From Candidatus Altiarchaeota archaeon (GTDB taxonomy: Archaea > Altiarchaeota > Altiarchaeia > IMC4 > SCGC-AAA252-I15), in the NCBI GenBank assembly GCA_043813075.1, contig JBDRLL010000012.1, forward strand, positions 1-57,532: a stretch of 57,532 nt of DNA, given 5' to 3'. Positions 1 to 57,532 of this stretch are shown piece after piece. The notes beneath the pieces were generated by a model. The model ran no database searches. It was not told the DNA's origin and worked only from the letters and a program-made list of their open reading frames with translations. How positions within the stretch are numbered: position 1 is the stretch's first letter; the number at the start of each line of letters is the position of its first letter. The position numbers and the translations under genes are program-made.

Positions 1-115
1 CTGGGACGAATATCTTCTCTATCACCGTGGCAGAAACGCTGGCCGAGAAGAACACTAATGATGCGGCCACTATCAAGGCCAGTCTCCCGCACCCCTCTTC
101 CTTAATGCAGTACAC
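1..115 (-). CDS. N-terminus of a secreted protein (runs off the window edge)
   Basis: Read by hand: GTG at 115 preceded by an AGGTG RBS; translates as MYCIKEEGCGRLALIVAASLVFFSASVSATVIEKIFVP, with a signal-peptide-like hydrophobic core; co-oriented with the upstream gene. Confidence 0.55.
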   Translation of the reverse strand, partial: MYCIKEEGCGRLALIVAASLVFFSASVSATVIEKIFVP

Positions 116-131
116 TTGCGACACCTATAAT

Positions 132-920
132 CTAGCAAATAACCTTGTATGGCTCGAACACTATTATCTCCGCCTTCACAGGCTTCTCGCAGAATTCAGT
201 GCACGACAACGGGAATTCACCGGATTCTTCCGCCTTGAACGTTAGTATGTACTTCTCCCCCGGCCTGAGCAGTATGCTAACGTCGTTTATCGGATCCCTT
301 ATCTTGTATAGTCCTTTTTCAGTCTCCAGTATGACTATCGCGGTGTCTCCTATAAACGCTTCAATCCTGTTCGGTTCGAACTCCTCCTCCTTCAAAACCA
401 GCCAGTAGTGCCTTTCCCTCGGCTGGTATTCATAGAACGGGATGGTCACGCACGTGGTTGTAGTGCTGGTGGTAGTCGATGTAGTAGATGTGGTGGTCGT
501 CGTCGTGATGGTCGTAGTCGTGCTAGTAGTCGTGCTGGTCGGGCAGTTCCATCTCTCACAATAGCATCCGGGCCCAGGTGAAAGAATGTATGAGCTTAAA
601 TCAACTCCAGCATTGGTCATAGTCGTCTCGCCTCCTGAATCCGCGGCAATGCGCATAATGGTGGAAGTCACATGAAGGGTTGTGTCACGCACGGTTGTTA
701 TGCACTGACTTATGTCTCCGACTCTTTTCCCGTCAGCGCAGACGAATACTTCACGTATCTCCTCCCGCAAATCATCTATGCTGGACTCCATGTTACCCAG
801 CTCATATCCCATGAATCCTGTTGAGGCTAATAGCAGCATTATGACTGGAGCGACTTTTTTCACTGTCAACCCGCCCACAAGGGCTAGTTTCGAGGACTTA
901 GATGATTTTACCAGACTCAT
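132..920 (-). CDS. Membrane-anchored protein with Thr-rich linker and C-terminal cupredoxin-like domain
   Basis: N-terminal TM, poly-Thr linker, C-terminal 'FEPNRIEAFIGDT...TFKAEESGEFPLSCTEFC' typical of cupredoxin folds. Confidence 0.65.
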   Translation of the reverse strand: MSLVKSSKSSKLALVGGLTVKKVAPVIMLLLASTGFMGYELGNMESSIDDLREEIREVFVCADGKRVGDISQCITTVRDTTLHVTSTIMRIAADSGGETTMTNAGVDLSSYILSPGPGCYCERWNCPTSTTTSTTTTITTTTTTSTTSTTTSTTTTCVTIPFYEYQPRERHYWLVLKEEEFEPNRIEAFIGDTAIVILETEKGLYKIRDPINDVSILLRPGEKYILTFKAEESGEFPLSCTEFCEKPVKAEIIVFEPYKVIC

Positions 921-959
921 TACGTAAATCTCTTAGTCGCGAGGATATAAATTCTTGAA

Positions 960-2693
960 TTACCTGCTCATGGCATTAATCCTGTCCTGTATCTCGCTTG
1001 CTTCCCTTGCGTGCCTCCGCTCTTCATCAGTCAGCCTGGCCCTAGCGTCAGCCCCCGCCCTCGATTTGGACCCGTACTCCGCATTGATACCAGTCCTCTC
1101 GCCCGCATTAAGGCGGACTGAAGGCCTACTGCCTGACGAAGCCTCGCTTATCATCCCGAGTTCGGTCACGCTCAGGTTTCTGATGGTTGTGGTCCCGCCC
1201 CTTACCTGGTCCATAAGGAATCTTGGGTATGTTCCTGGACCATGCTGGCTCTCATACCTGACCTGCTCTATGAGGGGTAGTGTGTCACCGACATCCAGGC
1301 CCACACGCCTGCGGTGCGCGTCAAGCGCCGCCAACTCGGCATCCGCCTTGTCTATCCTAAGATTAACGAGTCTTACCTGTCCAGGACCCTCCCTCTCAAG
1401 CTGCCTCTTCAGGTCGTCGGTCCTCCTGGTCAATTCAAGGTCCCTGCGGACGGTCTCCTCCTCCAGGGCAAGCCCCTCCCTCCTGGTCTTCGGGTTTGCC
1501 TTCAATTCAGCGATAGCCTCTCTCCTCAGCTTGTCCGCTTCTTCACCAGCCCTTAATATGGACGTCACTAGCCTTGCCTGCTCGTGGTTTTCAGGCCTCA
1601 AGTCCACGCCATATCTCACTGACTCTAGCCTGGCTTTTATCTCATCCGGGGTTATCCCCCGCTCTTCGATGCGCTTTCTTTCCAGTAGCAGTATGTCCCT
1701 CTCAACAAGCTTCTTCATCTGCGCCATGTCAGTGTCCTCAAGTTCGTGTGTGGCGTCCTGGAACCTCTTTTGGACTTCACCAGCCCTTCCCGTTAGTCTA
1801 GCATCCACTGTTCTTCCTGATAGCGCGCGGTTCAGGTCTTCCAGCTCCTTCCTCAGGACTCTTGCCGCCTGTGACCTGCTTAGGCGTGCGCCATTGTGCT
1901 CGAATTCTGATGGAATCCTCTGCCAACGGTATACTGGGACGTACCTCACCTCCGGTTCTGGCACAAAGTATCTTAAACCGCCGTATCCTGTGACGCCCCA
2001 TCTCGTCCCGAATACAGCCCTATCCCCCACATGATGTTGCACTACAGCGTCTCTTGACGTTACCACCCTGTTCCAGAAGACTTGCCTGTCTTTCCTCTCC
2101 CGCTCCAACTCTCTTATGTCCCCCTCTATCCTCGCCATCTGTTCCCTGTGCTCCCTGTCCAGTCTCGCGGCTTCATTGTCCTGCCTCCTATTCATGTCTC
2201 CTTCCTCTCTTCCAAGCCTGTTCAGGGATTCTCGCATGGCTCCTATGTCCTCCTCTGTTGTGGGTCCTGTCCTTCCAACCGAGTCGATCTGCTCTATCAT
2301 GCGGCTTATCCTCTTGTGGGTTCTTAGTTCGTCCACGAGCTTGCTTATCTCAGCTTCTTTCTGCCGCATCTTGCCCGTGGATGTTGATGAGAAAGTAGAA
2401 TCATTCTCGTCTCGAGGTGATGTTACAGTGGCTGGGTCTCCACCAGGTCCTGGGGGAGTCTTCTTTCCTTCCAGGTCTTTCAGGTATTTTATCGCGTCTT
2501 CCAGCCGGTCTGATTTTCCAGGCGGTGTCTCCTCCCTGCAGCCTGTTAGTGCTGCTGCGGCGCCTCCGCCGAATAGCATACCCAGCATTCGTCTTCTTGA
2601 GATTTCTGGCCCACCAGATTTCTCGTCAGCAGCTAGTGTGTCTGGCAAATCCTGTTTCTCTCTCCTCCTTACTTCTTTCGGACTTGCGCTCAT
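960..2693 (-). CDS. Hypothetical coiled-coil protein with twin-arginine/lipobox-like signal
   Basis: 577-aa ORF; SRRRMLGMLFGGGAAAALTGC motif; E/R-rich helical body. Confidence 0.7.
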   Translation of the reverse strand: MSASPKEVRRREKQDLPDTLAADEKSGGPEISRRRMLGMLFGGGAAAALTGCREETPPGKSDRLEDAIKYLKDLEGKKTPPGPGGDPATVTSPRDENDSTFSSTSTGKMRQKEAEISKLVDELRTHKRISRMIEQIDSVGRTGPTTEEDIGAMRESLNRLGREEGDMNRRQDNEAARLDREHREQMARIEGDIRELERERKDRQVFWNRVVTSRDAVVQHHVGDRAVFGTRWGVTGYGGLRYFVPEPEVRYVPVYRWQRIPSEFEHNGARLSRSQAARVLRKELEDLNRALSGRTVDARLTGRAGEVQKRFQDATHELEDTDMAQMKKLVERDILLLERKRIEERGITPDEIKARLESVRYGVDLRPENHEQARLVTSILRAGEEADKLRREAIAELKANPKTRREGLALEEETVRRDLELTRRTDDLKRQLEREGPGQVRLVNLRIDKADAELAALDAHRRRVGLDVGDTLPLIEQVRYESQHGPGTYPRFLMDQVRGGTTTIRNLSVTELGMISEASSGSRPSVRLNAGERTGINAEYGSKSRAGADARARLTDEERRHAREASEIQDRINAMSR

Positions 2694-2916
2694 GGTAGAT
2701 AATTTAGGGGCGTTTAAAGTAAAAAACCCAAATATTCTATATAGTATAAAAAATATGTGTGTCTTATCTGTTTATTCCGGTAGGTTCATGTTCCTATACT
2801 CTGGATGCGTCTTCAGAGCCCTCCAGAGAACGTCGAAATGCCTCCTTGATAGTATGACAAAGTCTTCCTCCATCAGCCATCACCCCATTAAATAATGTGG
2901 ATGGATGCATTAAAAA

Positions 2917-3282
2917 CTATGTGACAACCAGGTCAAGTGGATTGCCGTAACTGTCATAGCATGCCACGTCCTCTATGGTGTTAGCGGGCTGCCTGACTAT
3001 CAAGTGTATCCTCCCAGTTTTGCTGAAATACCTCAAGTCCGCCCTGGACGGATTGTTGTTGGCTCCAGGATGGGAGTGAACGCTGCCTATGATGCTCTTG
3101 TCCAAAGGCACCATACTCCACCTTACCTGTGAAAATCCTTCGCCATAAAGTGATGCCGGGATAACCAGGACCTCCGTAATCAAATCCCCCTCACCCCGCA
3201 ATAGTGCGATGAACTCCCTGGGGTAAAGCTCCCTACTAGCCCCCAAAACAAGCTCTAAAGCCGCCTCGCGAATACCTGGCAT
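2917..3282 (-). CDS. JAMM/MPN+ (Mov34) family metalloprotease
   Basis: E near the N-terminus (PREF) plus HSHP-x6-SRAD JAMM motif; ATG at 3282 chosen as start. Confidence 0.9.
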   Translation of the reverse strand: MPGIREAALELVLGASRELYPREFIALLRGEGDLITEVLVIPASLYGEGFSQVRWSMVPLDKSIIGSVHSHPGANNNPSRADLRYFSKTGRIHLIVRQPANTIEDVACYDSYGNPLDLVVT

Positions 3283-3338
3283 TGTATTTAAAACCACAAC
3301 GTGATTATATAAAAAGTCTTACAAACGTGAGGTGTATA

Positions 3339-3938
3339 ATGAAAGCTATTGATAACATAAAAGCAGGATTCAAAATATTTACTGACAACCTAGTGGCATT
3401 TGCTGTTGCGACGATAATAGTCGGATTTGGCTCAATGTTCATAATACCCATGCCACCCCTATTCGTTGGGCTGTTCATAATGGCCCGCAAGGCGGTGAAG
3501 GGTGAGAAGCCGGAGATAGGGGATGTGTTCAAGGGATTCTCAATGTTCATAAAGTCGTGGATGTACTTCGTGCTTGTCATGTTCGCATCCATGATAGGGA
3601 TGATAGTGTACACAGTCTTCATGGTCATATCCATGGCAGTGAAATCAGGAATACTCACGGTGATAAGCTTTATCATACTGGGTATAGCGGTAATATGGAG
3701 CATCATAATAGCGCTGACGCAGTTGTACGGGTTTTCACTTCTCGTCGACGGTGATAGGAGCGCATTAAAAGCATTCAAGGACAGTATCGGGGTATTCAGG
3801 AAGAACATCGTCGACAGCATAGTGCTGATCATAGTCCTGGACATAATCTGTATAGTGCTCTACATGACTGTCATCGGAATGCTGGCGGCAATACCGCTAG
3901 TCGCTATAGTCTTGACCAAGACGGCGCTAGAAGCGTGA
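3339..3938 (+). CDS. Multi-pass membrane protein of unknown function
   Basis: GAGGTG RBS before the ATG at 3339; several hydrophobic helices; 'GEKPEIGDVFKGF' loop. Confidence 0.8.
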   Translation: MKAIDNIKAGFKIFTDNLVAFAVATIIVGFGSMFIIPMPPLFVGLFIMARKAVKGEKPEIGDVFKGFSMFIKSWMYFVLVMFASMIGMIVYTVFMVISMAVKSGILTVISFIILGIAVIWSIIIALTQLYGFSLLVDGDRSALKAFKDSIGVFRKNIVDSIVLIIVLDIICIVLYMTVIGMLAAIPLVAIVLTKTALEA

Positions 3939-3966
3939 AAAAGGGGCTTAAAACCCCCACTTCTTT

Positions 3967-4641
3967 TTATTTTATTATCTCCAGAATGCCGCTTAACTCT
4001 GTTATCATGTAGTCTGGCTCCTCCTGAGTGTCCCTCGGAACCGACTGATGCCCTTTAACCAACTGGACGGTGGTGAAGCCAGCCCTGTTGCCTGCCAGTA
4101 TGTCCCTATCAAGCCGGTCTCCCACAATCATGCATTCTGAAGGATCAACGCCAACCTTTTCCGCCGCCTCAATCAGTGACGTCGGATCAGGCTTCACCCT
4201 ACCACCCTCCGAATTCACGACAACCACGTCAAAGAAATCGCCCAGTCCAAGCATGATAAGCTTCTCCCACTGCTTTACGGGAACCCCATCAGTAACCACC
4301 CCCGTCTTCAATCCCAACTCCTTCAGCCTCAGCAGGGTGCGTATGGTATCCGGGTATGGCACGAGATAAGCCTTCTTAGTCTCATGATAAGCTACGATTC
4401 CCGCAGCGATAATCTTCTCTTCCGTAGCCATGCCATAAGACTTGAGGAGCTCGTCGTAATGGTTCTTGAAGTTAGACCCATGCCTGGATACGACCTCGTT
4501 AAGCCTCTTGAACGCATCAGCGAACTCCACGTCAAGGCCTGAACCGATCATAGCTTTAACGGCATTCCTTCTGGCTGAATCCACCTGGAGTTTCGTGTCA
4601 TACAGCGTGTTGTCCAAGTCAAAGAAAACAGCATTGACCAT
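3967..4641 (-). CDS. HAD-superfamily hydrolase (TIGR02253-like, archaeal)
   Basis: FFDLDNTL motif I, VTDG, KP, and VGDRLDRD motif IV. Confidence 0.92.
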   Translation of the reverse strand: MVNAVFFDLDNTLYDTKLQVDSARRNAVKAMIGSGLDVEFADAFKRLNEVVSRHGSNFKNHYDELLKSYGMATEEKIIAAGIVAYHETKKAYLVPYPDTIRTLLRLKELGLKTGVVTDGVPVKQWEKLIMLGLGDFFDVVVVNSEGGRVKPDPTSLIEAAEKVGVDPSECMIVGDRLDRDILAGNRAGFTTVQLVKGHQSVPRDTQEEPDYMITELSGILEIIK

Positions 4642-4677
4642 ATTATTAATTAGCATGTATGCAATATTAGTGATGCA

Positions 4678-6024
4678 ATGGCTGTCCTATACGAGAGCAC
4701 CAACAGGAGCGCGCCTAAAGTCTCTTTCAGGGAGGCTTTGATACGCGGTCAGGCTCCTGACATGGGCTTGTACACTCCCGTGAAAACCCCAGTTCTTGGG
4801 CGCGGCGAGCTGGAGTCTTTCAGACGCATGGAATACCATGAGATAGCCCACCGTATGGCCATGAAGTTCCTTGACGGCGAGCTGCCGTCCAGTGAAGTCG
4901 CCCGCATAACCAGGGAGGCATACGACTTTGAGGTTCCCCTAGAGGAAGTCTGCGACCGGCTTTACGTGATGCGCCTTGACAGGGGCCCTACAGCATCGTT
5001 CAAGGATTTTGCGGCCCGTATGATGGCACGCCTAATGCAGTACTTCCTGCGCCAGGAGGATAGGGAGGCGTTGATACTCACCGCAACTTCCGGGGATACT
5101 GGTAGTGCTGTGGCAAACGCCTTCCATGGCCTGGATAATGTGCGTGTCCTAGTATTGTTCCCTGAAAATGAGGTCACTGGGAGGCAGAGGAGGCAGATGA
5201 CGTCTCTAGGCGGTAACGTTTCGACAATTGCGTTGGACGGTAAGTTCGACGACTGTCAGGCCCTGGTTAAGAGGGCTTTCTCTGACAGGGATTTGGATGG
5301 CTTGAATCTCTCTTCAGCCAACAGCATAAACTTCGGCAGGCTCCTACCGCAGTCCATGTATTACGCATACTCGTATTCACGCCTCTACCATGACTTTGGG
5401 GAGGAGATAATATTCAGCGTGCCTTCAGGAAACTTCGGAGACCTTATGGGCGGCATACTGGCCGGGGAGATGGGCGTCCCAGTAGGCCGATTTATTGTGG
5501 CAACCAACGAGAACAATGAGTTCCCACGGTTCATGGATTCCGGAGCATACGAGCCTATAAGGCCTTCTAAGGCGTGCATAAGCAATGCGATGAATGTTGG
5601 ACATCCGAGCAATCTCGCGCGCCTGTTCCACTTTTACGGCGGCTGGATTGACGAGAAGGGTGTTGTCCGCGAGATGCCGGATTTGAATAGGATGAGGCGG
5701 GACCTATGGTCTGTAAGCGTGTCTGACTCTGATACGAGAGCTGCCATCAAGAATGCCTACAGCGATTATGGTCTCCTTCTCGAGCCCCATGGCGCTGTCG
5801 CATGGAGTGCCCTGCAGACTTATGTGGTCGAATCCGGGGGCGTTTTCGCTGTTTCGTTGGAGACTGCGGATCCCGCTAAGTTTCCAGATGAGATTACCTC
5901 TTTGCTCGGCATAGAACCTGCGCTGCCTGACAGTATGAAGGGTCTTGATGATATTGAGGAGGATGTGGTCAGGATGCCTCTTGATTATTCCGCTCTAAAG
6001 GATTACCTCTCTTCAATGGACTAG
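4678..6024 (+). CDS. thrC: Threonine synthase
   Basis: GPTASFKDF (PLP lysine), ATSGDTG, SANSINFGR, VPSGNFG, EPHGAV, TADPAKF motifs. Confidence 0.95.
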   Translation: MAVLYESTNRSAPKVSFREALIRGQAPDMGLYTPVKTPVLGRGELESFRRMEYHEIAHRMAMKFLDGELPSSEVARITREAYDFEVPLEEVCDRLYVMRLDRGPTASFKDFAARMMARLMQYFLRQEDREALILTATSGDTGSAVANAFHGLDNVRVLVLFPENEVTGRQRRQMTSLGGNVSTIALDGKFDDCQALVKRAFSDRDLDGLNLSSANSINFGRLLPQSMYYAYSYSRLYHDFGEEIIFSVPSGNFGDLMGGILAGEMGVPVGRFIVATNENNEFPRFMDSGAYEPIRPSKACISNAMNVGHPSNLARLFHFYGGWIDEKGVVREMPDLNRMRRDLWSVSVSDSDTRAAIKNAYSDYGLLLEPHGAVAWSALQTYVVESGGVFAVSLETADPAKFPDEITSLLGIEPALPDSMKGLDDIEEDVVRMPLDYSALKDYLSSMD

Positions 6025-6074
6025 TTTTTTTATTCAATCGGGTAATATATCTGTTTAATCATTTCCCCCATAAA

Positions 6075-7457
6075 ATGAATGGCAAGAAGAAGGAGAACGG
6101 CAGGGTCAGGATAATAGTATTCTCCCTGCTGATTCTATCAGTAATCGCGATATACTACACAAGTCAGGGGGAGGATTATGTCTGCAAGGACTGTAATGTC
6201 CTACTAATAACCGTCGACTCATTGCGTCCGGACCACCTCGGATACATGGGGTATGCGAGGAACACCAGCCCCGCGTTGGACAGGATTGTCTCTGAAGGCG
6301 TCGTGTTCACCAGGGCTTTCTCCCAGTCCAGCTTCACGCCACCATCACTGGGGTCCATATTGACATCGAAATATGTCTCAGATCATGGCTTGAAGAACTG
6401 GGATAAGATGGACTTTAACCAGACGACGATTGCTGAGATACTTGAGGAGAACGGGTATGAGACGGTGGCTTTAACGCGTGTGCCTAAGCTGGATGAACAC
6501 AACCTTGACCAGGGATTCCAGTACACTCTCCGCGGCAACTACTGGAGGGCGGAAGACTTCAATAAGGCGGTTTTGGAGTGGTTTGACGGCAATTATACTG
6601 GCGGCAAGTATTTCGTCTGGATGCACTACTATGACCCCCACCGGAGGTATGAGCCTCTGCCACCGTTCGATAAGATATTCAACAGGAGGTATGACCCTGA
6701 AAAGGACTTGCAGAGGCAGGACAAGTCTTTTTTCGTCAACTTCTGGAGTGGTAATGTCAGCATCTCACGCAAGATGGAGAGGGATCTGATAACACAGTAT
6801 GACGGCGAGATCGCCTATACAGACCATAATATCGGGCTGCTTCTAGGCAACCTTAGCGAGATGGGTCTACTGGAGAATACCATAGTCGTTATTTCCGCAG
6901 ACCACGGCGAGTCACTGAACGAGCACAGGCAGGAGAGGCGGTTCATGTTCTCCCATGACCCTATGTTGTATGACCAGGTCGTCCATGTGCCCCTCATATT
7001 CTGGGGTAATGGCATACCGAAGGGCGTTAAAGTAGAAAATCTCGTAGAATCCATCGACATCGCACCCACAATGCTATCAATATTGGGTATAGGGCACAAT
7101 GATACTGGCATGTTCGGATGGGATTTAACAAAAATGTTCTCTGGAGATGAAGTGGAGTCAAAAAAGCAGGTTTACAGCGAGTGCTGGGGGTGGGAGGAGA
7201 AGAAGATGGTTCGGACCGAAGATTACAAGTACATCAGGGACTTCCGGCGCAAGAAAGGCAGTCTTGAAGAATTATACGGTCTGGAGGATGATCCGGAAGA
7301 GAAGGAGAACATCCTAGGCGGTGATGATCGCATCAAGGCTGACATGATACTCAAGATGGACAAGTTCATAAACCGGCACAAGCACACTCCCGCAAAGGAG
7401 ATGAACCTCAGTGATGATCTGGAGGAGCGTCTGAAGGAACTGGGTTACATATACTAG
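6075..7457 (+). CDS. Membrane-anchored sulfatase-like hydrolase/transferase
   Basis: N-terminal TM; NVLLITVDSLRPD, HYYDPH, YDGEIAYTD, SADHGE, C-terminal 'RLKELGY'. Confidence 0.9.
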   Translation: MNGKKKENGRVRIIVFSLLILSVIAIYYTSQGEDYVCKDCNVLLITVDSLRPDHLGYMGYARNTSPALDRIVSEGVVFTRAFSQSSFTPPSLGSILTSKYVSDHGLKNWDKMDFNQTTIAEILEENGYETVALTRVPKLDEHNLDQGFQYTLRGNYWRAEDFNKAVLEWFDGNYTGGKYFVWMHYYDPHRRYEPLPPFDKIFNRRYDPEKDLQRQDKSFFVNFWSGNVSISRKMERDLITQYDGEIAYTDHNIGLLLGNLSEMGLLENTIVVISADHGESLNEHRQERRFMFSHDPMLYDQVVHVPLIFWGNGIPKGVKVENLVESIDIAPTMLSILGIGHNDTGMFGWDLTKMFSGDEVESKKQVYSECWGWEEKKMVRTEDYKYIRDFRRKKGSLEELYGLEDDPEEKENILGGDDRIKADMILKMDKFINRHKHTPAKEMNLSDDLEERLKELGYIY

Positions 7458-9061
7458 TCCTTGTTATTACTATCCTGCTCTAGCTTGTCTATCCTACCAC
7501 CCATCTCCTTTATCTTTAATTCAAGATGTATTATCTTCATCTGGTTGTCCCTTACTATCTCCCTGAAACTCTCCTCATCAAGCTCTCGCCGATGGTATTT
7601 CTTCCTGGCTATCGCAGTCATCTCACGTATCTCATCCCTCTTGCGTATCAACTCATCGATGGATACGTCTATCTCCCCCACGATGTCTCGCCCTGCATTA
7701 GGCTTCCTGTAGCGGAATGCGAGGAACAGGACAGCAAGTATCGCTATGACAAGCAGACCTATGACGACCATGAACTCCTCAGGGCCAAGCCCATCCTCCG
7801 TCATACCGCAGTCGTCATGGCAGGAGCCCTTCTCAAATTCCTCGCACAACCCGTCGCCGCAGAACCTTTCTTCAGATTTTTTCTGATTGTCCTCGTATGG
7901 CCTGACGAATATCGTCTTGGATGCCTGATTGTTCTCCTCGTCCGCCTCGTCCACTAGATTGTCCTGGTGCCCGAAGTTGGGGTTCTTGTCCGCCTCCACA
8001 AGGAATCTGAAGGAGCTTACCCTATTCAGGCCTAGCTTTCCTGTGAAAGTGTGTTTTATCGAGTCGCCTGGCCCAATATGGTCTTCTATCTTGAAGCTGT
8101 CCTCATCCAGCATCATGTTGCCGTCATAAGTTTTTATGAGTATCCAGAAGGCGCCTCCGGTTGGTGCTTCCCCCACATTCTCCGCGGTTACTGTGACATT
8201 CACCTTGTCGTCTGCTGCTGGGTCTTCAGGAGCAAGGTCTATTGAGGATATTATCAGGTCTGGTTTTTCCGCAATCCTCTCTTTGTCACATGATGCTTTC
8301 CGGTAGTTGCATCGTCTGCCACAGCAGACGCCGGTCAGGTCGAACATGCGATTCAATTCCTCCGGCAGCTTGCAGGCCTGGCCCTCATCCACTCCTAAGC
8401 AGGACATGAACTCCAATGCCTTCATCTGCTCTTGAAGGTCGACTTTGCCTTCATTTCCCTGTCCAGGCATTATGGGTTCTTGCATGCCTCCACAGTCGTC
8501 GTGGCAGTTTCCAAGTCTCTCGTTTTCACTGCAGTATCCGTCTCCGCAGATGTCTCTACTGCCGCTCATGCCGCAGTCTTCCATGCAGCTTCCTGACGCC
8601 CTTTCATGGTCTGTGCAGTATCCGTCACCGCAGAAGTCCCTGCAACTAATTATGCCAAACCTGCAGAGCTTGTCGCAGCAGATGCCCCATATGTGTTGTC
8701 CTAAAGCCTTGCTTACGCTCTCAGGTATCATGCAGTCGCCGCCTTGCGAGACCTCCCTGCATGTGGAAGACTGTAAGATGCCGTAGAGTTCCTTATCATC
8801 CACCATCGACTCTTTGCTGCACGACGAGACCCTGAACATGCATCTTCCGCCACAGCATACACCGGAAATATCCTCGCTCATCGGGTAGAATATGTTGCAG
8901 TTCCCGCCCTCATCGACTCCAGTGCAGAATGACTCAGTCAGTCTAGATACGATTTTCATAGGCACTATCGGAGGTTCTACGGTTACGCTACGACTTATTT
9001 CCTGAGCGCTAGCACACATGGAGGATAAGACTATCAATGCTAGAATCAAAGCCGGCCTCAT
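7454..9061 (-). CDS. Cys-rich surface protein with CARDB-like Ig domain and C-terminal TM
   Basis: Signal peptide; repeated GVCCG and CGDGxC motifs; 'KPDLIISSI...VDEADEENN' CARDB signature; TM helix and cytoplasmic coil. Confidence 0.8.
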   Translation of the reverse strand: MRPALILALIVLSSMCASAQEISRSVTVEPPIVPMKIVSRLTESFCTGVDEGGNCNIFYPMSEDISGVCCGGRCMFRVSSCSKESMVDDKELYGILQSSTCREVSQGGDCMIPESVSKALGQHIWGICCDKLCRFGIISCRDFCGDGYCTDHERASGSCMEDCGMSGSRDICGDGYCSENERLGNCHDDCGGMQEPIMPGQGNEGKVDLQEQMKALEFMSCLGVDEGQACKLPEELNRMFDLTGVCCGRRCNYRKASCDKERIAEKPDLIISSIDLAPEDPAADDKVNVTVTAENVGEAPTGGAFWILIKTYDGNMMLDEDSFKIEDHIGPGDSIKHTFTGKLGLNRVSSFRFLVEADKNPNFGHQDNLVDEADEENNQASKTIFVRPYEDNQKKSEERFCGDGLCEEFEKGSCHDDCGMTEDGLGPEEFMVVIGLLVIAILAVLFLAFRYRKPNAGRDIVGEIDVSIDELIRKRDEIREMTAIARKKYHRRELDEESFREIVRDNQMKIIHLELKIKEMGGRIDKLEQDSNNKD

Positions 9062-9062
9062 T

Positions 9063-9794
9063 TTACTCGTTCAACACCTCTATGCCAACGCCCTTGTTGA
9101 ATTTGATGGTGTGTATGTTCTCGCTGTGTCCGGTGCGCCTCATCTTGTTTATCACCAGCGTCCGGCCCGCATCCGGGCCTGCTGTCGCGTACCTGAGCGT
9201 TATCACGCCGTCCACAACGTATTTCTCCGCAGCCTCCATGACTTCGTTCCCTATCTCGTCGGATATTATCAGTGTGGTGAGGCCTGCCTGTTTCAGCCGG
9301 TAGTTTAGGCTGAGTATCAGCCGCCTCAGCTTACGGTCATCCTCGAACTCCATTATCATAGAGCTTAGGCTGTCTATCCCAACCCTCCTGGCACCTATCT
9401 TCTCGGCCGCCGCCTCGATGAGTTCAGCTATCTTGTCTATCGTCTCATAGTCCTGCTTGACGGTAAAGGAGTCGGAGCAGAGGGTCATGAAGTCAACGTT
9501 CTTCCTCTTCTTCAAGTCAACGTTGATTATCACAAGCTTCCCCTCATCCTCCATCTTCTTCAACTCGAAGTTGTATGAACGCATGTCCTCCTTGTACTCG
9601 TCTGCGTCCTGCTCGAGCATCACCATCACACCCGGCTCATTATTCTTCGTTATGCCGTGGTATATGAATTGCGTTACAAAAGTAGTCTTACCCGTCCCGC
9701 AGGAACCGTTTACGAGGATGGTCCTTCTGCGGGGTATGCCGCCTTCAATGAGCTCGTCAAATCCTTTTATGCCTGTCGGGCACCTGTCGTCCAT
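9063..9794 (-). CDS. KaiC-like / RAD55-family ATPase (single domain)
   Basis: TGIKGFDELIEGG, Walker A GSCGTGKT, Walker B VGIDSL, KMR motif. Confidence 0.92.
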   Translation of the reverse strand: MDDRCPTGIKGFDELIEGGIPRRRTILVNGSCGTGKTTFVTQFIYHGITKNNEPGVMVMLEQDADEYKEDMRSYNFELKKMEDEGKLVIINVDLKKRKNVDFMTLCSDSFTVKQDYETIDKIAELIEAAAEKIGARRVGIDSLSSMIMEFEDDRKLRRLILSLNYRLKQAGLTTLIISDEIGNEVMEAAEKYVVDGVITLRYATAGPDAGRTLVINKMRRTGHSENIHTIKFNKGVGIEVLNE

Positions 9795-9872
9795 ATGATA
9801 ACTCCTCTGAGGATATTAGATACTACTGTTTAATGATTAACGGGCAATAAAAAATACTAGAGGCGACTAGAA

Positions 9873-10277
9873 ATGATACTATCCGAACCGTGGATGCTGG
9901 CGATAATCGTGGCGGCAGGCGCCGTAATCGGCCTCATCATAGGCCGGCGTCTGGGATTCCATAGCGGCTACAGGTTCTTCGAGAAGAACGTGCTCCCCAG
10001 GAGGCTTGACTCTTCAAGGGCTTCTCTGAAGGGCCAGATAAGCGAGCACCTCGTACCCTACCTTCCCGGATTCGAGTTCAGGCCGAGTGAATGCAAGTTC
10101 CTGGGCAAGCCTGTCGACTTCATAGTCTTCAGGGGGCTTGATGCAGGCGAGGTCGAGGAGGTGGTGTTCCTTGAGGTTAAGACCGGTAAGTCTGCCGAGA
10201 CTGGTGTTGAGAGGAGCATAAGCAGGGCTGTTGAACGCGGGAGGGTGTCGTACAGCCTTTACAGGCTTCCAAAGTGA
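9873..10277 (+). CDS. Holliday-junction-resolvase-like PD-(D/E)xK endonuclease with N-terminal TM
   Basis: KGQISEHLVP...FLGKPVDFIVF...FLEVKTG pattern of the Endonuc_Holl family. Confidence 0.85.
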   Translation: MILSEPWMLAIIVAAGAVIGLIIGRRLGFHSGYRFFEKNVLPRRLDSSRASLKGQISEHLVPYLPGFEFRPSECKFLGKPVDFIVFRGLDAGEVEEVVFLEVKTGKSAETGVERSISRAVERGRVSYSLYRLPK

Positions 10278-10283
10278 ATACCG

Positions 10284-10760
10284 CTAGAAAACGTTTTCCC
10301 CTATTATCTCCGCACGGCATTTAGTCCATGGCGGAGGCCATTTGTATATCACGTTGTATCTCTTCCTGACTCCTGGATTGAGGTTTTTCACTTCAGTCCT
10401 CTGTTCGCCACCTGGAACGACTCTTTCCTCATCTGACTCCAGGTATGTTGCGAGGGTTAATGACCGTATGTGTTTGTTGCCGACATTCTTCACGTAAACT
10501 GACACGGTCGTCTTACCGTAGTAGTCGCTGTCGCATCCGACGACGTCGACATGGATATCATCCTTGTATATCACGGGGTCATGTGAGAACGTTTCGCTTG
10601 TGGTCGCTGAAAGCTCGTCGTAATACCTTGTTCCATTCGTCATCTGCTTTATGTTATCCGGATATGTTATGACTGTGTCTGAAGCATCCCACAGCATTAT
10701 TACTGCTATGGATACGGTGAATAGGATGAAAACGGCTATGAATGCCTTATTGTTCATCAT
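10284..10760 (-). CDS. Membrane-anchored protein with Ig-like (FxLYD-like) domain
   Basis: N-terminal TM; 'VYVKNVG...NLNPG' beta-sandwich pattern. Confidence 0.6.
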   Translation of the reverse strand: MMNNKAFIAVFILFTVSIAVIMLWDASDTVITYPDNIKQMTNGTRYYDELSATTSETFSHDPVIYKDDIHVDVVGCDSDYYGKTTVSVYVKNVGNKHIRSLTLATYLESDEERVVPGGEQRTEVKNLNPGVRKRYNVIYKWPPPWTKCRAEIIGENVF

Positions 10761-10803
10761 ATACTAATAGTTGATTACTTTATTAATTCTGACGTCGGAC
10801 AAG

Positions 10804-11439
10804 ATGAATGATGTGGCTTTAAACATGTTGAATTTGCTGGTGGAGGCTTATCCTAAAGCACCTAAGACTTCCCTTAAATACCGGACCCCCCTTGAAATGC
10901 TGGTCTCAACAATACTCTCCGCCCAATGCACGGACGCGAGAGTGAATATAGTCACAAAAAAATTGTTCAAAAAGTACAGAAGGCCGGAGGACTACGCAAA
11001 CGCCCGACTTACCGACCTTGAGGCAGACATCAGGAGCACCGGCTTCTATCGTAACAAGGCCAGGAACATCCGGAATTCAGCGAGGAAGATAATCGAAGAA
11101 TACGGGGGGAATGTCCCAGACAGTATGGGTGACTTGCTTAAGCTCCCTGGTGTCGCACGCAAGACCGCGAACATAGTGTTATACAATTCATTCGGCAAGG
11201 TCGAGGGTATTGCGGTCGACACCCACGTGCGGAGGATATCCTACCGTATGGGCCTGACCGGCTCCAAAGACCCTGTGAGGATAGAGCAGGACCTGATGAA
11301 GACATATCCCAAAAGCATGTGGGGCCAGGTAAACCGCATCCTAGTCGAGCATGGTAGACAAACGTGCACTGCGAGGAAGGCGAAGTGTACTGAATGTCCG
11401 ATAGATGCTTTATGCCCCAAGAAGGATGTAAGCAGCTAG
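10804..11439 (+). CDS. nth: Endonuclease III
   Basis: ILSAQCTD, HhH LPGVARKTA, VDTHV, C-x6-C-x2-C-x5-C 4Fe-4S motif. Confidence 0.96.
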   Translation: MNDVALNMLNLLVEAYPKAPKTSLKYRTPLEMLVSTILSAQCTDARVNIVTKKLFKKYRRPEDYANARLTDLEADIRSTGFYRNKARNIRNSARKIIEEYGGNVPDSMGDLLKLPGVARKTANIVLYNSFGKVEGIAVDTHVRRISYRMGLTGSKDPVRIEQDLMKTYPKSMWGQVNRILVEHGRQTCTARKAKCTECPIDALCPKKDVSS

Positions 11440-11442
11440 TCT

Positions 11443-12171
11443 CTAAAAGCCCAGGTCTCCGCCTAGCATGCCGCGTATGCCTGAAACCTCGCCCCTACCA
11501 GCCCTGCTGGCTGAAATCACCCTGTCAGCCAGCCTGCTGAAAGGCAGTGTCTGCATCAGCACCCTTCCCGGCCCCTTCAGCAGCGCGAAGAAGAGCCCTT
11601 CACCGCCGAATAGTGCTGTCTTGACGCCGCCCACAAACTTTATGTCATAGTGCACGGTGTCCTCGAATGCCACGAGACATCCTGTGTCTACACGCAACTC
11701 CTGTCCTGGCTCAAGGTTCCGCTCTAATATCGTTCCGCCGGCGTGTATGAACGCCTGGCCGCGTCCACTGAGTTTTTGGAGTATGAATCCCTCCCCCCCA
11801 AAGAATCCTGCACCAAGCTTTTTGGTGAATCCTATACTAATGTCCACGCCGTCAGTGGAACACAGGTAGCTGTCCTTCTGGCACATGATGACCTTACCGT
11901 CAACGTCTAATGGCATTATTTTACCTGGGAAAGGCCCGCTGAATGATACTTCACCCTGGACTCCCACACAGTCGAAGTGGGGTATGAAGAAGCTTTCCCC
12001 TGAAACCATCCTCTTCAACCCGCTCATCACGCCGCCTCCAGTCGTGGTCTCCATCTGTATGTTGTCGTCCATGTACATCATGGCTCCGGATTCGGCCCTT
12101 ATCCGCTCGCCCTTCTTCATCCTGAATATTATCGCCTGCATGTCGTCTCCGATAATCTCGTAGTCCACCAT
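11443..12171 (-). CDS. TIGR00266 / AIM24 family protein
   Basis: AESGAM, GESFF, GFFGGEGF, VDTGCLVAF, GPGRV..QTLP motifs. Confidence 0.92.
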   Translation of the reverse strand: MVDYEIIGDDMQAIIFRMKKGERIRAESGAMMYMDDNIQMETTTGGGVMSGLKRMVSGESFFIPHFDCVGVQGEVSFSGPFPGKIMPLDVDGKVIMCQKDSYLCSTDGVDISIGFTKKLGAGFFGGEGFILQKLSGRGQAFIHAGGTILERNLEPGQELRVDTGCLVAFEDTVHYDIKFVGGVKTALFGGEGLFFALLKGPGRVLMQTLPFSRLADRVISASRAGRGEVSGIRGMLGGDLGF

Positions 12172-12209
12172 GTTATCACCGTAATTAATTTACGGTTGAA
12201 TATTTAATT

Positions 12210-12659
12210 ATGGGTCTTGACGAGTACCGGCGTAAGAGGGATGCTGGCAAAACTACGGAGCCTTTCGATGATGAAGTCGAAGTGGACCGTCCGGTGTACG
12301 TAATACAAAGGCATCAGGCCAGCCACCTGCACTGGGATCTCCGGCTAGAGTTCGAGGGCGTACTGAAGAGCTGGGCTGTCCCCAAGGAGCCACCTAAGGA
12401 TGCAGGCGTCCGCAGGCTGGCAGTTCAGACTGAAGACCATCCTCTGGCTTACGCCAGCTTCGAGGGTGAGATACCTAAAGGAGAGTATGGTGGGGGGTCA
12501 GTTGAGATATGGGATTCAGGCACGTTCCAATTGTTGGAGAAGACTGAAGGCAAGATAATCATCGACATAAAAGGGCGGGTGCTTAAAGGCCCGTACGTGC
12601 TCGTCCGGACCAAGCAGGCTGGGGGTAGGAACTGGCTCTTCTTCAAGATGAAGCCCTAG
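12210..12659 (+). CDS. Stand-alone LigD-type DNA 3'-phosphoesterase
   Basis: LDEYRRKRD..T.EP, IQRHQASHLHWDLRLE, SWAVPK, EDHPLAY, YGGG.V.IWD.G. Confidence 0.93.
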   Translation: MGLDEYRRKRDAGKTTEPFDDEVEVDRPVYVIQRHQASHLHWDLRLEFEGVLKSWAVPKEPPKDAGVRRLAVQTEDHPLAYASFEGEIPKGEYGGGSVEIWDSGTFQLLEKTEGKIIIDIKGRVLKGPYVLVRTKQAGGRNWLFFKMKP

Positions 12660-13486
12660 TACGCCGAGAAGCTTGAGGCCAGCGACAGAAGGGACAGCCC
12701 CACGACCACCATCAGCAGGAATATTATCGCCCCTATAGCTGCCACCGTGAGTATAACTGCGAGTATGGACTTCAGTAGTGAAATCCTGTGGACTCTCTCA
12801 AAGGCGAGTATCATCTCCGTCAGGGTGACGAGAGAAACTATGGCATACAATAATAGAGTCAACGCTCCCTCCATCCTTATCAGCGTAAGCAGCGACACGA
12901 TGACTATCGAGAGGATGTTCCATAGGCCACAGTACCCGTTCACCGCCAGAGTGCTCTTAAAATCGCCTGCGCCACCCATCAGCTTTAGGAATCCGTGCAT
13001 CAGAAGGCTGGTTAGCACAAGTATTAACGGGCTTAACACCATCATTATGAGCGCGTGTATGCTCAAGCCTATGATGAACCCGAACGTGTATGCGGCCGCC
13101 AGCGACTCTTGCTGGGGTATGTTAGGTATCAGGTCTGGGCGCATGAAGAGGTTCATGAACGCGAAGAAGTCGTTCAATAGTATACCCACCACTATTATCA
13201 GCATTATGTCCCCCCAAGGCTGGTGTCTGGCGATGTCCTCGAACACGTTGATGTTGAAGGACAGGACCCCCCTGATCCTCTCGTGGAAACTTAGCTTGAA
13301 TGCTTGAGTGTTCCTAACCAGGTCCTCCAGGCTCTTGGGTTGTCTCTGCGCCTCAACTGCAGTCGCATCCGGCCTTACTGGAGGGGCCTTGCCTCCCTTC
13401 TCGGAGTATATCAGCCTGACCCTGCATACCGGGCACTCAAGGTAGTCGTCGGAGACTGTTTTGTCGCAGTGGGGGCAATAAGCCAT
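12656..13486 (-). CDS. Yip1-family membrane protein with N-terminal zinc ribbon
   Basis: CPHC...CPVC, then multiple TMs with 'LMGGAGDF'. Confidence 0.8.
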   Translation of the reverse strand: MAYCPHCDKTVSDDYLECPVCRVRLIYSEKGGKAPPVRPDATAVEAQRQPKSLEDLVRNTQAFKLSFHERIRGVLSFNINVFEDIARHQPWGDIMLIIVVGILLNDFFAFMNLFMRPDLIPNIPQQESLAAAYTFGFIIGLSIHALIMMVLSPLILVLTSLLMHGFLKLMGGAGDFKSTLAVNGYCGLWNILSIVIVSLLTLIRMEGALTLLLYAIVSLVTLTEMILAFERVHRISLLKSILAVILTVAAIGAIIFLLMVVVGLSLLSLASSFSAY

Positions 13487-13535
13487 TGATATAGTTATTG
13501 TCTGTTTTTAATAAAACCCTGCATTAATTGATAGC

Positions 13536-13784
13536 ATGAGGGACGGATGGCTCAGGCGGAGGTTTCAATGGTATCTCCGGCGCAGGGATGTGTTGGAGAC
13601 TCATTCTCGTAGGGAGGGGAATTGTGTCAGATGCGGTGGCTGCTGTCTAGGATGTCCTTTCTACGTTAAGAAGGATAGTTCATGCAGGATCTACAAGCGT
13701 AGGCCAGACATCTGCCGGATGTTCCCCTTGTCTCCCAAGGACATAAAAAACATACCCTCCTGTGGTTTTTCATTCAGAGAATAA
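13536..13784 (+). CDS. YkgJ-like CxxCxxCC cysteine-cluster protein
   Basis: CVRCGGCC...CPF...CRIY..RP..CR.FP. Confidence 0.85.
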   Translation: MRDGWLRRRFQWYLRRRDVLETHSRREGNCVRCGGCCLGCPFYVKKDSSCRIYKRRPDICRMFPLSPKDIKNIPSCGFSFRE

Positions 13785-13786
13785 GG

Positions 13787-14428
13787 CTACTTAGGCTCCT
13801 TAACGTGAAGCCATCCGAACGCCATATATGTTATTATGAGGAACATTATGAGCATCAGCCCATACGTGAAGTCAAGCACGAAAACTCCAAGGACTATCGC
13901 TATTAACGTTGAGATGGTCCGCCTGCCCTTAAAGTTTAGCCTATAATACTTTATCCTGAATGCGAGCATCAATAGGGATAGTATCACCATCAAAAGGTTG
14001 TGCGACACCGGGATTTCAGGCTTTAGCAGTGATATTGACGCTATGAATCCGCCTGCCACTGTTGTCGGCATGCCATAGAAGAACCTGTCGTTCTTGGTCT
14101 TCATGAAGTATATCAGCCGGTATCCTGAAGCAGCTATGAAGAATAATGCTATGTAAACGTTGACGTCAAATAGTTTAACCGTTAGGACCGCAGCTGCCAC
14201 ACCAAATGATATGAAGTCGGATATCAAGTCCATGTAACTGCCTATCCTTGTCGTGGATTTAAGCAGTCTTGCCATATACCCGTCAAAACAGTCTACTATG
14301 ACTGAGACCATTATCATTCCAGCAGACTTGCCGTATTGGCCTGATAGGGCCAGGAGTATCGCGGCTATGCCGAATCCTATGTTTATTAGAGTCAGCGAAT
14401 TCGGTATGTGTCTTGAAATATTACTCAT
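13787..14428 (-). CDS. pssA: CDP-alcohol phosphatidyltransferase (archaetidyl/phosphatidylserine synthase)
   Basis: IPNSLT, DxxDGxxAR-x7-G..D..SD motif, F.GMPT; overlaps psd. Confidence 0.88.
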   Translation of the reverse strand: MSNISRHIPNSLTLINIGFGIAAILLALSGQYGKSAGMIMVSVIVDCFDGYMARLLKSTTRIGSYMDLISDFISFGVAAAVLTVKLFDVNVYIALFFIAASGYRLIYFMKTKNDRFFYGMPTTVAGGFIASISLLKPEIPVSHNLLMVILSLLMLAFRIKYYRLNFKGRRTISTLIAIVLGVFVLDFTYGLMLIMFLIITYMAFGWLHVKEPK

Positions 14429-15038
14429 CAATAACACCAATCATGCTCTCGCCTGCAGTCAAATTATCTCCCTTAGACACTATAACTTTTACATTTAAAG
14501 GCATCAAAACGTCAACCCTGGAACCGTACTTTATCATCCCTATCCTACCCCCCTTGGAGACAATGTCCCCCTCATTTATGAAGCATACTATCCTCCTGGC
14601 GAATATGCCAGCATACTGTTCGACAGCAATCCTGAATGTTCCTTCAAACTCTATGCGATTGCGTTCCCTGACAGTAAGGTCTCCTTTCTTGTATGCAGTC
14701 ACCTTGCGTCCGGGCGTATGCCTCACTGAAGCCACCTTAGCGTCCATTGGAGCCCTGTTGACGTGAACGTTGAACGCGGACATGAATATGCTAAGCCTCA
14801 TCGATTTTCCGACGAACTCATCCTCAAATTCCTCTACGTCAAGCACCGTGCCGTCGGCTGGGGAAACTAAGACACCCTCCCGACCAGGTATTATCCGTTC
14901 AGGATCCCTGAAGAAGAAAAGCGTGAATAGTATGAATAAACCGGGTAGGACGGCCAATATCGGCGAGAATACGTAGATCAATGAGAAAACGATCATGGAT
15001 GCGAGTATTATCGTCCAACACTCCCCTAGTCTTATCAT
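14421..15038 (-). CDS. psd: Archaetidyl/phosphatidylserine decarboxylase proenzyme
   Basis: FFRDPER, SPADG, IFMS..NVHVNRAP, KYGSRVD self-cleavage motif. Confidence 0.95.
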   Translation of the reverse strand: MIRLGECWTIILASMIVFSLIYVFSPILAVLPGLFILFTLFFFRDPERIIPGREGVLVSPADGTVLDVEEFEDEFVGKSMRLSIFMSAFNVHVNRAPMDAKVASVRHTPGRKVTAYKKGDLTVRERNRIEFEGTFRIAVEQYAGIFARRIVCFINEGDIVSKGGRIGMIKYGSRVDVLMPLNVKVIVSKGDNLTAGESMIGVIDE

Positions 15039-15067
15039 GAATCAAGAATTGCAGTATACATATAAAA

Positions 15068-15116
15068 ACCTGGTGTTGGGAGGTGCCCTTAAAAACAGCG
15101 GGCACCCCAACCAGGT
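15068..15116 (-). terminator. GC-rich hairpin plus U-tract 3' of the histone gene
   Basis: ACCTGG..TTGGGAGGTGCCC pairs with GGGCACCCCAACCAGGT; on the minus strand it is followed by a T-run. Confidence 0.55.
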
Positions 15117-15124
15117 ATGTTAAC

Positions 15125-15292
15125 CTACAAGTCCCTAGCTTGAAGGGTCTTTCGGCCGTTTGCTATGCAACGCTCTTCTGCTGCGGCAATCAGCGCCTGA
15201 ACCTTCTTGTCCAGTGCGTCGTAAAACTCGCTGCCAACGTTGCACGTCTTCACGTATTCCTTTACTTTGCTTTTCACAATCAAATCAGCCAT
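15125..15292 (-). CDS. Short prokaryotic histone-fold protein (DUF1931 / truncated-alpha3 type), 55 aa
   Basis: Translated by hand: MADLIVKSKVKEYVKTCNVGSEFYDALDKKVQALIAAAEERCIANGRKTLQARDL; R-x3-NGRKT-x3-RDL histone signature; GAGGT RBS upstream. Below the ORF-track cutoff. Confidence 0.9.
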   Translation of the reverse strand: MADLIVKSKVKEYVKTCNVGSEFYDALDKKVQALIAAAEERCIANGRKTLQARDL

Positions 15293-15385
15293 ATTCTAAC
15301 ACCTCATATAGTTTATTTTAATATTTACATGCATAAACCCCTTAAAAAACGTTAAAATCAGGTTTTTCAAGGCAAATCAGGAGTT

Positions 15386-15538
15386 TCACAACACATACTT
15401 GTATGCCAGATAGATGATTACAGCAAGTATTATTGCCTCATCCAGGAAGGCTATCAGTATCTTTGATAACTCCTTGAGATTACCCTCCTTTTTCTCAAGT
15501 TCCACGTCCTCTGAAGGCCAGTTCATACCAGAACTCAT
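15386..15538 (-). CDS. Small single-TM protein, 50 aa
   Basis: Translated by hand: MSSGMNWPSEDVELEKKEGNLKELSKILIAFLDEAIILAVIIYLAYKYVL; starts 10 nt after the trxA stop. Confidence 0.55.
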   Translation of the reverse strand: MSSGMNWPSEDVELEKKEGNLKELSKILIAFLDEAIILAVIIYLAYKYVL

Positions 15539-15548
15539 CTTTTCTCTG

Positions 15549-15950
15549 CTAACTAATGTGCCTGGATATCTTATGTTCGATCGACTCTTTTGGCATGGCC
15601 CCTACTATCTGGTCCACTAGCTTAGCGTCCTTGAACACAAGCAGTGTTGGTATGCTCATGACGTTGAATTTCGCAGGTACTTCCTGGTTTTCATCAACAT
15701 TAAGCTTGCCGAACACTATCCTCCCAGCATATTCCTTAGCCAATTCATCTATTATCGGGGCTATCATGCGGCATGGCCCGCACCATGAGGCCCACATGTC
15801 TAGGACCACTACTGGGTTTTTTGATATGATGTCGTTGAATGAGTCGTCCGTTACCTCTACTACCTTGTCCATAGCTACTCCCCGCGTCTTCTCTTGTTTC
15901 TCCAAGATCTCCCTCATCTTTTTTTGTCTTAACTCATCTAGTTCATTCAT
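15549..15950 (-). CDS. trxA: Thioredoxin
   Basis: WCGPC active site; archaeal N-terminal helical extension. Confidence 0.96.
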   Translation of the reverse strand: MNELDELRQKKMREILEKQEKTRGVAMDKVVEVTDDSFNDIISKNPVVVLDMWASWCGPCRMIAPIIDELAKEYAGRIVFGKLNVDENQEVPAKFNVMSIPTLLVFKDAKLVDQIVGAMPKESIEHKISRHIS

Positions 15951-15964
15951 GTTGCTAACCCTAA

Positions 15965-16363
15965 TTATTTTGATTCAATACTATAAATCCTGAATTCAGG
16001 CGGGTCTTGGATGCACTTCTTTACAGTGCATGATTCTACTGATTTTAGCACAGCATTCCTGTATTCTGGCGGGAAATCCTCGGGAAGTGAAACCCCAACA
16101 AGTATCCTGCTAATCCTCCGGTTCTCCTTATCATACTCTGTGTCTAGACTAAGTGATATGCCTTCAGAGGATATGCCCCGTCTGCTGCAGAAGCTTAGCA
16201 CGTAGTATCCCGCGCACGCCGCTATCGAGGAAAGGAATAGCGTGAATGGTGCTGGAGCGGAGTCCTCGCCTCCATTGGCTTCTAACTGGTCTGTCAGCAC
16301 GTTATGCTTGCCCACGCTAACGTTAACCTGCATGCCACCTGGGAACGAGACTTTCATTGCCAT
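15965..16363 (-). CDS. OsmC-family protein
   Basis: TDQ...GG...P.P..LFL.S.A.C and C-terminal CTVK. Confidence 0.9.
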   Translation of the reverse strand: MAMKVSFPGGMQVNVSVGKHNVLTDQLEANGGEDSAPAPFTLFLSSIAACAGYYVLSFCSRRGISSEGISLSLDTEYDKENRRISRILVGVSLPEDFPPEYRNAVLKSVESCTVKKCIQDPPEFRIYSIESK

Positions 16364-16415
16364 AAGCCGAGTATATAACTATCCCCTTTGAAATATTAAA
16401 TCATCGGTGAGTCTA

Positions 16416-16682
16416 ATGGATGTTGGAGACTTCAAGCGTGTGGTCCAGGAGAATGGCATACAGAAAGGAACTTTCATAGCCTTAAAGACGCGGAATAGTG
16501 TTTGCACAGGCTACTTCCTGGAGGCAGCATACAAGACCAGTCAGGGCGGGTTCGTGAATCTCGCGGGAACCAGGAAGCTTGGACAGGGCCGTGAGGAAGA
16601 GGACTGGTATGACCACAGTTACAGCATACCATTAGCCAGGATAACCGACGTCCAAGTGCTTGGACAACCTTTTGATGAATGA
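16416..16682 (+). CDS. Hypothetical protein (possibly small beta-barrel, Sm/SH3-like)
   Basis: GGTGA RBS before the ATG at 16416; beta-rich pattern ending 'IPLARITDVQV'. Confidence 0.6.
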   Translation: MDVGDFKRVVQENGIQKGTFIALKTRNSVCTGYFLEAAYKTSQGGFVNLAGTRKLGQGREEEDWYDHSYSIPLARITDVQVLGQPFDE

Positions 16683-16696
16683 TTGAGGTGAGATAA

Positions 16697-16897
16697 ATGC
16701 CTGTGGTTACGGTGGAAAGCTGGCCTATGGGTGAGTCCAGAAGGTCTGAGTTAATCAAGGGTATTACTGGTGTTTTCACTAGCCAGGGTATCCCTCCGGA
16801 GGCAGTGACTGTCATACTACATGAGAGTCCGATGGAGAACTGGGGTACTGGTGGGGAGCAGCATTCAGTGAAGTTCAAGGACCTGGTTAGGAGATAG
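16697..16897 (+). CDS. 4-oxalocrotonate tautomerase family protein
   Basis: Catalytic Pro1 (MP...), 'P.EAV.V...E....NWG.GG'; GAGGTGA RBS. Confidence 0.92.
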   Translation: MPVVTVESWPMGESRRSELIKGITGVFTSQGIPPEAVTVILHESPMENWGTGGEQHSVKFKDLVRR

Positions 16898-18040
16898 TCA
16901 GGCCCTCTCATACATGTGGTAGATGTATGCGAGTCCAGCCAGTAATAGCAGCATCAAAGCCCAGAACCATCTGCTGGAGTATATTATCCTCGACTTGTTG
17001 TGTAGGAAGTTGAATGCCTTTTCCTGGAGTTCCCCCAGCGACCTGGGCATCCTGATGCTTATGAACGGTGTGCTAATCACTATATAGTCTCTCACTGATA
17101 TGTTGCTCTGGTTGCCTCCAGCATACAGACTACGGTAATCCAGGACGTCTGCCTTCAGGACGTAGTCTCCCACTTCAACGCCCTCAGACACCCATATGTT
17201 GAATTCCAGTTCAGATTCTCCTCCCTGAGTCAACTGAACTTCCATTGACTTGATGTCCGCTTCAAAGCCGTCTGGAAGGAGGAGTTTCACGTTGTATAAC
17301 CCAGACTCGTTTGAGGACACGTTAACCCCCACCTTAACTGACTCCCCCTTCCCAGACTCGAGGGGGTTCCCCAACTCAACATGCACTTCCGGCCTGCCAC
17401 ATTCGTCGCATGGGCCACCGCAGTCCACCCACTCCTCCTCCTGGTTCTTGACGCCGTCAAAGCAGTTTGGTTCCGGCATAACAGTGGTTGTGGTGGTGGG
17501 AAGTGTGGTTGTTGACGTTATCCTGACTGTCGATGTTGTGGTGGAGGTTGTTGTGGTGTATGATGTTGTTGTGGTTGTCGTGGAGTCTCCAACAAGGTCT
17601 TCAGCCTTCGGATAGCTGAAGAATGTCGTGGAGGTGGTTGTCGTGGTCCTCACGATAGCCTCAAGTGTTGTCGTGGTGGTCTGCTCTCTCAGTGTGGTGG
17701 TCTGCCGCATAGTGCTGGTGGTTGTAGATGACGTGGTAGTCTCGCAGGGTGCGGTATAGCACTCTGACGTCATGTAGTCCACACAGCAGTTTGTGCACTC
17801 CATGCATTCGCCAGGACTCTTGCATGAGCAGTCCCGGCAGCAGTCGTAGGCGTTGTCCTGAACTGGAGCGCATCCCGTCGTGCCCCAAAAGCATGTGAAG
17901 CATAGTTCACAGTCCCTCTGCATGCTGCATGAGCATCCATTGCAGCAGGGGGGCATTATGCTTATGGCTTGGGATGATACTGTAGTTGCAACTAATGCCA
18001 GTAATAACGCCGTAAAAAAGGTTTTAATATCCAAATCCAT
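16898..18040 (-). CDS. Cys-rich, Thr-rich surface protein with Ig-like domain and C-terminal TM
   Basis: Signal peptide; two CC-x2-CSC-x4-C-x2-C modules; long Thr tracts; CFDGVKNQ.E..VDCGGPC motif; C-terminal TM. Confidence 0.8.
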   Translation of the reverse strand: MDLDIKTFFTALLLALVATTVSSQAISIMPPCCNGCSCSMQRDCELCFTCFWGTTGCAPVQDNAYDCCRDCSCKSPGECMECTNCCVDYMTSECYTAPCETTTSSTTTSTMRQTTTLREQTTTTTLEAIVRTTTTTSTTFFSYPKAEDLVGDSTTTTTTSYTTTTSTTTSTVRITSTTTLPTTTTTVMPEPNCFDGVKNQEEEWVDCGGPCDECGRPEVHVELGNPLESGKGESVKVGVNVSSNESGLYNVKLLLPDGFEADIKSMEVQLTQGGESELEFNIWVSEGVEVGDYVLKADVLDYRSLYAGGNQSNISVRDYIVISTPFISIRMPRSLGELQEKAFNFLHNKSRIIYSSRWFWALMLLLLAGLAYIYHMYERA

Positions 18041-18097
18041 GACCCTTAAACTCTATCTTATATTATATTTTAAAAGAAAAATCCAGTATTTATTGTT

Positions 18098-19642
18098 ATG
18101 CTAAGACATTTAACATTAGTTCTAACGATATTCCTACTTATCGCTGGTATTGCTAACGGCCTCTATTCTGGAGATGACGCTCCGAGAAAGAACGTGCTAC
18201 ACCTTGCTGGATGCCTTCTCGGGCTACTGCAGAGCATATACCCCTACATAATGCTGGCTTTCATCATGTACGGGTCTGCGATGTACGTCTCCTCCGGATC
18301 AGACCAGCAGCAGAGGATAATGGGCAAAAAATATGTGGTCTTCGCGATAGTCGGAGCCATATGCATACTCGCGCTACTCTCCATAGCTCAAGGCCCTCCT
18401 TTTGGCGTGACACCAAAGAAGTGTATCGGCCAAACCTACTCCTCCCCGCTGGAGTTCGCCCCATGCAAGCCAACTCGCAGTGCTGAGGACAGGATGAGGG
18501 TGTGCAGGAACAGTAGGGATGATGACTGCGATGGGCTCATAGACTGCCATGATACGGACTGCATCAGCTTACTGTCTGGCAGCAGCGAGAAGAGGAAGTG
18601 CAGGAACAGTAGGGATGATGACTGCGATGGGCTCATAGACTGCGCTGACCCGGACTGCGCTGGCGCCAGGGCCTGCAGGCAAAACACTGAAGATAAGCCT
18701 AGGAAGTGCAGGAACGGTAAGGATGATGATGGTGATGGGCTCATAGATTGCGCTGACCCGGACTGCGTTAGCGCGCTGGCAGGCAAAATCGAGAGGAAGT
18801 GCAGGAACAGTAGGGATGATGACTGTGACGGGGCTTTGGACTGCGCGGACTCGGATTGTTTCGGTAAAAGAGGATGCCCTAGGCAAACGACAACGACAAC
18901 CACACTACCCTCATCACAGTGCGTGCTAATAGGTGGTGGGGACAATCCAGGAGGGAAACTGGATGTCGTCTTTGTGGGAAGCGGTTTCCCAAGCCTCTCC
19001 AGCTTCAGGACTGCGACAAACAATATGCGGGACCAACTAATAGGTGGTGATGGCATAGCACCCTACACTGCAAACGCCAACAAGATTGCGGTATGGCGTG
19101 TTGAAAAGAACTATGACAGCACTATGAGTTCGGATTACCTGTCCAGGGACGGGCAAGTCACGAGTCTCGCAGGGGTCTGCCCATTCTTCAATTCGATAGG
19201 TGACAGGGCCATACTCCTGTCTGTGGAACCACGTTTCAGGTCATTCGCGTTCCTGGGCGGCAACGCCCATGTTTGCATAGGAAGCGAATATGTCACCAAC
19301 ACTGGATGGCCTCTTGATATCGGCGGCTACAGCTTTGGGGATAATCGTGAGGAGGTTGAGCGGACCATGATACACGAGACAGGACACGCGTTCAGCGAGC
19401 TAAGGGACGAGTATGTCTCTGGCGGTGGGATCCCATCAGGTCTTAACTGCGCGTATCCTTCCAGCCAGTGCAACAATTGGGATGCCATAGACTCGAATCA
19501 CGTGTGTTCGATGGGTTGCACCCAGTCCAACTGGTATCGTTCTAGCGAGAACAGCGTTATGAACTACCATTACACGGAGTATTACTTCAATGAAGTTTGT
19601 AAATATTATCTACAACAGGATCTGGACAAGTATAGTGGGTGA
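18098..19642 (+). CDS. Secreted/membrane zinc metallopeptidase, M64 (IgA peptidase)-like, with Cys/Asp repeats
   Basis: KLDVVFVGSGF, HETGHAFSELRDEY, SVMNY Met-turn; four CRN..DDDCDG..DC.D.DC repeats. Confidence 0.82.
   Translation: MLRHLTLVLTIFLLIAGIANGLYSGDDAPRKNVLHLAGCLLGLLQSIYPYIMLAFIMYGSAMYVSSGSDQQQRIMGKKYVVFAIVGAICILALLSIAQGPPFGVTPKKCIGQTYSSPLEFAPCKPTRSAEDRMRVCRNSRDDDCDGLIDCHDTDCISLLSGSSEKRKCRNSRDDDCDGLIDCADPDCAGARACRQNTEDKPRKCRNGKDDDGDGLIDCADPDCVSALAGKIERKCRNSRDDDCDGALDCADSDCFGKRGCPRQTTTTTTLPSSQCVLIGGGDNPGGKLDVVFVGSGFPSLSSFRTATNNMRDQLIGGDGIAPYTANANKIAVWRVEKNYDSTMSSDYLSRDGQVTSLAGVCPFFNSIGDRAILLSVEPRFRSFAFLGGNAHVCIGSEYVTNTGWPLDIGGYSFGDNREEVERTMIHETGHAFSELRDEYVSGGGIPSGLNCAYPSSQCNNWDAIDSNHVCSMGCTQSNWYRSSENSVMNYHYTEYYFNEVCKYYLQQDLDKYSG
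18502..18858 (+). repeat. Four intragenic ~93-108-bp-period direct repeats encoding CRNxxDDDCDGLIDCxDxDC
   Basis: GTGCAGGAACAGTAGGGATGATGACTGCGATGGGCTCATAGACTGC is identical at 18502 and 18598; near copies start at 18706 and 18799. Confidence 0.9.
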
Positions 19643-20331
19643 TACAAGTGAGAAAAATAATTGCATTGATGGTTTTGGCGTTCCTGGTGGCTGATGCCTC
19701 TGCTTTGGAGGATAGTCTTAGGGTTACTGTTACGTATGTGCGTGGTAGCATCAGGATAGCTGAAGTGACCCTGGTCAAAGCGGAGTCGCCGCCGCCTATG
19801 CAGGACGGGGATTATGCCATCAAAATGCTCTCCCCTACAGGTGATGTGCTATACGAGACGAAGTTCAGCTTTTCTAGAGAGTATTCAATGGCGGCGCCAA
19901 AAGACATATTTGATGGGCAGGGACGGCAGATAAAGCCGGATACTGGCGGGGGTACTGGTGGTGCAAAAAAGAAGATGATGATAATCACCCTACCCTACCA
20001 TGCTATGGCAACAAAGATAGTGGTCGTCGACTCCGATGGTGTTCAGCTGGCGTCAAAGGGGATTAAAAGGTATTCCGACTATTGTGGCGACGGCAGGTGC
20101 AGTGAAACTGAAAATTATGGGAACTGCCATCTAGACTGCGTGTCTGGCATGGAAGACAAATACTGTGACACCGTGCGTGATGGCGTCTGCGACCCGGACT
20201 GCAGGCCTGAAAACGACGTTGACTGCGCAGAGTATCTAAGTGACGAGTCTATGGTATACACGATGCTGATAACATTAGCAATCGTCATCATCGTTTTGGG
20301 TATCATCTACCAGTTGATATTCCGGAAGTAG
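19639..20331 (+). CDS. Cys-rich membrane-anchored protein
   Basis: Signal peptide, YCGDGRC...NC..DC and DGVCDPDC motifs, C-terminal TM; GTGA overlap with the peptidase gene. Confidence 0.78.
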   Translation: MIQVRKIIALMVLAFLVADASALEDSLRVTVTYVRGSIRIAEVTLVKAESPPPMQDGDYAIKMLSPTGDVLYETKFSFSREYSMAAPKDIFDGQGRQIKPDTGGGTGGAKKKMMIITLPYHAMATKIVVVDSDGVQLASKGIKRYSDYCGDGRCSETENYGNCHLDCVSGMEDKYCDTVRDGVCDPDCRPENDVDCAEYLSDESMVYTMLITLAIVIIVLGIIYQLIFRK

Positions 20332-20675
20332 TGGCGATGGACAGCATACTCTTGATACTCTCGATTTTCTCCATATCCACGGGACTGGTTGCAATCATCC
20401 TATTCGCTGCCAACATCCTCCGGGATTCGCGTGACGAGAAGGTAACCTTGATGGATAAGTACATCAACTCGCTTCTGAAGGTTCAGAAGGCGGCGAGCGA
20501 TGATTTAAGATATAAGTTCAGGGAGAATGAAAAGCCTGCGTTGAAGAAGAAACCGGTTAATGTTTCAGACAGGACGTATACTGTGGCATTCATTCTAGCA
20601 GTCATATCCGCATTACTGGTCTTGGCGATATTATACCTCATGTATTTCAAGAATGTTGAAACGCTAGCACTCTAA
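20331..20675 (+). CDS. Small two-TM protein
   Basis: Two hydrophobic helices flanking a basic loop; abuts the previous gene. Confidence 0.65.
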   Translation: MAMDSILLILSIFSISTGLVAIILFAANILRDSRDEKVTLMDKYINSLLKVQKAASDDLRYKFRENEKPALKKKPVNVSDRTYTVAFILAVISALLVLAILYLMYFKNVETLAL

Positions 20676-20680
20676 AAGCA

Positions 20681-21946
20681 TTATTTGATGTCCCTGAGCC
20701 TCGCATGCGCCTCTCCCTTCTTGAGTACGCCGTCGACAAGCAGCCCGAATTTCTGGGAGTTGTATTGTATCTGCTTGTTGAAGTACACTAGTGATATGAA
20801 TGTCGTGATGAACGAGACTGCGATGACTATAGAGAAAAGCGATTCTGTTATGAGATTGTAGGATACTGCGACAAGGGCTATCACCAACTCTATCCCACCC
20901 CTATTGTTCATGCTCAATCCTATCACGTTTATTGAAGACTGGTTCAAGCCAGTTATCTTACCTGCTATGAACACCCCCAGGTATTTGCCAGTCAGGGCTA
21001 TGAAAATCAGCCCCACAAGCAGTGGGATGTCTGACATAATGCCATTCAAATCGAATTTCAGGCCGATGGATATGAAGAAGAAGGGTATTATCAGGCCGAA
21101 AGTCAGCATGTCCAGGCCCTTGAGTATCCCCTCGCCTTCAGGCTTGTTCTTAACCGTGATGTTTATTATCAGGCCTGCTATGAACGCGCCTATGAGCGAG
21201 CTCAATCCGAAGACCTGGCTGAGCAGGGTTATGGTCAGGCCGAATATTATGGACAGGGTGAACATGACGTTGCTTGAATTCCCGTGCCGTATTAGTCCAG
21301 CGAGTTGGGGTAGCACTTTGAAGCCTAGTATGTATGCTATGATGAAGAATGTGACGTACTCGAGACTAAGCACTGAGAAGACGCCGATAAGCGATGACGA
21401 TACTTGGCCGCCCGTTTGTATGAGTGCGAGTATCAGCGTTAGGGCGAGTATGCCCAGCAGGTCGTCTATCATTCCGGCAGCCACTATTATCGACCCGTCG
21501 TCCGCGTCCAGTATCTCATACTCCATCAGCACTTCCACCGCTATTGTTGCGGCGGTCACTGAGAGGCAGAGGCTTAGTATGAACGAGACTGTCGGGTCAT
21601 ATCCTAATGCCGATAGCGTGCATAATCCGATTATCATGGGTATCAGGAATGATAGGACGCCAACTGATATGGACGGCAGGGTCGTCTTCTTGAGCCTGCT
21701 TAAGTCTATTTCCGCGCCTGCAAGCAGGAGGAAGAATACCACGCCCACTTCAGAAAGGAACTCTAGGAGGGGGTTGAATTCGGGGTGAAGCATGAAGGAC
21801 CTTACAGGGGGTATGTTGAATATGATTCCTGTGAGGATGTAGCCGAGGACCCGGGGGTATCGTAGTGTGTTGAAGAGCTCGGAGAGCAGGAAGGCCGCTA
21901 TAAGACAGCCAGTGAATCCGACTAATACGGGATTTATCGCCTCCAT
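20681..21946 (-). CDS. Cation:proton antiporter (CPA2 / Kef / NapA-like)
   Basis: About 12 TMs; AGMIDD, GAFIAG, PFFF..IG, K..G, RGG motifs. Confidence 0.92.
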   Translation of the reverse strand: MEAINPVLVGFTGCLIAAFLLSELFNTLRYPRVLGYILTGIIFNIPPVRSFMLHPEFNPLLEFLSEVGVVFFLLLAGAEIDLSRLKKTTLPSISVGVLSFLIPMIIGLCTLSALGYDPTVSFILSLCLSVTAATIAVEVLMEYEILDADDGSIIVAAGMIDDLLGILALTLILALIQTGGQVSSSLIGVFSVLSLEYVTFFIIAYILGFKVLPQLAGLIRHGNSSNVMFTLSIIFGLTITLLSQVFGLSSLIGAFIAGLIINITVKNKPEGEGILKGLDMLTFGLIIPFFFISIGLKFDLNGIMSDIPLLVGLIFIALTGKYLGVFIAGKITGLNQSSINVIGLSMNNRGGIELVIALVAVSYNLITESLFSIVIAVSFITTFISLVYFNKQIQYNSQKFGLLVDGVLKKGEAHARLRDIK

Positions 21947-22018
21947 GACTCTACTAATATACTACTGGACAATTATTAACAGGCTTCAACGTTAAAATGA
22001 ATGGCGTACGTGGTATAG

Positions 22019-23563
22019 ATGAAACTAAGAGACTACAAGCATGTGCTGATCCTCATAATCCTTATGGGCGTCGTCATAAGGTCTTACCTCCTGTTATCTT
22101 GGGGGCCTGTTTTTATCGATACTGACGGAGTCTACTACTCTCGTCTTGGTAAAAACCTTGTTGAATATGGTTCATACCAGTACGGGGAGGACTATAACCA
22201 GGGCATAATATTCCCGCCATTATATCCTGCACTCATAGGCTTGATGAATCTACTGGTGGGGGACCTCATGTTGTCTGGAAGGATCATCTCTTTTCTCGCT
22301 GGCGTGGCCGCGATACCGGTGTTCTTCCTCTTGGGCAGGGAGGTGAATGGCGTTGAGTCCGGGCTTTTCTCGGCGTTCGCTTATGCTGTATATCCATTTA
22401 TATTCCGCATGTCTGCGCGTGTCATGTCTGATTCACTGTTCTTTTTCCTATTCTTCTCATCAGTCTATGTTTTCATCTTGTCTTCCAGGAGAAAGGACTT
22501 CTACTATACCCTTCTCTTCGGCGTTTCTGTTTCTCTGGCGTATCTTGTGCGGCTGGAGGGCGTCCTCCTGCTTTCACTGCCACTGTTTTTCGCTGTTGAT
22601 TCCGAGTATCGGCGTACGGCGTACGCCAGGAAGCTCGTTTCCGTGATACTGGTGTTCGCATTACTCTCCTCGCCATACGTGTTGTTTTTATGGGGCTCTA
22701 CAGGAAGCTTTAAGCTTAGCGGGAAGTCGATGTTCAACATGATTATTGGAGAGCATGTGCTAGGCAGGGATTATGAGGGGATAGTCGGGTCACTCAACCA
22801 GGACCGGTCGTTGCTGAACATGTATGACTCCAACTCGAGGGACTCGGTTATGGGGCATGTATTAAACGACCCTCGCTCTTTCACGAGGAAGTATGCATCG
22901 AACTTTTCCAGGGAATTACTTTACATATTCCTCCTGCTCATGCCTTTATACCCTCTCATAATCCACGACTACTTCTCCAAGACCCCTTCAAACAATTATA
23001 GGCGGATTTTTCTCATCCTCACGGGAATGCTGTTAGTATCCTATCCAGTGTTCCTGGTTCAAATGAGGCACGTGTACACTCAAGTACTATGCATTATATT
23101 ATATCTTTCCGCAAACTTTGTGACGTTACCCGATTCCGTGAGGAGGATATTCCCCCCCCTCGCCGCATACGCGAAGCCGGTCATTATCCTCCTCCTATTG
23201 TCTTCATGCCTTTCTGACGCCATGGTCAGCATGCCATACTATCCTGAAGAGCAGGTTAAAGCCGGCTTGTTCCTGAAGAGCCGTTCAACAGGATACGAGT
23301 CTTTTAACGTGATGGCGAGAAAGGCTTTCATCAGCTATTACAGCGGCTCTAGGATAACCAATTTCCCATACGCTAGTGTGAGTGACGTCCTGTACTTCGC
23401 CAGGAAGCATGGCGTAGACTACCTGGTGGTTGATGAGCGATATATGGGCTCCTGGAGCAATTACGCTGAACTGAGGGATATGGGCGGCCATAGCAGCGAG
23501 GTGGAGCTCGTATATAACGACTCGACGATAAAAGACATAAGGATATACTCGCTGAAGGATTAG
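22019..23563 (+). CDS. GT-C fold glycosyltransferase (PMT_2 / family 39-like)
   Basis: D-x-D...Y first loop, FPPLYP, multiple TMs, LVRLEG, soluble C-terminal domain. Confidence 0.85.
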   Translation: MKLRDYKHVLILIILMGVVIRSYLLLSWGPVFIDTDGVYYSRLGKNLVEYGSYQYGEDYNQGIIFPPLYPALIGLMNLLVGDLMLSGRIISFLAGVAAIPVFFLLGREVNGVESGLFSAFAYAVYPFIFRMSARVMSDSLFFFLFFSSVYVFILSSRRKDFYYTLLFGVSVSLAYLVRLEGVLLLSLPLFFAVDSEYRRTAYARKLVSVILVFALLSSPYVLFLWGSTGSFKLSGKSMFNMIIGEHVLGRDYEGIVGSLNQDRSLLNMYDSNSRDSVMGHVLNDPRSFTRKYASNFSRELLYIFLLLMPLYPLIIHDYFSKTPSNNYRRIFLILTGMLLVSYPVFLVQMRHVYTQVLCIILYLSANFVTLPDSVRRIFPPLAAYAKPVIILLLLSSCLSDAMVSMPYYPEEQVKAGLFLKSRSTGYESFNVMARKAFISYYSGSRITNFPYASVSDVLYFARKHGVDYLVVDERYMGSWSNYAELRDMGGHSSEVELVYNDSTIKDIRIYSLKD

Positions 23564-23564
23564 G

Positions 23565-23831
23565 ATGCTCGAATTCAATATACCAGACATCTACATATTG
23601 ACGCTGGTCATACTGTTGGTCGTCTTCTTCGGCATACTCGTCACCATCGTAGTCCCATTGTTCCTTACGGTAACCCGCATACTCAAGATAATAACGCTGG
23701 TACAGTCCCTTATCATCGTAATAAACCGCATCATCGGCGACAGGAAAAAGAAGGGCACGATAGACCTGTCGGAATCAGAGTATACCGTTATGGACGAGGA
23801 GTTAAGCGATGCCCGGTTGCGTGACGCCTAA
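23565..23831 (+). CDS. Small membrane protein
   Basis: Long hydrophobic N-terminus; tail 'TIDLSESEY.V'; 1 nt after the GT gene. Confidence 0.65.
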   Translation: MLEFNIPDIYILTLVILLVVFFGILVTIVVPLFLTVTRILKIITLVQSLIIVINRIIGDRKKKGTIDLSESEYTVMDEELSDARLRDA

Positions 23832-23850
23832 TCTTGAAGCCTATTTTAAG

Positions 23851-24075
23851 ATGAATCCTAAATCTAATAATATGAGCAACGTCAGGCGCAGGAATGAGGG
23901 CTTCCAGCACTTTGCTGCTGGCATACTCGTAGCATTCGGTTACTCGGTCATGCTGGTAACACTGCCTGTCGCAGGCATACTATTACTGCTCCCAGGAACC
24001 TTCTTAATACTTGAATTCACGCTCTACGGCCTAGTCCAGATTGTGGTCAGCCTCTTCGAGTCAGGCCCCCGATAA
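23851..24075 (+). CDS. Small membrane protein
   Basis: Two hydrophobic segments; start uncertain (23851 or 23872). Confidence 0.5.
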   Translation: MNPKSNNMSNVRRRNEGFQHFAAGILVAFGYSVMLVTLPVAGILLLLPGTFLILEFTLYGLVQIVVSLFESGPR

Positions 24076-24225
24076 CACATAGGACATGTTGTAACGATGG
24101 CTACCGCAATAGTAGTGGGCGAGTCAGGTATTCTGAGCGCGAAAGAGCTTTCAGGTATCAGAGGCTCCAGAACGGACCTGGTATTCAAGCCGAAAATCAG
24201 TTTAAAGAGTGTGGGAGAATAGTAT

Positions 24226-24474
24226 ATGATGATGGCCAGAGTATTCCTGATGATCACTATGATGTTCATTTTGTCAGCATGCATCTCGACAGGCAATAAG
24301 CCGCCTCAGGAGGAGATAAACCATTCTTCATGCTATCTTGTCCGTTGTTCCTATTACGCCGACGATTTTGACAGGTGCGTCTCCGACGGCTGCTGTCAGC
24401 CAGTCTACAATGATTCAGGTGCTTACGTGAACTGCATGATAAACAAGACGAAGAGTCAGGGGGGTGAAGAGTGA
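24226..24474 (+). CDS. Small Cys-rich lipoprotein
   Basis: Signal with LSAC lipobox; six further Cys; GTGA overlap with the next gene. Confidence 0.65.
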   Translation: MMMARVFLMITMMFILSACISTGNKPPQEEINHSSCYLVRCSYYADDFDRCVSDGCCQPVYNDSGAYVNCMINKTKSQGGEE

Positions 24475-25682
24475 TGGGCCGTAAGAAGGGGACGAGCATA
24501 ACCACGATGATATGCCTCGTCTTGTTTCTAATCTGCATGGCATTGATAGGCCTTTTATGGGCTTGTCCTGAGAATCCTGATTATGAGGACACTTTTGTCT
24601 GCAGGCAGTACTATGAGTGGGACGAGTGGCTTACGGGGATTGCCGAGCCTTTGAACAACTACACGATACCCTCCTTATCCAATATGACTATGCCCAACAT
24701 AACAGGCATCACCTTCCCCACGACTTCCACCACATTGAAGAGGATTAACGACTCCCAAATCATGGTGACAGTATCTGAGATGATGGGGGATTACGTGCAA
24801 GACACCAGGATTCCTGAGGAAGTATGCGGGCCTAAGGCAAAGGATGTGACAGAGAGATACAATATGCGGGGGTGTAGTCTAGTCGAGTCAAGTGCCGTGT
24901 CAAGCGGTCATCCTGCTGTCATGGAAAAGTGCGTGGACGGGCATAGTATCGCAGGATGCTTCTCATGCACCTTCAAGTGCGAGAGGAAGGATTATGTCTC
25001 CATAGCCTCATGGGACCTACATGTCTTCAATGAGGCCAAGGCAGGTAACATAAATCTGATGACGTATTATGTAGAGAAGATGCGGGAACATGACATCATA
25101 GTAATCCAAGGCATCAACGACCCCTCGGGAAATGCATTCCAGACCCTCTGCACGCTGATGAGGCCGTATAAGTGCGTTAATTCCAGCAGTTCTGGGCAGC
25201 CTGCAGAGCAGTATGGCGTACTGTATGACGAGAACGTCGAGCTGGTCGGCTTCACTGACCATAATCTTGGCGGGCACGCGGAGAACTTCAAGAACCCTCC
25301 TGTGACTGCCACATTCACTGCTGGGAACTGGACTTTCCAGCTTACCACCCTGCACGCAGACCCTGAGAACGTTCGGGAGGAACTGAAGAATCTTGAGACA
25401 TTAACTCTCCTTGATTCTTCACGTCTAGATGAGATCATCATAGGCGACCTGAAGGCTGACTGCGGGTATTATGATATTCCGCCAGCGGAGTTCAGAGATA
25501 TGCTTTGGGTTATTCCTGACACTGAGGACACGAGCGTTGACTCGGCTGACTGCGCGTACGACAGGATAATACTGAACAATGGTGCTGAAGGCCACTATCT
25601 GGATTATGATGTGATGCGTGATGTTAATGTGGTACAGGGAAACAATTACATGATATCAGTGGAATTCAAGACGGGAGTATGA
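24471..25682 (+). CDS. Membrane-anchored DNase I-like (EEP fold) protein, active site degenerate
   Basis: DIIVIQ, EQYGVLYD, LHADP, IIGDL.ADC, W.IPD..DT, CAYDRII are DNase I family motifs. Confidence 0.82.
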   Translation: MMGRKKGTSITTMICLVLFLICMALIGLLWACPENPDYEDTFVCRQYYEWDEWLTGIAEPLNNYTIPSLSNMTMPNITGITFPTTSTTLKRINDSQIMVTVSEMMGDYVQDTRIPEEVCGPKAKDVTERYNMRGCSLVESSAVSSGHPAVMEKCVDGHSIAGCFSCTFKCERKDYVSIASWDLHVFNEAKAGNINLMTYYVEKMREHDIIVIQGINDPSGNAFQTLCTLMRPYKCVNSSSSGQPAEQYGVLYDENVELVGFTDHNLGGHAENFKNPPVTATFTAGNWTFQLTTLHADPENVREELKNLETLTLLDSSRLDEIIIGDLKADCGYYDIPPAEFRDMLWVIPDTEDTSVDSADCAYDRIILNNGAEGHYLDYDVMRDVNVVQGNNYMISVEFKTGV

Positions 25683-25726
25683 TTGATGGTATTTTTTGGT
25701 GGGACTGATTTCCACCCATCATGACA

Positions 25727-26965
25727 TTAAGCGCAAGCGCCGTTCACGCACTTGCTGGCGCAAGTGTGCTTGAGGTATGACGGCCTCACCTTACCCTTCT
25801 TGTTTGGCTTGCATATCGCTTCCTTCAGCTTCTTCTTAACTTTAGCCTTCTTACCCCCTATGCATTTGTCGTCCTTCCTCTTGCTCCCGGCCTCGGCGTA
25901 TCCTGTAGTCCGGTAGTTGCCGCCTCCGTCTGAGTCAACGCAATTGCCTCCCGGGCTAGGACTATTTACCACTACGGCGAGAGCCTGCTTGGATATTACG
26001 GCGGATTCATAAAGCCCTATCTTGAAGTAGCCGTTCTCGCCCCATCCGGTGCCCCAACTGTTCTTACCGATCCAGTAGTCGACGCCATTCTCACTGCCCC
26101 ATCCTACGAGAACCACGGCATGACCCCCTTGATAGTTGCTTGACGAGACTCTGTAGACGCCACTGTTGTAGAAGTAGAAGTCATAGTACACGTCCATTGA
26201 GACTTTCACTGGACCGTAATCCTTGATGGCGCTTTTGATGGCGTTAACGTTCAACGCTATGTTCTTGTATCCATCGCTCTTCACAACCCTGTTCGCCGAG
26301 TCCACACACCTCTGGGAGCAGGGCTCGTTACGCTCCTGATACGGGAAGCATGCCTCGTCTGGGACCCCTGTGTTCGTGAAGTAGTTTTTGAACATGTCCT
26401 CCTGGAATGGCCGTGTAGCTCCACTGCAGCCGGTGCCGTGGAGGCAGGAGACCAGGTCCTGTTCAGACAGATCCAGGTTGCCCTTGCCCTTGTACTTCAA
26501 CGCACCCTCTAGCGCGGCAACTCCCGCGAACGCCCAGCAGCTGCCGCAGTTAAACTGGTCTTTCACGGATGTCACGCCATTGCTAGCCCTAAGGTCGAAA
26601 GAGGCGGGAATCGCACGTACAGGACCAACCTTCTTCTTCCTCATTGTTTTAGCGCTGGCCCTAGGGCTTAAGTCACCCAGAAGGTTTCCCTTCTCTGCAT
26701 CGGACAGTATGGATACCTTGTTGTATCCCGCAGTCCATGCATACCCCTTTTTCTTGATCGCGGAGTTTATTGCGGTTACGTCCGCCTTAAGGCTAATCCT
26801 CCTTTCGGCAGGCAGGCTCATGATGGACGCCCGCAACGATGGCGGAACGCCTTTAGCTTGTAGTTCGGTTATTGTAATGTCGTTGGGGGCACCATCAGCT
26901 GCAACGGAAGAAGCTAGGAGCACGAGAATCAGGGTGAAAACAGGCAGTTGTCTAACCATATACAT
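25727..26965 (-). CDS. Secreted papain-family (C1A) cysteine protease
   Basis: VKDQFNCGSCWAF, LSEQDLVSC, GGHAV, KNSWGTGWGENGY; signal peptide; Lys-rich CxDSDGG tail. Confidence 0.95.
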   Translation of the reverse strand: MYMVRQLPVFTLILVLLASSVAADGAPNDITITELQAKGVPPSLRASIMSLPAERRISLKADVTAINSAIKKKGYAWTAGYNKVSILSDAEKGNLLGDLSPRASAKTMRKKKVGPVRAIPASFDLRASNGVTSVKDQFNCGSCWAFAGVAALEGALKYKGKGNLDLSEQDLVSCLHGTGCSGATRPFQEDMFKNYFTNTGVPDEACFPYQERNEPCSQRCVDSANRVVKSDGYKNIALNVNAIKSAIKDYGPVKVSMDVYYDFYFYNSGVYRVSSSNYQGGHAVVLVGWGSENGVDYWIGKNSWGTGWGENGYFKIGLYESAVISKQALAVVVNSPSPGGNCVDSDGGGNYRTTGYAEAGSKRKDDKCIGGKKAKVKKKLKEAICKPNKKGKVRPSYLKHTCASKCVNGACA

Positions 26966-27003
26966 AATATACTCAAATTTGGCTTAAATACGTTGATTAG
27001 GGA

Positions 27004-27105
27004 CTAGTCTTCCTCGTAGTCGTCATCCAGGTCAAGGTGCTTCTTCACTCTTTTAATGCCTTCAGTTGCCACTGCGAGGGCGGCTATCCCACCTAATATG
27101 TTCAT
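27004..27105 (-). CDS. Possible 33-aa small protein
   Basis: Translated by hand: MNILGGIAALAVATEGIKRVKKHLDLDDDYEED; GC-richer than the flanking intergenic DNA. Confidence 0.4.
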   Translation of the reverse strand: MNILGGIAALAVATEGIKRVKKHLDLDDDYEED

Positions 27106-27256
27106 TATGTATGTATACCGAATCACAGATTATTATCATATATGGTTTCACAAAGTAACTATGTGTGTTCCATGGGAGGGAATATTCTGATGAGACGATA
27201 TAAGAATCAGCATGGTATGTAAAAACAGCCTCGAAGTAAGGGAAACTAGGGTCAAG

Positions 27257-28123
27257 TCATATCCTGTCTTCAAGCCATGGGCTGGCCCTGCCCCGCCCGG
27301 TTGATGTAATCTTCCCGATTATGGGAGGTAACCCAGGGATAGTCTGCATATTGATTTCACTAACAATATCCCCCTTCAATAACTCTTCTACCACATGCTG
27401 CTTGGTTTGCGCAGTATCTCTCATAAAGTCATTAAACCACTGCCTCATTTGCCTGACATCATCAGTATCCGGCGGAGTCTGTCTTTCAAGACATAGGTTG
27501 AAGTTCACAGGCCGTGACATAAGGGATTGAGGGTTATTTATCTGGAATCCTACATGCTTTCTTGCTTTTTCATGCGTTATATCCTCTGGTCTTTGAATCT
27601 CTATGCCATACTTTTTCCTCATATGCTCATCCAGCTCATCGAAGAAACCGTCAATAGTCTTCTCAACACTCTTTCCTCCTTTCCCAGATTCCACGATAAG
27701 TGTTTCATAAGGATACTGCTCAATATCCGATAGCGGGCTTGTTGAAATCACTACCCTATGCTTGCTGGCAATCCTCAGCGTATCCCTCTTTATGTAATGG
27801 TGGTAAGCGAGCGTCCGGAAATACAGGTGTGCCTCACCCAACAACATTACCTCTCGACCTTCACTCCAATATCTGTCCCTATACTTTCTCCTGAAATCCT
27901 TTAATGTCCCATCCTCGATTTTCCCTAGAATATCACCTGATTCGGGTGTTTTAGTCCCGAAAACATTCTGCATAAGATCTAAAGCCTGCTTTTTCAAAAC
28001 AGCATCAACGTCAGGCCTACAATCACCTATAAACGCGCCGACACCCAGGACCTCCTTCATCGGGACAGTAATCCCCATATAATCACTTGGAATAGGAGCC
28101 TTACTCCTAACCATCACAGTCAT
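27257..28123 (-). CDS. Hypothetical protein
   Basis: 288-aa ORF with no recognised motif. Confidence 0.7.
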   Translation of the reverse strand: MTVMVRSKAPIPSDYMGITVPMKEVLGVGAFIGDCRPDVDAVLKKQALDLMQNVFGTKTPESGDILGKIEDGTLKDFRRKYRDRYWSEGREVMLLGEAHLYFRTLAYHHYIKRDTLRIASKHRVVISTSPLSDIEQYPYETLIVESGKGGKSVEKTIDGFFDELDEHMRKKYGIEIQRPEDITHEKARKHVGFQINNPQSLMSRPVNFNLCLERQTPPDTDDVRQMRQWFNDFMRDTAQTKQHVVEELLKGDIVSEINMQTIPGLPPIIGKITSTGRGRASPWLEDRI

Positions 28124-28331
28124 AGTATATCATATCCAGTCTAATACTAAATAGGGGATTGACACTAAACAACACCCTATTTTTTTATCTAATGGAAAAA
28201 AATGGTGTCATAGAGGGTGTAATGCTATCAGACTCGTGCAATAACATGCACTTACTACGGTAAACCTAAAAATAGAGGCTCTATCTAACCCCCCTGATTT
28301 AAGCAAAAAAGGTTCTAATCCAAGGGGGTCT

Positions 28332-28405
28332 CGGGCTCGACGGGGTTCGAACCCGCGGCATCTCGGTTAAAAGCCGAGCGCTCTGCCGGACTGAGCTACG
28401 AGCCC
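28332..28405 (-). tRNA. tRNA-Lys (anticodon UUU), intronless, CCA not encoded
   Basis: Reverse complement GGGCTCGTAGCTCAGTCCGGCAGAGCGCTCGGCTTTTAACCGAGATGCCGCGGGTTCGAACCCCGTCGAGCCCG folds as a cloverleaf; TTT anticodon; TTCGAAC T-loop; TTTATAAA box upstream. Confidence 0.97.
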
Positions 28406-28435
28406 ATATAGTATGGGGCTGCTGGTTTATAAATA

Positions 28436-28849
28436 TTACACTAGAAATATGGCGGCAAGCATCAGCAGTAGGATAACTAATAGTATCTTCGTCAGCCGCT
28501 GCATCTGCATCTCTCTCCTGGCGTTCTGGACCATGAGTATCCGGTGTAGTTTAACCAGCTTTTGCCTCCGCCTCCTGCGGTCTATCTCCTCATCGCTCGC
28601 AGTCAGGGTTGGTGTGGAATTCGACTTCTCCATCTCATGCATGCGCTTCAACACGGCATTCCTCTTATCCTGACGCACCTGATTCCTCTCGTCGAAGGGT
28701 CTGGATTCCTTGACCATTGACTCTATCCTAGCCCTGGTTTCAAGGTCCTTCTTGATGTCAGAAACAGCCTTCCTCTTCGAATCTCCCTCTTCCTCGTCCA
28801 CTTGCACCCGTATAATACTGTTTTTAGGCGGCAATAAAAGCCAGTTCAC
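28436..28849 (-). CDS. Hypothetical tail-anchored protein
   Basis: Charged helical body with C-terminal TM; start uncertain. Confidence 0.6.
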   Translation of the reverse strand: MNWLLLPPKNSIIRVQVDEEEGDSKRKAVSDIKKDLETRARIESMVKESRPFDERNQVRQDKRNAVLKRMHEMEKSNSTPTLTASDEEIDRRRRRQKLVKLHRILMVQNARREMQMQRLTKILLVILLLMLAAIFLV

Positions 28850-28932
28850 GTCTAGACATCCTTGTGGATAAACACAAGTCCACTAGAGTCTCTTTAAGCC
28901 TTTATCTGACTTGAGGCAGGGGTATAATGTTC

Positions 28933-30807
28933 CTACCCCTTCCCCGAATATTCTGCGAGTTTCTCTAGCACGTCAACCTCCTGCTCTAGGGTCTCGTCGT
29001 CGAGCTCATCCATCTCATCCTCAAAATAGTCCTGGAATTCGTCGAACAAGTCCATGTATGCTTTAGACACCCTAAGGCTTACTGACTGACGCTCCCATTC
29101 ACCCAACTCTACCCTAGGCGGACACATGATGCCGACCTTATGGTACTCATAAACAGGTCTTAAAGGTATTGGCTTTGGCTTGTCCAGGTTGCCTCGCTCG
29201 TCGTTAATCCAGTTCTTCATCAAGTCAGCGTACCTGGCGAGGAGAATACCCTTACGCAGTCCGTCGTTGCCATAGTGGTCCGGACTCTTGTCTTCGAACG
29301 TGATAGTCTTCTCGTCATAATCCTTGTTGCCCTCACGATCCTCGTAACTGGCCCTCAGTCTTATCTTCGCATCCTCAGCGGTCTTACGCAGCTTCAATAC
29401 TATGATGCCACCCTTCGTCTCACCGTCCTTTGTCTCTGAGGGAAAGAGGGTGTTTACCTTCATTATCTCACCAGTCGCTTCGTCCGCCTCCGGGGAGCCG
29501 TAGACCTTCAGTATCTCATACCCGTCCGCCTCAAGTTCCAGCTTCAGGTTGAACACCAGCGGCGTCACCATGTACTCGAACTGGTCGTCCATACGCTCCT
29601 TGAACTGCTTGCTGGAGTGCACGCTATAATAGTTGGCGCCCCTTATCTTGGTTATGTACTCTATCAATTCGGTGTTGAAGTCCACTCCGATGCCTATGAA
29701 CGTCGAGTAAAGCCTGTTTTTACTGTTCTTCTCAGTAATCCCTAGCAAGCCCTCTTCTGTCGTGTCGCCTATGTTCGGCATCGCATCAGTCAGGAATATT
29801 ATCCTGTTCTCATACTCCGCCTGGTCCACGTCAAGCAGTTCGCTGAACTGGTCTGTGCCAAGCTTCATGCCCGCAGACATGTGCGTGCCCCCCTGGGGAG
29901 ACAACTCTAGTATGTGCCCTTTCAGTGTGTTCACGTCAATGTCTCCGACACGATTCATCGGCTTAGCCAGGTAACCATAGTTGTCGAACAAAACTATACC
30001 AAGCCTGTCGTCGTCATCAAGGTGATCTATTAGTGCCACAATCGATTCAGTCGCCACCTCCATCTTGCTTTTGCCAGTCTCCTCCTCAGCCATCTCCTTG
30101 TTCTCAATCCTCCTGCCGAAGCGGTCGTAGTAATACCTGTTGAATGAAGAGCTCATCGAGCCTGAAATGTCCAATACGATGACCAGGTTAAGCTTCTTCC
30201 TGCTGAAGTCCTCCTTCTTCAGTCCGGAATTTAATCCAACTTGCAGGTAGTAGTCGGGCTTCCCTGAGAACGGGTCGTTGGAGACTGCGCTAGAGTATGA
30301 CGGGCAGAATAGTTTCCCGCACTCCTCCGTCTTTCCAGTGTCAAAATAGTAGTCGTAGTACAGTCCCTCATAGGTTATGTCAGTCGGCAGCGGCAGATAA
30401 TCATTCTCAATGTTCTCCCTGAAGTTGTTCACGTCCTTAGCTCCGCCTACAGAGAAGCCGAGGTCTGAAGGGGCTCCAGCAAACTTTGAGGCCTCCATCA
30501 TTGGCACACCACCGCCAAGGTAGTTAGCGGCCCTCTGGATCAAGCCGCCTCCAGAAGAGCTTGATTTGACTTGGTAATCGTATCCTGCCTGGTTTGGGTC
30601 GTACTGCCAGTCATCTATCCTGCCGCTGGCTGTCGTCACCGTAGTGATGGAAGTGCTGTGTGTTGTGGTCTTGATGGTTGTCGTAGTCGCAGTGCCGTTG
30701 GTGAATACTATGTTCACGCTGTCAGAGACTATTATGAACACTATGGCTGCGATAAAAACAACTGCCGCCAAAGCAGTTCCCCCCAGTATTAGTGTGCTTG
30801 GTTTCAT
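28933..30807 (-). CDS. Membrane-anchored von Willebrand factor A domain protein (YfbK-like)
   Basis: N-terminal TM and Thr tract; MIDAS DISGSM, GGT, FLTDA.PN.G. Confidence 0.9.
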   Translation of the reverse strand: MKPSTLILGGTALAAVVFIAAIVFIIVSDSVNIVFTNGTATTTTIKTTTHSTSITTVTTASGRIDDWQYDPNQAGYDYQVKSSSSGGGLIQRAANYLGGGVPMMEASKFAGAPSDLGFSVGGAKDVNNFRENIENDYLPLPTDITYEGLYYDYYFDTGKTEECGKLFCPSYSSAVSNDPFSGKPDYYLQVGLNSGLKKEDFSRKKLNLVIVLDISGSMSSSFNRYYYDRFGRRIENKEMAEEETGKSKMEVATESIVALIDHLDDDDRLGIVLFDNYGYLAKPMNRVGDIDVNTLKGHILELSPQGGTHMSAGMKLGTDQFSELLDVDQAEYENRIIFLTDAMPNIGDTTEEGLLGITEKNSKNRLYSTFIGIGVDFNTELIEYITKIRGANYYSVHSSKQFKERMDDQFEYMVTPLVFNLKLELEADGYEILKVYGSPEADEATGEIMKVNTLFPSETKDGETKGGIIVLKLRKTAEDAKIRLRASYEDREGNKDYDEKTITFEDKSPDHYGNDGLRKGILLARYADLMKNWINDERGNLDKPKPIPLRPVYEYHKVGIMCPPRVELGEWERQSVSLRVSKAYMDLFDEFQDYFEDEMDELDDETLEQEVDVLEKLAEYSGKG

Positions 30808-30891
30808 CCTGTATTAACTCTTGAAGATACTCTCTTTTTAAGACAATGGTTTTTATTCGGCGCATACCGAATCACTAAGCGAGGTGATTTC

Positions 30892-31050
30892 ATGGAATGT
30901 GACGTCGATCCTGCGGTGTTCGCCGAGGTTGCGGAATTGATTATCAGCTCGTGGGACAATCCGCAGATCCGTTTTTTCATCCAGTCCCAGGGTCTGAGAC
31001 AGGAGCATATCAACGAGGTTAAGCGCATACTCTCCCAGATAAAGGATTAA
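30892..31050 (+). CDS. Small hypothetical protein, 52 aa
   Basis: Translated by hand: MECDVDPAVFAEVAELIISSWDNPQIRFFIQSQGLRQEHINEVKRILSQIKD; perfect GAGGTGA RBS ending 4 nt before the ATG. Confidence 0.65.
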   Translation: MECDVDPAVFAEVAELIISSWDNPQIRFFIQSQGLRQEHINEVKRILSQIKD

Positions 31051-31073
31051 TACCCCTAACACCATTCTTATCT

Positions 31074-31868
31074 ATGGATGTTTCAACCGGTATTCTGGCA
31101 GGAGTCCTGCAAGGCCTATTGGAGTGGCTTCCTGTCAGCAGCAGTGGTCAGGGCATGATACTCCTCTCCAGCCTACTCGGGTTTGACGCATTCAGTGCCC
31201 TTGAATTCATGTTCATACTGCATTCAGGGACACTACTAGCCGCTGTAGTCAAGTTCAGGGATGACTTCAAAGACATCGCATCAGACATCATCTCCATGAA
31301 GTCCACGCCCATGCTTAGGTTCATATCGACATCAACGATCTCATCATTCGCTGTCGGGGGTGTGATATACCTATTTCTCAGAGAACTGCTCGACGAGGCC
31401 GGATCAGGGTTTGTCATGCTGTTGGTGGGATTGTTCCTCATGGCCACAGGGATAGCCTTGTCACTGTCCAAGAGGGCTTATGGTTCCGGAAGTGTCTCAG
31501 ACTTGTCCCTAATAGACACTGTCTCAGTGGGATTGGCTCAGGGCTTCAGCGTATTCCCTGGACTATCCCGTTCTGGCGTGACCATAGCATCATTATTGCT
31601 GAGTGACTTGAAGCAGGAGGAGGCTCTCCGACTCTCATTCATCATGAGCGTGCCAGTCGTCTTTGCGGCAACAATAGCAGGATTCAATGCCTTCCCATTG
31701 GGCGTCAGTCCGTTGGCTTTGATTGCCGGAATATCAGCTGCATTCATCGTTGGATACGCTACTATAGACGTGCTAATGAAGGCATCCCAGAAGCTTAGGT
31801 TTGACTTGTTCTGCGTTCTATTCGGGTTGGTATCAGTTCTATGGGTTGTCGCGCCAGTGTTGTTCTAG
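31074..31868 (+). CDS. uppP: Undecaprenyl-diphosphate phosphatase (BacA family)
   Basis: QGLLEWLPVSSSG, H.GT, AQG...PG.SRSG.T motifs. Confidence 0.93.
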   Translation: MDVSTGILAGVLQGLLEWLPVSSSGQGMILLSSLLGFDAFSALEFMFILHSGTLLAAVVKFRDDFKDIASDIISMKSTPMLRFISTSTISSFAVGGVIYLFLRELLDEAGSGFVMLLVGLFLMATGIALSLSKRAYGSGSVSDLSLIDTVSVGLAQGFSVFPGLSRSGVTIASLLLSDLKQEEALRLSFIMSVPVVFAATIAGFNAFPLGVSPLALIAGISAAFIVGYATIDVLMKASQKLRFDLFCVLFGLVSVLWVVAPVLF

Positions 31869-31899
31869 TTTATAACAATCAGTTAGAAAATAGTTACCA

Positions 31900-32583
31900 A
31901 TGAGTGACGGTGAAGACTGGCTTGAGGAGAGATATATCGGAAACCGGCGCTTCAGGAGGATGGCCGACGGCCGGACAGTCGAAGTCACCGGTGATGGTAG
32001 CCTTGTTGAGGACTTCCGTGTCGAGGGCCGTGATTTCAGCTCTTATGGTGCGGACTTCGAGAGCATTTCTAACGCTTATGAGCCTCGTCCGTTAGTTGAT
32101 GAGTCTAAGCCAGTCTCCGGCTCCGCGTCTTCCTCTACCGCTCCGATGAGCAAGGAGGATAGGATTAAAGAATACATACGCAAGAAGTCTAAGGCAGGCA
32201 AGGACAGCAGGCTTGACGCGTTCAAGGTCAGTCATAGTGGAGTGCATGAGGGCGGCACGTCCCATTACCTTAGTGATGACATGCCTAAAGCACATACCAT
32301 AGGTGGTTCTCATAGACTCTCCAGTAGTCATGACATCCGCGGCGGTACTGGTATGTTCAGCACAAAGCAGGATCCACTCAAGGATATCCTGGACAAGAGG
32401 AAGGCTGAGAGCTACAGGGAGCATATGGAGAAGGTTTTCGGCAAGAAGGCTTCGGAGTCAAAGTCTTTCGGCGGATTTGGAGTGAAGTCCAGTGGCATGG
32501 ACGGCAACAAGCCTTTGCTGAGCAAGATGATGTCCTCCAGCAAATCCAAGAGGGACAGGTCCCTGAGAATCAGGAAGCTTTGA
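31900..32583 (+). CDS. Hypothetical low-complexity, probably disordered protein
   Basis: 227-aa S/K/D/G-rich ORF overlapping the pcm start. Confidence 0.65.
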   Translation: MSDGEDWLEERYIGNRRFRRMADGRTVEVTGDGSLVEDFRVEGRDFSSYGADFESISNAYEPRPLVDESKPVSGSASSSTAPMSKEDRIKEYIRKKSKAGKDSRLDAFKVSHSGVHEGGTSHYLSDDMPKAHTIGGSHRLSSSHDIRGGTGMFSTKQDPLKDILDKRKAESYREHMEKVFGKKASESKSFGGFGVKSSGMDGNKPLLSKMMSSSKSKRDRSLRIRKL

Positions 32584-33245
32584 GCGTTTCGGAGGTTCCC
32601 ATAGTGTATGAGTCGGAAAGGGGAAATATGGTGGGCCGTCTGATAGATCACGGTTACATCAAGAGCAGTTGCGTTGCATCTGCTTTCAGGAAGGTTGAAC
32701 GGCACCGTTTCATGCCTCATGAAGTCTCGTCAAACGCATACGTCGACACCCCCCAGCCCATCGGATTCGAGCAGACGATATCTGCCCCCCACATGGTCGC
32801 CATAATGACTGAACTGCTTGACGTGCGTGAGGACAGCAAGGTCCTGGAGATTGGGACAGGCTCAGGATATCAGGCCGCTATAATAGCTGAACTATGTCAT
32901 AAGGGATTCGTATACTCTGTTGAACGGGTTAAGGGCCTTTATGAGGGGGCTAGTAGGCTACTTTCGGAACTAGGGTACTCTAACATCCATGTTGTTGAGG
33001 GTGACGGCACAATGGGGCTTCCTGAACCTGCACCCTACGATAGGATTATCGTGACTGCCGCAGCCCCCCGGGTTCCAGGAAGGCTGGTGGAACAGCTATC
33101 AAAAAAAGGGAGGATGCTAGTACCAGTTGGCGGTCGTTGGAGTCAGGATCTGGTTTCATTGGATAAGGATGTTAATGGTAGGGTTATGGAGCGTTCGCAT
33201 GGAGGGTGTGTCTTCGTCCCGCTGCTTGGTGAGGAGGGCTGGTAG
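32580..33245 (+). CDS. pcm: Protein-L-isoaspartate O-methyltransferase
   Basis: QTISAPHM, VLEIGTGSGYQAA, APYDRIIVTAA, FVPL. Confidence 0.96.
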   Translation: MSVSEVPIVYESERGNMVGRLIDHGYIKSSCVASAFRKVERHRFMPHEVSSNAYVDTPQPIGFEQTISAPHMVAIMTELLDVREDSKVLEIGTGSGYQAAIIAELCHKGFVYSVERVKGLYEGASRLLSELGYSNIHVVEGDGTMGLPEPAPYDRIIVTAAAPRVPGRLVEQLSKKGRMLVPVGGRWSQDLVSLDKDVNGRVMERSHGGCVFVPLLGEEGW

Positions 33246-33246
33246 C

Positions 33247-33675
33247 CTAGCTTATCCTAACGTAGTCTCCGACTTTAATACCGTTCACTAGAGTGTAGTT
33301 CCCGTTGACTTCAAGCACATAAAGTGATTTCGAATAGGCCCTATAAGTCATGCACGGATCTCTCTCGCAGGGGACGGCATACTCTATGTGCTCTATCCTC
33401 CCGCCCTCCCCTATCCACAGCATATCAAGGGGTATCAGCGTGTTCTTCATCCAGAATGAAGGGTATCCTTCGCCCTCGAATACGAAGAGCATTCCAGAAT
33501 CCCATTCAAGTGATTCCCTACGCATAAGCCCATTGGAGCGTTCATCAGCATTGTCAGCAACCTCGGCGTCAACGCATAGGTCATCTCTGAAACACACCCT
33601 ATTGTATTCTTTTTTTTCAGAACATCCCATGGAAATTAGAACAAGTATCGTGACTGCCAGCAGGATTGTTTTCAT
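33247..33675 (-). CDS. DUF192 family lipoprotein
   Basis: GLM.R..L....GMLF.F, FWMKNT.IPLD, YVLEVN. Confidence 0.93.
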   Translation of the reverse strand: MKTILLAVTILVLISMGCSEKKEYNRVCFRDDLCVDAEVADNADERSNGLMRRESLEWDSGMLFVFEGEGYPSFWMKNTLIPLDMLWIGEGGRIEHIEYAVPCERDPCMTYRAYSKSLYVLEVNGNYTLVNGIKVGDYVRIS

Positions 33676-34532
33676 CTCCTCAAGTCGTCTGCGATAATCC
33701 TTGCGACACTTATCTTGCTTATCGGAGACTCTATGGTGTTGGTGGACACTATCCTGTCGACAACACCCTGGAACTGTTTAACACCACTAAGGAAAAGCCC
33801 GTGAACACAAGCAACATTAATGCTGGCAGGCCGGTACTTCCTTATTATCTTTGAGGCTTCGATTATTGTCCCTCCCGTTGATATTATGTCGTCTATCATG
33901 AGGACGTCTTTCTTGTTCACGTTCAGCTTCTTATCCTCCACGGAGACCTCCTCCCCAGATATCCGTGTCTTCTCCAGGTGGTTGAATTGACAGCCAAGCA
34001 TCTCTGAAGCGGCTTTAGCGTACGTGAGGCTGCCCTTGTCTGGGGCTATAACCACCGGATTCTTGAGATCCTTCCGCATGTAGTCCACGATAGTGGGGAT
34101 GGCGTCTAGGTTCATGAAGTTCACGGAATTAAATACGGTCTCTCCCCCGGAATTGAGGAAATGACAGTTTATCGTGCTGATGGAGTCCGCCAGCTCGTGT
34201 AGCGTCTTAAGAATCGTCTTGGCGCTCAACGCCTCGCCTTCCTTGAAAACCTTGTCCTGCCTCATGTAGCCTAGATATGGTGCCATCAGATGTATCTGCG
34301 TGGCGCCGGCATCTCTCAAAGCGTCCATGAGGAATATGATTTCCATGAAGTCGTCGCTGCTCCTCGTAGATTGGATTACAGCACACTCCTTTCCTGCGAC
34401 TTCTGTTTCGACACGCACGTATATCTCCCCATCAGGGAACTTACGGATGTCGGTCTTTCCGGCAGGGCATTTTAACTGCTTTGAAACCTCCCATGCGAGT
34501 GCCGTCGACTTGGTTCCAGAAAAGACGATCAT
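33672..34532 (-). CDS. prs: Ribose-phosphate pyrophosphokinase
   Basis: FPDGE, PYLGY.RQD, IAPDKG, DDIISTGGT. Confidence 0.95.
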   Translation of the reverse strand: MIVFSGTKSTALAWEVSKQLKCPAGKTDIRKFPDGEIYVRVETEVAGKECAVIQSTRSSDDFMEIIFLMDALRDAGATQIHLMAPYLGYMRQDKVFKEGEALSAKTILKTLHELADSISTINCHFLNSGGETVFNSVNFMNLDAIPTIVDYMRKDLKNPVVIAPDKGSLTYAKAASEMLGCQFNHLEKTRISGEEVSVEDKKLNVNKKDVLMIDDIISTGGTIIEASKIIRKYRPASINVACVHGLFLSGVKQFQGVVDRIVSTNTIESPISKISVARIIADDLRR

Positions 34533-34598
34533 TTTTCAATTATTAATATATTAGGTTATAAGTAATTATCATAGGTTTAAATTAATCAGGTGAGTTTT

Positions 34599-35303
34599 AT
34601 GGAGAGAATACCCAGCGGGATACCCGGACTTGATGAAATGATTGAAGGAGGATTTAAGAAGCATAATAGCATTATAATTGTTGGCGGTTGTGGTTCTGGA
34701 AAATCCACAATGGCCATGCAATACCTAGTCAATGGTGCAGACAACGGAGAAGCAGGAGTATACGTCACTTTTGAGGAGGATCCGGAGCAGATTCGCGAGA
34801 ACATGTCTCGTTATGGCTGGGATATCAAGGGTCTTGAGGATGCGGGTAAGCTCACTATAGTCCGCGTTGACCCGCAGGATGTCTTGCACATAATAAAGGA
34901 TGAGTATGGTGCGATAGTTGACGCAATAAGGGACAACAAGGCAGAGCGCGTTGTCATAGACTCTCTCACCAGCATCGAGATGATGATTGAAGGTGAGTAT
35001 CAGAAGAGGCAGGGCATATTGAGGCTGCTGAAGTGGCTTCAGAAGAGCAATTGTACTAGCCTTATGATCGCTGAGTCCGAGCAGGATCCGACTAGGTACT
35101 CTAGGCACGGGATAGTTGAATTCCTGGTTGACGGGGTTCTAGTGCTCTACAATCTTAGGAGGGGCAAGACCAGGATAAGGGCCTTGGAGATCCTTAAGAT
35201 GAGGGGTACAAAGCAGGCCACGAACCTTGTGCCGTATAAGATAGAGAACGGGATTGAATTACAGCCTCATCAGGTGATATTCGGCGAGATAGGGGAGCCC
35301 TAG
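34599..35303 (+). CDS. KaiC-like / RAD55-family ATPase (single domain)
   Basis: SGIPGLDEMIEGG, GGCGSGKS, YVTFEE, VVIDSL, KMRG; AGGTGA RBS. Confidence 0.93.
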   Translation: MERIPSGIPGLDEMIEGGFKKHNSIIIVGGCGSGKSTMAMQYLVNGADNGEAGVYVTFEEDPEQIRENMSRYGWDIKGLEDAGKLTIVRVDPQDVLHIIKDEYGAIVDAIRDNKAERVVIDSLTSIEMMIEGEYQKRQGILRLLKWLQKSNCTSLMIAESEQDPTRYSRHGIVEFLVDGVLVLYNLRRGKTRIRALEILKMRGTKQATNLVPYKIENGIELQPHQVIFGEIGEP

Positions 35304-35319
35304 TCGTAAGACTCAGGGT

Positions 35320-35922
35320 TCACTTCTTATTTATCCTTTCTACGGTCTCCACGACCAGTTCTATGGCGTCGTGGAGGTGCTTCTTATCCACTATGTAGCC
35401 TTTATGCTCGTGTATGACCTTATCCTCGGTTATGTCCAGCGCGAGCCCGTACTTCATTATCCTATCCTGCAATTCACGGTCCAGTATCCTCAACACCTCA
35501 TCCTCGTTGCTGCCTTTTATGTGGTATTCATTGTCGAATACGGTTCCCATTATGTGTATCTCATGGACGCCAAGCTTGTCGCCAACAGTAGTGAATATGT
35601 CATCTTTCGAGATTGAGATCTGACCTCTAAGATCGCTTTTGTGAAGTGCCTCAACCCGCGTGTATTTTGCCTTGTTATCCCCCCTATGTTTGGTGAAAGT
35701 ATAGACTGAAACTTTCACACCCTTGTACTCCCCCTTTAGTTTCGGGTCGTAGAAGAATCCGCCGTCAATGTATTTCAAGCCAAGTGCCCTTGAGGCTTCC
35801 ATAAGGCAGTAAGTGAACTTGTTGTGCTGTAGTATGCCTATGCTGAATAGTATCGCCACTATGAATGCTATGAAGAAGAGCGGCATGCAGACGTTCGGGT
35901 CGGTGGTTGCGCCCAGGTACAT
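35320..35922 (-). CDS. Hypothetical membrane-anchored protein
   Basis: N-terminal TM followed by a soluble alpha/beta domain ('LGL.Y...G.Y.G', 'FD..Y.I'). Confidence 0.7.
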   Translation of the reverse strand: MYLGATTDPNVCMPLFFIAFIVAILFSIGILQHNKFTYCLMEASRALGLKYIDGGFFYDPKLKGEYKGVKVSVYTFTKHRGDNKAKYTRVEALHKSDLRGQISISKDDIFTTVGDKLGVHEIHIMGTVFDNEYHIKGSNEDEVLRILDRELQDRIMKYGLALDITEDKVIHEHKGYIVDKKHLHDAIELVVETVERINKK

Positions 35923-35965
35923 GTAAAAACATTTCAATTCTGTTTATATTAAATTAATTTCTCCA

Positions 35966-37105
35966 ATGATTACCATGGCCGTGGTAGTGGACAGGCATGC
36001 AATACTCCGTGACGCAAGGCTGATAGTCGTCAAGGTGGGTACGAGCAGCGTGACGGACGAGAAACTGCTCTTGTCGGACCGTAAGGTCGGGAAGCTGGTG
36101 GACGAGTTGAGCAGCCTTATGAAAAGGGGTTACATGTTCATAATAGTGTCTTCCGGGGCTATTGGCGCTGGTATGGGTGAGCTGGGGCTTAAGGCCCGTC
36201 CGAGAGACGTGAACAAGCTCCAGGCAATCGCTGCTGTCGGCCAGAACGAGCTTATGAAGATTTATGGCAAGCATTTCAGGAGGCATGGTATTAATGTGGG
36301 CCAGATACTGTTGACTAGGGACGATTTCAGGGATAGGATGAGGTATCTTAACGTTAGGAATACCATGCAGTCGCTACTTGAGATGGGGGTGATCCCGATA
36401 GTCAATGAGAATGATTCTATAGGGGTTGACGAGATACGTTTGGGGGATAATGACACTCTCTCTGCGTTCGTAGCCTCGAATATGGGGGCTCATCTGCTGG
36501 TTCTCCTGTCGAGTGTTGATGGAGTTTACACTCGTGACCCTCATAGGAGGAAGGGTGCCGTCAGGATAAGTGTGGTCGACAAGTTCGGCAGGAAGATGGA
36601 TTTGATTAGGGGTAAGTCCATGGGTGGTGGCGTTGGGGGCATACAGAGCAAGATAAATGCGGCCAGGATTGCAACAAAGTCTGGCATACCTGTGATACTG
36701 GCTAATTCTTCCGAGAGGAATGTTGTCAGAAGGCTATTGGAGGGTGAGGAGTTGGGCACAATCTTCCTGTCGAAGAGCAGGATGGAGGGCAGGCTTCACT
36801 GGGTTCTTTTCTCATCCTCTCCTAAAGGATGCATTTCGGTGGATTCTGGCGCTGTCAGGGCGTTGACTGAGAGGAATGCTAGCCTGCTACCCTCAGGGGT
36901 CACGGGGGTTAAGGGCAGTTTCAAGAAGGGGGATACTATATGCATACTCGACGAGTCCGGACTGGAATTCGCTAGGGGCATAACCAATTATGGGAGTGAG
37001 GACATCGAGTTGATTAAGGGCATGCAGACATCTGACGTCGAGAAGGCTCTCGGCAAAAAGAGCTATAAGGAGATAGTATACTCCGGCAACATGGATTTGA
37101 CTTAA
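35966..37105 (+). CDS. proB: Glutamate 5-kinase with PUA domain
   Basis: VVKVGTS, VSSGAI, AAVGQ, NENDS, GDNDTL, C-terminal VD.GA..AL...SLLP.G PUA domain. Confidence 0.95.
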   Translation: MITMAVVVDRHAILRDARLIVVKVGTSSVTDEKLLLSDRKVGKLVDELSSLMKRGYMFIIVSSGAIGAGMGELGLKARPRDVNKLQAIAAVGQNELMKIYGKHFRRHGINVGQILLTRDDFRDRMRYLNVRNTMQSLLEMGVIPIVNENDSIGVDEIRLGDNDTLSAFVASNMGAHLLVLLSSVDGVYTRDPHRRKGAVRISVVDKFGRKMDLIRGKSMGGGVGGIQSKINAARIATKSGIPVILANSSERNVVRRLLEGEELGTIFLSKSRMEGRLHWVLFSSSPKGCISVDSGAVRALTERNASLLPSGVTGVKGSFKKGDTICILDESGLEFARGITNYGSEDIELIKGMQTSDVEKALGKKSYKEIVYSGNMDLT

Positions 37106-37106
37106 C

Positions 37107-37889
37107 ATGGATTTGATTGTCTTAAAGCTTGGGGGGAGTGTCATAACACGGAAAAGTGACGACGTTCTCGAGGTAAACGAGGATAATCTAAGGCGGCTTT
37201 CAAACGAGATTGCGGAAGCCATGTCAGAAAAACAGTTCCGATTGTTCATAGTGCATGGCGCAGGACCATTCGGGCATGTTCTAGCGAAAGAGTACCGCCT
37301 CTCTGACAGTCATAAGGACGCCCGGCAGATTAAGGGTTTCTCACTCACACACCAGAGCATGGAGGCTCTGAACTCCATGGTTGTAGCAACACTCCTTGAG
37401 GCAGGTCTGAATGCAGTATCCTATCAGCCTTCTGCAGCTGGCGTCCTTAAGTCAGGGAGGATTGATTCAATGGATTTGAAGCCTTTGAAGGGAATGATTG
37501 ATTTGGGCTTAATCCCAGTGGGCTATGGAGATGTGCTGGTTGACGAGGATGATGGCCTGAACATACTGTCAGGGGATCATCTCGTCCCACATGTTGCGTT
37601 AGGCCTCAAAGCATCTAGGGTCATCATCATCACCGACTATAATGGGGTGTTCGCCGGCGATCCTGGGGGCTCTGAGAAACTGGATGAAATAACAAGGGAG
37701 AACGTGGACATTCTTGACGGCCGTAAGACGTCCGGGACCGATGTTACGGGTGGCATAAGGGGGAAGGTGATGGAGTTGCTTGACTTGGCTGACGAGGGTG
37801 TTGAGTCTGAGATAATAAGCGGTAATGAAAAGGACTACCTGAAGATGGCTTTATTGGGTGAGAGGGGCCTTGGTACCATAGTTAAGTGA
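37107..37889 (+). CDS. ipk: Isopentenyl phosphate kinase
   Basis: LKLGGSVIT, VHGAGPFGH (IPK His), GDV, ILSGD, DVTGG...K. Confidence 0.93.
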   Translation: MDLIVLKLGGSVITRKSDDVLEVNEDNLRRLSNEIAEAMSEKQFRLFIVHGAGPFGHVLAKEYRLSDSHKDARQIKGFSLTHQSMEALNSMVVATLLEAGLNAVSYQPSAAGVLKSGRIDSMDLKPLKGMIDLGLIPVGYGDVLVDEDDGLNILSGDHLVPHVALGLKASRVIIITDYNGVFAGDPGGSEKLDEITRENVDILDGRKTSGTDVTGGIRGKVMELLDLADEGVESEIISGNEKDYLKMALLGERGLGTIVK

Positions 37890-37890
37890 A

Positions 37891-38304
37891 ATGGCGTTGA
37901 AGTGTGAAGGCTGCCGGTTGAGGGGTGTTTGTTCGAGCTCTAGGGCATCCTGGGTGTTCTTCCTGATAGGTGTTGTCGCAACGGTTGCGATGCGTGTTAT
38001 AGAGCCTTTACGGTCTATCGACCAGTCTTACGGCAAGATTTCATGGTACGTGGGTGTTATTGGTTTCTTCCTGTTTTTCGTCTACAAGTACAGGGTCTTA
38101 AGGGAGAAGTCTAGGATAATCCGGGATTCTAACCTTATGGGGAGGCTATCGTCCAGGGAGGGGTTGTCGGAGAGCGACTACCCCCTTCTAATGGAATTGG
38201 TCTGCAGCCAGGACAACTGGAAGGAGCGCACCAATTTCATGGTCATATTCATTCTTTCTGCAGTAGCACTGGTTTTTGCGTTATGGCTTGACTTAAGCTC
38301 TTGA
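37891..38304 (+). CDS. Small three-TM membrane protein
   Basis: N-terminal CxxC, three hydrophobic helices. Confidence 0.72.
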   Translation: MALKCEGCRLRGVCSSSRASWVFFLIGVVATVAMRVIEPLRSIDQSYGKISWYVGVIGFFLFFVYKYRVLREKSRIIRDSNLMGRLSSREGLSESDYPLLMELVCSQDNWKERTNFMVIFILSAVALVFALWLDLSS

Positions 38305-38808
38305 TCATGCAGCCCTCTTTGCGAGATAATCCTGGTCTATCGAGTCGTCAGTTATCTCAGCTACCTCAACAATCTTCCTCCTGAATGATGTCTCGTCAAA
38401 AACACCGTCTTTCGTGAATTCCTTCCTCCAGTCATGCATCTGCCCTGACTTAACGAGGACGCTGTCAAAAGAATCGTTCTTCCTGAGGAAAGCCTCAATC
38501 TGGGTTTCCACAATGTTCCTCTCCAAGGCGCTAAGCCCTGTTCCGGTATCGTGCGTGAAGTATCCTGCAGACTCTTCATGCGGTTTTTCGCCAGGAATCC
38601 AGAAGACCTTCGCGTCCAAAAGCTTTCTGACCGAATATCTAAAGGCCAGATCAGCGCTCTTAAATCCCAATCTCCTCTTCTCCTCCTCAAGCAGCACTGG
38701 ATTATCATGTCTTTCTTGGGGTGTCATCACATTCCCGCCAACCGCTTTCCGCTCAATATCCAACAAAAGTGGTGCGACGTCGATCCGTGACCTCTCTGTT
38801 ACGATCAT
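38305..38808 (-). CDS. Hypothetical protein
   Basis: ATGA overlap with the nitroreductase stop; no recognised motif. Confidence 0.65.
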   Translation of the reverse strand: MIVTERSRIDVAPLLLDIERKAVGGNVMTPQERHDNPVLLEEEKRRLGFKSADLAFRYSVRKLLDAKVFWIPGEKPHEESAGYFTHDTGTGLSALERNIVETQIEAFLRKNDSFDSVLVKSGQMHDWRKEFTKDGVFDETSFRRKIVEVAEITDDSIDQDYLAKRAA

Positions 38809-39296
38809 TTTAGAGCACACACCTCTCCAACTGACTTCTTCGGCTTGTCTCCAGCGTCCTCGGCGGGGTATCCAGCTGGAACCAATGCTATCAGCGTGTA
38901 TTCATCAGGGACCTCCAGGATTTCACGCACTTTATTGGCGTAAGGCTTCTTGTCTCCCGCAACCCAGCAGGTTCCAAGACCGTGGATTTCGCACGCGTAT
39001 ATGATGTTCATGACTGCGGCACACCCATCCTCCAGATGGTATTTCTCGTCCTTAAGGCAGAACACCGTGAAACATACGGCAGCATTGGCGATGAATGGTC
39101 CCGTACTGCATGTTTCCCCTAGTTTTTCGAGTATCCTCCTGTCTGTCACTGCGATAATCTTCCAGGGCTGGACGTTTCTTGCAGTGGGCGCTAGGCGCGC
39201 GCATTCGAGCACGTCATCCAATACGTCTAATGGTATGCGGTCTTGCGTGTATCCCCTCACACTTCTCCTATTCTTTATCAAGTCCGTCGACTCCAT
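38805..39296 (-). CDS. Nitroreductase family protein
   Basis: RRSVRGY, APTARNVQPW, GLGTCWV, GYP. Confidence 0.94.
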   Translation of the reverse strand: MESTDLIKNRRSVRGYTQDRIPLDVLDDVLECARLAPTARNVQPWKIIAVTDRRILEKLGETCSTGPFIANAAVCFTVFCLKDEKYHLEDGCAAVMNIIYACEIHGLGTCWVAGDKKPYANKVREILEVPDEYTLIALVPAGYPAEDAGDKPKKSVGEVCALK

Positions 39297-39339
39297 ATGC
39301 CTTCTATTTGATTTTATTCTATAAACACCCCAAATTGTT

Positions 39340-39960
39340 ATGATGGTGGAACTGATAGTGCCAGATTCATCGTTTGGCGTCTTCGGGAGGATGCCTCCGC
39401 TGGAGTTTCAGACAAGAATACGGAGGATAAACGGACTCGTCCACCCGTTCACAGGAGATTTCAGTACTCCCAATGAGTTAAACGCAAAATTTGCAGAATA
39501 CAATGGTTTCGTGGGCGAGACGATAGCGAAGCCTGATGCGGTGATGGTTTTTGTTGGGACCGCAAGTCCTGACACAGTCGAAAAACTGCGTCAACTTGAG
39601 CCCACGTTAGCGAGAAGACTATCTGAAGGCCTGCCGGATTTATCCGATGGTGAGAGGGATGCACTGAAACAGCAGCTAAAGGCAAGGGGCGTATACATCA
39701 TGTCAAATGCTAGGTATGGTTTCCTCGAGGAGTTGAGCGTACTCCACAAGGCTGCTACAGGCCTGAGTCCAGGCCGCTTAGTATACTATGAGAGTAGCAT
39801 AGATCAGGCAGATATCTCATCATCATTGTCACGAAGGATAGACGCTGTTAGTGTTGATGTTGTATTCAGGGGAGAGAAGACTGACGTCTGTGTGAAAGAC
39901 CAGGCAGGGTTTCTCTGCAATGCGCTTAACATATCCAGAGGGCGGCTGAAAATAGTATAA
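39340..39960 (+). CDS. Hypothetical protein
   Basis: 206-aa ORF; 'LVHPF' and 'GE..D.CV' loosely suggest a cysteine-hydrolase-like fold. Confidence 0.65.
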   Translation: MMVELIVPDSSFGVFGRMPPLEFQTRIRRINGLVHPFTGDFSTPNELNAKFAEYNGFVGETIAKPDAVMVFVGTASPDTVEKLRQLEPTLARRLSEGLPDLSDGERDALKQQLKARGVYIMSNARYGFLEELSVLHKAATGLSPGRLVYYESSIDQADISSSLSRRIDAVSVDVVFRGEKTDVCVKDQAGFLCNALNISRGRLKIV

Positions 39961-40013
39961 TCCAATATTTTTCCACTACTCTAGGTCTTTTTTTAATGCA
40001 ATCAACAGTCTAG

Positions 40014-41147
40014 ATGGTATTGATGGATACCCTCGAGAAAGTCAGGATACTTGGCGAAGCCGGCAAATGGGATACTTGCGCGAGCAGCGCCTCACCACGG
40101 AAAGTCACGACTAGCGACCGTATAGGCGACGCATCGTCCTGCGGGATATGCCATTCATTCACTGAAGATGGCCGTTGCGTCTCCCTCTTCAAGACGCTGT
40201 TGACAAACGACTGCAGCTACGACTGCAAATACTGCCAGAACTCTGTCCACTGCAGTAAAAACAAGGTTTCATACGAGCCTGACGAACTGGCTAGAGTATT
40301 CATGCACCTTTATCTCGGCAACTACGTTGAAGGCCTATTCCTGTCTTCCGGCATATCCGGGGACCCTGACGTGACGATGGAGAGGATGCTGGATACGGTA
40401 CGCTTGATAAGGGGGGAGTATATGTTCCAGGGATACGTTCACTTCAAGATACTGCCTGGCTGCAGCAGGGAGATGATAAGGCAGGCCGGGGAGATGGCTG
40501 ACCGGCTTTCCATAAACATAGAGGTCCCCAGCAAGAGTCGTATGGCGGAGATAAGCGATGTTAAGGACTATCGTATCGACATACTGCGCCGTCAGAAGTG
40601 GGTTAGTCGTGAGAATACTCCGTCAGGCCAGACTACGCAGATGGTTGTCGGCGGATGCGGTGAGACAGACCGTGAGATACTTGGAATGGCTGGATGGGAG
40701 TACGATAAGATGCGCCTCAGGAGGGTGTACTATAGTGCGTTCACCCCCATCGAGCTGACACCGTTCGAATACAAGAGCAAGACCCCGCTGGAGCGGGAGC
40801 ACCGACTCTATCAAGTCGATTTTATGATGCGGAAATATGGGATAGGGTTAAGGGAGTTCAGGGAAGTCTTTGAGGACGGGAACCTGCCGAGGGGAGACCC
40901 GAAAGTGCATCTCGCTAGGATAACCCTAGACGGGCATGTGGACGTCAACGAGGCTTCATACAACGAGTTGGTCAGGGTGCCTGGCATAGGGCCCAAGAGT
41001 GCCGTTAGGATACTCCAGTTGAGGAAGAATAATCGGGGCATAACCAGTAGACGGCAGTTGGATTCCATTGGTGTTGTTTTGAAGCGGGCTGAGCCTTTCC
41101 TGAAGGTCGGCGGCCATGTGCAGGCGAGGATGAGCGAGTATGCGTAG
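40014..41147 (+). CDS. Putative DNA modification/repair radical SAM protein with HhH (TIGR03916-like)
   Basis: GICHSFTEDGRCVSL, CSYDCKYC, EGLFLSSG, ADRLS.NIE, GQTTQM, REHRLYQ.D, RVPGIG. Confidence 0.93.
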   Translation: MVLMDTLEKVRILGEAGKWDTCASSASPRKVTTSDRIGDASSCGICHSFTEDGRCVSLFKTLLTNDCSYDCKYCQNSVHCSKNKVSYEPDELARVFMHLYLGNYVEGLFLSSGISGDPDVTMERMLDTVRLIRGEYMFQGYVHFKILPGCSREMIRQAGEMADRLSINIEVPSKSRMAEISDVKDYRIDILRRQKWVSRENTPSGQTTQMVVGGCGETDREILGMAGWEYDKMRLRRVYYSAFTPIELTPFEYKSKTPLEREHRLYQVDFMMRKYGIGLREFREVFEDGNLPRGDPKVHLARITLDGHVDVNEASYNELVRVPGIGPKSAVRILQLRKNNRGITSRRQLDSIGVVLKRAEPFLKVGGHVQARMSEYA

Positions 41148-41745
41148 GATGTTTAACCTGGCTTGCAGGCACAGGGATTTCGACAGGCAGCTGTATGAAA
41201 AGGTTTTGGGGCAGGATAGGGCGCTGGTGGAGAACTGCGCTACGCCGGAGGCAAGGAGGCTTTACCTGATGCAGCGTAGCGTATCCAGGTGCTTTCACCT
41301 GAAGAGGAGTTTCATGAGGCTTAACTTATCCCCGAAGGGGATACTATACGCGAAGACTAGGCTAGAGCACAACGTCATCGACATGATTCTGGAGCACTTC
41401 CAGAATAGATTCCCCACATTCCAGATAGCAATAGAGTGGGAGGATATGGGGAAGACCTACGTCATAGACAGCAGTGGGGGGATACGCTCCTACAATACTG
41501 GGGTTGAGTCTGTTGTCGAGGCTATCGGAGAAAACATGGAGGAAAACCCGGTACTTGAGGGATTATGCTTTGACGGACAAGTATGGGGGGACTACTACAA
41601 CTCACAATACATCCCGGAACGGAGGAACACCAGGCTGATGAAGAAGATGATGCCGTTAAAATACCGCGACAAGCATATACTGGAGAACAGGAATAACCCG
41701 GAATTTCACAGGATAACAGACTATTCTAAACGCCCGCAACCGTGA
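41140..41745 (+). CDS. DUF4130 domain protein (TIGR03915-like)
   Basis: H..+.F.R, HNV......HF..RF, W..YY......ERRN..LM...MP.KY; overlaps the radical SAM gene. Confidence 0.85.
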   Translation: MRRMFNLACRHRDFDRQLYEKVLGQDRALVENCATPEARRLYLMQRSVSRCFHLKRSFMRLNLSPKGILYAKTRLEHNVIDMILEHFQNRFPTFQIAIEWEDMGKTYVIDSSGGIRSYNTGVESVVEAIGENMEENPVLEGLCFDGQVWGDYYNSQYIPERRNTRLMKKMMPLKYRDKHILENRNNPEFHRITDYSKRPQP

Positions 41746-41812
41746 CAGACAAACCCCTCCTGAAGATTTATTAAACACCATTAATATTATTAGACAACTG
41801 TAGGTGGATAAT

Positions 41813-43135
41813 ATGCGTGAATTCATCGATAAACTCGATAGAGAAGGAAAATTAATCAAAATAGACAAGGAAGTCGATACAAAATACGAAATCGCGGCAA
41901 TATTAAAGAAGGCGGAGGGGAATGCTGTAAAATTCTCTAATGTTAAAGGTCATAATATCAGTGTCGTTGGTGGTGTCGGGAGTTCCAGGGAGTTAATAGC
42001 AAAATCCCTTGGAATCGAACAAAAAAATCTTCTCTTCAGGATAGCGGATGCGATAAAGAATCCTAAAAAACCAGAGGTCATGGAAAAACCACCCTGCCAG
42101 GAAATCGTATGGAAGGGAAAGGATGCCGACTTAACGAGGATACCATTATTAACCCATTATGAAAAGGATGGTGGACCGTACATAAGCTCTGGTGTCGTAG
42201 CAGTCAGTAATGAAAAGTGGGGTAGGAATATTGCCACACACAGGATGATGATGTATGGCCCAAAAAACAAGCTTGTTGTACGTATCTGTGCTAGAGACAC
42301 GATGGAGTATCTCAAGGATTCGGGTGGTGAGATGGATGCTACATTAGTCATCGGCGTACACCCTGCAGTACAAATCGCGTCTGCGACAAGGACAAAGATA
42401 GATTTCGATGAGATGGGGATAGCCAATGCTCTTGTGGAAACACCTACCGCAAAATCCCTGACAAATAACATCGAAATCCCTGCTAATGCGGAGATAGTGT
42501 TAGAAGGGAGGATAAGCTCTGAGGAAAGGGTTGGTGAAGGCCCGTTTGTTGATATCACTGGGACATATGATTTCCCTAAGAGGCAGGAGCCGGTCTTCAC
42601 AGTGGATACCATATCCATGAGGAAAAACGCCTTGTATCACGCACTATTGCCTGGATTCGCGGAACACAGGCTCTATATGGGGATGCCTAGAGAGCCGACA
42701 ATATTCACTGAAGTGAACAAGGTATGTGAATGCAAGAATGTGGTTCTAACGCCAGGAGGATGCGGTTGGCTGCATGGGATAGTCCAGATACGGAAGAAAA
42801 ACCCTGATGATGGTATGAAAGCCATCGAAGCATCGTTTAAAGGTCATTCGAGTCTGAAGCATGTTGTGGTAATAGAGGAAGACATAGACATTTATGATAG
42901 AAATGATTTGGAATGGGCTATTGCAACCAGATTTCAGGCGAGTAAAAACGCTGTCATAAAGGAGGCTCCCGGCTCCAGTGTGGATCCCAGTGGCGAGCCT
43001 GTTCCCGGCTCAGACCGGCAGAAGACGACGAGAGTGGGTATTGACGCTACCATGCCGAGTGACAGAGAGAAAAAAGATTTCATGAGGCCATACATACCTA
43101 ATGAAGAAAAAATTAGTCTAGAAGATTATAGTTAA
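41813..43135 (+). CDS. UbiD-family decarboxylase, probable trans-anhydromevalonate 5-phosphate decarboxylase (AMPD)
   Basis: DGGPYI, HR, EIVLEG, EGPFVDITGTYD, EWAIATRFQ; directly upstream of the AcnX pair. Confidence 0.88.
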   Translation: MREFIDKLDREGKLIKIDKEVDTKYEIAAILKKAEGNAVKFSNVKGHNISVVGGVGSSRELIAKSLGIEQKNLLFRIADAIKNPKKPEVMEKPPCQEIVWKGKDADLTRIPLLTHYEKDGGPYISSGVVAVSNEKWGRNIATHRMMMYGPKNKLVVRICARDTMEYLKDSGGEMDATLVIGVHPAVQIASATRTKIDFDEMGIANALVETPTAKSLTNNIEIPANAEIVLEGRISSEERVGEGPFVDITGTYDFPKRQEPVFTVDTISMRKNALYHALLPGFAEHRLYMGMPREPTIFTEVNKVCECKNVVLTPGGCGWLHGIVQIRKKNPDDGMKAIEASFKGHSSLKHVVVIEEDIDIYDRNDLEWAIATRFQASKNAVIKEAPGSSVDPSGEPVPGSDRQKTTRVGIDATMPSDREKKDFMRPYIPNEEKISLEDYS

Positions 43136-43178
43136 AAAAATGTGGACCACATAATCTTAGTAAAACGAGGCATAAAGG

Positions 43179-44378
43179 ATGTTTCTCACTAATGAAGAGG
43201 AAGAGATTCTGGATGGAGAACACGGGAATGCTGCTGCAAAGAGCATGAAGATACTCGTTGCCTTAGGAGAGATATACAGTGCAGATAGTCTGATCCCTGT
43301 TTCAAGCGTGCAGATAGCTGGTGTATCCTACGCTAACCTTGGTGATGCTGGACTGGATTACCTTGCTGAACTCGCCAAGGACGGTGAAGTCAGCGTGTTG
43401 ACCACGCTTAATCCCGCGGGCATGGACATGCAGGATTGGAGGAAGCTAGGGATATCAGATGAGTTCGCTGAGAAACAGAAGAAAGTCATCGAAGCGTTCG
43501 CGAGGATGGGTGTCGTGACGACGTGCACGTGCACTCCATACTTGATAGGCAACCTCCCGTCGTTCGGGGAGCATGTGGCGTGGGCGGAGTCGTCTGCAGT
43601 CACGTTCGTGAATTCTGTCATAGGCGCGCGCTCGAACAGGGAGGGAGGCCCGTCAGCCATCGCATCCGCGATGATAGGAAAAACCCCGGCATACGGGCTG
43701 CACCTGGACGAGAATAGGGTGCCTAAAGTGCATTTCAATGTTAAGGCGAAGGTGGAGTCGCTCGCAGACTACGGCGCACTAGGCTATGCGCTTGGAAAAC
43801 AGAGCGAAAAAAGAGTGCCATACATAACCGGCCTCCCGCCGTCGAACACCGACTACTTGAAGAGCTTCGGCGCGTCATTCATCACCTATGGGGGCCCGCC
43901 ATTATACCATATTAAAGGAGTCACACCGGAGGCTGGCTTGCATAAGAAGCCTAAGGATTCTGTCACGATAACGCAGGATGACTTGGATGATGCATACAAG
44001 TCTTTGAATGATGATGCAGGTGACGTCGACTTCGTATCCCTGGGCTGCCCGCACGCGAGCATCAAGGAGATAGCGGAGATAGCAGAGTTTCTGAAGGGTA
44101 GGAAGGTGAATGATGGTGTTGAACTGTGGGTTGCCACCGCGAGGCCTACGAAGCAGATTGCCGACGAGAGAGGGTATACTAGGATAATAGAGGAGGCTGG
44201 CGGGAAGATGGCTGTGGACACGTGCATGGTTGTCGCGCCAGTCAAGGGCAGGTTCAAGACGATGGCGACAACGAGTGCGAAGGCGTGCTTCTATGCTAGG
44301 GGTAAGAACAAGTTCCAAGTGCATATCGGCGATTTTAGAAAGTGTCTGGAGACGGCGGTGAGTGGGAAATGGAGTTGA
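43179..44378 (+). CDS. Aconitase X catalytic subunit, probable phosphomevalonate dehydratase large subunit
   Basis: GVSY, TTLNP, TCTCTPY, AWAESSA, N+EGGP, GCPH, DTCMVV.P, SAKA. Confidence 0.92.
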   Translation: MFLTNEEEEILDGEHGNAAAKSMKILVALGEIYSADSLIPVSSVQIAGVSYANLGDAGLDYLAELAKDGEVSVLTTLNPAGMDMQDWRKLGISDEFAEKQKKVIEAFARMGVVTTCTCTPYLIGNLPSFGEHVAWAESSAVTFVNSVIGARSNREGGPSAIASAMIGKTPAYGLHLDENRVPKVHFNVKAKVESLADYGALGYALGKQSEKRVPYITGLPPSNTDYLKSFGASFITYGGPPLYHIKGVTPEAGLHKKPKDSVTITQDDLDDAYKSLNDDAGDVDFVSLGCPHASIKEIAEIAEFLKGRKVNDGVELWVATARPTKQIADERGYTRIIEEAGGKMAVDTCMVVAPVKGRFKTMATTSAKACFYARGKNKFQVHIGDFRKCLETAVSGKWS

Positions 44379-44752
44379 ACGGGCGGGTGATAAACAAGGG
44401 TAAGGCTAGTGGTGTGGCTCTTGTCACCGGAGACCCCATCAGTTTTTATGGTGGAGTAGACCCTGAGACGGGGGTCATAACCGACCAGGACAATAGTCTG
44501 AATGGTCAGAGCATCTCAGGGAAGATACTCGTATTCCCGTATGGTAAGGGGAGCACTGTTGCGCCATACACCATCTACCAGCTGGCGAAGAATGGCAAGG
44601 CCCCGTTGGCGATGATAAACAAGGATATAGAGACCATAGTCGCAGTTGGGTGCATAATCAGCGACATACCTGCGGTAGACCAGATAGACATATCACGGAT
44701 CAATACTGGAGATAAGGTTAGCGTAGACGGGGATAAAGTGACTGTCGGTTAG
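44369..44752 (+). CDS. Aconitase X swivel subunit (DUF126), phosphomevalonate dehydratase small subunit
   Basis: ISFYGGVDP.TG, GKILVFP.GKGSTV; overlaps the large-subunit stop. Confidence 0.92.
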   Translation: MELNGRVINKGKASGVALVTGDPISFYGGVDPETGVITDQDNSLNGQSISGKILVFPYGKGSTVAPYTIYQLAKNGKAPLAMINKDIETIVAVGCIISDIPAVDQIDISRINTGDKVSVDGDKVTVG

Positions 44753-44795
44753 CTTGATTTTTAACTTCACATAGCATATCCATTATAGGTTTAAC

Positions 44796-46151
44796 ATGGT
44801 CAATAGAAAAGCTGTTTTTGTGCTGCTAGTAGTCTGTTTTGGATGTCTGACTGATGATAAGATAGGTGAGGTTGCTGTCACTCAGCCGGAGATGGTCAAG
44901 GTAACCGATGATTTCTCAGGAAGCAACGTCATATTAATATCAATAGATACTCTCAGGGGGGACAGGCTCGGATCCTATGGATATCCGATTAATAACAGCC
45001 CGACAATAGACGAGCTAGCTAAGGATAGTGTGATATTCTATAACGTGCTCTCAGCATCAGGTATGACCGAGCCGTCGCACAAGTCGATGTTAACTGGTAA
45101 ACTGGTTGCCACCCATAAGAACGACTTGTCTGGCTCCAAGACTCTGGCAGAGGTTTTTAAGGAGAACGGATATGCTACGGCAGCGTTCACCGACGGTGGG
45201 AAAGTGCACCCTGTTTTCGGCTTTGGGAAAGGCTTTGACCTGTATGAGGTTAGGGACATGAAACGGGTGTTCACAGGATTTGAAGACGAGTCATTCGACC
45301 ACTGGATTCACGACAACGCAGGCAACCCATTCTTCATTTTCCTGCATTATTACCACATACACTGCCCATACACGTCCCCTGAACCATATAGGAGCCAGTA
45401 TACTGCATACTACACTGACCGGGAGACGGTAGACTTACTTGAGAAATGGTGTCCTTCGAGCAGGAAAAAAACGGTCGAATACCAGGACACCATACTGGAG
45501 AGCAAGAATATGATATCCGACCTGTATGACGCGCAGATACCGGCATTCGATGAACTAGTGTTCAAAAAGATAATCGACACTGTGAAATCCGCCGGAGTCT
45601 ACAACAACACCATAATAATGGTGACGTCAGATCACGGGGAATTCCTAGGTGAAAACGATATCTTCGGCCACGGTCGCCTAGGATGGCCGGGGCTTAAGAT
45701 ACCCTGGATAATACATCTCCCAGATAACAGGGCTAGCAGATTCAATTTTCCAGCTAGTGGTATCGACTTGACACCCACCCTACTTGACTTGGTGAACCTC
45801 AGCATCCCGGATGACGTCGACGGAATAAGCCTTAAGCCCCTGATATTATTTGGTGAAAAACCTGAGAGATACTTGCGTATCGCGAACAGCAATAATGGCG
45901 AGAGATTCTTCTGCGATAGGGCTATGAAGAAGGCCATAATAATACCACGGCCGAAGGACGATAAATACAAGATTCTGGCGAGGGACAAGACGTATACGGA
46001 CGATGAGGAAGCGCCTTTTGTCCTTCAATGCCTGAACGAGACCCTGGCAATAAGGTCTAGGGATAAGGGAGTCCCATTAAGCCCTTCAACAACCCTTAGG
46101 ATAACCAAGGAGTTGAGAAAGCAGCTTAGGGATCTGGGATACCTCGATTAG
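44796..46151 (+). CDS. Sulfatase-like lipoprotein
   Basis: Lipobox-like FGC; NVILISIDTLR.D, T.PSH.S.LTG, H.PY, TSDHGE, QLRDLGY. Confidence 0.88.
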   Translation: MVNRKAVFVLLVVCFGCLTDDKIGEVAVTQPEMVKVTDDFSGSNVILISIDTLRGDRLGSYGYPINNSPTIDELAKDSVIFYNVLSASGMTEPSHKSMLTGKLVATHKNDLSGSKTLAEVFKENGYATAAFTDGGKVHPVFGFGKGFDLYEVRDMKRVFTGFEDESFDHWIHDNAGNPFFIFLHYYHIHCPYTSPEPYRSQYTAYYTDRETVDLLEKWCPSSRKKTVEYQDTILESKNMISDLYDAQIPAFDELVFKKIIDTVKSAGVYNNTIIMVTSDHGEFLGENDIFGHGRLGWPGLKIPWIIHLPDNRASRFNFPASGIDLTPTLLDLVNLSIPDDVDGISLKPLILFGEKPERYLRIANSNNGERFFCDRAMKKAIIIPRPKDDKYKILARDKTYTDDEEAPFVLQCLNETLAIRSRDKGVPLSPSTTLRITKELRKQLRDLGYLD

Positions 46152-47062
46152 TGCCGGTCTAATCTGTCACCGTCTCTTTTTGGAGGGGATTGCTGCGCAG
46201 GCCGTAGCATATCAAGTTCTCTGGCTATCATATCTGCCGTTGATTCCCGCAGTTCTTTGTCAGGGTATGACTTCAACCTAATGGGGAATGCGGCCGTAGT
46301 GCCCGAGAATAGTGGTGTGACCGGCAGGCCCTCTGAATGCATTTTTAGCATTATCTCATTGCTTACGCAGTGTCCCGGCATTATCCTAACTGGATTCTGG
46401 CTTTTAAGGTAGCCTATTGTCCTGCTCGTCACATCATCGTCATTGACAAGGTGGAAGCCGCCTATCACCGCAAATATCCTGTCGTCTCCAGCAACCTTCT
46501 TAGCGTGCTCGATCGTATTGCATATGCCCGCGTGCGCGCAACCGGAGATGACCACAAGCCCCTTTTCAGTGGTTATGGCGAGGCCTGAGTCGTCCATTAT
46601 GAAGTCGTCTGCGCCACTCCTATTTACCTGCCCCGGGACTTTTGCCTCGAAATCGTTATTCCTGGGTATTTCCCCGAGAAAGTATATGTTGTCTGATAAC
46701 CTCACAGGTTCCCGTGATGTCGTGAGCTCGAATTTTCTGCCAGCCTCCTCAAGACTCATGAAGGGGCTCACCACCCTGCCACCCCCTTTCGGTATTGTAG
46801 GTTCGAAACAATCCGGATGGCAGACTAGCCTACCCCCATTCATGTGCTCTAGTCCATAAGAGTGGTCCGCGTGCCGGTGGCTTAGCACGATGGCGTCAAC
46901 ATCATCAAGACTGACGCCAAGACGACCCGCATTCTTCTGGAAGATGTCTGACTGTCCGGCATCCATCAGAATTTTTTTATCAGCCTGCACTACTATCGAG
47001 AACCCGAATTCCCCGGGGATGCCTTCTCCCGGCCGATTGTCGTTTAAAACGCTTATTATCAT
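46148..47062 (-). CDS. Metallo-beta-lactamase fold hydrolase (MJ0448-like family)
   Basis: L.DAG, SHRHADH, DD, SGCAH.G, GGFHL, GHC. Confidence 0.9.
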   Translation of the reverse strand: MIISVLNDNRPGEGIPGEFGFSIVVQADKKILMDAGQSDIFQKNAGRLGVSLDDVDAIVLSHRHADHSYGLEHMNGGRLVCHPDCFEPTIPKGGGRVVSPFMSLEEAGRKFELTTSREPVRLSDNIYFLGEIPRNNDFEAKVPGQVNRSGADDFIMDDSGLAITTEKGLVVISGCAHAGICNTIEHAKKVAGDDRIFAVIGGFHLVNDDDVTSRTIGYLKSQNPVRIMPGHCVSNEIMLKMHSEGLPVTPLFSGTTAAFPIRLKSYPDKELRESTADMIARELDMLRPAQQSPPKRDGDRLDRH

Positions 47063-47117
47063 ACTACACCAACAGTAGCCGATTATATTAGGATTAGCCA
47101 GTTGGCGGATAAATAAG

Positions 47118-48050
47118 CTAGACGCCTATCCTCATCCTGTATGCTGTGAAGCCCATGTCTTCGATGGCTTCAGCCACCTTATCCTGAAGTCCCACGCCAG
47201 GAGTCAGTGCCTGCATCAATCCGCCGCGCCCGGTTCCAGTTAGTTTCGCTCCAAGAGCTCCAGCATCGCGTGCAGCATCAACAAGGGTGTCTAGTTCATC
47301 ACATGAAACGGTTATCTCCTGCAATAGGCTATGGTTCCGGTTCATGAGTCTCCCGACCTCTGTATAATCCCCGTTAACAAGAGATTCCCTTGCAGAAGTC
47401 ACAACCGCATTATATTCATTGAATATCCTCTCATATCCCACAGGATCAGCATCCTTGTTGGCGCGGACGTCAGCAACAACCTCCTTTGTGCTGGAGGTCA
47501 CGCCTGTGTTGCCCAGTACTATCTCGACCGGCTCAGGCATCCTCAACCGCTCCATAGTGTTCGGGCCGCCCTCAAGATTCTTGACGAACCATATGAGTCC
47601 GCCAAAGACTGCCGCAGTATTGTCTATCCCAGACGGTTTCCCATGGTATCCCTTCTCACCCTCGTATGCTATCTCGTTTATCCTCTCATCGTCATATCCC
47701 AGGTTGAAGTGCTCGTTTAGAGCCCTTGCGATGGCTGCGGCAGATGCTGCGGAAGCCCCAACACCAGAGGCGGCTATTAAGTTCCCTCCGAGAGTCACTT
47801 TTATCGGTGTGTCATCAACGTTTATCCCGCAGGCCGCGAATATCAGCTTGTTTGACTCCAATTGCTCCTCATACTTCTCCTTCTTGTAGCTTGGTGTCGC
47901 AGGCCTTTCGTCGACTAACTCGTATACGTTAGAATCCTCTATCTCTGCCGTAGTTACGTTACCCAAGGCGGATGCGATGGCAGGCATCCCGTAGACGACG
48001 AAATGCTCTCCGAATAGTATGGTCTTCCCGTATCCACTACCTGAACTCAT
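47118..48050 (-). CDS. mvk: Mevalonate kinase
   Basis: GKTILFGEHFVVYG, G.GASAA, E...HG.PSGIDN, GAKLTG.G.GG. Confidence 0.95.
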   Translation of the reverse strand: MSSGSGYGKTILFGEHFVVYGMPAIASALGNVTTAEIEDSNVYELVDERPATPSYKKEKYEEQLESNKLIFAACGINVDDTPIKVTLGGNLIAASGVGASAASAAAIARALNEHFNLGYDDERINEIAYEGEKGYHGKPSGIDNTAAVFGGLIWFVKNLEGGPNTMERLRMPEPVEIVLGNTGVTSSTKEVVADVRANKDADPVGYERIFNEYNAVVTSARESLVNGDYTEVGRLMNRNHSLLQEITVSCDELDTLVDAARDAGALGAKLTGTGRGGLMQALTPGVGLQDKVAEAIEDMGFTAYRMRIGV

Positions 48051-48075
48051 GATGATAAATAGTGAATAATTAATT

Positions 48076-49023
48076 TTAAATCATAACCCTTGCAGGTCCA
48101 GCAACCTTGAGCTCATCATAGCCCACGTTCAACCCACTTAACGCCTCTTTTACCCTGTCTTCTGAGTCGTTGAAAGTGAATACATACACAACCGAGCCTC
48201 CTGCCACATTCCAGAATGCGGGCACGCCTTCGGAACGCATGGACTCCACTGAACTACAAACAGCCTTCATCAAGGGTTTTATGACAGTTAGGCCGACACC
48301 CTCGAATAATCCGTGCACGGTCTTCGCTTCTGACTCCATCAGACAGAGTATGCCTTCAACATCCTCTTTCCGTGATAACTGTTTTAACTCAAGCATTCTG
48401 TCGTTAACCTGACTAATCCTTGAATGGTAATCAGGGTGCTCCACGACCTTAAGGTGCAGTTCATCTGCGGAATACCTATCATAGTCAAAGGGGCATGCGA
48501 GTATCCTCACATCACTGAAGACGCTGTCATCAAGCGCTTGATCAGTGGATATCACGCCATCCTTGTCTATGAAGTACTCGCTCAATCCCCCGTATATGCT
48601 CCTGTAGGCGGTCTCGGATATTCTTCTCGCATGATCCGAAAGTTCGGATTTGCTGAGTCCAAGTCCCAAGAGATGGTTCAATGACGATGAGACTGCAGCA
48701 GCTCCTGAGTCACTGCTGCCCGAGTATATACTATTATTCACTGACTCCACCACTACTCCAGCGTCCATGCCAGACATTGAGATGAATATTGTGGCCAGTT
48801 CATATACTCCTTTAGACCGTGGTCCTGAGGGTGTTCTGCCGTCTATAGTGAACGATGTCGTCTCTGCAAGGGATACTGTGGTTTTGGTGTTTACGCCGCC
48901 GTTGGTGCCTGTCAGAGCCAGGCTGGCGTGACTGTGCATGGAGGTCCTATTACCGTAATCTCTGAATCCTTCTGCGAATATGAGGGGTAATCCAGGGTAG
49001 GCGACTGCAGTGCAAGATTCCAC
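48076..49023 (-). CDS. GHMP protein of the diphosphomevalonate-decarboxylase superfamily, mevalonate-3-kinase-like
   Basis: AYP, SGSSDSGAA, ISETAYRSIYGG, FDYDR, AGGSVVYV match my recollection of Thermoplasmatales mevalonate 3-kinase; lacks the KYWG and DAGPN decarboxylase motifs. Confidence 0.75.
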   Translation of the reverse strand: MESCTAVAYPGLPLIFAEGFRDYGNRTSMHSHASLALTGTNGGVNTKTTVSLAETTSFTIDGRTPSGPRSKGVYELATIFISMSGMDAGVVVESVNNSIYSGSSDSGAAAVSSSLNHLLGLGLSKSELSDHARRISETAYRSIYGGLSEYFIDKDGVISTDQALDDSVFSDVRILACPFDYDRYSADELHLKVVEHPDYHSRISQVNDRMLELKQLSRKEDVEGILCLMESEAKTVHGLFEGVGLTVIKPLMKAVCSSVESMRSEGVPAFWNVAGGSVVYVFTFNDSEDRVKEALSGLNVGYDELKVAGPARVMI

Positions 49024-49053
49024 TTTAGATATTATCCTGTACGGATAATATAT

Positions 49054-49860
49054 TCATATCAGGTTTTCCTCGTATTCCCTCTTGAGCTCGCCGATTATGG
49101 TTGTCTGGGTTATGATTCCAACAAGCTTCTCGTCGTAGTCCAGGATTGGCAGATGCCGGAAATGATACTGGCTCATCAGGTCGGCTGCATGACATATCAC
49201 TATGTCTGGCCGTATGGTTATCATGTCTGTAGACATTATGTCCGAGACTAGTGTCTTCTGTATGTCCTTCTTTTTTGCGACAACATACCGTATGATATCC
49301 CGCTCTGTTAGTATGCCCTCCACACCTTCTGTCGAGACTATTACGATGCCCCCGACCCCCCTCTTACCTGTCGATGATTTTTTCTTTAGCATGTGGTCCA
49401 ATGCCTCGTATATCGTCTTGTCTGACGTGGTTGTAACAACATCTGTCCGCATTATCTCCCCCACGGTCTTGGATGCGTGGGGGCTGTTTATCTCATAGCA
49501 TATGTCTGTTGACGTGAGTATGCCCATTATCTTTCCCTTCTTTACAACAGGCAGTCGTCTGAACTTGTTTTCAAAAAGCAGGTCTATGGCCTTGCCTAGC
49601 GTTGTATCAGGAGCCACGCTTATGACCTTTTTGGTCATTATATCGCATGATTTCAGTTCTGTAAGGTGGTTTCCCTTGTAGAGTTGGTTTACGATATCTG
49701 CCTCGGTTATTATGCCCTTCACCTTATCCTTCTCCACTATCAACACGGAACCCACGTTCTTCTTGTCCATCAGGCAGGCGATGTCGTATACGGGCGTATT
49801 GCATTCTGCAGTGTATATCTTAGAATGCATTATCTCTGAAACCTGCTTGTCAAGGATCAT
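49054..49860 (-). CDS. CBS-domain protein (two CBS pairs)
   Basis: Four repeats with GIIT..D / GILT..D and V..IM motifs. Confidence 0.93.
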   Translation of the reverse strand: MILDKQVSEIMHSKIYTAECNTPVYDIACLMDKKNVGSVLIVEKDKVKGIITEADIVNQLYKGNHLTELKSCDIMTKKVISVAPDTTLGKAIDLLFENKFRRLPVVKKGKIMGILTSTDICYEINSPHASKTVGEIMRTDVVTTTSDKTIYEALDHMLKKKSSTGKRGVGGIVIVSTEGVEGILTERDIIRYVVAKKKDIQKTLVSDIMSTDMITIRPDIVICHAADLMSQYHFRHLPILDYDEKLVGIITQTTIIGELKREYEENLI

Positions 49861-50047
49861 AATACATACTCCGTATCAATGGTTAAAAGAGCAAGGTTTA
49901 ATATAAAAACTATGTTCACATAATTGGTTAATATAATAAATTATTCGACAATATTTTAATGCTTGACATTTATGAACTAACCCCCATACCCCCTTAAAGT
50001 AGTGCGCTTTGGTTTATTAAAAAAAAAACAAGATAGTTAAAGACGAA

Positions 50048-51037
50048 ATGGACGTATATGAGATATTAAATGAAAAGAGCCAGCTCGTGGAGCCCCTACT
50101 TCTTGAATACACCCGGCAAGGAAACCCTAAAATGCAGGAAATGCTGGCACACCCCATAATGGCGGGTGGAAAGAGGATAAGGCCATGCCTCCTGCTGCTT
50201 GCGTGTGAAGCAGTCGGCGGAAACCCTAACAAGGTCCTCAAGGCAGCCGCTTCAGTGGAACTATTACACACTTTCACGCTGATACACGACGACATAATGG
50301 ACCATGACTCTGAACGACGTGGCAGGCCGACAGTGCACTCCTTATGGGGTGAGGAGATGGCCATAATAGTGGGCGACACCATGTATTCCGGGGCGTTTAA
50401 AGCCCTCGTAGAGGTGCGTAATGACGGCATCAATCCTGAGCTTGTGTTGAATGCTGTTGACGCCCTTGTCGAGGCAAACAGCAAGCTTCAGGAGGGTCAG
50501 ATACTTGATATGATGTTCGAGGAGAGGGATGTTGTTAGTGAGGAGGAGTACTTGGACATGGTTATGAAGAAGACTGGATCGCTTATAGAGGCTTCTGTTA
50601 GGATAGGTTCCATACTGGGTGGAGGAAGTGGTGAGGAGTCTTCTTGTCTCAGCACATTTGGGAGGAATACTGGCACCGCATTCCAGATCAAGGATGACTT
50701 GTTGGATATAACGGCAGACCAGAGGGAGTTGGGTAAGCCGGTTGGCAGCGACATTAGGAAGGGCAAGAAGACGTTAATCATGGTGCATGCATTGAATAAT
50801 TCAAATCCAGCACAGAGGGATATCCTCCTAAGGACTCTCGGTAATGAAGACGCCTCAGATGATGATGTTTCAGAAGTATTATGCGTAATGAATGAGACTG
50901 GTTCCATCAAGTTCGCGGAGGATAAGGTTGTGCAGCTGACTGAAGAGGGCAGGGTGGCCCTAGGGAAGCTTGATGACAGTGATGCTAGAAACTCCCTCCT
51001 GAAGATATCAGAATACCTCGTGGAAAGGAGGAATTAG
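50048..51037 (+). CDS. idsA: Geranylgeranyl diphosphate synthase (trans-prenyltransferase)
   Basis: GGKRIRP, FARM FTLIHDDIMD..RRG, GQ..D, KT, SARM FQIKDDLLD. Confidence 0.93.
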   Translation: MDVYEILNEKSQLVEPLLLEYTRQGNPKMQEMLAHPIMAGGKRIRPCLLLLACEAVGGNPNKVLKAAASVELLHTFTLIHDDIMDHDSERRGRPTVHSLWGEEMAIIVGDTMYSGAFKALVEVRNDGINPELVLNAVDALVEANSKLQEGQILDMMFEERDVVSEEEYLDMVMKKTGSLIEASVRIGSILGGGSGEESSCLSTFGRNTGTAFQIKDDLLDITADQRELGKPVGSDIRKGKKTLIMVHALNNSNPAQRDILLRTLGNEDASDDDVSEVLCVMNETGSIKFAEDKVVQLTEEGRVALGKLDDSDARNSLLKISEYLVERRN

Positions 51038-52024
51038 ATGATTAACTCCAGAAAGATAGACCATCTGAGGATATGTGTGGAAGAGGATGTTGAGGCAGGT
51101 GACGCGGGTTTCAGCTCCGTAAATCTTGTCCATAAGGCACTCCCTGAACTGGATTATGATGAGATAGACACAAGAATTCAACTACTGGGCAAGAAGCTGG
51201 GTTTTCCGCTTATCATTGAATCCATGACTGGAGGCACGAAAGAGTCAGAGTCAATAAACAAGGATTTGGCGTTAATAGCCCAGGAGTACGGCATTGGAAT
51301 GGGTTTGGGCAGCCAGAGGGCGGCCATTGAAGACAAGCAGTTGTCTGCGACATATACGGTGAGGGATGTCGCCCCAGACATACTTTTAATCGCTAATCTG
51401 GGTGCCGTCCAGCTAAACCATGAATACTCTGAAAAAGAATGCATGAAAGCCATTGACATGGTAAACGCTGATGCTATCGCACTACACATAAACCCTCTTC
51501 AGGAGATAATACAACCAGAGGGTGATAGGAACTTCAAGGGCCTTATATCAAAGATAAACTCGGTGAAAAAATCATTGAAAAAACCGGTTATACTGAAGGG
51601 TGTTGGAGAGGGGATAAGCCTTGATACCGCCTCTAGAATCACTGTGGATGCTTTCGATGTTGGAGGTGTTGGTGGCACATCATGGAGTCTGGTCGAAAGC
51701 CATAGATTGAATGGTCTTGAAAGTGAGATAGGGATGACGTTCGCCGGATGGGGCATCCCGACTGTCGAGTGCGTTAGGGAATTGAGGAATCTTAAAAAAC
51801 CGCTTATCGCGTCAGGGGGAGTAAGGAGCGGACTTGACGCCGCCAAGGCAATTGCTGTAGGCGCCGATGCGGTGGGCGTTGCCCTTCCGCTTCTAAGGGC
51901 ATACAACAAGCAGGGTCTTGACGGATTGAGGAATTACTTGGACAAGTTTATCTCAGAGTTTAAGGCAGCCATGTTTTTAACCGGATGCATTGACGTGAGG
52001 GCGTTAAAAGGGATTTCTGAGTAG
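51038..52024 (+). CDS. fni: Type 2 isopentenyl-diphosphate delta-isomerase
   Basis: RK.DH, SMTGG, GSQR, ANLG, H.N..QE..QPEGD, GGTSW, SGG.R.G. Confidence 0.96.
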   Translation: MINSRKIDHLRICVEEDVEAGDAGFSSVNLVHKALPELDYDEIDTRIQLLGKKLGFPLIIESMTGGTKESESINKDLALIAQEYGIGMGLGSQRAAIEDKQLSATYTVRDVAPDILLIANLGAVQLNHEYSEKECMKAIDMVNADAIALHINPLQEIIQPEGDRNFKGLISKINSVKKSLKKPVILKGVGEGISLDTASRITVDAFDVGGVGGTSWSLVESHRLNGLESEIGMTFAGWGIPTVECVRELRNLKKPLIASGGVRSGLDAAKAIAVGADAVGVALPLLRAYNKQGLDGLRNYLDKFISEFKAAMFLTGCIDVRALKGISE

Positions 52025-52029
52025 CAGAC

Positions 52030-52248
52030 ATGAATGACATAACACTACAGCTCGGTAAGAATGGTGTTACCCCGAACTTCTTGGATGAAGCCAGATCCAT
52101 GCTGGAAAAACATAAGAAAGTCAGGATCAGGATATTGAAGTCTGCGTTTTCAGGCGGTGACCGGAAACGGATATTCACGGAAATAACGGGGAGGATAGCG
52201 TCTAAGAGCGCTGGTATAAGGGGGAATGTGATAACTCTTGAACTATGA
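52030..52248 (+). CDS. YhbY/CRM RNA-binding protein
   Basis: QLGKNG.T, L..H..V+I+, IRGN motifs. Confidence 0.88.
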   Translation: MNDITLQLGKNGVTPNFLDEARSMLEKHKKVRIRILKSAFSGGDRKRIFTEITGRIASKSAGIRGNVITLEL

Positions 52249-52511
52249 AATCAGAGTCAGAGATAAAGGCTAAATTGGAGAAGTATTTTAAGAACGCTGA
52301 AAAACTCTTTGATGGAGTGAGAGTGGATGACAGCACTCGGATAGATGTTAAAAGAGCGGGTGAGGGCATACTTGAATCGGCGTCAAATTACTATAGTGAT
52401 GCTATGCACTTCTACGAGAACGGGGAGTATTTTAACGCTTTAGCCGCCCTAGAATATGCTGAAGGCTGGCTCGATGCTGGAAAGAGCATCGGTTTGCTGA
52501 CTAAAGACTAA
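52245..52511 (+). CDS. DUF357 domain protein
   Basis: A..Y..DA.HF...G....A.....YA.GWLDA. Confidence 0.9.
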   Translation: MKSESEIKAKLEKYFKNAEKLFDGVRVDDSTRIDVKRAGEGILESASNYYSDAMHFYENGEYFNALAALEYAEGWLDAGKSIGLLTKD

Positions 52512-52676
52512 AGGACTATCAATAAAAACACCATGAACAGTATGCAGGAGAGGTAGAACTCCACCACTTCCACATGATTGATACTTGAAGCCGTCTGTTC
52601 CATATTAGATATCTGTCTGGGGGCTTAATAAGTCAGAGAGTATTTAACCGCCATGGTATTTTAGAGATACTACTAT

Positions 52677-52698
52677 CTTTTTATATGATGACATCATA
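52677..52698 (+). promoter_or_regulatory. TATA-like box overlapped by a perfect palindrome
   Basis: CTTTTTATAT merges into TATGATG-A-CATCATA (52684-52698), about 30 nt upstream of the structured region. Confidence 0.5.
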
Positions 52699-52716
52699 AT
52701 ATGTAATACAAGATAA

Positions 52717-52907
52717 GTGCGGGGTAATCAGATAATTACCTGAAAGGCATTCCATAGAAGGCGGATATAGGACGCCAAAAATCCAATCTCGGTTGGATAC
52801 TCTCAGGAGTGATGTGATGTCAAAAAACCATCATGCTCAGGCAAGGTGGTAAGGGTAATACCCTCTTCGGAGGATGGGCCTAAAAACCCTATCTGACCCT
52901 ATAGCAC
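52717..52907 (+). ncRNA. Putative structured non-coding RNA of unknown family
   Basis: Nested long-range stems plus local hairpins including a C(UUCG)G tetraloop; no ORF; strand inferred from the tetraloop, G-U pairs and the upstream TATA-like box. Confidence 0.55.
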
Positions 52908-52920
52908 CATCAGACTATTT

Positions 52921-54300
52921 CTAGGAAATGCCATTATCAGGAATCTTATTTGTGATGTTGTTTGAGACATACCTAATAAAAGCGTCAGCAGTCTCGGAAA
53001 ACTCTATCCTAGACCGTATTCCAGCCATTCTCCTCAGGATATAACTTGGCCGATAGTAGAATCTCCTATGGGCTTCCAAGTCCACCTCGTATAGTTCACT
53101 GAATGAAAGGCCTTTTGGCACATAATAAAGGTCTTTTACCATTCCGGACATGTAGTCCCTCCACAAATCGTCTGTGGCATATCCCTCAGATAAGGCAGTC
53201 TTGAATAACCGTGTGCCCGGCATTAACTCTGGTAGGCTGAACACCCCATATTCAGGGTCAAGTTCGATTATGAAGCGTAAGGTATCCCGCATCTGGTGAA
53301 TATTCTCGCCTGGAAAGCCGAACATCGCGGATGAGCCTGTCTTAACCCCTATCTTACGGCAATACCTGAATGCATGGCGTATCTCATCATTAGTTATCCT
53401 CTTGCCAGAGTTGAATCTAATCTCCTCGACACCCGACTCTACGCCAAAATATATGAGGAAACACCCGGAATCCTTCATCCTAGAGAGGATGTCATCATCA
53501 ACACAATCAACCCTCGTTAGGCAAGTCCATTTTAGGTTAAGTCTCTCCCGGTCCATCATGTCGCATAGCCCGTACACCCAGTCCTTGTCCAGGGTGAAGA
53601 CACTGTCTGAAAAATCCACTCTACGCACGCCATACTCGTCCCTAAGCAATCTCATTTCATCGAGAACATTTTCACCACACCTATGCCTGACGGTGCAGTG
53701 GGGGTCTGCACAGAATATGCAGTTGAAGGGACATCCCCTCGATGCCATGAGCGTCTTGAAAAGATACTTCCGCATATCCAGCAGATGCCATGCAGGATTA
53801 GGCAGCCCATCCAATCCATCAACGAAGACGGGTTCCGAATAGGTAGTTGAGCCTCCGTCGTTCAACACTAGGCCACCAACTTCGTCAAGTCCTGCATTCC
53901 CAGTTATCAAGTGCTCGCAAAGCCTCAAGAAGGCGTAATCCCCTTCGCCGCGTATCCCATATTCAACACCCATGTCTGAGACAACCTCCGGGACCTCGGT
54001 CACATGCGAACCCCCAAGCACTATCGGGATGTCAAACCGTGATTTGATCAATGCCACTATCAAATACGCTTCTGGAAGCGCGGAGGTCAGGACGTTCACA
54101 CCTATGACCCTAGGCTTCTCGCACTCGATGACTTCAAAAAGTTTTTTAGAGTCAAAACCGACGACGTCAAAATCAAGTATGCGAACGCTAAAACCATTTT
54201 TCTCTAACACCGACGCCATATACGCGAGTCCAAGTGGGCTGTAAGTCCTACCACCGAGGATTATCCTATGCGGCGGATATACTAATAGAACGTCAGACAT
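52921..54300 (-). CDS. B12-binding (class B-like) radical SAM protein
   Basis: PLGLAY, GGSHVT, GEG, SRGCPFNCIFC, GVESG. Confidence 0.93.
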   Translation of the reverse strand: MSDVLLVYPPHRIILGGRTYSPLGLAYMASVLEKNGFSVRILDFDVVGFDSKKLFEVIECEKPRVIGVNVLTSALPEAYLIVALIKSRFDIPIVLGGSHVTEVPEVVSDMGVEYGIRGEGDYAFLRLCEHLITGNAGLDEVGGLVLNDGGSTTYSEPVFVDGLDGLPNPAWHLLDMRKYLFKTLMASRGCPFNCIFCADPHCTVRHRCGENVLDEMRLLRDEYGVRRVDFSDSVFTLDKDWVYGLCDMMDRERLNLKWTCLTRVDCVDDDILSRMKDSGCFLIYFGVESGVEEIRFNSGKRITNDEIRHAFRYCRKIGVKTGSSAMFGFPGENIHQMRDTLRFIIELDPEYGVFSLPELMPGTRLFKTALSEGYATDDLWRDYMSGMVKDLYYVPKGLSFSELYEVDLEAHRRFYYRPSYILRRMAGIRSRIEFSETADAFIRYVSNNITNKIPDNGIS

Positions 54301-54338
54301 GGTTAATTTAAATACGTGTAAACGAATAAAATACCCTC

Positions 54339-54761
54339 ATGGCCCTGGAAGATAAATTAATGAAGATTGATGAGTTAACACCGCGTTCAAAGCGGGTGAA
54401 CCTAGTTTTCAAGGTCATTGAAAAGCAGGAGATAAAGAATGTTCGGTCCAAGAGAGACAGGACGCCCCATGCAGTAACTGAAGCACTAGTGGGTGATGAT
54501 ACGGGATCGATCCTCATAACCCTGTGGGATGAGGACGTTGAGCGGATAGACGTTGGGAAGACATACCACTTGGAGAATGGCTACGTTTCCGTCTTCAAGG
54601 GAACCATACGATTGAACATAGGGAGATATGGGGAAGTTAATGAGGTTGGGGAAGAAATAAAAGTCAACAAGGACAATAATGTTAGCGAAAAGGTGTTCGA
54701 CGAATACCGTCGCCCGAAAGAGTATACTGGACTTGGGTCGGACAGCTACTGGCCTGGTTGA
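54339..54761 (+). CDS. Single OB-fold ssDNA-binding protein (archaeal SSB/RPA-like)
   Basis: LVGDDTGSI..TLW, NGY...F+G...LNIG+YG. Confidence 0.9.
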   Translation: MALEDKLMKIDELTPRSKRVNLVFKVIEKQEIKNVRSKRDRTPHAVTEALVGDDTGSILITLWDEDVERIDVGKTYHLENGYVSVFKGTIRLNIGRYGEVNEVGEEIKVNKDNNVSEKVFDEYRRPKEYTGLGSDSYWPG

Positions 54762-54796
54762 AGACCTTTTTTATTAACACCAATTAATACTATAGC

Positions 54797-57214
54797 ATGG
54801 CCGGAAGAAACTCTGAATTCATATTATGGTTTAATCAACTGACTATCGAAGACGTGCCTCTTGTGGGGGGTAAAAACGCATCGCTCGGTGAGATGTATCA
54901 GAACCTCATTCCCAGGGGAGTAAAGGTGCCGAACGGTTTTGCAATAACTGCCACAGCATACAAGTACCTGCTTGAAAAGGCGGGGATACAAGAAAAGATC
55001 AGGGAAATCCTATCTGACCTGGACACCAAGGACATGGAAAACCTGGCGGATAGGGGTCATAGAGTGCGCGACCTCATAAGGAACAGTGAATTCCCGGTGG
55101 AGCTCAGGGATTCCGTCATTAACGCATACAACAAGCTCTGTGAGGAGTACGGCAGCCACTGCGACGTCGCCGTGCGGTCTTCCGCGACCGCAGAAGACCT
55201 TCCTGACGCCTCTTTCGCAGGACAGCAGGAGACCTACCTGAACATAAGAGGAGAATCACAGCTTATAGACGCATGCAAGAAGTGTTTCGCAAGCCTATTC
55301 ACCAATAGGGCGATATCATACCGTGTAGACAAGGACTTCGACCACTTTAACGTATACCTGTCGATAGGCGTCCAGAAGATGGTTAGGTCAGACAAGGCTT
55401 GTTCCGGCGTGATGTTCTCTATAGACACTGAGTCTGGATTCAAGGAAGTCGTATTCATAACTGGAGCCTACGGCCTCGGAGAGAACGTAGTTCAGGGCGC
55501 CGTCACACCAGATGAATACTATGTGTTCAAGCCGACGCTAAAGCAGGGGAAAAGGCCTATTATAAGCAAAAAGGTCGGGGCCAAGAGGATAAAGATGGTG
55601 TATTCCACTGATGGCAACAAGCTGACCAAGAACATCGAGGTTCCTGAGGGGGAGAGGAAGAAGTTTGTCTTGACTGATGACGAGGTAATAACGCTTTCAG
55701 AGTGGGCGGTCGTTATAGAGGAGCATTATAGCTCAAAGGCAGGTCACTACAAGCCGATGGATATGGAGTGGGCTAAAGACGGAGAAACAAACTCATTATA
55801 CATTGTACAGGCACGTCCGGAGACTGTTGTTTCCCAGAGGAAATCCAATAGGCTAGAGCATTATATACTCGACGAGAAGGGCTCGGTACTTGTTGAAGGG
55901 GAATCTGTAGGTGACAGGATAGGCTCTGGTAGTGTTCATGTGATTAAGGACGTGCATGACATAGGCAGATTCAAGGAGGGTGAAGTCCTGGTGACTGACA
56001 TGACTGATCCTGACTGGGAGCCCATAATGAAGATAGCCGCCGCAATAGTCACTAACAGGGGGGGTAGGACATGCCATGCGGCGATAATATCGAGGGAGCT
56101 GGGCATACCATGTGTTATCGGCACTGAAAACGGCACTGAAGTACTGAAGACGGGCAATAAAGCCACAGTCTCATGTGCTGAGGGCGAGAAGGGTTTCGTT
56201 TATGGTGGAAATCTAAAATTCCATGTTGACGAGATAGATGTCGACAACATACCTGACACCAAGACTAAGATAATGATGAACGTCGGAATACCTGAAAACG
56301 CGTTTGAACAGTCATTCATACCAAACGACGGCGTCGGGCTTGCCAGGGAAGAGTTCATAATAAACAGCTACATCGGGATACACCCAAACGCCCTCATGGA
56401 CTATGATAAGCTGGAGGATGGCGAGGTCAAGGAGAAGATAGATGAAATAACCTTCGGATACGATGACAAGACCCAATTCTACGTGGACAGACTTGCGATG
56501 GGAATCGCACACATAGCCGCCGCATTCTATCCTAAAGACGTTATATTAAGGTTCAGCGACTTCAAGTCCAATGAATACGCAAACCTGATTGGAGGAAAGC
56601 TCTACGAACCATCAGAACACAACCCGATGATAGGCTGGCGTGGCGCATCCCGCTACTATGACGATAAATTTCGGAAAGCCTTCGCCCTGGAATGCAAGGC
56701 AGTCAAGAAAGTGAGGGATGACATGGGACTCACGAACCTCAAAGTCATGATACCCTTCTGCAGGACTGTTGATGAAGGCAAGGCTGTTATCAAAGAGATG
56801 AAAAGTAACGGGCTTAAACAGGGTGAAAACGGCCTTGAGGTCTACGTAATGTGCGAGATACCATCGAACGTCATACTTGCAGACCAGTTCAGCGAGATAT
56901 TCGACGGGTTCAGCATAGGCAGCAACGACCTGACGCAGCTGACTCTCGGATTGGACCGTGACTCCGACATCGTAGCCCACTTGTTTGACGAGAGGAATGA
57001 TGCAGTCAAACGCATGGTCTCGCAGGTGATAAAGGTTGCCAACGAGAAGGGCAGGAAGATAGGGATATGCGGTCAGGCCCCATCAGATTACCCTGAATTC
57101 GCAGAGTTTTTAGTGGAGTGCGGTATTAACAGCATAAGCCTGAATCCGGATACTGTAATCAAGACCCGCCTGAGGATTGCTGAAAAGGAAAAGCAGATGG
57201 GGATAAGCAAGTGA
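54797..57214 (+). CDS. ppsA: Phosphoenolpyruvate synthase
   Basis: VGGKNASLGE, AVRSSATAED, GGRTCHAAI (phospho-His), NPMIGWRGA, GSNDLTQ, ICGQ. Confidence 0.97.
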   Translation: MAGRNSEFILWFNQLTIEDVPLVGGKNASLGEMYQNLIPRGVKVPNGFAITATAYKYLLEKAGIQEKIREILSDLDTKDMENLADRGHRVRDLIRNSEFPVELRDSVINAYNKLCEEYGSHCDVAVRSSATAEDLPDASFAGQQETYLNIRGESQLIDACKKCFASLFTNRAISYRVDKDFDHFNVYLSIGVQKMVRSDKACSGVMFSIDTESGFKEVVFITGAYGLGENVVQGAVTPDEYYVFKPTLKQGKRPIISKKVGAKRIKMVYSTDGNKLTKNIEVPEGERKKFVLTDDEVITLSEWAVVIEEHYSSKAGHYKPMDMEWAKDGETNSLYIVQARPETVVSQRKSNRLEHYILDEKGSVLVEGESVGDRIGSGSVHVIKDVHDIGRFKEGEVLVTDMTDPDWEPIMKIAAAIVTNRGGRTCHAAIISRELGIPCVIGTENGTEVLKTGNKATVSCAEGEKGFVYGGNLKFHVDEIDVDNIPDTKTKIMMNVGIPENAFEQSFIPNDGVGLAREEFIINSYIGIHPNALMDYDKLEDGEVKEKIDEITFGYDDKTQFYVDRLAMGIAHIAAAFYPKDVILRFSDFKSNEYANLIGGKLYEPSEHNPMIGWRGASRYYDDKFRKAFALECKAVKKVRDDMGLTNLKVMIPFCRTVDEGKAVIKEMKSNGLKQGENGLEVYVMCEIPSNVILADQFSEIFDGFSIGSNDLTQLTLGLDRDSDIVAHLFDERNDAVKRMVSQVIKVANEKGRKIGICGQAPSDYPEFAEFLVECGINSISLNPDTVIKTRLRIAEKEKQMGISK

Positions 57215-57218
57215 GTGA

Positions 57219-57532
57219 CTAATTGCCGCGGGCCTTGTCTAGATCTGCCTTAGCCTTTAGCAGACGAACAACCACCTCATCAGGGTCTTGGTCCATGAGA
57301 TGGCTTATAATTGAGACTATCCTCTCGGTCTCGATAGCATAAGACGATTCATCAGCTTCGGTCGTGAAGTTAAGCCAGTCCTCCCGTATCTCCCTGACAA
57401 TCCGCAACAGCTTATCCTTCTTCAACACGATATCCTCGTACTTATCCTTGAAGCCAACTGTAAAAGCCCTTAGTATGTCCTCACGCTCACTGCCGGTTCG
57501 GAAGGATGGTATGTACTTCAGGTTGTTCAACT
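57219..57532 (-). CDS. C-terminal part of a hypothetical protein (start outside the window)
   Basis: Open frame to the window edge, convergent with ppsA. Confidence 0.55.
   Translation of the reverse strand, partial: LNNLKYIPSFRTGSEREDILRAFTVGFKDKYEDIVLKKDKLLRIVREIREDWLNFTTEADESSYAIETERIVSIISHLMDQDPDEVVVRLLKAKADLDKARGN

Follow-up and report, generated by a model that had tools for sequence, protein, structure and literature searches.

The Candidatus Altiarchaeota gene at 48076..49023 (-) encodes a 315 aa protein, initiated at GTG, which by its sequence is a member of the mevalonate-3-kinase (M3K) clade and not a decarboxylase. It lies in a stretch of 57,532 nt (contig JBDRLL010000012.1 of assembly GCA_043813075.1), analysed as a whole and hereafter called the window, where it adjoins a mevalonate (5-)kinase gene, mvk. 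We refer to the product as the M3K-like kinase of an Altiarchaeal subfamily, a placement drawn from Pfam, NCBIfam, PDB, fold and tree analyses. The reading which we prefer, with somewhat better than even confidence, is that this protein is a non-decarboxylating kinase of the mevalonate 3-OH on an accessory branch, with MVK probably acting as its 5-kinase partner. As residues, fold and phylogeny suggest, an ATP-dependent kinase of the GHMP fold would phosphorylate (R)-mevalonate at its tertiary 3-OH, which would open an accessory branch outside the Thermoplasma-type pathway. The gene is probably cotranscribed with a CBS-domain gene and mvk, and sits in a supercluster encoding the full Aeropyrum-type lower pathway. 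If this enzyme-level reading holds, our favoured guess, whose chances fall a little short of even, is that MVK and the M3K-like protein together make mevalonate 3,5-bisphosphate. It counts against the preferred reading that such a branch would end in a stable phosphate ester with no known consumer and makes no obvious metabolic sense, and that the single MVK is already needed for the main pathway.

Assignment to the M3K clade

The M3K-like protein matched the Pfam families MVD-like_N (PF22700, 65.8 bits) and M3K_C (PF21433, 61.8 bits), both with cut-offs of 27. Its best NCBIfam model was that of mevalonate-3-kinase, NF040848, which it matched over the full length with 184.8 bits, while the PMD (MvaD) model gave 101 bits against a cut-off of 475 and the DMD model TIGR01240 gave 58 bits against 171. 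The equivalog cut-off of NF040848 (440 bits) was missed. This cut-off is narrow, since the M3K of Oxyplasma meridianum, a member of Thermoplasmatales possessing M3PK and MBD, also misses it with 392.8 bits; other clade members scored 154 (Heimdall) and 165 bits (Micrarchaeia). In comparison with solved structures, PDB entry 4rkp was matched with an E value of 4.7e-31 and any decarboxylase structure with 5.5e-08 or weaker. The identity to Ta1305 of Thermoplasma acidophilum is only ~26-27%, and this value, along with the score of 185 bits against the cut-off of 440, weighs against the preferred reading. An AF2 model of the protein had a pLDDT of 96.8, and its top four fold matches were chains of the Ta M3K (4rkz/4rkp), with a TM score of 0.91 and rmsd of 2.0-2.4 Å.

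In the phylogenetic tree the M3K clade was recovered with 100/100 support, set apart from MBD and DMD, and the protein grouped within it and not with the decarboxylases; a quick tree of 70 rows points the same way. It fell within an Altiarchaeal subclade (100/99) which is separate from, and not nested in, the Thermoplasmatota subclade; the latter is represented by Oxyplasma and 17 other Thermoplasmatota sequences, which stand in for the characterised Ta1305 and PTO1356, absent from the tree. The order of the M3K subclades has a support of only 88/81, which bears on the suggestion that the protein preserves an ancestral state of M3K. The original prediction, made from the letters of the DNA alone, had taken the product for an M3K-like protein without the decarboxylase motifs, and on this point the NF040848 match, the 4rkp match, the residue columns described below, the fold and the tree all agree. 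The Ta1305 motifs which it had named are likewise seen in the alignment with 4rkp (AYP, SGSSD(A/S)GAA, SES/SET..RS..GG, FDYQR/FDYDR and (T/A)GGS.VYV).

The window's genome groups with Altiarchaeota. The M3K-like gene was present in 23 of the 61 genomes of this phylum, namely in 20/21 genomes of the window's own family (its own genome counted) and in 1/1 and 2/2 genomes of two others; none of the 37 genomes in the remaining six families carries it, including f6 (0/22) and f9 (0/8). Groupings in the gene tree match the families, and inheritance within families looks vertical from these sequences. A 2016 paper reported no M3K homologs outside Thermoplasmatales (PMC5177888); M3K homologs of Altiarchaeota are mentioned in a 2024 paper, but not the gene context described here. 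We did not find the coupling of the Altiarchaeal M3K-like gene to mvk in the literature searched; it may be that PMC11052028 (Figure 1b and Table S5) already lists the Thermoplasma-type genes of Altiarchaeota.

Genomic locus and its conservation in relatives

The gene mvk (47118..48050 (-), 310 aa; TIGR00549, 227 bits, cut-off 163) lies directly downstream on the same strand, with 25 nt separating its own ATG from the stop of the M3K-like gene, and encodes the sole MVK of the genome (a single tblastn match). On the other side, a gene for a 268 aa protein with four CBS domains (49054..49860 (-); Pfam CBS in four stretches, 187 bits) ends 30 nt before the M3K-like gene begins and is the probable first gene of a unit with the M3K-like gene and mvk. 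A search of sequencing runs turned up no RNA run, and two DNA runs sharing a small part of their words with this DNA. An upstream CBS gene is also found in the relatives' loci L033, L034, L039 and L043, there with an intervening HAD gene. The region 49861..50047, as read from the sequence, separates this unit from two divergently oriented genes and contains at ~49897-49909 an A/T-rich, TATA-like stretch, noticed by eye and putative only. The divergent genes encode a short-chain/GGPP prenyl diphosphate synthase (IdsA-like; 50048..51037 (+); PF00348, 257.7 bits; NF040698, 365.5 bits, under its cut-off of 468) and a type 2 IPP isomerase (IDI2; 51038..52024 (+); TIGR02151, 396.7 bits, cut-off 281).

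The window further encodes the large subunit of phosphomevalonate dehydratase (PMDh), an aconitase X protein (43179..44378 (+); PF04412, 516 bits), its small subunit with the AcnX swivel domain (44342..44752 (+); PF01989, 118 bits; NF003046, 174 bits, cut-off 163), isopentenyl phosphate kinase (IPK; 37107..37889 (+); NF040647, 235 bits, cut-off 120) and a UbiD-family decarboxylase (41804..43135 (+); TIGR00148, 352 bits, cut-off 245). Because the UbiD homolog adjoins PMDh, an adjacency also found in relatives, it is a candidate for AMPD. MVK, PMDh, UbiD and IPK were each identified once in the genome, with UbiX and HMGR encoded elsewhere in it, and the Aeropyrum-type lower pathway is complete (MVK, both PMDh subunits, a UbiD-type probable AMPD with UbiX, and IPK). 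The co-occurrence of the M3K-like gene with this pathway, which had been pointed out from the window, thus stands. A gene for an MBL-fold protein (46148..47062 (-); Pfam Lactamase_B, 35 bits) follows 55 nt downstream of mvk. MBL-fold and sulfatase genes were considered as pathway members and set aside, as neither is conserved beside the M3K-like gene; the MBL-fold gene, which had no match in the relatives' loci, is probably outside the system.

When the neighbourhood was compared across relatives, mvk directly followed the M3K-like gene on the same strand in 11/24 loci with short flanks and adjoined it in 11/18 long-flank loci. The adjacency therefore recurs, as it should if the predicted coupling is real. 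It is, however, missing in about half of the loci and could reflect a general clustering of isoprenoid genes, which weakens the preferred reading. The commonest neighbour of the M3K-like gene is not mvk but a HAD hydrolase, and a gene of the HAD/beta-phosphoglucomutase family is divergent to it in 14/24 loci. In other lineages the neighbour of the M3K-like gene is an M3PK-family kinase gene (10/11 Heimdall/Bathy and 6/7 Micrarchaeota-type loci), and one protein of 547 aa fuses the two. A homolog search for longer forms (553-2000 aa) yielded none, a result that speaks weakly against Altiarchaeal-type fusions. The idea of two adjacent kinases acting together thus gains indirect support from the M3PK-family partner in 16 of the 18 Heimdall/Bathy/Micrarchaeota loci and from the fusion. 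In Altiarchaeota the position of the M3PK-family partner is often occupied by mvk.

Catalytic and subfamily residues

Residue columns were read from an alignment of 70 rows, comprising 57 of the M3K clade (23 of them Altiarchaeal), eight of DMD and five of MBD. The decarboxylase Lys column holds K in 8/8 DMD and 5/5 MBD rows and F in 23/23 Altiarchaeal rows. At the column of the catalytic Asp, all 13 decarboxylase rows have D, and the Altiarchaeal rows have A in 21 cases, with a single S and a single gap. The protein from the window has Phe16 and Ala274 at these two columns. Its Glu137, Arg141 and Arg183 align with Glu140, Arg144 and Arg185 of Ta1305 and, together with the GSSDSG loop, are invariant in 57/57 rows of the M3K clade and in 74/74 database homologs. 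In PMC9254496 and the review PMC9961378, Glu140 is described as reading the free 5-OH, Arg144 the carboxylate and Arg185 as serving phosphotransfer. Arg185 of the Ta M3K is given there as essential (PMC9254496), and smaller residues in place of Glu140 are said to let M3K accept 5-phosphomevalonate (PMC9961378). Loss of the Asp converts DMD into a 3-kinase and leaves MBD inactive, according to PMC9254496. The claim that the Lys/Asp pair is missing, with the Glu that excludes a 5-phosphate and the product-binding Arg retained, is therefore borne out by the 70-row alignment.

The Altiarchaeal subfamily is further marked by an invariant Glu18, Thr138 and Tyr/Phe140. Thermoplasmatota and Heimdall/Bathy proteins have Gly at positions 18 and 140, and position 138 is Ser where the Altiarchaeal proteins have Thr. 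The signature Glu18/Thr138/Tyr-or-Phe140/Ala274 was found in 42/74 homologs and is absent from every other subclade. Rossoni et al. list stretches binding the 5-substituent, and substrate or catalytic regions are given at 17-21 and 139-141 (S. epidermidis numbering); Altiarchaeal positions 18 and 138 fall within these regions. Since Glu18, Thr138 and Tyr/Phe140 lie in or beside stretches binding the 5-substituent, the substrate of the subfamily could differ. The enzyme might then act on another 3-hydroxy acid or another mevalonate derivative, the M3K label reflecting family resemblance only, and the lack of M3PK and MBD to use MVA-3-P (described below) would, like the signature, fit such a change. 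Nevertheless, we consider altered specificity rather unlikely: the gene is always found among mevalonate/isoprenoid genes, the Glu for the free 5-OH, the Arg for the carboxylate and the Arg for phosphotransfer are all kept, and Glu18 would, as we infer, repel a 5-phosphate and not attract it.

Absence of the Thermoplasma-type partners and the fate of the product

A P-loop ORF adjoining MBD, picked out in the Oxyplasma genome with PF13671, led through NCBIfam to the M3PK model, NF008996; NF040847 served as the model for MBD. In the window's genome, which is 89% complete, no M3PK was found, either among eight candidates scored with NF008996 or by tblastn with the Oxyplasma M3PK. None of the 23 carrier genomes has a convincing M3PK, and only three show weak NF008996 matches (33-79 bits, cut-off 250), two in frames of ~300 aa and one in a frame of 157 aa. 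MBD gave the same picture: the window's genome has no NF040847 match and only one MVD-like paralog, and a decarboxylase paralog of the MVD family (MBD, PMD or DMD) is absent in 22/23 carriers. PMDh (AcnX), on the other hand, is present in 21/23 carriers and UbiD in 20/23. A Thermoplasma-type pathway is characterised by M3PK, by MBD and by working without MVK; here the first two are missing and MVK is adjacent. Judged from gene content, this is not a Thermoplasma-type pathway because M3PK and MBD are absent, and for this reason the M3K-like protein is placed on an accessory branch from mevalonate.

Among its options, the original prediction had proposed a parallel route, possibly oxygen-tolerant and prFMN-independent; a complete route of this kind is not supported. 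No MBD or M3PK is encoded in the genome, 22 of the 23 relatives are without an MVD-family decarboxylase, and MVA-3-P is reported to be stable, as is the bisphosphate. With MVA-3-P stable and the decarboxylase absent, the last step of such a route has no candidate. One could still suppose that an enzyme outside the MVD family converts the bisphosphate to isopentenyl phosphate or trans-anhydromevalonate 5-phosphate, with the Fe-S dehydratase, the prFMN decarboxylase or both thereby bypassed. The conservation of the gene in 23 genomes alongside IPK and MVK, the recurrence of a 5-kinase partner across the M3K clade and the conserved divergent HAD/beta-phosphoglucomutase-family gene (14/24 loci) would all sit well with this. 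But stable phosphates would require a catalyst for which MBD, PMD and DMD are lacking in nearly all carriers, the retention of PMDh and UbiD shows that a bypass is not required, and the gene-less families f6 and f9 run the same archaeal pathway. We therefore regard a full parallel route as improbable. A shade less probable again is its most specific form, in which Altiarchaeota would have a lower mevalonate pathway of a fifth kind: the M3K-like protein and MVK would make the bisphosphate, from which a non-MVD-family enzyme would produce isopentenyl phosphate or trans-anhydromevalonate 5-phosphate; candidate enzymes among the conserved neighbours would be the HAD/beta-phosphoglucomutase-family protein and PMDh itself. 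One relative (G032, a single MAG) has kept the M3K-like gene and lost both PMDh and UbiD, which argues against a role tied to these two enzymes. A role in restarting prFMN synthesis was set aside on the strength of the same single MAG.

A cryptic phosphomevalonate or mevalonate decarboxylase, in which other residues such as Glu18 replace the Asp, would fit the lack of another decarboxylase of the family in 22/23 carriers, and Glu18 is invariant, subfamily-specific and only two residues from the Lys column. This is very unlikely nonetheless, as every Asp loss tested ended decarboxylation according to PMC9254496, the tree places the protein among the kinases, and PMDh and UbiD already cover the step. 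That the protein is a catalytically inert relic or pseudoenzyme, as the lack of a known downstream enzyme might suggest, is scarcely credible given an intact frame, ATP-loop and catalytic residues invariant in 23 genomes and 74 homologs, a confidently predicted fold and vertical-looking inheritance within families.

Significance

M3K has been regarded as an acid adaptation and as what marks out the Thermoplasma-type pathway. In Altiarchaeota, a phylum not labelled as acidophilic, one family and two smaller ones related to it have conserved a distinct subfamily of M3K, without M3PK or MBD and inside a gene cluster of the archaeal pathway. This implies either a new role or fate for mevalonate 3-phosphate or 3,5-bisphosphate, or a subfamily with a new substrate. 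The finding also bears on the origin of the mevalonate pathway variants. The pairing of M3K with a 5-kinase is now seen as a fusion, as a module with M3PK and as one with MVK, and together with three downstream solutions (MBD, DMD and PMDh/UbiD). If the fifth variant were true, it would be an ATP-driven route in which the Fe-S dehydratase, the prFMN decarboxylase or both could be dispensed with.

Comparison with known systems

The M3Ks of Thermoplasmatales (Ta1305, PDB 4RKP/4RKS/4RKZ; PTO1356) resemble the Altiarchaeal protein in fold, clade, loss of the Lys/Asp pair and ATP loop. They differ in having Thr at the Asp column, where the Altiarchaeal protein has Ala, and Gly, Ser and Gly in place of Glu18, Thr138 and Tyr/Phe140. 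The Altiarchaeal host also departs from Thermoplasma-type hosts in gene content, with MVK, PMDh, UbiD and IPK present and M3PK and MBD absent, and whereas M3K is without a pathway neighbour in 19 loci of Thermoplasmatota, the Altiarchaeal gene adjoins mvk.

The M3K-like proteins of MAGs labelled as Heimdallarchaeota or Bathyarchaeia and of Micrarchaeota share the clade and the catalytic signature, save for the subfamily residues, and their genes are likewise linked to a second kinase gene. Their partner, however, is a P-loop kinase of the M3PK/2-phosphoglycerate-kinase family (in locus L051, NF008996 scored 134 bits against 123 for 2PGK). In Micrarchaeota MBD is also in the cluster in 4/7 loci. 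A DMD-type paralog lies next to MVK in all five of the Heimdall/Bathy genomes that were checked, of which one alone has AcnX.

The MVD-family decarboxylases (DMD, PMD, MBD) have the same MVD-like GHMP fold (TM 0.84-0.88) and share with the Altiarchaeal protein the carboxylate-binding Arg and the GG motif, but they possess the catalytic Asp and Lys, and Gly where it has Glu. The Aeropyrum-type pathway, finally, "does not involve DMD homologs" in the words of PMC9254496, whereas here a kinase-type DMD homolog is embedded in its gene cluster.

Identity and predicted activity of the M3K-like protein

The protein encoded at 48076-49023 on the minus strand (315 aa, GTG start) matched the MVD-like_N and M3K C-terminal domains of Pfam, each above cut-off, and its top NCBIfam model was mevalonate-3-kinase (M3K), with 184.8 bits over the full length, followed by PMD with 101 and DMD with 58. 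By sequence, the closest solved structure was Ta1305, the M3K of Thermoplasma acidophilum (E 4.7e-31; best decarboxylase 5.5e-08). An AlphaFold2 model made from 74 homologs had a pLDDT of 96.8, and its four top PDB fold matches were all Ta M3K chains (TM 0.91, rmsd 2.0-2.4 Å), decarboxylases coming next (TM 0.84-0.88). Among named sequences, the closest homologs and the phylum-mates' loci carry the label 'Candidatus Altiarchaeota/Altiarchaeales'. In a careful tree of 47 rows, rooted on six DMD-type sequences (the five scanned, all but L095, were above the TIGR01240 cut-off), the target fell within the M3K clade (36 rows, support 100/100), apart from DMD and from MBD, the sister group, as the original prediction had it. 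The Altiarchaeal sequences formed a single subclade (100/99), and a quick tree of 70 rows, with four fragments of less than 260 aa excluded, gave the same groups, while the order of the Thermoplasmatota, Heimdall/Bathy plus Micrarchaeota and Altiarchaeota subclades was not firm (88/81). Thermoplasmatota were represented in both trees by Oxyplasma and other sequences of that phylum, Ta1305 and PTO1356 (a second characterised M3K) being absent.

The claim that the target lacks the decarboxylase Lys and Asp and keeps the M3K Glu and Arg was confirmed in a 70-row alignment (23 Altiarchaeota, 34 other M3K-clade, 8 DMD and 5 MBD sequences). The Lys column, Lys in all DMD and MBD rows, holds Phe16 in the target and Phe in all 23 Altiarchaeota, Leu in 18 Thermoplasmatota, Phe in nine Heimdall/Bathy and Phe (6) or Leu (1) in Micrarchaeota-type rows. 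The catalytic Asp, likewise present in all 8 DMD and 5 MBD rows, is replaced by Ala274 (Altiarchaeota 21 Ala, one Ser, one gap; Thermoplasmatota 18 Thr; Heimdall/Bathy 9 Gly; Micrarchaeota-type 6 Gly, 1 Ala). Glu137 (Ta1305 Glu140), Arg141 (Arg144) and Arg183 (Arg185) are each invariant in the 23 Altiarchaeota and in 34/34 other M3K-clade rows; at these positions all DMD and MBD rows have Gly, all have Arg, and they vary, respectively. According to passages of PMC9254496, the DMD of S. solfataricus becomes a 3-kinase when the Asp is replaced, the same change inactivates MBD, and Arg185 is essential in Ta M3K; an excerpt of the review PMC9961378 adds that Ta M3K takes 5-phosphomevalonate once Glu140 is swapped for smaller residues. 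Because of this residue pattern and the published mutants of Asp, Glu140 and Arg185, the sequence predicts a kinase that does not decarboxylate and whose substrate is mevalonate with a free 5-OH. Caution on this prediction comes from residues specific to the subfamily, all in 23/23 rows: Glu18 (Gly in Thermoplasmatota and Heimdall/Bathy), Thr138 (Ser in others) and Tyr or Phe at position 140 (Gly in Thermoplasmatota and Heimdall/Bathy). The joint signature occurs in 42/74 database homologs and in none of the other subclades. Rossoni et al. assigned regions 17-21 and 139-141 (S. epidermidis numbering) to binding of the 5-substituent or to catalysis, and by sequence placement positions 18 and 138 of the target fall inside them. 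Taken together, the protein is probably an ATP-dependent mevalonate 3-OH kinase that does not decarboxylate.

Gene unit and neighbours in the window

As originally predicted, the M3K-like stop lies 25 nt ahead of the ATG of a mevalonate kinase gene on the same strand (mvk, 47118-48050(-), 310 aa; TIGR00549 227 bits, cut-off 163), and the M3K-like gene does occur together with MVK, PMDh, UbiD and IPK, all encoded in the window: IPK at 37107-37889, a UbiD-family decarboxylase at 41804-43135 and both PMDh subunits at 43179-44752. A gene for a four-CBS-domain protein (49054-49860(-)) ends 30 nt upstream of the M3K-like gene, and 187 bp with an A/T-rich TATA-like stretch separate it from the divergent idsA-idi2 pair (GGPP-type prenyl synthase, 50048-51037; IDI2, 51038-52024). 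Since the intergenic gaps are short, the arrangement suggests a single CBS-M3KL-mvk transcription unit with a predicted start in this divergent region.

Several other genes are interspersed here. Two genes at 44796-47062, one of the sulfatase family (+) and one for an MBL-fold protein (-), separate the PMDh small-subunit gene from mvk; this pair is unique to the window, relatives having other small genes or none at that place. Just past idi2, a B12-binding radical SAM protein (52921-54300(-)) scored best against the NCBIfam model 'lipid biosynthesis B12-binding/radical SAM protein', at 137 bits well short of the 360-bit cut-off, and may be a lipid-modifying enzyme tied to the isoprenoid cluster. 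Between the IPK and UbiD genes, a TIGR03916 radical SAM protein (361 bits) and its TIGR03915 partner (40014-41745(+)) form a putative DNA modification/repair pair within the isoprenoid supercluster. Glutamate 5-kinase (proB, 402 bits; 35966-37105(+)) ends 1 nt ahead of the IPK start, placing two amino-acid-kinase-fold genes back to back. After IPK in the window comes the gene of a small protein (37900-38295(+); about 130-145 aa) whose N-terminus is rich in Cys and precedes a hydrophobic stretch; in relatives its counterparts, 59-60% identical across genomes, lie between mvk and PMDh (L034:10161-10598, L039:8374-8787).

The gene seen most often right beside the M3K-like gene encodes an HAD-IA hydrolase assigned to the beta-phosphoglucomutase family (TIGR02009 scores of 130-140 bits, slightly under the cut-off of 153). 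It lies divergent to the M3K-like gene in 14/24 phylum loci (L006, L010, L011, L013-L019, L021, L023, L025, L032), a same-genus relative among them, and is also recorded for L033, L034, L037, L039, L041-L043, L047 and L049. The window's M3K-like gene has no such neighbour; the best ortholog, with 40-43% identity, is elsewhere in the genome (C20:30654-31307; locus L129:4649-5320), closing a series of ubiX, HD-phosphohydrolase-like and HAD genes whose starts and stops overlap. Possible roles of the HAD protein are provision of dimethylallyl phosphate for prFMN or participation in the M3K system.

Pathway genes in the genome and the phylum

The window corresponds to contig C12 of an assembly of 1.80 Mb (89% complete) with one MVD-like paralog, one copy each of MVK, PMDh, UbiD and IPK by tblastn, and UbiX and HMGR. 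Neither of the further enzymes that the original prediction had pointed to, M3PK (NF008996) and MBD (NF040847), was matched in this genome.

Scanning 61 genomes of the phylum (M3K-like call at E 1.1e-37 or better) gave 23 carriers: 20/21 in the window's family, its own genome included, 1/1 in f2 and 2/2 in f5. The gene was absent from the other six families (0/37: f6 0/22, f9 0/8, f8 0/4, and f3, f4 and f7 0/1 each). One carrier, G044, has two copies. No decarboxylase paralog was found in 22/23 carriers, the exception being G032. AcnX is encoded in 21/23 (not in G032 and G034) and UbiD in 20/23 (not in G032, G034 and G044). NF008996 matched in only 3/23, where scores of 33-79 bits fell short of the 250-bit cut-off and the matched frames measured about 300 aa in two cases and 157 aa in the third. 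The highest score in the whole phylum was 103 bits, likewise below cut-off, and f9, a family without the M3K-like gene, accounts for 6 of the 11 genomes with matches. As the MAGs are 57-93% complete, lone gene absences carry little weight; unlike these, the absence pattern over 23 genomes does mean something.

In G032 (loci L024 and L091), of the window's family and 91% complete, the M3K-like gene lies beside a GGPP synthase gene. Because a DMD-type decarboxylase is present (TIGR01240 339 bits) and AcnX and UbiD have no match, a DMD route appears to have replaced the archaeal lower pathway in this genome, which retained the M3K-like gene. Weak M3K-like matches in the four f8 genomes were rejected as DMD-type enzymes; these genomes (G001-G004, same class; loci L092-L095) have the DMD-type enzyme in 4/4 (TIGR01240 261 bits in L092) and AcnX in 0/4. 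The phylum therefore contains no fewer than three distinct versions of the lower mevalonate pathway.

Synteny and the partner kinase

Adjacency to mvk recurs, in line with the original prediction: it is directly downstream in 11/24 phylum-scan loci (1.5 kb flanks), which share genomes with the named loci compared here with flanks up to 8 kb. Among 18 named Altiarchaeal loci the usual order is idi2-idsA / (CBS) / HAD / M3KL-mvk / PMDhS-PMDhL-UbiD(-IPK); mvk is downstream on the same strand in 11/18 and directly next in 9/18, and M3PK or MBD occurs in 0/18. The adjacent kinase in Altiarchaeota is thus MVK. An M3PK/2-phosphoglycerate-kinase-family gene lies directly upstream of the M3K-like gene in 10 of 11 Heimdall/Bathy-labelled loci (L051-L053, L055, L056, L058, L059, L067, L085, L086); as the Heimdall kinase scores 134 bits with the M3PK model versus 123 with 2PGK, we label it no further than M3PK-family. 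A kinase of the same family is adjacent in six of seven Micrarchaeota-type loci, four of which have MBD, and the M3K gene has no pathway neighbours in 19 Thermoplasmatota loci. Five Heimdall/Bathy genomes (G062-G066) each carry two MVD paralogs, the M3K-like one and one beside MVK (DMD-type in L121, the sole one scanned); no MBD-type gene was seen in these five, and one has AcnX. An apparent natural M3P 5-kinase/M3K fusion, protein P0112 (547 aa), combines an NF008996 domain (213 bits, residues 8-201) with an NF040848 domain (369 bits, residues 220-545); it occurs once, on one contig of 21,960 bp, and may be an assembly or gene-calling artefact. In lineages other than Thermoplasmatales and Micrarchaeota, M3K-like genes thus usually have a partner kinase and are not accompanied by a dedicated MBD.

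Function and comparison with known systems

A Thermoplasma-type pathway was rejected, M3PK and MBD having no match in the window's genome and MVK being present. The original prediction had also proposed a parallel route through mevalonate 3,5-bisphosphate made by two kinases; the recurrent 5-kinase link speaks for the kinase pair, while nothing in the evidence shows a full alternative route. Because this link recurs, our best guess, a tentative one even if the enzyme-level reading is granted, is a two-kinase module in which the M3K-like protein and the 5-kinase would together make mevalonate 3,5-bisphosphate. Mevalonate 3-phosphate and the 3,5-bisphosphate are both reported stable in an excerpt of PMC9961378, and no consumer of either was identified.

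The part of Vinokur 2016 consulted (PMC5177888) states that M3K homologs were not found outside Thermoplasmatales, and that of Hoshino and Gaucher 2018 (PMC6107057) gives Thermoplasmata and a few Micrarchaeota as the only lineages with M3K and MBD. A 2024 paper (PMC11052028) that mentions M3K homologs in Altiarchaeota names the phylum once, among the lineages of its trees; the mvk coupling, the absence of M3PK and MBD in Altiarchaeota and the subfamily residues go unmentioned in the text consulted, and its figure and supplementary tables may show gene presence or absence. The literature searched gave no further account of the Altiarchaeal gene. What is new here, against these known systems, is a distinct, conserved M3K subfamily located in an archaeal-type pathway cluster.

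Follow-up and report, generated by a model that had tools for sequence, protein, structure and literature searches.

The window analysed here is a 57,532-nt stretch of the genome of an uncultured groundwater Candidatus Altiarchaeota archaeon (G000; 1.8 Mb, 41 contigs, 89% complete). Positions 52717-52907 of its plus strand hold a structured RNA, which lies in a 409-nt spacer. The spacer is bordered upstream by a DUF357 gene (52245-52511, plus strand), itself preceded by a CRM (CRS1_YhbY) gene (52030-52248), and downstream by the stop codon of a convergent gene for a B12-binding radical-SAM protein (52921-54300, minus strand). The neighbouring genes have an archaeal character. An initial annotation, made from the sequence without database searches, had placed the RNA near the CRM gene; the gene was confirmed, but it did not adjoin the RNA at the other loci scanned. 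As that annotation had stated, no ORF of at least 40 aa was found on either strand of 52512-52920, and the RNA was GC-richer than the DNA upstream of it (0.466 for 52717-52907 and 0.356 for the upstream spacer, 52512-52716; 0.49 for the whole window). The proposal that the RNA has a promoter of its own was borne out by an archaeal TATA-like box, TTTTTATAT (52678-52686, plus strand; core TTTATAT at 52680-52686), which ends 30 nt before G52717 and is the predicted promoter of the RNA; a TTTATAT(A)-type box stood at a similar upstream distance in all single or first homologue copies. A short T-rich tract, CTATTTCT (52915-52922, plus strand), runs into the stop codon of the convergent radical-SAM gene and may be an oligo-T terminator. 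T-runs after the RNA were clearer in most homologues.

Minimum free energy folding of 52717-52907 (plus strand) gave -63.8 kcal/mol, whereas 200 dinucleotide-shuffled sequences averaged -48.8 ± 4.3 (z -3.52; one of the 200 folded equally well), and the opposite strand folded more weakly (z -2.05). Together with compensatory changes in homologues (described below), this leaves almost no doubt that the ~190-nt multi-stem RNA first proposed from the sequence is a real structured RNA. Interior helices were assigned from folding and comparison (all coordinates on the plus strand). P2 pairs UCAGAUA (52728-52734) with UAUCUGA (52890-52896) and had changes on both sides in 6 of 7 pairs. P2b pairs AUUACCU (52735-52741) with GGGUAAU (52853-52859); its duplex formed between the same two segments, with differing letters, in all 22 sequences compared, and each of its eight pairs had changed on both sides. 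P2 stacks on P2b, and between them on the 3' side lie two hairpins: P5 (CCUC-UUCG-GAGG, 52862-52873; changes on both sides in 7/7 pairs) and P6 (GGG-CCUAAAAA-CCC, 52876-52889), which has an A-rich loop and support from folding and comparison. The junction beyond P2b carries P4 and the P3 domain. P4 is a hairpin (ACCAUC..UGC-UCAG-GCA..GGUGGU, 52827-52850) supported by folding and comparison. In the P3 domain (52746-52821), a comparatively supported stem, GGCAUU-C-CAU / AUG-U-GAUGUC, contains a conserved C-U mismatch and closes the four-way junction from which three hairpins extend: P3a (52760-52776; UAUAGG in its loop), P3b (52781-52798) and P3c (52799-52810). The domain contains the most conserved internal letters, GGAGUGAUGUGAUGUC.

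This fold retained most of the stems first drawn for the RNA. The terminal pairings GTGC/GCAC and GGGG..TCAGATA/TATCTGA-CCCT were supported both by the minimum free energy structure and by comparison. TTACC had been given the wrong partner (GGTAA at 52848; AUUACCU at 52735-52741 pairs instead with GGGUAAU at 52853-52859), and CCTGA..GCAT/ATGC-TCAGG gave way to pairing of GGCAUU (52746-52751) with GAUGUC (52816-52821), with UGC/GCA as a local hairpin. Five of the six local hairpins proposed were kept (GGCG/CGCC, ATCCAAT/GTTGGAT, ACTC/GAGT, CCTC-TTCG-GAGG and GGG/CCC); the letters of the sixth, TGATG/CATCA, form part of helices P3 and P4.

The whole window was searched against Rfam 15 at gathering thresholds, and the only match was a tRNA at 28332-28405, on which ARAGORN agreed; neither program found a tRNA or rRNA at or around 52400-53200. 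With E up to 10, Rfam returned five sub-threshold C/D snoRNA matches in 52400-53200, none of which spans the RNA (10.9-26.9 bits, where the gathering scores are 40-63; most lie in the promoter region); they were attributed to an ATGATGA there. At four loci, three of them with tandem copies, a search with E up to 1 gave only an unrelated sR51 match outside the RNA. The initial annotation had been unable to assign the RNA to SRP RNA, RNase P RNA, a tRNA or a riboswitch, and these searches are in keeping with that: no family matched, and no strong Rfam hit undercuts its novelty. An identity as SRP, RNase P or 5S RNA was rejected on the lack of a family match and on the presence of all three elsewhere in the genome, namely SRP RNA at C41:48533-48811 (150.2 bits), RNase P RNA at C6:73061-73344 (65.3 bits; full length, below its gathering score of 84) and 5S rRNA at C33:50458-50573 (71.2 bits). 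A box C/D sRNA (RUGAUGA/CUGA kink-turn termini, ~50-70 nt) was rejected given the sub-threshold matches only and the 176 nt of the RNA; the one CUGA at 52893-52896 is Watson-Crick paired and covarying. A tRNA or rRNA intron was rejected in the lack of exons, each flank being a 10-nt stem strand between the promoter and the convergent gene. The genome (89% complete) yielded no TROVE protein, and a Y-RNA/Ro identity was dropped on that ground. No description of the RNA was found in the literature, with supplements and subscription journals outside the scope of the search.

Homologues were collected by DNA search, which found look-alikes in 8 of 41 related genomes, and with two covariance models. 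The first (R1), built from 11 sequences, had matches in 16 of the family's 21 genomes (5/5 high-quality genomes, 10/11 genera) and in two further families of the order. For the second (R2), the sequences were folded one by one, and the P2b, P3a and inner P4 helices seen in this way were included. With E up to 0.1, R2 matched 20 of 61 genomes of the phylum, one of them through a 17.9-bit match in coding-like DNA; the credible matches lay in 19/61 Altiarchaeota genomes (G000, 15/20 of family f1, 2/2 of f3 and 1/1 of f4), so that the RNA is distributed over three families, and R2 did not find it in the other 42. None of the 22 genomes of family f5 gave a credible match, even with laxer filters; two weak matches there (17.9 and 15.4 bits) both read like coding DNA and were discounted as homologues. 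There was likewise no credible match in f2, f6, f7, f8 or f9. Genomes carried one or two copies. The second copy in G000 (C41:34451-34620) is shorter and without P4, and tandem pairs of two diverged copies, 6-21 nt apart, occurred in one genus and on one metagenome contig. The downstream copy of these pairs has no TATA box of its own and would thus need endonucleolytic release. Exact-pattern scans of genome contigs returned 11 stretches, seven archaeal and four bacterial, the bacterial four misfitting the RNA model; scans of metagenomes returned nine, five of which fit the model and four of which do not, and scans of viral contigs returned four, none of which fits.

Covariation was assessed against shuffled alignments; the alignments were fitted to the RNA model, and related sequences inflate such tests. 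With 22 sequences and 69 pairs, 85.4% of cells were paired vs 73.8% after shuffling (0/500 shuffles as high), and 53 of the 69 pairs had changed on both sides. With 31 distinct sequences and 68 pairs, 89.2% were paired vs 73.7% shuffled and 34-45% slid (again 0/500), and compensatory changes were present in 54 of the 68 modelled pairs. The per-helix counts of changes on both sides (P2b 8/8, P5 7/7) lend unambiguous support to the predicted fold despite the fitted alignments.

The termini of the RNA have a form that the initial annotation overlooked. A bulge-helix-bulge (BHB) motif consists of a 4-bp helix flanked by two 3-nt bulges on opposite strands, as described in the portions of PMC4090602 and PMC4731332 consulted. 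Here the central helix H pairs GGGG (52721-52724) with CCCU (52897-52900), and the bulges are UAA (52725-52727) on the 5' side and AUA (52901-52903; with the 3' strand of H, 52897-52903) on the 3' side. The flanking helices are both present and covarying: the inner helix h' is P2 (UCAGAUA/UAUCUGA), and the outer helix h pairs GUGC (52717-52720) with GCAC (52904-52907). The 5' strand of h with 52721-52726 would be a vestigial 5' 'exon', and its 3' strand a vestigial 3' 'exon'. Outer helix h carried compensatory versions in homologues (GCGC/GCGC, AGGC/GCCU, AAGC/GCUU) and was lengthened in many members by complementary leader and trailer letters. All cells of H were paired in 30 sequences (4/4 by fixed position in 29/30), and the 5' bulge had 3 nt in 30/30 complete sequences. 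H with four pairs and two 3-nt bulges was present in 29 of 30 complete distinct members, the exception being a downstream copy with a 3-nt insertion in one genome, and a strictly canonical motif (inner helix 4/4, outer at least 3/4) in 25 of 30. Judged by pairing and conservation, the terminal stems are a canonical BHB motif that is conserved across the RNA family.

The same genome was searched for the splicing enzymes and for a reference substrate. EndA is present in one copy (PF01974, 110.9 bits; C3:54759-55019, in a 179-aa frame) and RtcB at C9:11894-13180 (PF01139, 583.9 bits). An EndA with a single subunit of ~180 aa is of the homotetrameric type. This type would fit the strict conservation of the canonical BHB in the RNA family. 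In the part of PMC5829648 available, only heterotetrameric and epsilon-2 endonucleases cut non-canonical motifs. ARAGORN in intron mode made 14 intron calls, of which the four with introns of at most 60 nt were inspected. Among these four, only tRNA-Ser(UGA) on contig C11 had an unambiguous canonical BHB (intron at the canonical 37/38 position; H CUUG/CGAG; bulges AG|U and GU|A); tRNA-Phe departed from it by a single mismatch in H, and the remaining two gave no unambiguous reading. The tRNA-Ser(UGA) intron implies a cut after the second bulge nucleotide on both strands. Applied to the RNA, this rule gives UA|A and AU|A, with predicted cuts at A52726/A52727 and U52902/A52903, and hence a circle of 52727-52902, whose closure is the junction found in RNA data.

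RNA data came from a groundwater metatranscriptome (X1), which contained 20% of the words sampled from an 801-nt query. A single contig fell on 52400-53200 (206 letters, depth 57.6, 0 mismatches). Its letters 1-26 match 52877-52902 and its letters 27-203 match 52727-52903, so that U52902 is joined directly to A52727; as 52903 is likewise A, the junction is ambiguous by 1 nt. The length of 206 equals 176 + 30, which is expected for a 176-nt circle recovered as a k=31 unitig, whose first and last k-1 letters repeat. This evidence is one assembled contig from one run of one study, with letters 1-203 placed; the shorter side of the junction (26 letters) is below the 31 set for a bridging record, and no joint was scored automatically. 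No X1 contig lay on 52400-52726 or 52904-53200, and two further runs of the same study (X2, X3) gave no contig on the stretch, neither of which is evidence of absence. The contig sits exactly on the RNA, and with the covariation and the conserved TATA box it upholds the earlier view of an independently transcribed structured ncRNA. From the permutation and length of the contig, the RNA probably matures as an excised and ligated 176-nt circle (52727-52902, plus strand), which, like the BHB, had escaped the first reading. Folded as a circle (ViennaRNA), it retained all helices at -48.9 kcal/mol (z -3.5 vs 200 mononucleotide shuffles).

Flanking genes were scanned with Pfam in 67 of 76 flanking ORFs; the nine left out include three of the window's own locus, which were scanned separately. 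No neighbour was conserved across all genera. DUF357, an Ssb-like OB protein and PEP synthase recurred in some genera only, in the order DUF357, RNA, Ssb-like OB-fold protein, PEP synthase in G000 and some related genera. Another genus had the order glycosyltransferase, RNA, CTP synthase, and in one genome the RNA pair lay in the opposite orientation to its neighbours. The scan showed no mobile-element genes near the RNA loci. The OB-fold protein was considered as a partner of the RNA and rejected, its presence not tracking the RNA across genomes: homologues occurred in 50 of 61 genomes, some of them without the RNA, and strong orthologues were missing from some RNA-bearing genomes.

Taken together, the locus is probably a stand-alone structured ncRNA gene whose product is excised at a BHB and circularised. 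An ordinary linear structured sRNA, with its terminal stem (P1) serving only to close the molecule and the permuted contig arising as an assembly or reverse-transcription artefact or as a minor by-product, would account for a junction seen in one contig of one run, with a shorter side of 26 letters and no joint scored, and stable linear RNAs often have terminal stems. That junction nevertheless falls at the predicted endonuclease sites in both bulges, not at transcript ends, and the contig has the length of the circle plus k-1. A closing stem would not require a 4-bp helix and two 3-nt bulges to be kept in 29/30 members, and the downstream tandem copies lack a promoter; a linear product is unlikely. 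The short flanks, with 'exons' of just ~10 nt each, could also mark an orphan or selfish BHB intron, the relic of a decayed tRNA or rRNA host gene, which is still excised and circularised as archaeal introns are (PMC4731332 and PMC3326292, in the portions consulted) and leaves a functionless circle. Against such a relic stand eleven internal helices with compensatory changes, loops that are invariant across three families, and a dedicated conserved promoter; the RNA occupies syntenic positions without mobile-element genes nearby, and none of the four pattern matches in viral contigs fits the model. This origin is accordingly judged less likely still than a linear sRNA.

Two further readings concern what the RNA is related to and on what it acts. 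Linear covariance models miss permuted genes, and the permuted SRP RNA of Thermoproteus is restored by BHB circularisation (PMC4731332, as far as available), so a divergent or circularly permuted form of a known housekeeping RNA might pass unrecognised here. Against this, the SRP (150.2 bits), RNase P (65.3) and 5S (71.2) RNAs all lie elsewhere in the genome, no local Rfam match with E up to 10 spans the RNA, and none was found with E up to 1 on the tandem loci, which show the permuted order; such a disguise is very improbable. The least probable of the readings, with only a slight chance of being right, is that the RNA acts in cis on the OB-fold and PEP synthase genes downstream, as their leader or riboswitch. 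It draws on the co-directional order of RNA, OB-fold gene and PEP synthase in several genomes, with gaps of ~90-140 nt. In the window, however, the convergent radical-SAM gene intervenes; the RNA pair is inverted in one genome, and the neighbours in another genus are the glycosyltransferase and CTP synthase. T-runs follow the RNA, and the RNA-library contig is confined to it and permuted.

For the favoured circular ncRNA, the following route is proposed. Transcription from its own TATA promoter would yield a short precursor, the ends of which would pair as the canonical BHB, a step supported by sequence and comparison. EndA would then cut after the second nucleotide of each bulge, and RtcB would join U52902 to A52727 to give the 176-nt circle; the junction is that of the RNA-library contig, and the parts assigned to the two enzymes, cleavage by EndA and ligation by RtcB, are presumed, both genes being present in the genome. 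The circle folds into ~11 helices, as covariation supports: a P2-P2b rod carries P5 and P6 and ends in a junction where P4 and the cloverleaf-like P3 domain branch off. Ligation would bring CCCUAU together with A52727 as a 7-nt loop capping P2, and this loop, CCCUAUA, may kiss the UAUAGG loop of P3a, a contact that would be possible only after excision.

The two loops were compared across the family. The P3a loop carries (U)AUAGG(G), the complement of the junction loop, and at least five contiguous complementary letters were present in 20 of 30 sequences (mean complementarity 4.83 vs 3.40 ± 0.14 for shuffled loops). Covariation between the loops was absent, with 76.5% of cells paired vs 75.0% after shuffling (58/500 shuffles as high) and one change on both sides, and both loops are nearly invariant. 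Because there is complementarity without covariation, the contact is put forward as a hypothesis only. An extension of it, in which the RNA founds a new archaeal class of circular RNA whose active fold is gated by topology, the junction loop that docks onto the P3a loop existing only after ligation, and which is a ribozyme or the core of an RNP specific to one Altiarchaeota branch, is speculative and rather doubtful.

The proposed gene was compared with known systems, each of which is described here from the part of the cited source available. The closest is the SRP RNA of Thermoproteus tenax (Plagens et al. 2015, PMC4731332), which likewise has a stand-alone gene with its own TATA box and a BHB formed by leader and trailer; there the splicing endonuclease sets the ends and the functional product is circular, the same route as is proposed here. 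That RNA is permuted and has known protein partners, whereas the Altiarchaeota RNA has neither a family match nor a sign of permutation. Unlike in Thermoproteus tenax, the Altiarchaeota genome has a normal SRP RNA elsewhere, and processing is deduced from sequence and one contig. The RNA also resembles the tRNA-Trp intron with a box C/D sRNA (PMC4090602), in which the useful RNA is the BHB-excised piece with a canonical 4-bp helix and two 3-nt bulges; it differs in having no host tRNA or rRNA, flanks of ~10 nt, 176 nt with 11 helices and no C/D guide. A BHB processing stem beside the circularisation site is shared with circular pre-16S and pre-23S rRNAs and with the permuted 23S rRNA of Thermococcales (PMC7758197; bioRxiv 10.64898/2026.03.23.713588). 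These RNAs are excised and ligated by the tRNA-splicing machinery (PMC7758197; bioRxiv 10.64898/2026.03.23.713588); they are ribosomal and mostly transient intermediates, in contrast to a small independent gene without rRNA similarity. Archaeal circular ncRNAs without an assigned role were also described in Sulfolobus by circRNA-seq (Danan et al., PMC3326292); those described in the consulted part of that paper are 31-70 nt long, with no BHB or comparative structure reported there.

The BHB route itself has precedents in tRNA and rRNA introns, in circular pre-rRNAs and in the permuted Thermoproteus SRP RNA (PMC4731332, within the part consulted). The apparent novelty lies in a gene family dedicated to producing, by this route, a complex circular ncRNA that belongs to no described family, and in its occurrence in a non-thermophilic lineage. 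Stand-alone genes that yield only a BHB-excised circular RNA are very rare, with the permuted Thermoproteus SRP RNA as the clear precedent, and the same route appears to yield a complex 11-helix RNA that is kept in three families of a subsurface phylum of ecological importance. If this holds, it would add a new structured RNA family in Archaea, a domain poor in orphan large ncRNAs, and would mean that the tRNA-splicing machinery makes dedicated circular ncRNAs outside hyperthermophiles. It would also give work on endogenous RNA circularisation, whether study or engineering, a compact natural scaffold; expression systems for circRNA that use the BHB are under construction (bioRxiv 10.64898/2026.10.12.758436, as described in the part available).

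With no partner that tracks the RNA and no TROVE/Ro protein, its function was considered solely from its form: compact, rich in tetraloops, conserved, with invariant junction letters and, if circular, exonuclease-proof. Most plausibly, it would act in trans within a lineage-specific ribonucleoprotein, as an exonuclease-resistant scaffold or as the catalytic RNA; it appears to be neither a regulatory leader nor a processing by-product. Its expression may be controlled. The promoter region was unusually conserved in homologues, with the TATA box followed by a palindrome (ATGAT..ATCAT) and then TAATAC, and this conservation hints at regulation. In the window, the promoter-proximal block (52685-52709, plus strand) consists of the palindrome ATGATGACATCAT followed by AATATGTAATAC; it was conserved in the upstream sequences of several genera and may be a regulator site or a leader.

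Tandem pairs of diverged copies of the RNA were found in homologue loci L022 (1501-1923), L023 (1501-1909), L025 (1277-1699) and L064 (197-530). Within a pair, 6-21 nt separate the two copies and only the upstream one is preceded by a TATA box, an arrangement which implies that each pair would be transcribed as a single precursor giving two different circles. Compared with L025, the pair in L023 is flipped with respect to the OB and DUF357 genes on either side of it. A diverged paralogue of 170 nt is also present in the genome holding the window (contig C41, 34451-34620; locus L039, 1501-1670). Its bulge-helix-bulge (BHB) motif is intact, but it has no P4 hairpin and the P3a loop complement is mostly absent. 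Genes for a 91-aa OB-fold protein and a glycogen-debranching enzyme neighbour this paralogue.

The 30 nt separating the TATA box from the RNA are kept across genera (window 52685-52709; L003, L024, L039, L059, L066 and other loci). This block contains the palindrome ATGAT-N3/4-ATCAT and, after it, AATATGTAATAC. It could serve as a conserved leader or as the binding site of a transcription factor, and it is the cause of spurious C/D snoRNA matches near the RNA. Upstream, the CRS1_YhbY (CRM) and DUF357 genes (window 52030-52511) overlap by 4 nt (52245-52248), and these shared nucleotides suggest translational coupling. DUF357 adjoins the RNA in two other genomes as well (L023, L025).

Within the window, the sole Rfam or ARAGORN match was tRNA-Lys(UUU) (28331-28406, minus strand; called by both). 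Elsewhere in the same genome, tRNA-Ser(UGA) (contig C11, 40509-40614) is interrupted at the canonical 37/38 position by an intron of 21 nt, whose BHB motif is of textbook form with CUUG/CGAG as the central 4-bp helix. ARAGORN in intron mode proposed 13 further intron-bearing tRNAs, several of which have introns of implausible length (up to 1439 nt) and are probably false. The genome's RNase P RNA (contig C6, 73061-73344) was aligned across the full Rfam archaeal model, but its 65.3 bits fall short of the gathering score of 84, and it would therefore be overlooked by standard annotation.
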